Positions 1-24,000 of a stretch of DNA of 24,000 nucleotides are shown here, piece after piece. Origin of the DNA: Belnapia rosea (GTDB taxonomy: Bacteria; Pseudomonadota; Alphaproteobacteria; Acetobacterales; Acetobacteraceae); assembly GCF_900101615.1 (NCBI RefSeq), contig NZ_FMZX01000021.1:10336-34335 (forward strand), in the 5' to 3' direction. Made by a program: the position numbers and the translations under genes. The notes under the pieces were generated by a model. It was given only the letters and a program-made list of their open reading frames with translations, did no database searches and had not been told where the DNA came from. Numbering within the stretch: the first letter of the stretch is position 1; every line of letters begins with the position of its first letter.

Positions 1-144
1 CCGTCCAGCGCGAGTGGCGCGCGGCGCAAGGGTGCGCAACACCGCGGCCCTGCCAGTCCGCCGCGGTCAGCCCGATAGTCCGCCCGCCCGCCGCGCGGCA
101 AGGGGAGTCCCCCGGTCACGGCGGCGGAGGGGTCCGGAGGGGGC

Positions 145-1473
145 ATGGTGGGAGGGCAGCCGGAGAAAGGGCGCGCGCGCGCCGGGGGAGGGCGCGCCGC
201 CCCCAAGGGTTTCCTGCTCGGCCGGCGCTGCCCAGAGCAGGCGGAACGCCGAGTCGGCTTCGTGTGCCGGACCGAGGCTCTGACAGGAGGGGGCGGGGCG
301 CCCGGCGAGGTGGTCGCCTACGGCGGCGATGCCCCGGTCATCACTATGGCGCCCACCGGGGCGGGCAAGACCAGCGGCCCAGTTGTCTCCAATCTGCTTT
401 TGTTCCCCGGCCAGGTGATCGCAGTCGACGTGAAGGGTGAGCTGCTCGCCTTGACTGGTCGACGGCGCCGCGCGATGGGGCAGGAGGTCCACGTCCTCGA
501 CCTCCGCGACGGCGCATCCGGCGGGGGGTGCCTCAACCCGCTCGATCTGGCGGCCCGTTCCGGCACTGAGGCGGCAGCCGTCGGCCGCTCCTTCGCCGCG
601 TGCCTGATCGAGCGCGGCGAGGAGCGGGACAGGTTTTGGAATGATTGGGCGGAGACCCTAATCGGCGGCGCCGCAGCTTGGCTACTGGAGGACTGCCCTC
701 CGGGAGAGCGAAGCCTCAGTCGGGTCTTCGACCTCTTCACCGACGACGATCCTGTTTATAAAATCGCAACGATGCTCGACGCCAAGAGGGTCAGGAACCG
801 CGCAGCCTACGCGGCCTTCGCGGGCTTCCTGTCGCTGCCGGACCGAGAGACGCGCCCCTGTGTACTCGGCAGCACCACGACGCATCTGCGCATATTCGAC
901 AGCGCCCTCGTACGCCGCCTCACCGACGCCACCAGCTTCGACCTAGACGCGCTCGTCGCTGGGCGCCCGATGACGATCTACATCGTCGTGCCGCCGTCCC
1001 GCCTCGCCGCCTACGCCCCGCTGCTCCGGATCTGGCTCTCAGGGCTGATGAACCTGCTCTCGCTCCGGCAGCGCGCACCTCGGCGCCGCACCTTGATGCT
1101 GGTCGACGAGGCCGCCCAGCTCGGGCGGATGCAGGCGTTTGTCTTGGCCTCGACCCTCATGCGCTCCTACGGCCTGACGCTATGGAGCGTGTGGCAGAAC
1201 GCCGCGCAGCTCGACATGTACGGCGCGCAGGCGAGGACGCTTGTCGACAACGCCGGCGCGATCCAGTTTTTCGGGGTGCGCAACATGCGCATGGCCGAGG
1301 AGCTCGCGGCGCTAGTGGGCGGCGTCGACCCGCGCGACCTCATGTCGCTCGGCCGCGACGAGCAGTACGTCCTCCTGGAGGGCGGTCTTCCACAACGGAT
1401 TGGTCAAGTTCGCTACTACGATGACCCGCTGTTCGAGGGACTGCCGGGCGGCCCACGGCGGCGCGCACGGTGA
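145..1473 (+). CDS. Type IV secretion coupling protein, TraG/VirD4/TraD family ATPase; appears N-terminally truncated (no membrane anchor)
   Basis: 442-aa ORF. Walker A context VITMAPTGAGKTSG, a downstream DVKGEL box, Walker B-like TLMLVDEAAQLG, and a C-terminal QVRYYDDPLF typical of T4CPs. An in-frame stop at 76-78 leaves at most ~70 aa before the P-loop, and none of it is hydrophobic. Canonical VirD4/TraG proteins carry two N-terminal TM helices. The start codon is uncertain (ATG 145 is the first). Confidence 0.8.
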   Translation: MVGGQPEKGRARAGGGRAAPKGFLLGRRCPEQAERRVGFVCRTEALTGGGGAPGEVVAYGGDAPVITMAPTGAGKTSGPVVSNLLLFPGQVIAVDVKGELLALTGRRRRAMGQEVHVLDLRDGASGGGCLNPLDLAARSGTEAAAVGRSFAACLIERGEERDRFWNDWAETLIGGAAAWLLEDCPPGERSLSRVFDLFTDDDPVYKIATMLDAKRVRNRAAYAAFAGFLSLPDRETRPCVLGSTTTHLRIFDSALVRRLTDATSFDLDALVAGRPMTIYIVVPPSRLAAYAPLLRIWLSGLMNLLSLRQRAPRRRTLMLVDEAAQLGRMQAFVLASTLMRSYGLTLWSVWQNAAQLDMYGAQARTLVDNAGAIQFFGVRNMRMAEELAALVGGVDPRDLMSLGRDEQYVLLEGGLPQRIGQVRYYDDPLFEGLPGGPRRRAR

Positions 1474-1573
1474 CGCCGCGCAACGGCGCGCAACCGTCTG
1501 CGGATTGCTGGCCCTAATCGCCGCGTGTTCCTGTTCGGCGCGCCGCCGGAGCGCGGCAGACAGGAGGCCGGAG

Positions 1574-2854
1574 ATGACGAGAAGGAAAACCGCTCCCCCC
1601 GCCGCGGGCATGCCGCGTCCCCACCTGGACGCTCGGCCGCACCTCAGGCGTCGCGACGCGCTCGCCCTGGCCATGGTGCTGGTGTCCCCGCCCCTCCTGT
1701 CGCCGCGCCCCGCGCGGGCGATCCCGACGCTAGCCGCGCTCGCCACTTGGGAGAACTTCAAAATCGCGGCCTCGGTGGTCGGCAGCATCGGTAGCGCCGT
1801 CACCGCAGCCTTCACCGCGCGCCGTGCTCTCGCGGCGCCCCCTGAGACCGCCGTCGAGCGCGCGGTCCAGGTGCTGACGGCGCAGCCCGCACTCCTCGAC
1901 GAGATGCTGAACTTCCGCATGGTGATACGTGAGGAGCTGGAGCGGTCCCGGGTCCATGAGATGACGGACGAACTCCGCGGCCGGGCTGAGACGGCGCGCG
2001 ACTTCCTCCTCGGAATGCCGGAGGGGCCGCGTCGCCTGGAGCTCTCGGCGCGTGAGTTCATGGAGGTGTCCCTCATCCTCAACAAGCTCGCCGGTTACGG
2101 CTCGGCGGCGATTTTTCCCTCCTATGCGGTTGGCTGCGGCGTGCAGCTGCTGCTGGCAAAGATGGCAATGGGCGACCGGGACGGGCCGCAGCCCGCCGAC
2201 ATCCGGCGCCGCATTGAGCGGCATCGGCGGCTGATCGCCGGGTGGACGGATTCGGGCCGCCCTACCAATCCGGCCGCCCTCGCCGCGGGGCTCCAGCCGG
2301 AGATCTTCGGGACCGAGGAGTGGCTCGCGGGCCCGTCCGTGGTGCGGCTGGCGGAGACCGTCGTTCGCACCGACACGCAAGTGCCCCAGGTGGTGAACGG
2401 GCAGGCCAGGACAGTCACGGAGTCCCGCTGGCACGTGAATGAGTTGTCCATCGCTTTCCTTGGCTTTGACGCCGCCGGCGAGCCGAGGACCGACCGACGG
2501 GTCACCCGCACCCTCAACTTCGCACCCGGCGCCGAGCGCCCTTATCGCTACGCGTTCCGCGCCTCGGTCGGGCACTACCCGAACGCGACACCTGTCGAGC
2601 AGATGGTGCGGTTCCCTTGCCTCACCTCGAATGACAGCTGGACATCCTGGGAAGCGCAGCCAGATGGCCAGGGACGCGTCCAGCTGCCCAACGGGCTCGC
2701 CCAGGTGCACGATGGCAAGCGGGCCTGCATTGCCGACACCTACAGAGCCAAGCGCGCCCGCCTGCTCGAGCTCCGGGACCAAGAAGCGAAATTCCTCGAC
2801 GCTCAGGCAGCCATGGTGGCCTGTATCGAGCACCTGGGCCGGATCGAGGTGTGA
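1574..2854 (+). CDS. Hypothetical exported protein (twin-arginine/Sec-like signal peptide), no family recognised
   Basis: Same frame as ORF-track entry 1400-2854. I prefer ATG 1574 because AGGAGG (1562-1567) sits 6 nt upstream. The product then begins MTRRKT...LRRRDALALAMVLVSPPLLSPRPARA-IP, which is signal-peptide-like. Its amino-acid composition is balanced, unlike the Arg/Gly/His-rich antisense ORF 1730-2905, which also runs into the IS630 end. Confidence 0.55.
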   Translation: MTRRKTAPPAAGMPRPHLDARPHLRRRDALALAMVLVSPPLLSPRPARAIPTLAALATWENFKIAASVVGSIGSAVTAAFTARRALAAPPETAVERAVQVLTAQPALLDEMLNFRMVIREELERSRVHEMTDELRGRAETARDFLLGMPEGPRRLELSAREFMEVSLILNKLAGYGSAAIFPSYAVGCGVQLLLAKMAMGDRDGPQPADIRRRIERHRRLIAGWTDSGRPTNPAALAAGLQPEIFGTEEWLAGPSVVRLAETVVRTDTQVPQVVNGQARTVTESRWHVNELSIAFLGFDAAGEPRTDRRVTRTLNFAPGAERPYRYAFRASVGHYPNATPVEQMVRFPCLTSNDSWTSWEAQPDGQGRVQLPNGLAQVHDGKRACIADTYRAKRARLLELRDQEAKFLDAQAAMVACIEHLGRIEV

Positions 2855-2877
2855 CCCGGCCGCGGGCGGCGACACTA

Positions 2878-4063
2878 GTGTCCTGACCGAGAAATAGCTG
2901 GTCACTCGTGGTTGGCTGTGATTCGCTGCGGCTGGCAGCGAGGACTGATCATGGCGACGCCGCGGGCGGTTCGGATCGAGTTGTCGGAGGCCGAGCGTGC
3001 CGAGTTGGAGACGCGGCTACGCCGGCGGAAGGTGGCGCGCGGCGACGCGGTGCGGGCGGAGATCGTGCTGCTCGCCGCTGACGGCTTGAGCAACCTGGCG
3101 ATCGTTGAGCGGCTCGGGGTGGCGCGGATGACGGTGGCGACCTGGCGGCGCCGCTTTGCCGAGCTGCGGCTCGATGGCTTGGCCGACGAGCCCCGCCCAG
3201 GTGCTCCCCGGACCGTCAGCGACGAGAAGGTCGCCGCGGTGGTGACCGCGACGCTGGAAACCCTGCCCGCGGGCCGGACGCACTGGAGTTCGCGTGGCAT
3301 GGCCAGAGCGGCCGGGCTGGCGCCGTCCACCGTGCAGCGCATCTGGAAGGCGTTCTCGCTGCAGCCGCACCGGGTGGAGACCTTCAAGCTCTCGACCGAT
3401 CCGCTGTTCGTCGAGAAGGTGCGCGACATCGTCGGCCTCTACCTCAGCCCGCCCGAGCGTGCCCTCGTGCTCTGTGTCGATGAGAAGAGCCAGATCCAGG
3501 CGCTCGACCGGACGCAGCCGCTGCTGCCGCTGCGCCCCGGCCAGGTCGAGCGGCGCACCCACGACTACAAGCGCTGCGGCACGACCTCGCTCTTCGCCGC
3601 GCTCGACGTGAAGGCCGGCACCGTCATCGGCACCTGCATGCCGCGGCACCGGGCGGCGGAATTCCGCCGCTTCCTCGACACCGTCGAGGCCCGGGTGCCG
3701 GCGGACCTCGACATCCACGTGATCATGGACAACGCGGCAAGCCACAAGACGAAGCTGGTGCGAGGCTGGTTCGCCAAGCGGCCCCGCTGGCATGTCCACT
3801 ACACCCCGACCTCGGCCTCCTGGATCAACCAGGTCGAGCGGTTCTTCGCGCTGCTGACCGACGACGCCATCCGGCGCGGCGCCCACCGTTCCACGGCGGA
3901 ACTCGAGGCCGCCATTAAGGCCTACATCGAAGCCCACAACGCCGAGCCGAAGCCGTTCACCTGGATGAAGAATGCCGATGACATCCTCGCCGCCGTCCAG
4001 CGCTTCTGCCAGCGCACCATCGCCGTCCAGGCAAAGTGCCTGGGAACTTCAGAGTCAGGACAC
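2878..4063 (+). mobile_element. IS630-family insertion sequence, apparently intact, inserted in a CTAG target with TA duplication
   Basis: Terminal inverted repeats: GTGTCCTGAC at 2878-2887 and its complement GTCAGGACAC at 4054-4063, with scattered further matches inward to ~28 bp. TA at 2876-2877 and 4064-4065 flanks the element, reconstructing C2875-TA-G4066 = CTAG. One DDE transposase ORF. Length 1186 bp, the usual IS630 size class. Confidence 0.85.
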
Positions 4064-4066
4064 TAG
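2951..4066 (+). CDS. IS630-family DDE transposase
   Basis: 371 aa from ATG 2951 (the ORF-track start 2912 is an upstream alternative). N-terminal HTH region (LSNLAIVERLGVARMTVATWRRRF). Core blocks VLCVDEKSQIQAL, HVIMDNAASHKT and YTPTSASWINQVERFF are characteristic of IS630/Tc1-mariner-type transposases. The stop TAG 4064-4066 is built from the duplicated target TA plus the first flanking base. Confidence 0.9.
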   Translation: MATPRAVRIELSEAERAELETRLRRRKVARGDAVRAEIVLLAADGLSNLAIVERLGVARMTVATWRRRFAELRLDGLADEPRPGAPRTVSDEKVAAVVTATLETLPAGRTHWSSRGMARAAGLAPSTVQRIWKAFSLQPHRVETFKLSTDPLFVEKVRDIVGLYLSPPERALVLCVDEKSQIQALDRTQPLLPLRPGQVERRTHDYKRCGTTSLFAALDVKAGTVIGTCMPRHRAAEFRRFLDTVEARVPADLDIHVIMDNAASHKTKLVRGWFAKRPRWHVHYTPTSASWINQVERFFALLTDDAIRRGAHRSTAELEAAIKAYIEAHNAEPKPFTWMKNADDILAAVQRFCQRTIAVQAKCLGTSESGH

Positions 4067-4262
4067 CCGCTAAGTAGCACTGCACTGCGTGCAGGATGCC
4101 TTGGTAGCCGACCAGCAGCGCCTCGGAATGCTCGGCGCAACGACTTAGCGCATAGTGGAACACCATCACCGGCAAGTCCGGCACTGCTGCTACAGCCTTG
4201 GGGGACGGGGCGCCGCGTTACTCGAAAACGAGGCCGCCCGGAGGCGTACGAAATACAAGCAG

Positions 4263-4290
4263 TTCAAGGGCTCCCGGGTCAGAGTACAAT
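4263..4290 (+). promoter_or_regulatory. Candidate sigma70-type promoter upstream of the twin-GTPase operon
   Basis: TTCAAG (4263-4268), a 16-nt spacer, then TACAAT (4285-4290). The predicted start site falls inside the palindrome at 4291-4311, about 100 nt upstream of ATG 4396. Sequence match only. Confidence 0.3.
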
Positions 4291-4316
4291 CGTCGCGCCG
4301 GATGCGCGACGGTTTT
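4291..4316 (+). terminator. GC-rich perfect hairpin followed by GTTTT; either an intrinsic terminator or a palindromic operator
   Basis: CGTCGCGC (4291-4298) pairs perfectly with GCGCGACG (4304-4311) around the 5-nt loop CGGAT, followed by GTTTTGG (4312-4318). Because it abuts the candidate -10 box, it could instead be a repressor-binding palindrome at +1. Confidence 0.35.
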
Positions 4317-4395
4317 GGAGGTTAACGAGTATGTGATCTGCCGTTCCGTGTTGTCCGACGGTAGCGTCAGCGGCAGGCCCTTTGACGGAGGCGGC

Positions 4396-5031
4396 ATGTT
4401 CGGCTTGGAACTCGCGGGGCTCTATTTGGCAAAATGGGCCTACGACAACGTCGCCCCGCAGCTCGCGCGGGCACTCGCCTCCCCGCCGCCCCCTGACCAT
4501 CCTTCACAGGTCATTGCTCTAGTGGGCGCGACCTGCGCCGGTAAGTCCACGCTCGGGAACCGCTTGGCGGGGCGCGCGGCCTTCGAGACCGGGCCGACGC
4601 ACGGGACGACTTCCCGTACCCACGACGCAACTTGGCGCGGCGGCTGGGTGATCAGGGACACGCCCGGCCTGCTCGACGACAGGTCTCCCGACCCGGTCTC
4701 CGTCTCTCGGACGGCCAAGGTTGTCGTCTACGTCGCCTCCGGCCAGCTGCTGCGCCCGGAACTCGACGCTCTGCGCCGGATCCGCGAGTGGCAGCGGCGG
4801 GAGACGGGCCGGGGTGCGCGGGAGCGCCACGCTGTCCTCTTTTGTGGCAAGGCCGACCAGCGTCACGGCGCGATGCCGCGCGCCGAGGCCGAACGCGTGG
4901 AGCAGGAGGTGCGCTCGCAGATGGCGGACCTGATGCCCTCCGATCACGTCGTATTCGGTTCGGCGCTGAACCCGGATTGCGCGGGCGTGCGCCGGCTCGG
5001 GAACCTTCTCGCGCGCCTCTCCAGCGCCTGA
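4396..5031 (+). CDS. Small P-loop GTPase (Era/EngA-like MMR_HSR1-type G domain)
   Basis: 211 aa from ATG 4396, with GGAGG at 4386-4390, 5 nt upstream. G1 GATCAGKST (4525-4551), a THGTT switch-I candidate, G3 DTPG (4657-4668), G4-like CGKADQ, G5-like GSAL. The ORF-track TTG start at 4198 would read through the hairpin at 4291-4311. GTG 4333 is a possible alternative start. Confidence 0.8.
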   Translation: MFGLELAGLYLAKWAYDNVAPQLARALASPPPPDHPSQVIALVGATCAGKSTLGNRLAGRAAFETGPTHGTTSRTHDATWRGGWVIRDTPGLLDDRSPDPVSVSRTAKVVVYVASGQLLRPELDALRRIREWQRRETGRGARERHAVLFCGKADQRHGAMPRAEAERVEQEVRSQMADLMPSDHVVFGSALNPDCAGVRRLGNLLARLSSA

Positions 5032-5073
5032 TACGAGGCAAGGACTGCAAATCCAAGGATCGGAGGGAGTGGG

Positions 5074-6390
5074 ATGCTCGACGACACGTCGCCGCCGGAC
5101 AACGCGGCGCTCAGGGCCGAGATGGAGCAGGTGCAACGGGAGCTGAGCGGCGCGCTCGAGAGCCTGCTCAAGGAGGCGGGGGCCCGCCTGAAGCCCGCCG
5201 AACGGGACGAGATCGTCGCGGAGTTCAAGGAACTCGACATCCTGCTCGAGCGCCTGAAGAGTGGCCTCGTCTGGATCGCCATCTTCGGGCGCACCACGGC
5301 AGGCAAGTCGGCGGTAACCAATGCCATCATGGGCGCGGACGTGGCAAAGGTCGGCATCCAGCACGACCTGACGCGAGAGGCCACGGCCTTTGAGAAGCGG
5401 CCCTGGAAGATCGTCGACGTGCCCGGGGTAATGGGGAACGAGGTCCTGGAGGATCTCGCCGTGACCGAGGCGAAGCGGGCACTCGGCCACGTCTTCGTCA
5501 TCGAAGCGGAGCCGTTCGCCCCCGAGATCAAGCTCTTCGACGCGGTGCATGCCGCGACGCCGGACACCCAGAAAATCGTCCTCTTCAACAAATGGGACAT
5601 GTACGAGGGGCGGATCCCCGCGGCGGACGTCGCCATGGTGAAGGCGAAGGTCTTCGAGAAGATGCGCAAGTATGTTGCGTCCGACGAGGACATCGTCTTC
5701 GGCAGCGCGCTCCGCTATGACCCGGCATCGGACATGATGGTCCGCCAGGAACTGCCGCAGCTCATGGACCGCCTCTACGCGGGCGCCGGGACACTCGGGC
5801 AGGTCATCAACGTCATCGACCCGGCCAACCGGGCCTCCGAACTCCTCGCGGGCATATCGGGCAAGGTCGCCGCGGTCCGGACCAAGGTGGCTCGGAAGGT
5901 GGTCTTCGCGTACGGCCTCGCTTCTGTCGCGGGCGGCGCGGTGCCCCTCGACACGCTCACGGTCCAGCCCGGCCTCTTCGCCAGCGAGGTGTTCGTGCTG
6001 TCGCGCATCTTCGGCAAGACCATGCGGGCGGCCGACGTTAAGGGTACCGCGAAGGAACTCCTGAAAACCTGCGGCATCCTGTTCGCCGCCGAGTTCGCGG
6101 CGATCACCGCGGCTGACGTCGCCAGCACCGTCGCGTCCGTCTTCGTCCCGTTCCTGGCGCCAATCTTCGGCATCGCCGACGCCGCTCTGCTGTCCTGGTA
6201 CAGGTACCGCCGGGCGGTCATCTTCGGCGAGGTCGCCATGGAGTACGTGAAGCGGGACTTCTCCTGGGGAGGCGAGGAGCCGAGGGCAATTATAGCCGAG
6301 TGCAAGGCGCGCGCGCAGAAGCACTACGCCCGCTTCGAAAAGGCTTCCGACGCCTTCGGCGCTGCCGGGGCGGCTGGCCGCCGGGCCTGA
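5074..6390 (+). CDS. GTPase with N-terminal helical segment and C-terminal DUF697-like hydrophobic module
   Basis: 438 aa, with SD GGAGGGAG at 5062-5069. G1 GRTTAGKS (5287-5310), G3 DVPG (5416-5427), G4 NKWD (5587-5598), G5-like GSAL. The C-terminal ~190 aa contains AYGLASVAGGAVPLDTLTVQPGLFASEVFVLSRIFG and ILFAAEFAAITAADVASTVASVFVPFLAPIFGIADAALLSWY, which resemble the DUF697/YcjF-type membrane-associated domain. Confidence 0.85.
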   Translation: MLDDTSPPDNAALRAEMEQVQRELSGALESLLKEAGARLKPAERDEIVAEFKELDILLERLKSGLVWIAIFGRTTAGKSAVTNAIMGADVAKVGIQHDLTREATAFEKRPWKIVDVPGVMGNEVLEDLAVTEAKRALGHVFVIEAEPFAPEIKLFDAVHAATPDTQKIVLFNKWDMYEGRIPAADVAMVKAKVFEKMRKYVASDEDIVFGSALRYDPASDMMVRQELPQLMDRLYAGAGTLGQVINVIDPANRASELLAGISGKVAAVRTKVARKVVFAYGLASVAGGAVPLDTLTVQPGLFASEVFVLSRIFGKTMRAADVKGTAKELLKTCGILFAAEFAAITAADVASTVASVFVPFLAPIFGIADAALLSWYRYRRAVIFGEVAMEYVKRDFSWGGEEPRAIIAECKARAQKHYARFEKASDAFGAAGAAGRRA

Positions 6391-7139
6391 TGTCGGACCC
6401 TCTCCACACGCTCGTCGACTTGGCGACGCTGATGGACGCTTACGACCGCGCCGCCGAGGCGCTGTTCTGTATCCGCAGCGGGGCCACCGCCGCGGCGCAC
6501 GGCGCGGCCCTGGTTGGGGCGTCGGAGGTGATAGGCGCCTACCTGGAGGACCGCGCCCGAGGTGCGGGGCTGGCCATGCCGCAGGCGCGGCGCGCCCACC
6601 GGGCCGGGGTGGCCTGCCTCGCGGGGCTGGCCGCCGAGTGGGGCCGGGGACCGCCGGCCCCACTCCGCGTCCGTGCCTTCCGCCAAGCGACCGGCGCCTG
6701 CCTCAGCCATTGGGGCGACTTCATCCAGTGCGCCGTCGCCGAGGACTCCTGCGCTCAGGTCTGGCTGGCCCCCGCCTTCAGCTTCATGACGGCGGTGGCG
6801 GCGGGCTCGCGCAGGCATGCCCAGGACGCGGTGTCCGAGTGCGACCCCGCGCCCGGCGCGCCGTCCGCGGCCGTCTACGCCGAGGAACTACGCCGGGCAG
6901 TCCTCAGCGGACTACGCGAAGTAAAATACCATTCCGAAAAGACGCTCCGCGGCACCTGGGCGAGCGAGGTGGCAGTGAGCGAGTCAAACGCTTTCGCGCG
7001 GACCTTCGTAGACGGTGTCATGGGTGCATTCGGTGACGCCAGCATGCACGGGGAGCACGGCCGCATCCGCGTCGTCCGGCGCAAGGCCGAGTACGTGAAA
7101 AAGCTCAGCCTTGAGCTGGAGACACGCTTGCATGGTTGA
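6390..7139 (+). CDS. Hypothetical protein, translationally coupled to the upstream GTPase
   Basis: ATG 6390 overlaps the upstream TGA (6388-6390) as TGATG. 249 aa, Ala-rich N-terminal half and a charged C-terminus (KAEYVKKLSLELETRLHG). No domain recognised. Several spurious GC-driven ORFs overlap it. Confidence 0.55.
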   Translation: MSDPLHTLVDLATLMDAYDRAAEALFCIRSGATAAAHGAALVGASEVIGAYLEDRARGAGLAMPQARRAHRAGVACLAGLAAEWGRGPPAPLRVRAFRQATGACLSHWGDFIQCAVAEDSCAQVWLAPAFSFMTAVAAGSRRHAQDAVSECDPAPGAPSAAVYAEELRRAVLSGLREVKYHSEKTLRGTWASEVAVSESNAFARTFVDGVMGAFGDASMHGEHGRIRVVRRKAEYVKKLSLELETRLHG

Positions 7140-7204
7140 CAGCCCGGCGCGCGACTGTGGCGGGCGTCGGCAGGAGAAACGTAAGTACCAGCGGGCTCAT
7201 GCCC

Positions 7205-8705
7205 CTATCTGTATGCCAGCCGCTTTGACGTACCCTGGCGACCACGGTGGCCGACCACGACTGGCCTCGGTCTATCGCAGTCCGGAGAGCAGTAATGGCA
7301 CTGCTTGCAGATCAGCCTACCGCACCGCTCGCAGCTTGCGTTCACCCCAATGACCAGCGGGAAGGTGTTGCAGGCGTAGCCACCCCTCTCGCCCCCGCAG
7401 TTGGCATAGACGGTTCTCACCGTGCCGTCCGCTGTCTTCCCGACCAGAACATGCGGGCCTTGGACGTTGAAATGGACGAAGGAGAGCTCCTGCGCCGCGA
7501 CTCCATCCCCTGCTTTGCCGAGAAGGTCGAACAGGCCCGCGATTGACTCTGTCGAATCGTGCAGACCGCCGCACTGGCTTTCCTCAAGGTCGATGGCGAC
7601 CTCGTACGGGTTGCCTGCACGTCCTTCCTGGACTGCGTACGGGAAAGGACGGCCGGGAGCGGCGGGATGTTCCCGCAGGCGGGGCCTGCTCCGGACCCTC
7701 GTCGACAGCGACCCGAAGATGCTGCCGGGCTTGAGGGGACGTTCGTGACTGCCGAACTCTTCGAAGGTGACCATGTCTCGGAGGAAGCGGATGAACTCCG
7801 AGGGCCTGCCGACCTTCTTGCATCTCTTCATGAATTCGGAGATGGCGAACATGGCGATGGTGGCTTTGGAGTAGCCAGCGCTTTTGACCGTTAACGAAAA
7901 CCGGTCGACGATGCTCTTCTGCTCATCATCCAGCTCTCCGTAGAGAGCGGCCTCTTTTTCTCGGCCGCACGCGATGGCGGCGGCGAGGGTAGTCTCCTGC
8001 CATCCTGCGAAGGTTCGCGCTAGGTCAAATAGCTGCTCGTAATCCGGGGCGACGCCGGGCAGCTCGAACGCCCATGCGGGCAGCTTGTCATCATGAAACT
8101 GGATGGTCACGGCGTGTTCGCGGCCCGGCAGCTCGTTGATTGCCGCCTTGACCTTCTCGATATCGGTGAGCTGAACTACGCCGAGGAAAACTTGGTGTGG
8201 CCTCACCGGCCTCCAATGCTCCGTTGCTACGCCAGCGATGGCGACGTCACGACCAGCGACGCGCTTGAACTCCTTGACGTACGGATGTGGGCATCCCTGT
8301 CCGTACTGCAGGTGGTTCTTTACATCCAGATGGTGACCGTTCGCCACAATGTCGCAGCGTTGCCAAAGGCCGGACGAGCTCTTTAGCTGCGTGAGAGATA
8401 CGTCCTCGGCCGGGCACCCGTACACCTTCGGGATGAACTCTAGGACGAGCCGCTCAGCCATTCGGGCGTATGCCATGCGCTTGATGAGGTTCTTGGCTTT
8501 CTCCGGCTGACTTGGTGGGAGACCCAGGCCGCGCGACCAGATCTCGATCAACCGTTTGTCGTCGTCGCTGATACCGCGAACCGAGGATAATACGTACTCC
8601 CCGGCCTCTTCCGTCACCGAAACTAATTCCTCGGCCCGTGCGGCGTCTTCGACGAGTTCCGGGCGGATCGTGTAAAGGTTGAACTTCTTGAGTGGGGCCG
8701 AATGC
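7205..8705 (-). pseudogene. 3' portion of a ~618-aa gene interrupted by IS66; PD-(D/E)xK-like nuclease motif plus C-terminal Cys-rich zinc-ribbon-like region
   Basis: The minus-strand frame is open from the IS66 junction (8705) to stop TAG at 7205-7207, and is in phase with the 5' fragment at 11294-11657 once the IS and one TSD copy are removed. Motifs: MAERLVLEF ... RCDIVANGHHLDVKN (8315-8359), an E...D...DxK pattern. Also CERCGRLICKQCHYCSPDC (~7277-7335). The ORF track lists only the remnant 7205-8617 (GTG start). Confidence 0.8.
8698..8705. repeat. Left copy of the 8-bp IS66 target-site duplication (CCGAATGC)
   Basis: CCGAATGC lies immediately outside IRL and is identical to 11294-11301 immediately outside IRR. 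Confidence 0.9.
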
Positions 8706-8764
8706 GTAAGCGTCGCGGCGACTGCACATTGCGAAGCGGGCTAGGCTTGTGATCGAAGTCGGTC

Positions 8765-9247
8765 ATGGGCAAGACGCAGATGCCGCTGACCGAGGTTGAG
8801 GACGCTCCTACGATTACTCGTATGAGTGTGCTTGAGAAGCCGGTGGAGGTGATCACCCGCGGCGAGCGGCGGCGGGTTTGGACGGACGCGCAGAAGCGCG
8901 ACATCGTCCTGGAAAGCCTGGAGCCGGGCGGCTCGCCGGTTGCGGTGGCGCGGCGGCACGGCGTTGGCACCGGCCTGCTCTACACTTGGCGTCGGCAGAT
9001 GGTGGAGGGGCAGCTCAAGGCGTTGATGCCCGCGGCGCCGAGCTTCGTGCCGGTCGCCGCGGTGCCTGACGGCGCGGTTGCGGCAGTAGATCCGCCGGTG
9101 CCGGAGGCGCCATGCTCAGCTGCGAGACCCGATGCCGCACCCGCCCCGATCGAGATCGTGCTGCCTGACGGCGTGATGGTACGGGTGAGTGCGGCGGTGG
9201 AGGCGGCGGCGCTGCGCCGGGTGCTGGCCGCGTTGGGGCGGCGATGA
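8765..9247 (+). CDS. tnpA: IS66-family accessory protein TnpA (Orf1)
   Basis: Contains VEVITRGERRRVWTDAQKRDIVLESLEPGGSPVAVARRHGVGTGLLYTWRRQM, the conserved IS66 Orf1 HTH block. ATG 8822 (MSVLEKP...) is an equally plausible start. Confidence 0.85.
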   Translation: MGKTQMPLTEVEDAPTITRMSVLEKPVEVITRGERRRVWTDAQKRDIVLESLEPGGSPVAVARRHGVGTGLLYTWRRQMVEGQLKALMPAAPSFVPVAAVPDGAVAAVDPPVPEAPCSAARPDAAPAPIEIVLPDGVMVRVSAAVEAAALRRVLAALGRR

Positions 9248-9594
9248 TCGCGCCGCCTGCGGGATTGCGGATCTGGCTGGCCTGCGGCGCCACCGACATG
9301 CGCAAAGGGATGACGGGCCTGGCGATGCTGGTGCAGCAGGGCTTGGCTGAGGATCCATTCAGCGGGGCGGTGTACGCCTTTCGTGGCCGCCGAGCCGGGC
9401 TGATCAAGCTGCTCTGGCACGATGGGGTTGGCCTGTGCCTGCTGACCAAGCGGCTGGAACAAGGCCAATTCCCTTGGCCGACGACCGCCACGACAGGATG
9501 CATCGCCTTGTCGACGGCGCAGCTGGCGGCGCTGCTCGATGGCTGCGAGTGGCGCGCTCCGGTGGCGCGCCGCAGGCCGGAACTGGCGGGGTAA
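9244..9594 (+). CDS. tnpB: IS66-family protein TnpB (Orf2)
   Basis: ATGA overlap with the tnpA stop. GLRIWLACGATDMRKGMTGLAMLVQQGLAEDPFSGAVYAFRGRRAGLIKLLWHDGVGLCLLTKRLE is the signature IS66 Orf2 sequence. Confidence 0.92.
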   Translation: MIAPPAGLRIWLACGATDMRKGMTGLAMLVQQGLAEDPFSGAVYAFRGRRAGLIKLLWHDGVGLCLLTKRLEQGQFPWPTTATTGCIALSTAQLAALLDGCEWRAPVARRRPELAG

Positions 9595-9656
9595 CAGCGC
9601 TGCGATTCGGTCTGAAATGGTAGGCCCGACGCGATGGCCTTTGGCATCATCCGGGC

Positions 9657-11228
9657 GTGCAGATCGACCTCGACACGCTGCCCGATGATCCCGCCATCCT
9701 GCAGCAGATGCTGCGGGATGTGGTGCACCAGCACGGCGCGTTGCATGCCGAGAACGACAAGCTGCGGCTGCTGATCCAGCGCCTGCTGCGGCAGCAGTTC
9801 GGTCGCCGATCGGAGCAACTGAGCCCGGACCAGCTGCAGCTCGGGCTCGAGGATCTCGAGCAGAGCGTCGCCGAGAACCAGGCCGGGCAGGACGCGGCGA
9901 AGGCCCAGCAGGGCCGCCGCCCGGCACCAGCCCGGCGCAACCACGGTGCCCTGCCGGAGCATCTGCCGCGCTACGAGGTGCTGGTCGACGTCGAGCGCCG
10001 CGACTGCCCCTGCTGCGGCGGCACGCTGCATGCCATCGGCGAGCTCCGCACCGAGCAGCTCGACATCGTGCCCGCTCAGCTGCGGGTCCGGGTCACCCGC
10101 CGCCCGCGCTACGCCTGCCGGGCCTGCGAGAGCGCGGTGGTGGTGGCGCCCGCGCCGGAGCGGCCGATCGATGGCGGTATGGCGACCGAGGCGCTGATCG
10201 TGCATGTGCTGGTGAGCAAGTTCTGTGACAGCCTGCCGCTCTACCGCCAGGCGCAGATGCTGGCGCGGCAGGGCATCACCCTCGACCGCTCGACGCTCAG
10301 CACCTGGGTCGGCCGGGCCTGCTGGTGGCTGACCCCGCTCTATGACCTGCTGGTCGGCACGGCGCTGTCCGCGGCCAAGCTGTTCGCCGATGACACGACA
10401 TTGCCGGTGCTCGACCCGGGCCGTGGCCGGACCAAGACCGGACGGCTCTGGTGTTACGCGGTCGATGACCGGCCATGGTGCGGCCCAAGCCATCCGGTTG
10501 CGGCCTACGTCTACACCGAGGATCGCAAAGGCACCCGCCCAGCCGGGCATCTTGCAGCATTCCGCGGCGTGCTGCAGGTCGATGGCTACCCTGGGTTCAA
10601 GCGGCTGGCGGGCGATCGCGCCGACGCCTCGGTCGGCCTGGCGTTCTGCTGGGCCCACATGCGGCGGTACTTCTACGAGTTCCACACCTCCACCCAATCG
10701 CCGCTCGCGGCCGAGGTGCTGGCGCAGGTCCAGGCGCTCTACGCGATCGAGGGCCAGATCCGTGGCCATCCCGCCGAACATCGACGACAGGCGCGGCAGG
10801 ACCGCAGTCGACCGATTGTCGAGGCCCTGCATGCCTGGCTGCAGGTCCACCAGGGCCGTGTCTCCGCCGCCTCGGACCTCGCCAAGGCCATCCGCTACGC
10901 CTTGCGGCATTGGCCCGGCCTGACGGTGTTCCTCGACGATGGCCGGGTCGAGATGGACTCGAACGTGGTCGAGCGCGCCATCAGGCCCGTGGCCCTCGGG
11001 CGCAAGAATGCACTGTTCGCCGGGAGCGATGGCGGAGCGCGGCACTGGGCGATGGCCATGACGCTTATCCAAACCGCCAAGCTGAACGGCGTCGACCCGC
11101 AGGCCTGGCTTACCGACGTGCTGGAGCGCGTCGTCTCCGGCCGGACCAAAGCCACCGAGTTGGAAACCCTGTTGCCGTGGAACTGGACGCCCAGTAACTC
11201 GGCCGCGGCACCCGCTGTCGCGGCGTAG
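9657..11228 (+). CDS. tnpC: IS66-family transposase TnpC
   Basis: 523 aa, GTG start. N-terminal leucine-zipper-like region (LRLLIQRLLRQQFGRRSE), a zinc-finger-like CPCCGG...CRACE, and a DDE core with blocks LFADDTTLPVL, LQVDGYPGF and CWAHMRRYF. Confidence 0.92.
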   Translation: MQIDLDTLPDDPAILQQMLRDVVHQHGALHAENDKLRLLIQRLLRQQFGRRSEQLSPDQLQLGLEDLEQSVAENQAGQDAAKAQQGRRPAPARRNHGALPEHLPRYEVLVDVERRDCPCCGGTLHAIGELRTEQLDIVPAQLRVRVTRRPRYACRACESAVVVAPAPERPIDGGMATEALIVHVLVSKFCDSLPLYRQAQMLARQGITLDRSTLSTWVGRACWWLTPLYDLLVGTALSAAKLFADDTTLPVLDPGRGRTKTGRLWCYAVDDRPWCGPSHPVAAYVYTEDRKGTRPAGHLAAFRGVLQVDGYPGFKRLAGDRADASVGLAFCWAHMRRYFYEFHTSTQSPLAAEVLAQVQALYAIEGQIRGHPAEHRRQARQDRSRPIVEALHAWLQVHQGRVSAASDLAKAIRYALRHWPGLTVFLDDGRVEMDSNVVERAIRPVALGRKNALFAGSDGGARHWAMAMTLIQTAKLNGVDPQAWLTDVLERVVSGRTKATELETLLPWNWTPSNSAAAPAVAA

Positions 11229-11293
11229 CCGCCGAGCTCAACCAGCCCCCACCGTCAATGCAACTCTGCCCATGCCGCCGCCGCGACGCTTAC

Positions 11294-11301
11294 CCGAATG
11301 C
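11294..11301. repeat. Right copy of the 8-bp IS66 target-site duplication (CCGAATGC)
   Basis: Identical to 8698-8705 and directly abuts IRR. Confidence 0.9.
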
Positions 11302-11657
11302 GACAGGGCGCCGTGGTACGGCTCCGCATGGGAGTCCCTGATGGCCATAAAGGCTTCGACCTTTCCAACGAGGTCGCGGAGAAGGGCCTCATCCCTGCAG
11401 TAGCGATGGTGCCAGAGTGCCTTTTCTTCGGCCCAGGTAAGGCGCTCCAAGTGTTCCGCATGGAGGTTCGCCGCCACAACGCGGCGCTTTCTCCCTGCGG
11501 TGAACATTTTGACGTCGGTGACCTTCACGAGGATTGCTTGGCTCTCCTCGTTCAGGAGGAGGTCGTAGCGCTCGTCCGGCTTCGGCTGAGGAACGTCGGA
11601 GGTGGGTGGCGGATTCCACAGCAGTTCCCTCAGCCTGTCGAGCAACGCCCCAATCAT
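11294..11657 (-). pseudogene. 5' portion (first ~121 codons) of the IS66-interrupted ~618-aa gene
   Basis: ATG at 11657-11655 (MIGALLDRLRELLW...), reading to ...GALSHS at the IS66 junction. The ORF-track entry 11238-11657 continues into IRR as a chimeric tail (GKRRGGGMGRVALTVGAG). Confidence 0.75.
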
Positions 11658-11692
11658 TCGATACTCGCCCCTACGGCCTTAATCCTGCTCGA

Positions 11693-11709
11693 AAGAGGCC
11701 CAGCCTCTT
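11693..11709 (-). terminator. Short hairpin between the recombinase and the disrupted gene (weak terminator candidate)
   Basis: AAGAGGC (11693-11699) and GCCTCTT (11703-11709) form a 7-bp stem with a 3-nt loop. It lies ~67 nt downstream of the recombinase stop, with only a short T run after it on the minus strand. Confidence 0.25.
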
Positions 11710-11775
11710 GATGAACTTGCCCCCGACCTTGGAGCAGTTGGAGTGAGAAAATTTGTTCGTGGTGGTCCGTTTCGC

Positions 11776-12552
11776 TTAGGATGATGCGAGCCTCCGCTCT
11801 ATGTCAGGACCCCGGCCCGTATCTATCACGCGCTTAACCTGCATCGGGTGCCAGGCCAGCCCACCGGCCGGCGCTGGCACGCCGCGCGCGGTGAGCGCCA
11901 TAGCGAGCTCGCGCAATGTCTTCGCGCCTGCACGTCGCGCGGCTTCGACATAAGGCAGAACATCGGCAGCGCGGGCGCGCGACATTTGCTGTTTTACCGC
12001 CGCCGCTGCGCGCGCTTGGTCGGGCGTACCTGCGCGCAGGCGCGGGTTACCGAGCACAACGCCCCGCGTTTTCGCCATGCCCAGCGCCGCGCGCGTCCGC
12101 TGGCTGATCAGCCCGGCTTCAAGCTCGGCGACGGCAGCCATTTGCGTGACGAGAAATTTGCCCACTGGGCCAGGTGGCACCATCGGCAAATCGCAGAACA
12201 CCACGCCTCCTTCACCGCTTCCCTCTACGACTCCAAGGAGGAAGCGCGCATTGCGTGCGAGGCGATCTAACTTGGCGATCAGCAGCGTCGCGCGCTGCGC
12301 GCGGCAGGCGGCGAGCGCCGCGGCGAGCTGCGGCCGGTCGTTCCTTTTGCCGCTCTCGACCTCTTGGAACTCCGCAATCACCTCGCCCCCGCCGGCGACG
12401 TGCCGGGCCACTGCCTCGCGTTGGGCGTCGAGACCGAGGCCAGAACGCCCCTGACGCTCGGTGCTCACGCGGTAGTAGGCGACAAAGCGCGACGTAAGAT
12501 CCGGACTGGACGGCGCGGGCCGCTGGACAGGCGTTGCAGTCGTCGTGCGCAC
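11776..12552 (-). CDS. Serine recombinase (resolvase/invertase family)
   Basis: 258 aa, GTG start 6 nt after the KAP stop. Catalytic-Ser block FVAYYRVSTERQGRSGLGLDAQ (~12451-12480 for AYYRVSTERQ). Also EVESGKRNDRPQL, LLIAKLDRLARNARF and LISQRTRAAL, and a C-terminal HTH-like TLRELAMALTARGV. Confidence 0.9.
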   Translation of the reverse strand: MRTTTATPVQRPAPSSPDLTSRFVAYYRVSTERQGRSGLGLDAQREAVARHVAGGGEVIAEFQEVESGKRNDRPQLAAALAACRAQRATLLIAKLDRLARNARFLLGVVEGSGEGGVVFCDLPMVPPGPVGKFLVTQMAAVAELEAGLISQRTRAALGMAKTRGVVLGNPRLRAGTPDQARAAAAVKQQMSRARAADVLPYVEAARRAGAKTLRELAMALTARGVPAPAGGLAWHPMQVKRVIDTGRGPDIERRLASS

Positions 12553-12558
12553 GCCCGC

Positions 12559-14745
12559 TTACTCTGCCCGAAGCCACGCCGGCACGGGCAGAAGCGCTTC
12601 TTCGGCTCCTCGCTCGACGAACGTGTCGCGCAACTTGCGCAAGTCCTCCAGCATCCGGAACTGGAGCGGCGTAGCGGTCGCCGCGTCCCACACTAGGCCG
12701 AGCGCCCCAGATGTCAGAAAGGCCTCGGGAACAGCGGTCGCGCGCAGGGCAATGTCGCCGCGCAGCGCAAACCAGAGCAAGTCCAACAGGCGCCTAGCAT
12801 TCTCCTGCACCGCCGGCCGACTCGGCGCCTCTACCAGCACGGCCGCCGCTCCGCGGACGGCCGACGCTCGCCAGAGTGGCCCATTAGGATCGAGGAGCGC
12901 CGTCCGGTCCAGATCGGAGCCGTCCATGCGCAGCAGCTCCTCTACCCCGCCTCTTTGCTCAAGGCGGGCCAGCGCCTCTGTACCGTCCGGGGCAAGGCGG
13001 GTCCGCAAAGTGGCGCGCAGGCGGCTCTCACCGCCCGTTACGCGCTGTAGAATCCCCTCTGCGCTTTCGACTGCCTCAATGTAAACGCGCTGCTGCGCGC
13101 CGGCGGAGTCGGCCCATTTCGAGAGGAGGGTGAGCTCCCGTGCTCGGGCCTCGGCATCCGCCGTGTTGCGCGCATAGCGTTCCCACTGGCTGGCCGCGGA
13201 CAGTAGCGCCGGGAACGCGATGGCCCGCACGTCTTCTGGCGGGAGGCTGGGGAGTCCGTCATCGGCCAATGTGCCCAAGAGGGCCAGGCTTGTCCCGGCC
13301 TCGGCAAGGAGCTTGGCATGCTCGGAGGCAAGCATGGTGTCGGCGGCAATGCCGAGCGCGCTGCTGTAGCCAGTGCACAGCGCGAGGATCAAGGTTACTG
13401 CCAAGCCTCGTGCGGTGACGCCCCTCTGGGTGGCCTGCTGCCCAACCCATTCGGCAATGCCTTCCGCAGATGTGCCTTCGCGGAAGAGCTGGAGGACGTT
13501 ATCGTGGTCAGCCCAAGTGGCACCTTCCGACGCTTCGGTCAAAAGCCGCACCGTGCGGTAGACCCTACCAGAGTCACTGATACCAACGTCCTGCAGCCAG
13601 ACGCCGCATAACTGCAAGATGTTGTCGGTAGACATGCCTACGCGAGGGATTGCGTACCGATCAAGCAATCCCGAGACGCGCTCGCGCTCCTTCTGCTCGC
13701 CCTTTTCCTTATCCATCAAGCGTTCAAGTTGACGGTTACGGCGTGTGATGCCGTCGGAGCCGAAGGCGTTGAAAGTGTCCTCGACGTAGGCGTGGAAGAA
13801 CGCCTCGTCCACCTCGCGCAGGAGGGATGCGCAGATGGCGGACCGCCAGTCGAGCTCGTCTTGGCGGTGTCGGCGCGCCTCTTCCTCCATCAGCGACAGA
13901 CCGCGCGCCAGAGCTTTGAGTTGCCGCGGATTGGGCGGCAGCACCTCTTCGAGGCCGGCCGCCGCGCCGTGCGGCACAAAGGGGCACGCGCGCGCTGTCT
14001 CGGCCTCGAACAGACGGCGCCGTTCGGCTAGACCGATTGCCGGGAGCCGGACGCGGAAGTCAAGAATCTTGTCAAGGAAGCGCCGCCCATCGCCCCAAGC
14101 CTTATTATACTCCTGGAGCGACGCAGCTACGACATCCTCATCGAACGGCAGCAGGAAGGAGTAGCCCGGCAGGTCGAGAACGTCGCGCAGCGCGAGGAGC
14201 AGGCCGGGCAGCAAACGCGGATCGGCGCGGTCGAGGTCGTCCAGAATCACCACCACGCGCCGATCCGGTCCGAGCGCCGCACGCACCTCTTTCAAATGCC
14301 CAGGGCCGATCTCTAAAAATTTCGTCGCGGCCGACTGGATCGCCTGGGTAGCTTTGCTGGCCTTCGCAGCTTCGGCCAAACGCCTTGCCGCATCACGGCC
14401 GGTGACAAACGCCCTGAGTCTTGTCGTCGCTTGCGGCTCAATCTTGCGCGCGTCAGCCGCTTTCAGGACGGCCGACGCTAAGCCAGCCCAGAGATCTTCG
14501 GCCGTAGCCGACGCGGTGGGCGCGAACCATGCCACCAAGTGGCCGTCGCCTTCGACGAGGGCTTTTGTCCATCCAGCAACAGTGGACTTGCCCTCCCCCC
14601 AGTCGCCGAGCAGTCCGACCCGGACGGACCAGTCGGCCGGTGTCCCGGTTAGCAGGCGGTGCAATCGCCGGGCCACGTGCCGACGTTCGAGGAGGTCGTC
14701 AGCGGCGTCGTCCAATGCCGCGTCGTAGCCACCCATTGCCGTCAT
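12559..14745 (-). CDS. KAP-family P-loop NTPase
   Basis: 728 aa. Walker A VGLLGDWGEGKST (~14586-14609) and Walker B VVVILDDLDRADP (~14224-14256), followed by LLALRDVLDLPGYSFLLPFD, the classic KAP pattern. No hydrophobic insertion between Walker A and B. No obvious SD upstream of the ATG. Confidence 0.88.
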   Translation of the reverse strand: MTAMGGYDAALDDAADDLLERRHVARRLHRLLTGTPADWSVRVGLLGDWGEGKSTVAGWTKALVEGDGHLVAWFAPTASATAEDLWAGLASAVLKAADARKIEPQATTRLRAFVTGRDAARRLAEAAKASKATQAIQSAATKFLEIGPGHLKEVRAALGPDRRVVVILDDLDRADPRLLPGLLLALRDVLDLPGYSFLLPFDEDVVAASLQEYNKAWGDGRRFLDKILDFRVRLPAIGLAERRRLFEAETARACPFVPHGAAAGLEEVLPPNPRQLKALARGLSLMEEEARRHRQDELDWRSAICASLLREVDEAFFHAYVEDTFNAFGSDGITRRNRQLERLMDKEKGEQKERERVSGLLDRYAIPRVGMSTDNILQLCGVWLQDVGISDSGRVYRTVRLLTEASEGATWADHDNVLQLFREGTSAEGIAEWVGQQATQRGVTARGLAVTLILALCTGYSSALGIAADTMLASEHAKLLAEAGTSLALLGTLADDGLPSLPPEDVRAIAFPALLSAASQWERYARNTADAEARARELTLLSKWADSAGAQQRVYIEAVESAEGILQRVTGGESRLRATLRTRLAPDGTEALARLEQRGGVEELLRMDGSDLDRTALLDPNGPLWRASAVRGAAAVLVEAPSRPAVQENARRLLDLLWFALRGDIALRATAVPEAFLTSGALGLVWDAATATPLQFRMLEDLRKLRDTFVERGAEEALLPVPAWLRAE

Positions 14746-14747
14746 GG

Positions 14748-14808
14748 GACAAAATTCTTAGTTTGGTCGAGCATCGTCCATACGATGCCTTCAATCATGA
14801 ATTTTGTC
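14748..14808. promoter_or_regulatory. Nested inverted repeats abutting the KAP start codon
   Basis: The outer perfect 10-bp IR is GACAAAATTC (14748-14757) with GAATTTTGTC (14799-14808). The nearly concentric inner 7-bp IR is GCATCGT (14771-14777) with ACGATGC (14782-14788). The outer arm ends 2 nt from the KAP ATG (14745-14743, minus strand). Confidence 0.45.
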
Positions 14809-14826
14809 ACGGATCCAAACGAGCGT

Positions 14827-14855
14827 TTGACGGTCCGTGACAACGCAACGATAGT
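14827..14855 (+). promoter_or_regulatory. Candidate sigma70-type promoter of the HTH-dynamin operon
   Basis: TTGACG (14827-14832), a 17-nt spacer, then GATAGT (14850-14855). It lies in the AT-rich divergent intergenic region, ~125 nt upstream of ATG 14983. Confidence 0.4.
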
Positions 14856-14863
14856 CTCTCAAG

Positions 14864-14881
14864 CCATATTCTCCATATTCT
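14864..14881 (+). repeat. Tandem 9-bp direct repeat (CCATATTCT x2), candidate operator just downstream of the putative -10
   Basis: CCATATTCT at 14864-14872 and again at 14873-14881. A third CATATT half-site in inverted orientation (AATATG) lies at 14897-14902. ATACGT recurs at 14926-14931 and 14936-14941, 10 bp apart. Confidence 0.5.
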
Positions 14882-14982
14882 CACGAATTAAGTAGCAATA
14901 TGCGTCTGGTGCATTTTTACTTTTAATACGTTTCGATACGTGTGAGGGTGTCGGCAGGGCGACGGGATCAAAGGAGGCATCG

Positions 14983-15279
14983 ATGGACACCCACCACGGG
15001 CGCAAGCGGGCATCACAGCGTGGCTACACTGGCGACCTGATCAAACTCATCCGCAGCTACGGCACCTTCGAAGGTGACCGCCAGATTCTGGACCGGCACG
15101 AGATTGCCGCCTGTTTGGAAGCCGTCGCCCGCTTCAGGGCAAAACTCCTGAAGCTGCTCGACAAAGGTGGAGGCATTGCCGTGTTCCGCGAGGACGACGC
15201 TCTAATTACAGTGTTCAGCCCAGACACCTATCGACGTCCGCGCCGAAGCCAACGTGCTCGCCGCCTGCGTCTGGCTTGA
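14983..15279 (+). CDS. Small protein, DUF4258-like (RelE/BrnT-superfamily toxin-like)
   Basis: 98 aa. Strong SD AAGGAGG (14971-14977), 5 nt before the ATG. HGRKRASQRGYTGDLIKLIRSYG near the N-terminus and GGIAVFREDDALITVFSP near the C-terminus resemble the DUF4258 pattern (H..R...RGI...v....G ... vvv....viTvy). The C-terminal tail is basic. Confidence 0.65.
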   Translation: MDTHHGRKRASQRGYTGDLIKLIRSYGTFEGDRQILDRHEIAACLEAVARFRAKLLKLLDKGGGIAVFREDDALITVFSPDTYRRPRRSQRARRLRLA

Positions 15280-15283
15280 GACG

Positions 15284-17461
15284 ATGATTCCGCTGGATCT
15301 GAATCTGAAGCAGCGTCGGCTGGACGCAAACCTTTCTCAGGCTGCACTCGCCAAACGCCTTGGCGTGACCCAGAGCCAAGTGCTCAGGTACGAAGCTGAG
15401 CCGGACAACGTGCCGGCACGTGTGCTGCGGGAATGGCTCTCCGCTTGCGGAGAGATGCAGGCTACCCGCGGTCTGGACGTCGGCACCCCCTATGCTGGCT
15501 TACCCGAAGGCCTCGCCTCTCTCGCGCTTTACGCTCGCAACCAGCCAGCTTTGGACGAAAGCGATACCGTCAGGCCCGCAATCGGCATTGAGGATCTTAT
15601 AACGGCGCTCGGCGAGCGTGGCCGCAAGCCGCGACTGCTCCTGTGCGGCAGATACGACGCTGGTAAATCACGCTTGGCCAACGCGCTGATGGGCGCCGAT
15701 CGGCTCCCCGCATCCTACCAGCCGGCGACCCGTATCGTCTGTCTGGTGCGCCACCTGGCCGACAAGCCAGCCTGGCAACGCGAAGACGTCTGGATCATGG
15801 GCGAGGGCTTCGACCTGAACCGCGTCGAAGAGGAAAAGCATTGCGAGGACCATCGCCTTGTCGCAGGAGATTTCGAGACACTTGCGCGTTTCGGCACGCA
15901 CAAAGGGCGCCGCGATGCCGCCCTGGGTGAACCAGTTGCCGCCCTGGTCTATGTCGATGCTCCCATTCTGCATGCGTGTGACCTTATCGACACTCCTGGC
16001 CTGTCGCATGATGAGAGAGACAATGCCCTCGCCAGCGCGGTGTTCGCCCGCGGTGATGTTCTAGTCTACCTGTCGCCTCTGACGGGCTTCATGAACGGCG
16101 AGGACCTACGCGCTCTCGGCACGCTCATCGAAGCGCTGCCGAGCAAAGATGGCGAGGCGCCGCTCCGTGCGCTCGCGGTGCTCGCCACCCATGCGCATAT
16201 CGGAGTGACCGACGCCGAAGTGGCAGGTGCGCTCGATGCGGGCGCCGCTCGTACGGCCAGAGAATTAGCTCCGTTGATTGACCGACGCGTCGAAACAACT
16301 GGTGAGGCTATCGATGAAGTGGCGCTCCGCGCCAGATTATTCCCCTGGTACGTCGAAAGCGCGCCCCGACGCGACGCCTTCGAACGAGATACCCGTGAGC
16401 TCCTCGGACAGACCATTCCGATTTTCGTGCAAAGCCAGCTCGACCACACGGTAACAGCTTTTCAGACGCAGGCGGACGAGGCCTATGGCCGCGAGGCCGA
16501 GCATCTTCGCGCTCTGCTTCAAGAGCGTGAGCATGCTGAGGAGCAACTCCGCGCCATGCAGGCCGCCGAGCCCGAGCGTCGGCGTCGGCTGCAGGAACAG
16601 CAGCGACGGATCGAGGCCCACATTACTCAGGCAAAGACGCAGACGCGTCTCTTCATCGAAGAGACGATTAGGCCGATGCTTTCGGAAGATCGATTGCAAG
16701 AGCTGATTGAGGGGCGCTACGACGAATCGAAGCTGGCGGAGCAGCATGCGGCGAATGCGGTGCTCGTCGATATTCGGGCCGAAGTCGAGCGGATTATCGC
16801 CGTCAGAGCCGAAACCCTTGCTGCCGACGTAGAGGCGTTCCTCGGCGAATATGGGCGACCGACGGATGTGAGCGTCGGTCCGATTGATGTCCCGTTCGAT
16901 GCGCGTGCCGCCTTCATCGGCGCGCTTGCCGCTGGCGGCGCCTTCGGAGCGCTGTCCACTTGGGCTGCCGTAGCTGCCGGAGGCAGCAATCTCGGAGCCT
17001 ACATTCTCGTGCCACAGGTAGTCGGTCTCCTTGCGCGCCTTGGCATCGGGATCGCTGGCGGCACGGCGACGGGCGTGTCCCTTGTTTCGGCACTGGGCGG
17101 TCCAGTTGGCATCGGCATCGGTATAGCCCTGACGATCGGACTGTTCGCCTGGGAAGTCTTTGGTCGCTCATGGCAGTCACGCCTCGCTCGGCAGATCTCG
17201 GAGCGTCTGCTGAGCAAGGAGGTCGACGTGGTCGGCAAGGTTACCGAACAATGCGACCGCTGCTGGGACGAGACGCTGCAGGGCTTCCGCGATGCTGCAG
17301 CAAGAACTGAAGATGATCACGGCAAGCACCTTGCACGCTTAGCCGCGCCGCTGAACACGCCCCGCGACGCTTTAGAGGCCCGGCTCAAGCGAGTGGAGGC
17401 GCGCCGCGCCTTCTTGTCCTTCCTCCCTTGGACCCCGCTTTCGAAGGGTGCGGCCGCATGA
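15284..17461 (+). CDS. XRE-family HTH domain fused to a bacterial dynamin-like GTPase with a glycine-rich membrane paddle
   Basis: 725 aa from ATG 15284, which is 4 nt after the upstream TGA (the ORF-track GTG 15254 overlaps the upstream gene). HTH: LKQRRLDANLSQAALAKRLGVTQSQVLRYE. G1 GRYDAGKS (15647-15670), QPATR switch, G3 DTPG (15989-16000). A long Glu/Arg/Gln-rich helical region (EREHAEEQLRAMQAAEPERRRRLQEQQRRIE). Hydrophobic Gly/Ala-rich segment ~16912-17160 (FIGALAAGGAFGAL...GIGIAGG...GIGIGIALTIGLFAW), followed by a helical C-terminus. Confidence 0.85.
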   Translation: MIPLDLNLKQRRLDANLSQAALAKRLGVTQSQVLRYEAEPDNVPARVLREWLSACGEMQATRGLDVGTPYAGLPEGLASLALYARNQPALDESDTVRPAIGIEDLITALGERGRKPRLLLCGRYDAGKSRLANALMGADRLPASYQPATRIVCLVRHLADKPAWQREDVWIMGEGFDLNRVEEEKHCEDHRLVAGDFETLARFGTHKGRRDAALGEPVAALVYVDAPILHACDLIDTPGLSHDERDNALASAVFARGDVLVYLSPLTGFMNGEDLRALGTLIEALPSKDGEAPLRALAVLATHAHIGVTDAEVAGALDAGAARTARELAPLIDRRVETTGEAIDEVALRARLFPWYVESAPRRDAFERDTRELLGQTIPIFVQSQLDHTVTAFQTQADEAYGREAEHLRALLQEREHAEEQLRAMQAAEPERRRRLQEQQRRIEAHITQAKTQTRLFIEETIRPMLSEDRLQELIEGRYDESKLAEQHAANAVLVDIRAEVERIIAVRAETLAADVEAFLGEYGRPTDVSVGPIDVPFDARAAFIGALAAGGAFGALSTWAAVAAGGSNLGAYILVPQVVGLLARLGIGIAGGTATGVSLVSALGGPVGIGIGIALTIGLFAWEVFGRSWQSRLARQISERLLSKEVDVVGKVTEQCDRCWDETLQGFRDAAARTEDDHGKHLARLAAPLNTPRDALEARLKRVEARRAFLSFLPWTPLSKGAAA

Positions 17462-17517
17462 GGTCCGCCGTAGACCCCCAACCCGAACGCAACCGCCTAG
17501 CCATCACTGGAGATCAC

Positions 17518-17838
17518 ATGGACCCGACTGATCCGGCTGCCTTCTGGACCAAGGCCAAGGCCGTGCTGCGCCAAGCTGGCGAAGCCGTGGTGCTGGAGGC
17601 CACGAAAGCCTGGTACGTGGCGCAGGATCCAGCAACGCCAACCCATGCTAAAGCCATGCTCTATGGTGCCCTAACATACTTTGTCCTCCCTACTGACGCC
17701 GTTCCAGACGCGCTGCCGATCATCGGCTTCAGTGACGACCTAGCGGCACTCAGTGCTGCGCTGTATGCCACGAACACATGGATTACGCCGGGCACTCTGG
17801 ATCAGGCGCGCGCGTCCGTTCGGCGCCTATTCGGCTAG
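17518..17838 (+). CDS. DUF1232 (YkvA-like) membrane protein
   Basis: LYGALTYFVLPTDAVPDALPIIGFSDDLAALSAAL matches the DUF1232 signature (Y.isP.D.iPD.iP..G..DDl). ATG 17518 has GGAG 5 nt upstream and gives 106 aa, typical for the family. The alternative ATG 17458 overlaps the upstream stop (ATGA) and would give 126 aa. Confidence 0.8.
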   Translation: MDPTDPAAFWTKAKAVLRQAGEAVVLEATKAWYVAQDPATPTHAKAMLYGALTYFVLPTDAVPDALPIIGFSDDLAALSAALYATNTWITPGTLDQARASVRRLFG

Positions 17839-17847
17839 GGCGCGTCG

Positions 17848-18060
17848 ATGTCGTTCGCATGGTTCGACGATGCTGCTGACTGGGCCGGTCAGGCCTGGGA
17901 AGCTGTGGCGGATGCCGCCAAAGCTGTATGTGACGCCGCCACATACGCCGCCGGCCTGCTCATCCTGATGTGGCTGGTGGTGCACCTTGGCCCGATCTTT
18001 CTAGTTTGGCTTGCCGGTGCGCCGGCCTGGGCCGTGCTGATGCTGATTTTTGGCTTGTAG
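17848..18060 (+). CDS. Small hydrophobic protein (70 aa, two predicted TM helices)
   Basis: Begins 9 nt after the DUF1232 stop. An acidic/Trp-rich N-terminus (MSFAWFDDAADWAGQAWEAV) is followed by AAGLLILMWLVVHLGPIFLVWLAGAPAWAVLMLIFGL. Codon usage looks coding. No family recognised. Confidence 0.5.
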   Translation: MSFAWFDDAADWAGQAWEAVADAAKAVCDAATYAAGLLILMWLVVHLGPIFLVWLAGAPAWAVLMLIFGL

Positions 18061-18109
18061 GTCGAAGCAACTTCAATCAGCGGCTACATAGGGAAAGAGA
18101 GTAGAACAG

Positions 18110-18340
18110 ATGGCTATTCCACCGATCATGGGACAGGCTATGGCCGGTATTGCGGCGCGGGAGGCGATACAGGTCTTTGCCGCCACAGGTGGCACCACCG
18201 TTGTAGTGACAGCAACGGGAATCGTCGTGCCAGTCGTCGTTGCTGGCGGACTGGTCGCCCTCACAGGCCTTGGTATTTATGCCGGCATGAAAGTGGGGAG
18301 GAAGTATCTTGTTGGGTCTGGATTAAGCCGGCCGGTCTAA
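18110..18340 (+). CDS. Small hydrophobic protein (76 aa, Gly/Val/Thr-rich TM segments)
   Basis: MAIPPIMGQAMAGIAAREAIQVFAATGGTTVVVTATGIVVPVVVAGGLVALTGLGIYAGMKVGRKYL. A weak purine-rich SD (GAAAGAGAG) lies upstream. Last gene of the plus-strand operon. Confidence 0.45.
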   Translation: MAIPPIMGQAMAGIAAREAIQVFAATGGTTVVVTATGIVVPVVVAGGLVALTGLGIYAGMKVGRKYLVGSGLSRPV

Positions 18341-18428
18341 ACTGGAGAGACCTTCTCAATTTTGTATGTAGCAGTATGGTGCAACCGTAAGGTCTCATGT
18401 CCACCGCTGAAGCGGCGCCCGTTTATGG

Positions 18429-20522
18429 TTAAGCCGAGCAAGTAAGCTGAATCAGCCTGTGCGCACGCCGACATAGGGCAGTGACCGCCGCAGTGTCGGA
18501 AGTCCTGCCTTGCAGAACAGCGCGTATGATTAGTTCCGGAAGACACAGACCGAACTTTAGCGCGTCATTCAGTTTGTCAGGAAGCCGCGGGTGCACCGCG
18601 TTCGGCTCGATAGATTTGAATGCCGACGCCAGCTTGCTCAAGTCCCGCATCTTCACCGTGACGGTGAAATCATCGAAAGCTGTCGCCGGTAAACCAAGAT
18701 CGTTCAGGCCCGCCGCAACGGACGCCATCGCGGCGCCGCCGCCAAAGCCCCACAGCACGACGCGCGCTTCGCCGTCCGTCACGAGCGGAAGCGCGTCGGC
18801 ATCTACAAACTGAAGGCGTGTGCGGATGTCCTCCAATGCCGCCTCGGCACGCCGCGATAGGCGACACCCCGGCAGGGTCCCTGCCACCACGCGTTCGACG
18901 GCGTTGGCCACCACACTCGACATCGGGCGACCGGTGCCGAGCCAGCGCGAACGACCGCCGCCCTCGGTAGGCAGGACAGAGACGGTCCGACGCCTCCAGT
19001 CGACATCCGTGACCTTCCAGCTTCTGCCGCCGAGCGAGATCACGGCAGGTCCGCTGCCGTACGCTGGTGCTATGCTGGCTGGGTGAACCGAGCCGAGGTC
19101 CAGCGCCCCGTGCCGGACGGCCAACAGGAGTGGTTGGCTGAAAGCGGCGACGAGGTCTCCGAAATGCCGGCGACCGAATTCACGTTCGCCAACGGACCCT
19201 AGGCCGAGGACGCCGGTGTCTTCGGCGAGGATCCCGTTCGCCAGCATGTGTGCGAGAATGTCGTGACGGTCCGCCTCCGGTATCGCGTCCACCGCTGCAC
19301 CGAGCCAGAGATCTATGTCCGCGCGCGCCAGGCCCTTCTCCTGGAGGACGAGTGCCATGACCTGCTGGGCAAAGATGTGCGACGGCCGTGGCGGAGCCTT
19401 AATCGCTTCTATGATCCCCTCGCGCCAGAGGGTTGCGAGCGCCAGACAAGCTAGCAGCTCCTCGTCGTCGGTGGCCAGGAACAGGCAGTTCCTCGCCGTC
19501 CCGCTCCGCCGTCCCGTGCGGCCCATGCGCTGAAGGAAAGAGGCGACGCTCGGCGGCGCACCGATCTGGATGACCCGGTCCAGATCGCCAACGTCCAAGC
19601 CGAGTTCGAGAGTGGAGGTTGCAACGATGACGCAGTCAGGCTCGGCGATGAAGGCGGCTTCGGCTTGCCGGCGCTCGTCGAGAGAGAGCGATGCATGCGA
19701 CACGAAGGTCCTCACGCCCGCCGTCCTGAGCCCGGCCGCGACCTCCTCGACGCGGGTCCGGCTGTCCGCAAAAACGAGCCGCCGCTCACCGCGGTGTAAG
19801 CGCGCAATGACCGTGACCGCGTTCCGAACCGACCCAACATGATCGGCCGTGACCTCGCCGTCCGCTACCGGGCGCGTGGGCCCGAGTACCCGCCCGCCCC
19901 GGCCCAGTGTCAGCCAATCGAGCAGTTCGGACGGGTTGCCCACCGTCGCCGTTAGGCCGATGCGCTGGATCTGGCGCCCAGTAAGACGCTCAAGGCGCGA
20001 GAGCAGGAATAGCAAATGCCAGCCCCTGTCGTCTCCGGCGAAGGCGTGGAGCTCGTCCACGACGACCGAACGGATACCGCCGAGAAGGCCGACGTGATCG
20101 AGGCGCGCCGAGATCAGCATCGCCTCCAGGGATTCGGGCGTGGTCAGCAGGATCTCGGGCGGATCCCGGAGCATTCGCCTCCTCGCGGGCTCGCCGACGT
20201 CCCCATGCCATAGCCCGACGCGCAGGCCGACGAACCCGGCGTAGCGCTCGAGGCGCGGGGCGAGGTTGTTCAGAAGCGCCTTCAGTGGGCAGACGTAGAT
20301 CGCCGACACCCCCCGCCAGCCCTCCCCGGCGATGCGGGAGACCAGAGGAAACGCGGCGGCCTCGGTCTTCCCGCCCGCCGTCGGGGCGAGCAGCAGCACG
20401 TCCTCGCCGGCAATCACCGGTCCGACGGCCTCCGCCTGCGTGGGCCGCAGGTCGGGCCAGCCAAGAGTGCTGACGATGTGGTAGCGGAGCGCGGGGTGGA
20501 GCGCGTCGAAGGCCGCACTCAC
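18429..20522 (-). CDS. brxHI: BREX type 2 Lhr-like DEAD/DEAH-box helicase BrxHI
   Basis: 697 aa. The GTG start overlaps the brxD stop (GTGA). Helicase motif I LLLAPTAGGKTEAA, motif II VVVDELHAF, plus ATSTLELGLDVG and QRMGRTGRR. Position directly after pglZ-brxD. Confidence 0.8.
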   Translation of the reverse strand: MSAAFDALHPALRYHIVSTLGWPDLRPTQAEAVGPVIAGEDVLLLAPTAGGKTEAAAFPLVSRIAGEGWRGVSAIYVCPLKALLNNLAPRLERYAGFVGLRVGLWHGDVGEPARRRMLRDPPEILLTTPESLEAMLISARLDHVGLLGGIRSVVVDELHAFAGDDRGWHLLFLLSRLERLTGRQIQRIGLTATVGNPSELLDWLTLGRGGRVLGPTRPVADGEVTADHVGSVRNAVTVIARLHRGERRLVFADSRTRVEEVAAGLRTAGVRTFVSHASLSLDERRQAEAAFIAEPDCVIVATSTLELGLDVGDLDRVIQIGAPPSVASFLQRMGRTGRRSGTARNCLFLATDDEELLACLALATLWREGIIEAIKAPPRPSHIFAQQVMALVLQEKGLARADIDLWLGAAVDAIPEADRHDILAHMLANGILAEDTGVLGLGSVGEREFGRRHFGDLVAAFSQPLLLAVRHGALDLGSVHPASIAPAYGSGPAVISLGGRSWKVTDVDWRRRTVSVLPTEGGGRSRWLGTGRPMSSVVANAVERVVAGTLPGCRLSRRAEAALEDIRTRLQFVDADALPLVTDGEARVVLWGFGGGAAMASVAAGLNDLGLPATAFDDFTVTVKMRDLSKLASAFKSIEPNAVHPRLPDKLNDALKFGLCLPELIIRAVLQGRTSDTAAVTALCRRAHRLIQLTCSA

Positions 20523-21835
20523 GGGTCGAGCTCGACGTCGTCCACATCGACCGCACCGGCGGCGGCGCGCTCGGCCTTGGTCATCTCCCGCTCGTCGACC
20601 GTCGGCGAGTAGTGCCGGCGCGGGTCAAAGTCGGCGAACTGGTCCACGCGGTCGAGCACCTCGGCGACCAGCTTCCGGAGGTAGAGTCGCGGCGCGACAC
20701 CCGCCCGCCCGCCGAGGCGTCCCGCGACCCCGCGCGCGAGGTCAGCGACATAGACGTCGTCCACGACCGCGCGAATGCGTGCTTGTTGGGCGCTGTGCTC
20801 CGCGAACAGGTCGCGCACCCGCCGCCCCACGGTAGCCAGGGCGTCGAGGTCGAAGCCCTGCAGTCGCACTTGGACGGCGCGCGGGTTGTCGAACCGGGCC
20901 TCGGTGGCGAAGTCCGTGTGGAGCCTCTGCGCGAGAGGCGGGAGGCGCTGGACGCCCTGTGGCCCATCGAAGAAGGCCGTCGTACCGGTGACGACAAGGT
21001 AGAGGCCTGGGTACCTTCCGGCATCGAGCTCGTCGAGGACCTGCCGCAGCGCGTTGAGGCCCTTCTCGCGCGTGTCGGCGCGCATGCGCTGGAGCGTCTC
21101 GGCTTCATCGAGGACCAAGACGAGGCCCGATCGACCGCTGTCGCGCAGGATCGTCAGGAGGCCGCCGAGGAAGTGCATGGCCCCGAAGGCGTCGAGGTCC
21201 CCCTTGATCCCCGCCGCACGCTTTACCGCGGCCGCGACGTTCGGCTGGCCGCCAAGCCAGGCGATCAGGCCCTCGGCGAGGCCGGCGTCGTCCGCGAGCA
21301 GGGCGCGGCGGTACGCGCGGAGGACGGCCGAGAAGGCGGGCGCGGTCCTGGCGATCGCCGCGAGCCGGCGCTCCATGACCGTCTCGGTGGCCGCGGCCAG
21401 CGCCTCCGCGTCGTCGCCGGCGATCCGCCCCTCCGCCAGCACATCCTCTTCCAGAGTGTAGAACCATGCGTCCACGGAGGGGCGCAGTGCCCCCTCGGGG
21501 GTGTCGGAGGTCGCAAGGCGCTCGACGAGACGCCGGTAGACGGTCTCCCATCGGTGCAGGGGTGTCTCGGTCTCGCTGACCTGCACCTCGGCCGTAGCGA
21601 AGCCCGCAGCACGGGCGCGCTCCTGCAGCCAGCGCGCCATGAATGTCTTCCCCGACCCGTACTCGCCGCGGACTGCCTTAAAGGCCCCGCGCCCGGCGGA
21701 GGCTGTTGCGAGGTCCGCGTCGACTGCGGCCTCGAAGCGGTCCATGCCCACTGCGAAGGCGGCCAGGCCCTCGCGGGGCACGGTGCCACGGCGGAGCGCG
21801 TCGAGGATCGCGGCCCTGCGCTGGACGCCGATCAT
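20519..21835 (-). CDS. brxD: BREX ATP-binding protein BrxD (DUF2791-type P-loop ATPase)
   Basis: 438 aa. ATGA overlap with the pglZ stop. ILDALRRGTVPREGLAAFAVGMDRFE ... VRGEYGSGKTFMARWLQERA, Walker B LVLVLDEAETL. Matches the DUF2791/BrxD pattern and genomic position. Confidence 0.85.
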   Translation of the reverse strand: MIGVQRRAAILDALRRGTVPREGLAAFAVGMDRFEAAVDADLATASAGRGAFKAVRGEYGSGKTFMARWLQERARAAGFATAEVQVSETETPLHRWETVYRRLVERLATSDTPEGALRPSVDAWFYTLEEDVLAEGRIAGDDAEALAAATETVMERRLAAIARTAPAFSAVLRAYRRALLADDAGLAEGLIAWLGGQPNVAAAVKRAAGIKGDLDAFGAMHFLGGLLTILRDSGRSGLVLVLDEAETLQRMRADTREKGLNALRQVLDELDAGRYPGLYLVVTGTTAFFDGPQGVQRLPPLAQRLHTDFATEARFDNPRAVQVRLQGFDLDALATVGRRVRDLFAEHSAQQARIRAVVDDVYVADLARGVAGRLGGRAGVAPRLYLRKLVAEVLDRVDQFADFDPRRHYSPTVDEREMTKAERAAAGAVDVDDVELDP

Positions 21836-24000
21836 CAGCGACCGCCAAGCTCGAATTGCATGCGGAGCAAGGCTTCGTCCAGGACGACGTCCTCGCCGTC
21901 CTGGACGAGGATCTGCGCCTGGTCGAGGTTGAGCACCCGCCGCGCCGCGCTCACGAAGCCCGTAAGACGTAGCACCGGTATCCCGAGGGACTGAGCCAGG
22001 CCCGGCCTTGTGATCCGGCCGCCCCGTGCCGCCAGTGCCGCCAAGAGCGCGTGGATTTGGTCGTCCGGGGGCGCCCCGCGCCCGGCCAATTTCCGCTGCG
22101 CGGCATAGCCCTCCGACTGCAGCAGCGCTTCAATCCAGAGCGGGGCGGAGCCCGTCGGCACCCGCGCCAGCGGTGGTGTTTCGGAAGCAGACGCACCGCT
22201 GCGGCTATCCGGCCCGCTGACGAAGAGATCGACCTGACGCGGTTCCGACTTCCGGCGGTTGGGTGGTGGTGACGCGACCTCAGGCTTGCGCGGAGGACCG
22301 GGCTCGCCCTCGGCACCGCGCCACCACGCCGGCTCGGCGGGCGGTGCCTCGGTCCAACCGGACGGAGGGTCGCCAGACGAAAGCACGGCAACGGGCACGA
22401 GGACTTCCTGCGGAGCCGCTCCTCCGTGGTAGCCACTCCGCCGTGCGGCTAAGCGGAGGCGCTCACTCCATGCCGCGACGATCGTTGTCGCCCCTCCAGG
22501 CGCCAAGACGCGGCCGCCCGCGAGCGCGACCTCGCCCTCACCCGGCGGCGTGCCAGCGCTTCGCCACCGGGCACCCGCTCCGCCAGACATTTGGATGGTT
22601 CCCTCGTCGAGTACATGGCCGTGGTCACCGGTGACGATGACAATCCGGCCGGCCTGCCGGGCGGTATGCAGAATGGCGGATACCTGGCGAAAGTCATCGG
22701 CGGTCCAGGTGATCTCAAGCTGGTCGCTTCCAGACAACTGGGCATCGACCGCGTTGTGGACGATTCCAACAATCTTTTGCTGGTGGTCAGCGACGGCAGC
22801 CTGCAGGTCGCCTCCGAGTTCAGGCCCGGAGGCGAGGTCGGCCTTATGGAACAAGCGGGGAGGCTTCCCAGCCCGAGACACCGCGACGAGGCTTGGAAGC
22901 CCCGCAAAGCCCGCACGCTCCGCCGTCTGGTCTCCTCGCGTCAGCTTCCCGCAGAGCAGGCTGGCCCGAGAGATCTCGGTGACCGAGGGCAGCGCCGCGG
23001 CCCCAATGAACGCACCTCGCCCGTCTGTTGGGGCGAGTTCCGACCAACCCAGGCGCCCGACGGTTTCGGCGAGGTGACGCCAGACCGCAAAGCTGAGGCC
23101 GTCGAAGACGAGGAGAAGGACCGGCTTCTCGCGCGCCAGCGGGGCGACCACCGCATCCAGGACGCGCTCGACCGGGAGCGGCACGTCGCCGTGCCCGCCG
23201 CCCTGGTTCCATCCCTTCAGAAGCGCCGCAAAGGATTGGTTCTCCGCGTCTCGCTGCGCAGCAGCCGCCTCGGCGATGCGGGAGTAAGCCGCCGCGACTT
23301 CCGGAAGCTGATCGCCGCCGCGGACCGCCTGCCGCGCGCGGTCCACGAACCCCCCTTCCAGGGCGTAGCCTGCGGCGGCTTCTGCAAGCGTGCGGAACAC
23401 GCGTTGCCGCCCCCGGGCAAGCCAGCCCACGATCCTGGCAGCCATGGTCAAGCGTCCGATCCGCGCAGCGTTGTCGCCGGCGCGGTCGTGGCTGGCGACC
23501 TCGCGGACACGGTCCCAGGCGGCGCCCACGTCGTCAGCCTGTCCTGTCTCCGCCGCGCGGCCCAGTGCGTCAGCCGCGTCGCGCAGCCTGGCGTCGAAGC
23601 CGAGCTGCAAGGCGGGGCTGAGCCCCGCGGCCCGCTCGGCTCGGATGTCGGCCAGAATGGCTGCGGTCCGCGCCTCCGCGGCTCGGCTTGCCGCGGGATC
23701 GTCGCGGGCAAGCCGGTCGAGCACCCGACGTCCAGCCTCGGCAAGGCTTCGACCCACGTCGGGATCCACCGGGACACCGCCGACGAGCGGCTCAAGCCGA
23801 ACGGCGGCGTCCCGGAGCTCGACGCGCGGTGCCACCTCGCCGAACACCACGCCGCAGGCCAGCGCGATCGCTAGGGCGTCGCCGCCCCGGCCTGCCGCGG
23901 CCGCGCCCAGAACCAGGGCCGCGGCCGGCCCTCCCTCCACGCCAAGGCGGCTGGCCAAGGCCTGGCGAACGTCGGGTGGAAGCCGCGCAAGCCGGTCCAG
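21835..24000 (-). CDS. pglZ: BREX type 2 alkaline-phosphatase-superfamily protein PglZ (5' end outside the window)
   Basis: The frame is open to the window edge: 23959-24000 translates as LDRLARLPPDVRQA with no stop, so TTG 23958 in the ORF track is not the true start. PglZ-domain blocks PVLLLVFDGLSFAVWRHL and IVIVTGDHGHVLDEG. Followed by brxD and brxHI. Confidence 0.85.
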   Translation of the reverse strand: MDRLARLPPDVRQALASRLGVEGGPAAALVLGAAAAGRGGDALAIALACGVVFGEVAPRVELRDAAVRLEPLVGGVPVDPDVGRSLAEAGRRVLDRLARDDPAASRAAEARTAAILADIRAERAAGLSPALQLGFDARLRDAADALGRAAETGQADDVGAAWDRVREVASHDRAGDNAARIGRLTMAARIVGWLARGRQRVFRTLAEAAAGYALEGGFVDRARQAVRGGDQLPEVAAAYSRIAEAAAAQRDAENQSFAALLKGWNQGGGHGDVPLPVERVLDAVVAPLAREKPVLLLVFDGLSFAVWRHLAETVGRLGWSELAPTDGRGAFIGAAALPSVTEISRASLLCGKLTRGDQTAERAGFAGLPSLVAVSRAGKPPRLFHKADLASGPELGGDLQAAVADHQQKIVGIVHNAVDAQLSGSDQLEITWTADDFRQVSAILHTARQAGRIVIVTGDHGHVLDEGTIQMSGGAGARWRSAGTPPGEGEVALAGGRVLAPGGATTIVAAWSERLRLAARRSGYHGGAAPQEVLVPVAVLSSGDPPSGWTEAPPAEPAWWRGAEGEPGPPRKPEVASPPPNRRKSEPRQVDLFVSGPDSRSGASASETPPLARVPTGSAPLWIEALLQSEGYAAQRKLAGRGAPPDDQIHALLAALAARGGRITRPGLAQSLGIPVLRLTGFVSAARRVLNLDQAQILVQDGEDVVLDEALLRMQFELGGR

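Follow-up and report, generated by a model that had tools for sequence, protein, structure and literature searches.

The two adjacent GTPase genes G1 and G2 are considered, with about even confidence, to form the core of a twin-GTPase module that is rare, associated with the membrane and spread by horizontal transfer, and that would act as a conflict system (defence or abortive infection). The window refers to the whole stretch of DNA that was analysed (24,000 nucleotides from Belnapia rosea). G1 and G2 are a conserved core whose two genes have stayed together in inheritance and in transfer across bacterial phyla. Since this is combined with frequent caspase-like proteases in defence islands, the pair probably corresponds, as judged from sequence, to a putative undescribed immune or cell-suicide system switched by GTPases. 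The features of the locus are as follows.

145..1473, + strand: soluble VirD4/TraG-like (T4CP-like) ATPase, 442 aa; Pfam T4SS-DNA_transf, E 9e-51.
1574..2854, + strand: u426, 426 aa, twin-arginine-type signal; between the T4CP-like gene and G1.
2875..4066, + strand: IS630-family insertion sequence, 1192 bp; 32-nt terminal inverted repeats, DDE_3 and HTH.
4396..5031, + strand: G1, small TRAFAC GTPase of 211 aa; Pfam MMR_HSR1, GGAGG ribosome-binding site.
5074..6390, + strand: G2, GTPase of 438 aa in three parts; Pfam MMR_HSR1, GGAGGG ribosome-binding site.
6390..7139, + strand: G3, orphan of 249 aa, predicted to be all-alpha; coupled to G2 by a TGATG overlap.

G1, G2 and G3 are intact open reading frames at these coordinates and are translationally coupled; TGATG (6388-6392) is the G2 stop overlapping the G3 start. 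GC3 is 84-90% across the three frames (0.84 for G1). A long antisense ORF (4519-6663) was rejected: its GC3 has a shadow-frame pattern, versus the coding-type GC3 of G1-G3.

Complete G domains in two adjacent genes, as described in the first-pass annotation, are found in G1 (GATCAGKST, nt 4525-4551; DTPG, 4657-4668; GKAD, 4846-4857; GSAL, 4957-4968) and in G2 (GRTTAGKS, 5287-5310; DVPG, 5416-5427; NKWD, 5587-5598; GSAL, 5701-5712). Both proteins exceed the curated cut-off of Pfam MMR_HSR1 (PF01926; 21.9 bits): G1 with 44.3 bits (E 2e-11), G2 with 38.9 bits (E 1e-9). The P-loop, switch-I Thr, G3 DxxG, G4 and G5 motifs are all present and, together with the Pfam match, place both in the TRAFAC class. 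The catalytic Gln that follows DxxG is absent from G1 (DTPGL) and from G2 (DVPGV). Lack of this residue is linked to GTPases that are activated by dimerisation. Orthology to housekeeping GTPases, named earlier as a result that would refute the proposal, was not found: the best scores against Era, Der/EngA, EngB, HflX, MnmE and YlqF are 13-33 bits, versus NCBIfam cut-offs of 116-953, and neither a KH domain nor a second G domain was detected by Pfam in the window GTPases. The label "Era-like" given to G1 is taken, from its sequence, to mean just a generic TRAFAC G domain. No specific similarity to the small GTPases of CP4 islands (YkfA/YfjP/YeeP) was found either. The G1 family and E. coli YkfA align by hhalign over 81 columns that start at the P-loop and end at strand 4 (20% identity, E 7e-9), which is generic G-domain homology only.

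G1 begins with a short hydrophobic segment, MFGLELAGLYLAKWAY, followed by a Pro-rich linker and the G domain. It carries GQLxRPE, the signature of its family. Residues invariant in the G1 alignment (A4, 14 members) are G44, G49, K50, S51, D88, T89, P90, G91, Q117, L118, E122 and D154. The counterpart in the sister locus L001 is 57% identical. At G4 the family has a degenerate motif (NxxD), and GKAD at this place in the window G1 could impair guanine binding.

A second GTPase gene adjoins G2 in nearly all of the approximately 25 related loci with flanking sequence, which belong to five phyla. It was not seen beside G2 in the gene maps of L006 and L014. Its position varies, upstream or downstream of G2; the linkage is kept. 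The partner is either of the small G1 type or of a type of 565-600 aa, with a G domain that shares 28-47% identity with that of G2. The distance matrices of G1 and G2 are correlated (Mantel r=0.67, p=2e-4). The suggestion that the pair acts as a unit is thus supported by both adjacency and correlation. Members of the family are few: just 12 clusters were found in a set of 5.8 billion proteins. The family occurs in 11 of 185,579 species genomes (Heliobacteriaceae, Isosphaeraceae, Nostoc, Scytonema, Okeania, Fibrella, Larkinella, Haliscomenobacter), in 15 metagenome loci and on one mobilizable Anabaena plasmid. PADLOC v2 has no model for the G1-G2 family.

Of about 20 independent loci, 7 have a gene for a caspase-like protease (CHAT or Peptidase_C14) in the neighbourhood, and the genome of the window is among them. 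Such proteases are found near the family far more often than expected by chance, the baseline for this comparison being general knowledge and not a computed value. CHAT genes are numerous in cyanobacteria, which weakens some of these associations. Neighbours of the conflict type, and others relevant here, are listed by locus.

L001: CHAT.
L005/L016: C14-nSTAND1-WD40.
L006: PDZ-CHAT and TPR-CHAT.
L008: CHAT.
L012: TPR-CHAT.
L013: Pkinase-TPR.
L014: TPR-CHAT and C14.
L023: ThsB-like TIR and a TPR-DUF697 protein.
L024 and pANACY.04: Hsp70 fusion and a HerA-like (DUF87/HerA) ATPase after the GTPase genes.
L001 and L002: vWA-PP2C-kinase triad and a TIR protein alongside.

The CHAT gene of the window genome (L010) encodes 862 aa with the His and Cys dyad and is 1.1 kb upstream of the window. 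It is oriented opposite to G1 and some 6 kb away from it, with the T4CP-like gene, u426 and the IS630 element in between; because of this distance, orientation and separation, a functional CHAT link in the window rests on the analogy with L001. These nearby proteases are the strongest functional clue, and one that was missed in the first-pass annotation. A mobile-element context had been proposed there, and a mobile defence island is found: BrxHI, BrxD and PglZ (BREX), a KAP NTPase and an HTH-dynamin protein are encoded within 17 kb. No recognisable effector or defence gene was seen near about half of the loci (L015, L019, L020, L021, L030, L034, L035).

The three parts of G2 include two N-terminal helices (residues 10-63, nt 5101-5262) and a conserved hydrophobic helical module at the C-terminus (residues ~250-438, nt 5821-6387). 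The G2 alignment (A1) has 71 invariant columns, and the AlphaFold2 model has a mean pLDDT of 71. Two hydrophobic helical hairpins are present, with Kyte-Doolittle peaks of 1.6-2.4. Hydropathy of G2, its moderate-confidence model and the hydrophobic N-terminus of G1 make a membrane location of the two proteins plausible. The C-terminal module had been likened to DUF697/YcjF. Its hydrophobic helical nature is confirmed, and DUF697 (PF05128) is matched by 4 of 11 family members (best E 1e-5); the Hsp70::G2 fusion of L024 reaches 23.9 bits (gathering cut-off 27.7) over profile positions 1-157 of 162. However, the window G2 has no PF05128 match in Pfam, whether whole or as its C-terminal part alone, and no similarity was detected when the profile of the G2 family was compared by hhalign with E. 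coli YcjF. The module may be called remotely DUF697-like, with a resemblance that stays below the Pfam threshold.

This module is also the starting point of an unlikely alternative, in which G1-G2 would serve membrane homeostasis (remodelling, repair or traffic under stress) and the protease neighbours would be coincidental. Models for such a role are the dynamin DynA of B. subtilis and the NTPase and DUF697 pair YcjX-YcjF of E. coli. The two-part design is analogous: the E. coli gene for YcjF (DUF697) directly follows, and overlaps, that of the P-loop NTPase YcjX. Both systems combine an NTPase with a hydrophobic helical membrane domain, and some family members match PF05128 over nearly its full length; in G2 the GTPase is fused to the module, whereas the E. 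coli NTPase is a separate DUF463 ATPase. Ordinary metabolic or transport neighbours at about half of the loci, and the many members in filamentous cyanobacteria, with their complex membranes, also fit this role. It is opposed by the extreme rarity and patchiness of the family, since a housekeeping role predicts broad vertical conservation, by members that lie amid IS elements or are carried by a mobilizable plasmid, by the recurrent adjacency of CHAT, C14, TIR or STAND genes in unrelated phyla, and by the lack of detected similarity to YcjF itself.

The gene at 145-1473 had been taken for a conjugation-gene remnant. It proves to be intact and to encode a VirD4-like ATPase devoid of transmembrane segment, also present in the sister locus L001, where the protein at the same position is 48% identical. 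It has a P-loop (PTGAGKT) and a Walker B motif (LMLVDE), scores 173.6 bits against T4SS-DNA_transf and matches the Cag5 structure 8DOL (E 8.5e-19). No transmembrane segment is predicted in it (maximum 19-residue hydropathy 1.38), and T4SS genes were found neither in the window nor in L001, L051, L052 and L053. Of the features of a coupling protein, the ATPase domain is thus present; the transmembrane anchor and the T4SS or relaxase neighbours are not. In the window clade, both loci keep this gene together with the GTPase genes, despite rearrangement. Its status as a component of the GTPase system is uncertain.

This linkage would be expected if G1-G3 and the ATPase were cargo or machinery of a mobile element, involved in DNA transfer, entry exclusion or element maintenance. 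A different ATPase (DUF87/HerA) follows the GTPases in L024 and pANACY.04, and we take it, in line with established classification, to belong with T4CP-like ATPases to a single FtsK-HerA superfamily. L029 adjoins a Strawberry-notch-type helicase, typical of conjugative elements, and the window locus has IS elements and a resolvase around it. Such a role is nevertheless improbable. About 18 other G1-G2 loci lack the T4CP-like gene; its family is large (at least 585 clusters) and is found elsewhere without GTPases and without T4SS or relaxase genes; no close relative of the ATPase was found among 72,556 plasmids. The membrane anchor that coupling proteins need is missing, as are T4SS genes in the window.

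The insertion sequences noted earlier on both sides of the locus are confirmed. The IS630 element (DDE_3) has inverted repeats at 2875-2906 and 4035-4066, and an intact copy of the IS66-disrupted gene (618 aa, 90% identical) is found on a Roseomonas gilardii plasmid. The IS630 element breaks into the locus without belonging to the system. It sits about 20 nt past the stop of u426 and 329 nt before the start of G1, and its insertion may have separated G1-G3 from a promoter further upstream. No sigma-70-like promoter for G1-G3 was found by search. u426 and u470 have no match in Pfam, and u426 has none in NCBIfam or PADLOC either; membership of u426 in the system is doubtful because L001 has no counterpart.

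Given this IS-ridden region, with IS630 close to G1 and IS66 splitting a neighbouring gene, the window copy could be a decaying, non-functional remnant. GKAD instead of NKxD in G1 and the failure to find a promoter-like site point the same way. The chance of this is slim: the three frames are unbroken and show ribosome-binding sites, translational coupling and a GC3 typical of coding sequence, all other family-invariant motifs are kept in G1 and G2 (alignments A1, A4), and identical copies of the locus are carried by three independent assemblies. What assembly L009 shares with the window lies entirely to the right of 2875.

G3 has, as reported earlier, no recognisable domain: it has no match in Pfam, NCBIfam or PADLOC. 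The AlphaFold2 model consists of helices and is of low confidence (pLDDT 53). The sole homologue found is P0014, in one other lineage (36% identity, E 1e-48). The C-terminal 17-mer, RRKAEYVKKLSLELETR (nt 7077-7127), is invariant between both known members. This peptide is unchanged although the underlying DNA has synonymous changes, which indicates purifying selection. G1-G3 had been presented as a three-gene operon, a view to be given up if the genes did not co-occur elsewhere. Co-occurrence holds for the two-GTPase core (~25 loci), but the three-gene operon falls because G3 is present in just one other lineage.

In the mechanism proposed for the conflict module, the short hydrophobic N-terminus would tether G1, the C-terminal hairpins would tether G2, and the two proteins would meet at the inner membrane. 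They would form a heterodimeric GTPase activated by nucleotide-dependent dimerisation, a hydrophobic residue replacing the catalytic Gln in both. A cue from infection or stress would cause GTP-driven pairing of the G domains and a rearrangement of the N- and C-terminal helices of G2. Rearranged G2 would either perturb the membrane directly or recruit and license the neighbouring CHAT protease, leading to growth arrest or cell death. G3 would be a clade-specific adaptor docking through its invariant C-terminal amphipathic helix. The soluble VirD4-like ATPase may also take part, perhaps by sensing DNA or a substrate, or may be a mere backbone gene of the same mobile element. Tentatively, and with clearly less than even confidence, G1-G2 could switch a bacterial immune system that is as yet undescribed: as a membrane-bound heterodimer akin to the IRG, GIMAP and Leo GTPases, they would abort infection by licensing CHAT or by damaging the membrane themselves, with G3 proteins as clade-specific adaptors and the VirD4-like ATPase as a possible sensor of foreign DNA. 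If true, the cell-autonomous immunity that GTPases drive in eukaryotes would have its counterpart in prokaryotes.

Among known GTPases, G2 resembles those of septin, GIMAP, IRG and Toc type, the immunity GTPases included, in having helices that flank a G domain devoid of the Gln. Its best Foldseek matches in the PDB are Irga6, Irgb6, Irgb10 and GM4951, then mitofusin-1 and Toc34 (TM-score ~0.3, identity 11-17%). AIG1 is weakly matched by 11 of 11 members and IIGP by 6 of 11, all below the Pfam curated cut-offs. The resemblance of G2 to IRG, GIMAP and Toc is one of architecture, and membership of these groups is hypothetical.

The Eleos-type two-gene dynamin-like system is validated as anti-phage (bioRxiv 10.1101/2022.05.11.491447). 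Like it, G1-G2 are two consecutive GTPase genes in defence islands, with detectable homology in the G domain and preceding helix: LeoA/LeoBC are the best PADLOC matches (G1, E 1.7e-8; G2, E 5e-12; L024 proteins, down to 1e-17), and the LeoA crystal structure 4AUR matches the G2 family (A1, residues 12-177, E 1.6e-5). That G1-G2 are a compact member of this family, as had been suggested, is nonetheless very improbable: the matches cover about a quarter of each Leo profile (LeoA 55-206 of 559, LeoBC 53-141 of 601), namely the helix that precedes the P-loop plus the N-terminal half of the G domain; the NCBIfam LeoA/HP0731 model (DLP_LeoA_gen) gives 15.2 bits versus a cut-off of 325; the dynamin helical bundles (neck, trunk, stalk) are absent; and one partner is a minimal GTPase of 211 aa, the other ending in a different, DUF697-like hydrophobic module.

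Paired GTPases with caspase effectors, the DO-GTPase systems, were predicted as conflict systems (Kaur, Burroughs, Iyer, Aravind 2020, PMC7159879). G1-G2 are not considered to be such a system, on three tests. No DO-GTPase1 or DO-GTPase2 domain (PF19975, PF19993) was found by Pfam in G1 or G2, even at E up to 10; these models were in the searched library, since a pANACY.04 protein gave a sub-threshold match. The Walker B regions (VIRDTPG, IVDVPG) lack the conserved Glu of the DO-GTPase family. No GAP1, GASH or FNIII component was found by Pfam beside G1-G2 (G3, u426 and u470 all without match). Furthermore, DO-GTPase systems were reported to be nearly absent from cyanobacteria (PMC7159879), unlike the G1-G2 family, which is common there. 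Features in common are two side-by-side paralogous TRAFAC GTPases predicted to dimerise, an association with the membrane in many cases, an all-alpha protein alongside, effectors that vary and include caspase-superfamily peptidases and TIR, occasional Hsp70 partners and a mobile, sporadic distribution. The G1-G2 module is thus thematically a variant of GTPase-centred conflict systems, with a function and a mechanism that we infer.

The conserved unit is the GTPase pair encoded by G1 and G2, not a gene triplet. The three genes are on the same strand, as described in the first-pass annotation, and all the motif strings that it quoted were found.

4396-5031, + strand: G1, GTPase, 211 aa
5074-6390, + strand: G2, GTPase, 438 aa
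6390-7139, + strand: G3, orphan, 249 aa

A GGAGG-type ribosome-binding site is present ahead of both G1 and G2; the G2 stop overlaps the G3 start (TGATG). The GC content of the region is high (66-71%), GC3 is 84-90% in the three frames, and a 714-aa antisense ORF corresponds to a shadow pattern. G1 and G2 both exceed the Pfam MMR_HSR1 cut-off; G3 has no match in Pfam, NCBIfam or PADLOC. A search for promoter-like sites found none, and terminator-like sites are no more frequent than expected by chance. The regions 5' of G1 in the window and in L001, one of the closest related loci, have no conserved element in common.

The distribution of the G2 family is sporadic and mobile: 12 clusters among 5.8 billion proteins, 11 of 185,579 species genomes (Firmicutes, Planctomycetes, Cyanobacteria, Bacteroidota), 15 metagenome loci and one mobilizable Anabaena plasmid. 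A second GTPase gene adjoins G2 in nearly all loci with flanking DNA (none in the gene maps of L006 and L014). This partner is in some loci of the small G1 type, which precedes G2 in most cases and follows it in L024, L029 and L034; in others it is a protein of 565-600 aa whose C-terminal G domain is 28-47% identical to that of G2. The G1 and G2 distance matrices are correlated (Mantel r=0.67, p=2e-4; 12 loci); both genes have thus travelled and diverged together. Set against this near-universal pairing, G3 has one relative, P0014, and the proposed three-gene unit is not retained. A phage origin was considered and rejected: IMG/VR contigs and a set of 50,697 phage genomes yielded no relative.

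When 5.8e9 proteins were searched by word index and 1.84e9 representatives exhaustively by HMMER profile, P0014 (36% identity) was the sole real relative of G3; a third match, P0015, is a repeat-protein artefact. A local HMM over all fetched loci, tblastn against plasmids and a profile comparison with the 248-261 aa proteins ending the cyanobacterial operons were negative. The last 17 residues of G3 and P0014 are identical despite synonymous DNA changes, as would be expected of a docking peptide. With a pLDDT of 53, the AlphaFold2 model of G3 did not justify a fold search. G3 is a clade-specific accessory, possibly an adaptor in the clade of the window.

Both GTPases have complete G motifs. 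G1 family (alignment A4): a short hydrophobic N-terminal segment, a Pro-rich linker and the G domain. Invariant features are GxxxxGKS, the switch-I Thr, DTPG, a family-specific GQLxRPE, a degenerate NxxD G4 (GKAD in the window G1) and FGSA. G1 proteins of L022, L024 and the Anabaena plasmid pANACY.04 carry a 115-aa N-terminal hydrophobic domain with a weak DUF697 match (E 0.0025). In the G2 family (alignment A1), two conserved N-terminal helices precede a canonical G domain, which a conserved linker (LPQLxDRLY..AGTLGQ..N..DPA) joins to a helical C-terminal module. This module is kept across the family and includes two hydrophobic hairpins (hydropathy peaks 1.6-2.4). In both G1 and G2, the residue after DxxG is hydrophobic and replaces the catalytic Gln; such a replacement is associated with GTPases whose catalysis depends on a partner or on dimerisation. 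The G domain of G2 is nearest in sequence to EngA/Der, HydF, EngB and LeoA, and its top PADLOC models are LeoBC and LeoA. The whole G2 model (AlphaFold2, mean pLDDT 71) is nearest in fold to IRG proteins, mitofusin-1 and Toc34, with a low TM-score (~0.3).

The DUF697 label given earlier to the C-terminal module is only partly justified. Four of 11 family members match PF05128 (best E 1e-5); the window G2 does not. A separate protein, the Hsp70 fusion of L024, covers nearly the full DUF697 profile at 23.9 bits (cut-off 27.7 bits). The isolated modules of the window and L001 G2 proteins have no Pfam match, and hhalign against E. coli YcjF is negative. Between A1 and the DUF697-like N-terminal regions of long G1 forms, hhalign gives a weak match (E 0.002, probability 13%).

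The pair lies in a mobile and defence-island setting:

145-1473, + strand: soluble VirD4-like ATPase
1574-2854, + strand: u426, 426-aa protein, twin-arginine-type signal RRRDALALAMVLV...ARA at its start
2875-4066: IS630 element, 32-nt terminal inverted repeats
7205-8617 and ~11238-11657, - strand: halves of a 618-aa Cys-rich gene split by IS66 (~8700-11300)
11776-14745, - strand: KAP-family P-loop NTPase, 728 aa, PifA/QatA-like (E 5e-22), directly upstream of a serine resolvase
15254-17461, + strand: 735-aa protein, N-terminal HTH_3, Dynamin_N G domain
18429-23958, - strand: BrxHI (E 6e-264), BrxD (E 2e-198) and PglZ (E 5e-200), consecutive

The signal suggests that the 426-aa protein, encoded between the VirD4-like ATPase gene and the GTPase genes, may be exported. 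The ORF (1400-2854) has no similarity to the CHAT (caspase-like protease) or u326 proteins of L001. In a second assembly, L009 (GCA_900104205.1, FMXZ01000024.1), identity is 99.97% over window 2875-16390 and the DNA left of IS630 is wholly different. This difference at 2875 indicates either that IS630 mediated a rearrangement between strains or that the assembly was joined at the repeat. On the other flank of G1-G3, u470 (7205-8617) encodes the C-terminal 470 aa of the gene split by IS66. It was rejected as a system component, being a fragment of an unrelated 618-aa gene that has a different context in Roseomonas gilardii. The intact copy (90% identical) on plasmid 1 of R. gilardii U14-5 (NZ_CP015585.1) suggests an Acetobacteraceae origin of the window.

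To the right of u470 are found the resolvase, the KAP NTPase, the HTH-dynamin protein and BrxHI-BrxD-PglZ. The last three genes form the terminal part of a BREX type 2/6-like system that the window edge truncates. The KAP NTPase is likely a stand-alone gene for defence or abortive infection, carried by a small mobile unit. The C-terminal region of the 735-aa protein matches the LeoBC and LeoA models (E 1e-12, 1e-10); the fusion of a dynamin-like GTPase to a DNA-binding domain is an unusual architecture.

In the closest locus (L001-L004; G2 65% identical to that of the window), u326, CHAT, G1, G2 and G3 are on one strand. A soluble VirD4-like ATPase gene, a 65-aa gene and a ThiF-like gene are divergent from them. 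L010, a Logan contig 100% identical to window 1-9856, adds 4.9 kb on the left: u322, then an 862-aa CHAT protein with an intact His/Cys dyad, divergent from the VirD4-like gene. CHAT, VirD4-like ATPase, G1, G2 and G3 therefore co-occur in two rearranged loci. By BLAST, the genes preceding CHAT, u322 and u326, resemble neither each other nor the neighbours of other T4CP-like (VirD4-like) genes. A vWA-PP2C-Ser/Thr kinase triad (TerY-P-like) is found beside the sister locus, and a variant contig encodes a pentapeptide-TIR protein together with a STAND-like TPR-AAA_16 protein; the stretches concerned are L001 11376-14984 and L002 14013-17314. Here too the setting is a defence island.

Protease, TIR and STAND neighbours recur. 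Caspase-superfamily genes (CHAT or Peptidase_C14, C14) were found near the pair in 7 of ~20 independent loci, L001 and the window locus included. Such genes normally make up well under 1% of a genome; against this general baseline, the association looks far above chance. Local CHAT and C14 HMMs detected no further proteases in the metagenome contigs, which are mostly short. The proteases below are adjacent or within a few genes; neighbours of other types follow.

L005/L016: C14-nSTAND1-WD40, near the pair
L006: PDZ-CHAT and TPR-CHAT, near G2
L008: CHAT, near the pair
L012: TPR-CHAT, near the pair
L014: TPR-CHAT and C14, near G2
L023: ThsB-like TIR, TPR-DUF697 protein
L013: Pkinase-TPR protein
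L022: vWA/DUF58 protein
L024, pANACY.04: Hsp70::G2 fusion, then G1, HerA-like ATPase
L054 (Anabaena cylindrica PCC 7122 plasmid pANACY.04, 20931-31389): cyanobacterial variant operon

The L054/L024 operon consists, in this order, of the Hsp70::G2 fusion, a 777-aa zinc-ribbon protein, a GUN4-domain protein, G1 with its N-terminal DUF697-like domain, a DUF87/HerA ATPase and a 248-aa uncharacterised protein. The pANACY.04 zinc-ribbon protein has sub-threshold similarity to DO-GTPase1/2. In L017 and L018 (Fibrella, Larkinella; Bacteroidota; 8242-19826), the pair heads a conserved same-strand block (WG-repeat, lysozyme-like, AAA ATPase, two uncharacterised proteins) and an HTH gene diverges from it; this set of partners differs from the others. 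About half of the loci have no suggestive neighbour.

The best explanation of the pair is a heterodimeric GTPase switch, associated with the membrane, that serves a conflict system. The pair is compact, uncharacterised and tied to caspase-like proteases. The two GTPases would heterodimerise and G2 would insert into the membrane; on a trigger, the switch would gate, as output, either the membrane-active module that it carries itself or a caspase-like protease encoded nearby. Of the proposals of the first-pass annotation, this interpretation keeps the pair, the membrane setting and the mobile-defence context; it drops the three-gene unit, the compact Eleos (LeoA/LeoBC) relative and the conjugation remnant.

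The main rival is a non-immune role in membrane homeostasis, which would suit the hydrophobic module and the loci lacking suggestive neighbours; the recurrent proteases favour the conflict switch. A mobile-element function together with the VirD4-like ATPase is another rival. Both loci with G3 encode this ATPase (48% identity between window and L001). It is full length for its family (585+ clusters, ~406 aa), with P-loop and Walker B, and is thus no remnant. It has no TM anchor, no T4SS genes nearby in the window or in three other loci (L051-L053, where it lies beside RHS toxins and variable uncharacterised genes), and no close relative among 72,556 plasmids (PLSDB). Since its family is far broader than the GTPase pair, it may be a facultative partner, parallel to the cyanobacterial HerA-like ATPase, or an element backbone gene (n=2). 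No similarity is detectable between the DUF87/HerA and T4CP-like ATPases. The role of this TM-less family appears to be undescribed. Membership of Eleos would account for the two-GTPase design and the G-domain homology; unlike Eleos, the pair lacks dynamin bundles and only about a quarter of Eleos profiles are matched, which removes the compact-Eleos idea. Decay of the window copy, to which GKAD might point, fits poorly with its otherwise complete motifs.

Cell death under GTPase control is a familiar principle of eukaryotic immunity (IRG, GBP, GIMAP); in bacteria, to our knowledge, it is largely untested. The module is small (two genes, 211 and 438 aa), with clear targets for point mutation. 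If the reading as a switch is true, a GTPase switch would be connected with caspase-like proteases at the membrane, and the function of DUF697-like membrane modules and of the large orphan family of soluble VirD4-like ATPases would gain a first point of entry.

Era/Der orthology of G1 and G2 is excluded (scores below the NCBIfam cut-offs), and the likeness to the CP4-island GTPase YkfA is generic only. Among described concepts, the DO-GTPase conflict system comes nearest (PMC7159879). Such systems pair two paralogous GTPases with a helical partner, are associated with the membrane, use caspase and TIR effectors and have links to Hsp70 (PMC7159879). Unlike DO-GTPase systems, the pair has no DO-GTPase1 or DO-GTPase2 Pfam match, though both models were in the library searched, no Glu in Walker B, and no GAP1 or GASH protein. 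From these comparisons, the pair belongs to the theme of GTPase-centred conflict systems, anticipated by earlier comparative genomics, and to no named family. If the pair is truly an immune switch, paired-GTPase defence modules would number three classes, the new one distinct in architecture from Eleos and from the predicted DO-GTPase systems.

Follow-up and report, generated by a model that had tools for sequence, protein, structure and literature searches.

An operon centred on a helix-turn-helix–dynamin fusion, a probable variant of a mobile conflict module

Bacterial dynamin-like NTPases are found in defence islands as Eleos (LeoA and LeoBC; named 'Dynamins' by Millman et al. 2022), whose hallmark is a pair of consecutive dynamin genes; it provides defence against jumbo phages and depends on its P-loops. 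In B. subtilis, DynA is a housekeeping protein encoded on the chromosome, in which two dynamin-like proteins are fused; it protects membrane integrity and is reported to influence phage infection by way of the membrane. BDLP of Nostoc, mitofusin/Fzo1, Campylobacter DLP1/2 and IniA all combine a GTPase with helical bundles and carry a hydrophobic membrane element at their tip. Among toxin folds, BECR is described in the literature as including DUF4258, a putative toxin for which fusions to MqsA-type HTH antitoxins are reported. Finally, the Juk (jumbo-phage killer) paper describes XRE regulators near jukA and JukA fusions to a Ras-like GTPase.

The operon described here resembles several of these in part. 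It shares a dynamin-like protein with Eleos, DynA and the BDLP/mitofusin group, and it shares with the DUF4258-type toxin and MqsA/XRE-type antitoxin pairs a small DUF4258-like gene adjoining an XRE HTH. However, the HTH, the DUF4258-like gene, the DUF1232 gene and the small transmembrane (TM) genes are absent both from the description of Eleos and from the partial matches to the LeoA and LeoBC models, and DynA has neither an HTH nor a toxin partner. PADLOC 2.0 holds no model for the gene set, and no paper naming the system was found in the searchable literature, in keeping with an earlier statement that no named system of this composition was known.

Operon layout and the modular tail

Five ORFs lie on the plus strand of the window, the 24,000-nt stretch of DNA analysed here. 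The sequence-only reading had proposed a minimally spaced five-gene layout between a KAP NTPase and BREX genes, and the coordinates and the profile matches of the flanking genes agree with it. ORF1 (14983-15279; 98 aa) ends with a TGA at 15277-15279, 4 nt before the ATG of ORF2 (15284-17461; 725 aa), for which the family alignment favours ATG 15284 over GTG 15254. The ATG of ORF3 at 17458 overlaps the ORF2 TGA (17459-17461) and gives a protein of 126 aa (17458-17838), and an alternative ATG at 17518, preceded by GGAG, gives one of 106 aa; the 104-aa homologue in locus L097 favours the shorter form. ORF4 (17848-18060; 70 aa) and ORF5 (18110-18340; 76 aa) follow after gaps of 9 nt and 49 nt, respectively. 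A KAP_NTPase/PifA-like gene, divergent from ORF1, forms the left flank, and BrxHI (E 6e-264), BrxD and PglZ form the right. The claimed compositional contrast was also found: the GC content was 0.623 in the operon versus 0.67, 0.72 and 0.71 in BrxHI, BrxD and PglZ, and 0.46 in the AT-rich control region between the divergent genes (14746-14982), against 0.62-0.72 around it.

Four of the five domain calls made earlier hold directly; that of ORF1 as DUF4258 holds by remote homology only. ORF3 belongs to the DUF1232/YkvA family, as proposed (Pfam E 1.3e-12; 47.7 bits vs a cut-off of 23). Hydropathy analysis showed ORF4 (TM-A) and ORF5 (TM-B) to be almost wholly hydrophobic, matching their description as almost entirely transmembrane. 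ORF4 carries the C-terminal motif WLAGAPxWAVxxxxFGL, which recurs in positional homologues at L094, L095, L099, L001/L014, L015 and L008, most of which were missed by tblastn. ORF5, which is rich in Ala, Gly and Val and has a lower GC3 (0.57), consists of one long hydrophobic stretch; proteins like it in size, position and composition, with weak similarity, follow TM-A in L001/2, L015, L095, L099 and L008, and a 243-aa soluble protein occupies the slot in L094. Because positional homologues recur in related loci, ORF4 and ORF5 are, on comparative grounds, real genes rather than chance ORFs.

The five genes had been taken as one unit, which the related loci do not bear out. Within the close clade, ORF1 and ORF2 are the only constant genes, and their 4-nt spacing is kept. 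The tail is modular, with an optional DUF1232 gene (present in L003, L094, L097/98 and L016; absent from L001, L008, L095, L099 and L005) followed by two tiny TM proteins or by two membrane-anchored GTPases. The window carries the variant with a DUF1232 gene and two tiny TM proteins; in sister loci, the HTH-dynamin and two more GTPases make three GTPase genes in a row.

The HTH-dynamin fusion

ORF2 had been described as having the layout of a bacterial dynamin-like protein, and both profile and fold comparisons confirmed this. Pfam detected HTH_3 (E 3e-8) and Dynamin_N (E 2e-11; 44 bits vs a cut-off of 27). In the Foldseek comparison proposed earlier, the AF2 model (pLDDT 82.7; low at residues 585-628) matched BDLP best (E 1e-12), followed by IniA, Campylobacter DLP1/2, mitofusin and SynDLP; the matches to BDLP, mitofusin/Fzo1, DLP1/2 and IniA ranged from E 1e-12 to 1e-9. 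The XRE/HipB-like HTH spans residues 8-56 (15305-15451, plus strand), has the HipB antitoxin as its best sequence match among solved structures (E 2.6e-6), and keeps R35, Y36, E37 and P40 invariant across the family.

The GTPase core (residues 119-305; 15638-16198, plus strand) contains motifs G1 to G3 and a G4 position. The G1 P-loop (G122-S129; 15647-15670) and the G2 threonine (T149) are each kept in 256 of the 261 family members, and the DxPG of G3 (DTPG, residues 236-239; 15989-16000) is kept in all 261. The G4 position is unusual: ORF2 reads THAH (residues 302-305; 16187-16198), the family reads [TS][HQRK]A[HDSN], and the canonical guanine-specifying Asp, absent from ORF2, is present in only 61/261 members. 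Between the stalk helices lies a Gly/Ala-rich hydrophobic segment with many glycine zippers (residues 545-628; 16916-17167, plus strand), a paddle or TM hairpin with hydropathy segments at 570-592 and 597-627; outside the G motifs, no stretch of the family is more conserved. On sequence and model, ORF2 is a true member of the BDLP/mitofusin class of dynamin-like proteins and carries an N-terminal XRE/HipB-like HTH, and membrane association through the glycine-zipper segment is predicted. ORF2 nevertheless differs from the BDLP/mitofusin group in its low sequence identity to them (10-15%), its N-terminal HTH, the length (~80 aa), glycine-zipper content and high conservation of the hydrophobic segment, the THAH in place of N/TKxD, and its location on a mobile element.

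The matches to IniA and BDLP, together with the membrane accessory proteins and the protection of membrane integrity by DynA, would also fit a membrane stress or repair dynamin of the DynA or IniA type, carried as cargo, self-regulated through its HTH and responding to general envelope damage rather than phage. We regard this as very unlikely; the distribution of the family is patchy and tied to mobile elements, not the core genome, and its genes are linked to toxin-class genes.

The toxin-like gene and the candidate operator

ORF1 had been called DUF4258/RelE-superfamily-like. No direct Pfam, PADLOC or NCBIfam match was obtained, and relaxing the threshold to E<=10 gave no Pfam DUF4258 match to ORF1 or to six relatives; the link to DUF4258 came instead from a profile-profile comparison of the ORF1 family with a Pfam-certified DUF4258 protein (hhalign 97.5%, E 8.5e-12), and an identical protein is named DUF4258 in UniRef. 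Compared with DUF4258-type proteins, ORF1 falls below the Pfam threshold and has an inserted helix. Its family comprises only 32 proteins, encoded on the same contigs as close HTH-dynamins, with R9, R13, G14, G27, G31, R33, D60, K61, G63 and T76 invariant. The AF2 model was weak (pLDDT 69.8), and no fold match was found for it. From its family membership and the toxin-then-HTH gene order, which is as claimed earlier, we infer that ORF1, a divergent DUF4258-like protein, is a putative RNase-type toxin of the BECR fold class, or another effector.

In the control region, a strong SD (AAGGAGG) lies 7 nt before the ORF1 ATG (14983). A single sigma-70-like site (14827-14855) is no more than expected by chance, and two inverted repeats (14748-14757/14799-14808 and 14804-14813/14834-14843) are specific to the window. 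At 14900-14914 lies an imperfect palindrome of 6-3-6 layout, ATGCGT-CTG-GTGCAT, with a T-run after it. It has no significance on its own within the window, and as an RNA hairpin it is weak (-2.4 kcal/mol, z +0.62). Related loci carry the same box 70-110 nt ahead of their ORF1 homologue, in the exact form ATGCGT-N3-ACGCAT in L005/6, L007 and L095/96 and nowhere else among the 99 loci. Comparison of five HTH recognition-helix classes revealed that the palindrome arms shift symmetrically with class. This co-variation argues for autoregulation and supports the ORF2 HTH as an autorepressor acting through the candidate operator. MqsA binds a palindrome that also has a 6-3-6 layout. Of the two roles suggested earlier for the HTH, that of repressor is thus supported, and that of antitoxin is conjecture.

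The gene order with near-coupled translation, the HipB-like HTH, the palindrome and the occurrence of relatives on plasmids and integrative elements might all be expected of a type II toxin-antitoxin module that serves only for addiction and would stabilise a mobile element without any anti-phage role, ORF1 being the toxin and the ORF2 HTH the antitoxin and repressor. Such a module, however, needs no 725-aa membrane NTPase with conserved catalytic motifs, of which the HTH makes up only the first 60 residues, and the family lies repeatedly amid defence genes and beside the portal/terminase genes of a P2-like prophage; we consider this reading quite improbable. Moreover, most of the wider HTH-dynamin family lacks an ORF1-like neighbour, so the HTH did not arise as the antitoxin to ORF1.

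Distribution of the family and proposed role

The HTH-dynamin fusion is not rare: the family comprises 541 clusters at 50% identity, patchily distributed over many phyla. Of 5426 complete E. coli genomes, 122 carry it; in E. coli, its island also holds a neighbouring reverse-transcriptase gene. The proposed survey of recurrence located relatives within defence islands and mobile elements, plasmids and integrative elements included, with integrases, transposases, MmeI, GmrSD, type I RM, SNF2, BREX and KAP/PifA as neighbours; the flanking proteins match many PADLOC models, a result expressed as numbers of models matched and not as the share of neighbours that match. A P2-like Vibrio prophage carries the gene between its replication gene and its portal/terminase genes, a site that we take to be the P2 defence hotspot. 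On Acinetobacter plasmids, JukA and a related DUF4258 gene form one operon directly upstream of and divergent from the HTH-dynamin, whereas the window and its close relatives lack JukA. The gene cluster is mobile and belongs to a large, unnamed family, linked to mobile elements rather than the core genome.

The only PADLOC similarity of ORF2 is to the LeoBC and LeoA models (E 1e-12 and 1e-10), which match the stalk and hydrophobic tip. This match, the resemblance of the three-GTPase sister loci to a LeoABC triad, the many solo HTH-dynamins and the P-loop requirement of Eleos are compatible with a divergent Eleos-type system, in which one or more dynamin-like proteins alone would defend by membrane- or capsid-directed mechanics, the HTH being only a regulator and ORF1 and ORF3-5 non-toxin accessories. 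The matches are partial (residues 383-702, ~45 bits), and the strict ORF1 linkage in the close clade and the nuclease-toxin partners in another suggest effectors beyond the dynamin, so that we consider this account unlikely. With a single dynamin gene in the window, identity with Eleos itself was rejected.

We favour, with moderate confidence, a dynamin-centred, toxin-coupled conflict module. Its engine would be a membrane-anchored dynamin-like NTPase similar to BDLP, mitofusin and LeoB, to which an XRE-type HTH is fused N-terminally. The HTH dimer would bind the palindrome upstream of ORF1 and repress the operon, as the comparative data suggest, and the glycine-zipper segment would hold ORF2 in or on the inner membrane, possibly in partnership with the DUF1232 protein and the two small TM proteins. 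Dynamins, DynA and Eleos suggest by analogy that a phage-induced membrane event may trigger nucleotide-dependent self-assembly of ORF2. Once assembled, ORF2 could act in either of two ways: it could remodel or permeabilise the membrane directly, or its HTH could let go of both DNA and ORF1, which would then act as an RNase-type toxin. The tail is interchangeable between two TM proteins and two TM GTPases, with other partners in other clades, such as a Tox-GHH nuclease.

The lack of a direct Pfam match for ORF1, its low-confidence model with no fold match, the ORF1-less wider family, the opposite strand of the Acinetobacter DUF4258 gene, the missing Asp at G4 and the palindrome's lack of significance on its own count against the toxin-coupled module. 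Swappable partner sets including the Tox-GHH nuclease toxin, patchy occurrence across phyla, defence and mobile neighbours, plasmids and a prophage are the behaviour of a conflict system. The operon is best read as one variant of a conflict module that is widespread and moves horizontally, with defence against phage or abortive infection as its most likely role. Since members of the family are found in defence islands, on plasmids and in prophages, an anti-phage system not characterised before is the probable identity of the operon.

ORF layout and the HTH-dynamin encoded by ORF2

All five same-direction ORFs located by the sequence-only reading at 14983-18340 were found there on the + strand: ORF1 (14983-15279, 98 aa), ORF2 (15284-17461, 725 aa), ORF3 (17458-17838, 126 aa), ORF4 (17848-18060, 70 aa), and ORF5 (18110-18340, 76 aa). 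The TGA of ORF1 (15277-15279) is followed by the ATG of ORF2 at 15284; the TGA of ORF2 (17459-17461) is overlapped by ATG 17458 of ORF3, for which an alternative ATG preceded by GGAG is present at 17518; and the ORF3/ORF4 and ORF4/ORF5 gaps are 9 nt and 49 nt, respectively. A GTG at 15254 was rejected as the start of ORF2 because the N-termini of the family align with ATG 15284. The GC content of the operon (0.623) is lower than that of the BREX genes on its flank (BrxHI, 0.67; BrxD, 0.72; PglZ, 0.71), and the intergenic region upstream of the operon is AT-rich (GC content, 0.46), as the earlier reading had noted.

The proposed layout of ORF2, a bacterial dynamin-like protein with an N-terminal HTH, was supported concordantly by Pfam, an AlphaFold2 (AF2) model, and Foldseek. 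Pfam assigned residues 8-56 to HTH_3 (E 3e-8) and residues 119-267 to Dynamin_N (44.4 bits against a cut-off of 27), and the nearest relative of the HTH by sequence was the HipB antitoxin (E 2.6e-6). The AF2 model (pLDDT 82.7, with 35 homologues in the alignment) showed the HTH, the GTPase domain, a long helix (residues 360-465), further helices, a poorly modeled hydrophobic stretch, and C-terminal helices, in this order; the modeled helices at 360-524 and 630-712 flank a glycine-zipper-rich hydrophobic segment (residues 545-628), which ranks with the best-conserved stretches in the family. The best Foldseek match was BDLP (2j69; E 1.2e-12, probability 1.0), and IniA, Campylobacter DLP1/2, mitofusin/Fzo1, and SynDLP were also matched. 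The motifs G1 (GRYDAGKS, 122-129), G2 (T149), and G3 (DTPG, 236-239) are kept in 256-261 of 261 relatives. As judged from its sequence and model, ORF2 belongs to the BDLP class of NTPases; its catalytic motifs are intact, and it has a predicted membrane element that is hydrophobic and conserved.

The G4 position, which was assigned from a strand of the AF2 model and not by structural superposition, falls on T302-H303-A304-H305 (16187-16198) and does not match the canonical (N/T)KxD motif. The family consensus at this position is [TS][HQRK]A[HDSN], with the guanine-specifying Asp in 61 and His in 129 of the 261 relatives. Since the guanine-binding Asp is missing from this position, parts of the HTH-dynamin family could possibly use a nucleotide other than GTP.

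Partner genes in the close clade and a candidate operator

ORF1 had no direct match in Pfam, NCBIfam, or PADLOC; seven members of its family gave no Pfam match even at E<=10, and a search of PDB sequences with its profile found nothing. The family profile aligned with an Acinetobacter plasmid protein (hhalign probability 97.5%, E 8.5e-12) that passes the Pfam DUF4258 cut-off (27.2 bits against 25), and UniRef holds an identical protein from Belnapia rosea under the label DUF4258. The AF2 model of ORF1 was of low quality (pLDDT 69.8) and had no structural match, so ORF1 is DUF4258-like by sequence-profile homology only. The DUF4258/RelE-like pattern claimed for ORF1 therefore stands on profile homology and the UniRef label, but not on a direct Pfam match or a fold match. 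Published work assigns DUF4258, as a putative toxin, to the BECR fold of toxins, in the RelE/ParE branch in one paper and in a colicin-like/Ntox49 branch in another, and fusions of DUF4258 with MqsA-type HTH antitoxins are on record.

ORF3 carries the DUF1232/YkvA signature, as had been recognized (PF06803; 47.7 bits against a cut-off of 23, E 1.3e-12, residues 64-99). ORF4 and ORF5 are indeed small hydrophobic proteins, with no direct profile match in Pfam, NCBIfam, or PADLOC. In the close clade, defined as homologues with at least 47% identity to ORF2 and consisting entirely of Alphaproteobacteria-like members, an ORF1 homologue always lies 4 nt 5' of the dynamin gene, and the ORF1 family numbers only 32 members, on contigs of this clade. 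The DUF1232 gene is present in the window and in L003, L094, L097, and L016 but absent from the remaining close-clade loci. The DUF1232 slot is followed either by two small transmembrane (TM) proteins or, in L005/6, L097/98, and L016, by two membrane-anchored GTPases of approximately 383-449 and 510-523 aa. A tblastn search with ORF3-5 had suggested that the tail is unconserved; inspection by eye and MAFFT alignment showed otherwise for ORF4 and, in part, for ORF5. Positional homologues of ORF4 occur in seven loci and share the C-terminal motif [WFY]L[ALV]GAPxWxVxxxxFG, and in most of these loci an Ala/Gly/Val-rich, ORF5-like peptide comes next. The closest match to the gene set of the window is L094, in which the first four genes are present. 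The five-gene arrangement is thus a real and recurring configuration but not the conserved unit, which consists of a two-gene core (ORF1 and ORF2) with a variable tail. In the close clade, the sequences compared show a tight linkage between the HTH-dynamin and a DUF4258-like gene, and the tail is modular.

Upstream of ORF1, the sequence ATGCGT-CTG-GTGCAT (14900-14914), followed by a T-run, forms a candidate operator. Related loci carry this 6-3-6 palindrome 70-110 nt 5' of the ORF1 homologue, and its arms differ symmetrically between the recognition-helix classes of the HTH. The helix VTQ[ST]Q (window, L005, L007, L095, L099) is paired with ATGCGT…ACGCAT, VTPSQ (L008, L094) with ATTGCG…CGCAAT, VSQAQ (L003) with ATACGT…ACGTAT, IAQSQ (L001/L014, L015) with ATGCT[CG]…[GC]AGCAT, and LHPTQ (L016; imperfect in L097) with two copies of TCACTC-N2-GAGTGA. 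The exact form ATGCGT-N3-ACGCAT occurred only in L005/6, L007, and L095/96 among the 99 loci compared; more than 10 loci have the box in a conserved, co-varying form, and the window copy has two mismatches. The support is comparative: within the window alone, the match was not significant (at least one match in 58 of 100 shuffles). A pattern with an N4 spacer gave no match, the N3 spacer being correct. An intrinsic terminator or attenuator made of the palindrome and the T-run is unlikely because the hairpins are weak (-2.4 kcal/mol and z +0.62 in the window) and there is no co-directional gene upstream in the window. The palindrome is best read as a candidate operator that would be bound by the HTH of ORF2, i.e., as an element of autoregulation.

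In the LHPTQ clade, the palindrome copies lie at 1161-1174 and 1221-1234 of L016 and at about 1195-1215 and 1255-1275 of L097, with one copy before a -35-like TTGAAT and the other immediately ahead of the ribosome-binding site that serves the ORF1 homologue. The region upstream of ORF1 in the window also contains two perfect 10-nt inverted repeats with a TTGTC/GACAA core (14748-14757/14799-14808 and 14804-14813/14834-14843), the second of which encloses the -35-like hexamer belonging to the single sigma-70-like site, and these are followed by two tandem copies of CCATATTCT at 14864-14881. None of these repeats was seen in related loci; the elements between 14748 and 14881 may serve to control the KAP NTPase gene, which is transcribed divergently.

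Genomic context and the wider HTH-dynamin family

Profile matches on both flanks bore out the position of the operon between a KAP NTPase gene (KAP_NTPase, E 1.7e-18; PADLOC PifA, 4.7e-22) on the left and the tail of a type 2 BREX system (BrxHI, 5.8e-264; BrxD, 1.3e-138; PglZ) on the right. The operon is distinct from the BREX type 2 gene set (PglW/X/Y/Z, BrxD, BrxHI): ORF1-5 matched no BREX model in PADLOC, and the BREX genes start at 18429 on the opposite strand. Homologous operons were also found without BREX. The window further carries a type IV secretion coupling protein (TraG/VirD4-like), a DDE_3 transposase, parts of IS66-family transposases, and a serine resolvase, with mobile-element genes at 145-1473, 2912-4066, 8765-11228, and 11776-12552; as a whole it looks like part of a conjugative/integrative element with stacked defense cargo.

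The same island contains a second pair of GTPase genes (4198-5031 and 5074-6390, + strand; 277 and 438 aa) that matched MMR_HSR1, AIG1, and, weakly, Dynamin_N; PADLOC matches to LeoA (4e-8) and LeoBC (5e-12) covered the P-loop part only, and the C-terminal region of the 438-aa protein is hydrophobic. We considered this pair as a displaced tail of the operon and rejected the idea; since its similarity to the tail GTPases of L005 and L097 is only at the P-loop level, it is probably a separate GTPase-based module. Three long ORFs of 484, 470, and 279 aa (1400-2854, +; 7205-8617, -; 6300-7139, +) had no Pfam or PADLOC match, and some of them may be shadow ORFs because of the high GC content.

A word-indexed search returned 38 relatives of ORF2, and an exhaustive profile search returned 541 clusters (50% identity) at E<=1e-30; among the best 150 of these 541 clusters, the alignment runs from the HTH to the C-terminus for most. 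This extent shows the HTH-dynamin fusion to be an old, large, and widespread family rather than a local oddity. A scan of one genome per species found HTH-dynamins in 87 species, including Cyanobacteria, Bacillota, Bacteroidota, Alpha-, Beta-, and Gammaproteobacteria, Acidobacteriota, Spirochaetes, Actinobacteria, and others. A scan of IMG/VR with the family alignment, limited by peptide patterns, gave an HTH-only match alone.

Many members of the wider family are solo genes. Eleven Bacillota/Bacteroidota loci (L055, L058, L061, L063, L064, L066-L068, L070, L088, and L091) share a four-gene operon encoding the HTH-dynamin and proteins of approximately 278, 389, and 129 aa. The 389-aa product of the third gene contains a Tox-GHH HNH/EndoVII nuclease toxin domain (E 5.7e-14); the 278- and 129-aa proteins had no Pfam or PADLOC match. 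One gammaproteobacterial clade has a partner of approximately 175 aa, and in E. coli and Atlantibacter the partner is a 311-aa hypothetical protein; the latter pair, WP_000998321/WP_001493615 in E. coli, was found in 122 of 5426 complete E. coli genomes (about 2%). The E. coli HTH-dynamin is annotated merely as a 'dynamin family protein' (L100, 9070-12314, strain DA33135), and in this one strain examined, the pair lies in an island, adjoining a 3.7-kb reverse-transcriptase gene with a frameshift; a fragment of an integrase gene and IS elements are also present there.

Close relatives have among their neighbors integrases, transposases, MmeI-type enzymes, GmrSD, type I restriction-modification, SNF2 helicases, GIY-YIG proteins, and plasmid Rep/Par genes. 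Plasmid-borne homologues occur in Acinetobacter, Carboxydocella, Lactococcus, and Lactiplantibacillus, and P2-like Vibrio prophages carry the dynamin gene between a replication gene and the portal/terminase genes, a slot that we take to be the classic P2 defense hotspot, home of defense cargo. In one P2-like prophage (Vibrio phage 10N.286.55.A5_PE003; L013, 4962-7259), a dynamin-family homologue with Dynamin_N only and no Pfam HTH match is paired with a 179-aa protein; the portal/terminase genes lie on one side of the pair and the gene A/late-control region on the other. PADLOC analysis of 126 flanking proteins matched many models, namely those for methyltransferases, PDC-S03, mad3/8, JukA, AriA, PD-Lambda-5_B, and MzaB; this is a qualitative indication of defense-gene enrichment near the family, since the figures count matching models and not a fraction of neighbors. 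The HTH-dynamin family is mobile and is found among defense genes.

Relation to known systems and proposed function

The closest named system is Eleos, which is defined in the literature by two consecutive dynamin genes with the P-loops of both required and for which a defense-neighborhood score of roughly 60% has been reported. ORF2, by contrast, is the only GTPase within 14983-18340, and its PADLOC matches to LeoBC (45.7 bits; residues 383-702 on model positions 303-565) and LeoA (39.3 bits) were partial; therefore, membership in Eleos fails. The sequence matches nonetheless show that the stalk and paddle are truly related to LeoB(C), and the sister loci with three GTPases (L005, L097, and L016) are closer to LeoABC. 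The operon also differs from a typical type II toxin-antitoxin system because its HTH belongs to a 725-aa dynamin-like protein and there is no small, labile antitoxin.

JukA (DUF3944/YaaW), of the jumbo-phage killer JukAB, had no PADLOC match among seven proteins of the window (ORF1-5 and the products of the two flanking genes). JukA was found only in Acinetobacter, where an operon of JukA (DUF3944; PADLOC E 5e-71) and DUF4258 lies directly 5' of, and divergent from, the HTH-dynamin gene (L010, 1030-2040; L022, 4825-5835); this JukA weakly matches the LeoBC model (E 7e-6). There are hints of a wider link among JukA sensors, DUF4258 effectors, and dynamin-like proteins.

PADLOC 2.0 holds no model for the HTH-dynamin or any partner scanned, and we found no named HTH-dynamin, dynamin plus DUF1232, or dynamin plus Tox-GHH system in the searchable, non-subscription literature, nor any mention there of the RefSeq accessions. 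In this sense the system appears to be undescribed, as the sequence-only reading had proposed, and it belongs to a large unnamed family. Its candidacy as a defense system is reasonable and was strengthened by the genomic context and the candidate operator, although the five genes are not the unit.

The module may act in phage defense or abortive infection. A membrane event would trigger nucleotide-driven assembly of ORF2, which would then act directly on the membrane or have its HTH freed from the DNA and from ORF1; the freed ORF1 would act as an RNase-type toxin. We regard this general model, a dynamin-centered defense or abortive-infection module, as slightly better than an even bet. Within it, the idea that ORF2 holds ORF1 in check is rather doubtful; no other step is as weak, given that an ORF1-like partner is missing from most of the HTH-dynamin family. 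The pairing of the same core with a nuclease toxin in other clades supports the logic of a sensor with swappable effectors. More speculatively, and in our estimate improbably, HTH-dynamins may constitute a new class of immune hub, a mechanochemical membrane NTPase that is at once a sensor of a phage-induced membrane event, a repressor of its own operon, and an antitoxin for swappable effectors, with assembly at the membrane as the switch from repression to effector release. Such a hub would have a BECR RNase as its effector in this operon, a GHH nuclease in Bacillota/Bacteroidota, and TM peptides or extra GTPases elsewhere.

To our knowledge, dynamins in bacterial immunity are known only from Eleos and DynA, and both mechanisms are obscure. 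The findings partly support a system that combines dynamin-based defense, a putative function, with toxin-antitoxin logic. The family offers a compact, genetically tractable dynamin with a built-in DNA-binding readout, a predicted operator, a candidate toxin partner, and natural module swaps, and its homologues in E. coli genomes and P2-like prophages add to this tractability. If it is defensive, membrane mechanics would be joined to transcriptional and toxin control within one polypeptide, and the family would provide a handle on infection sensing by dynamin-type immune proteins, including relatives of Mx, GIMAP, and mitofusin.
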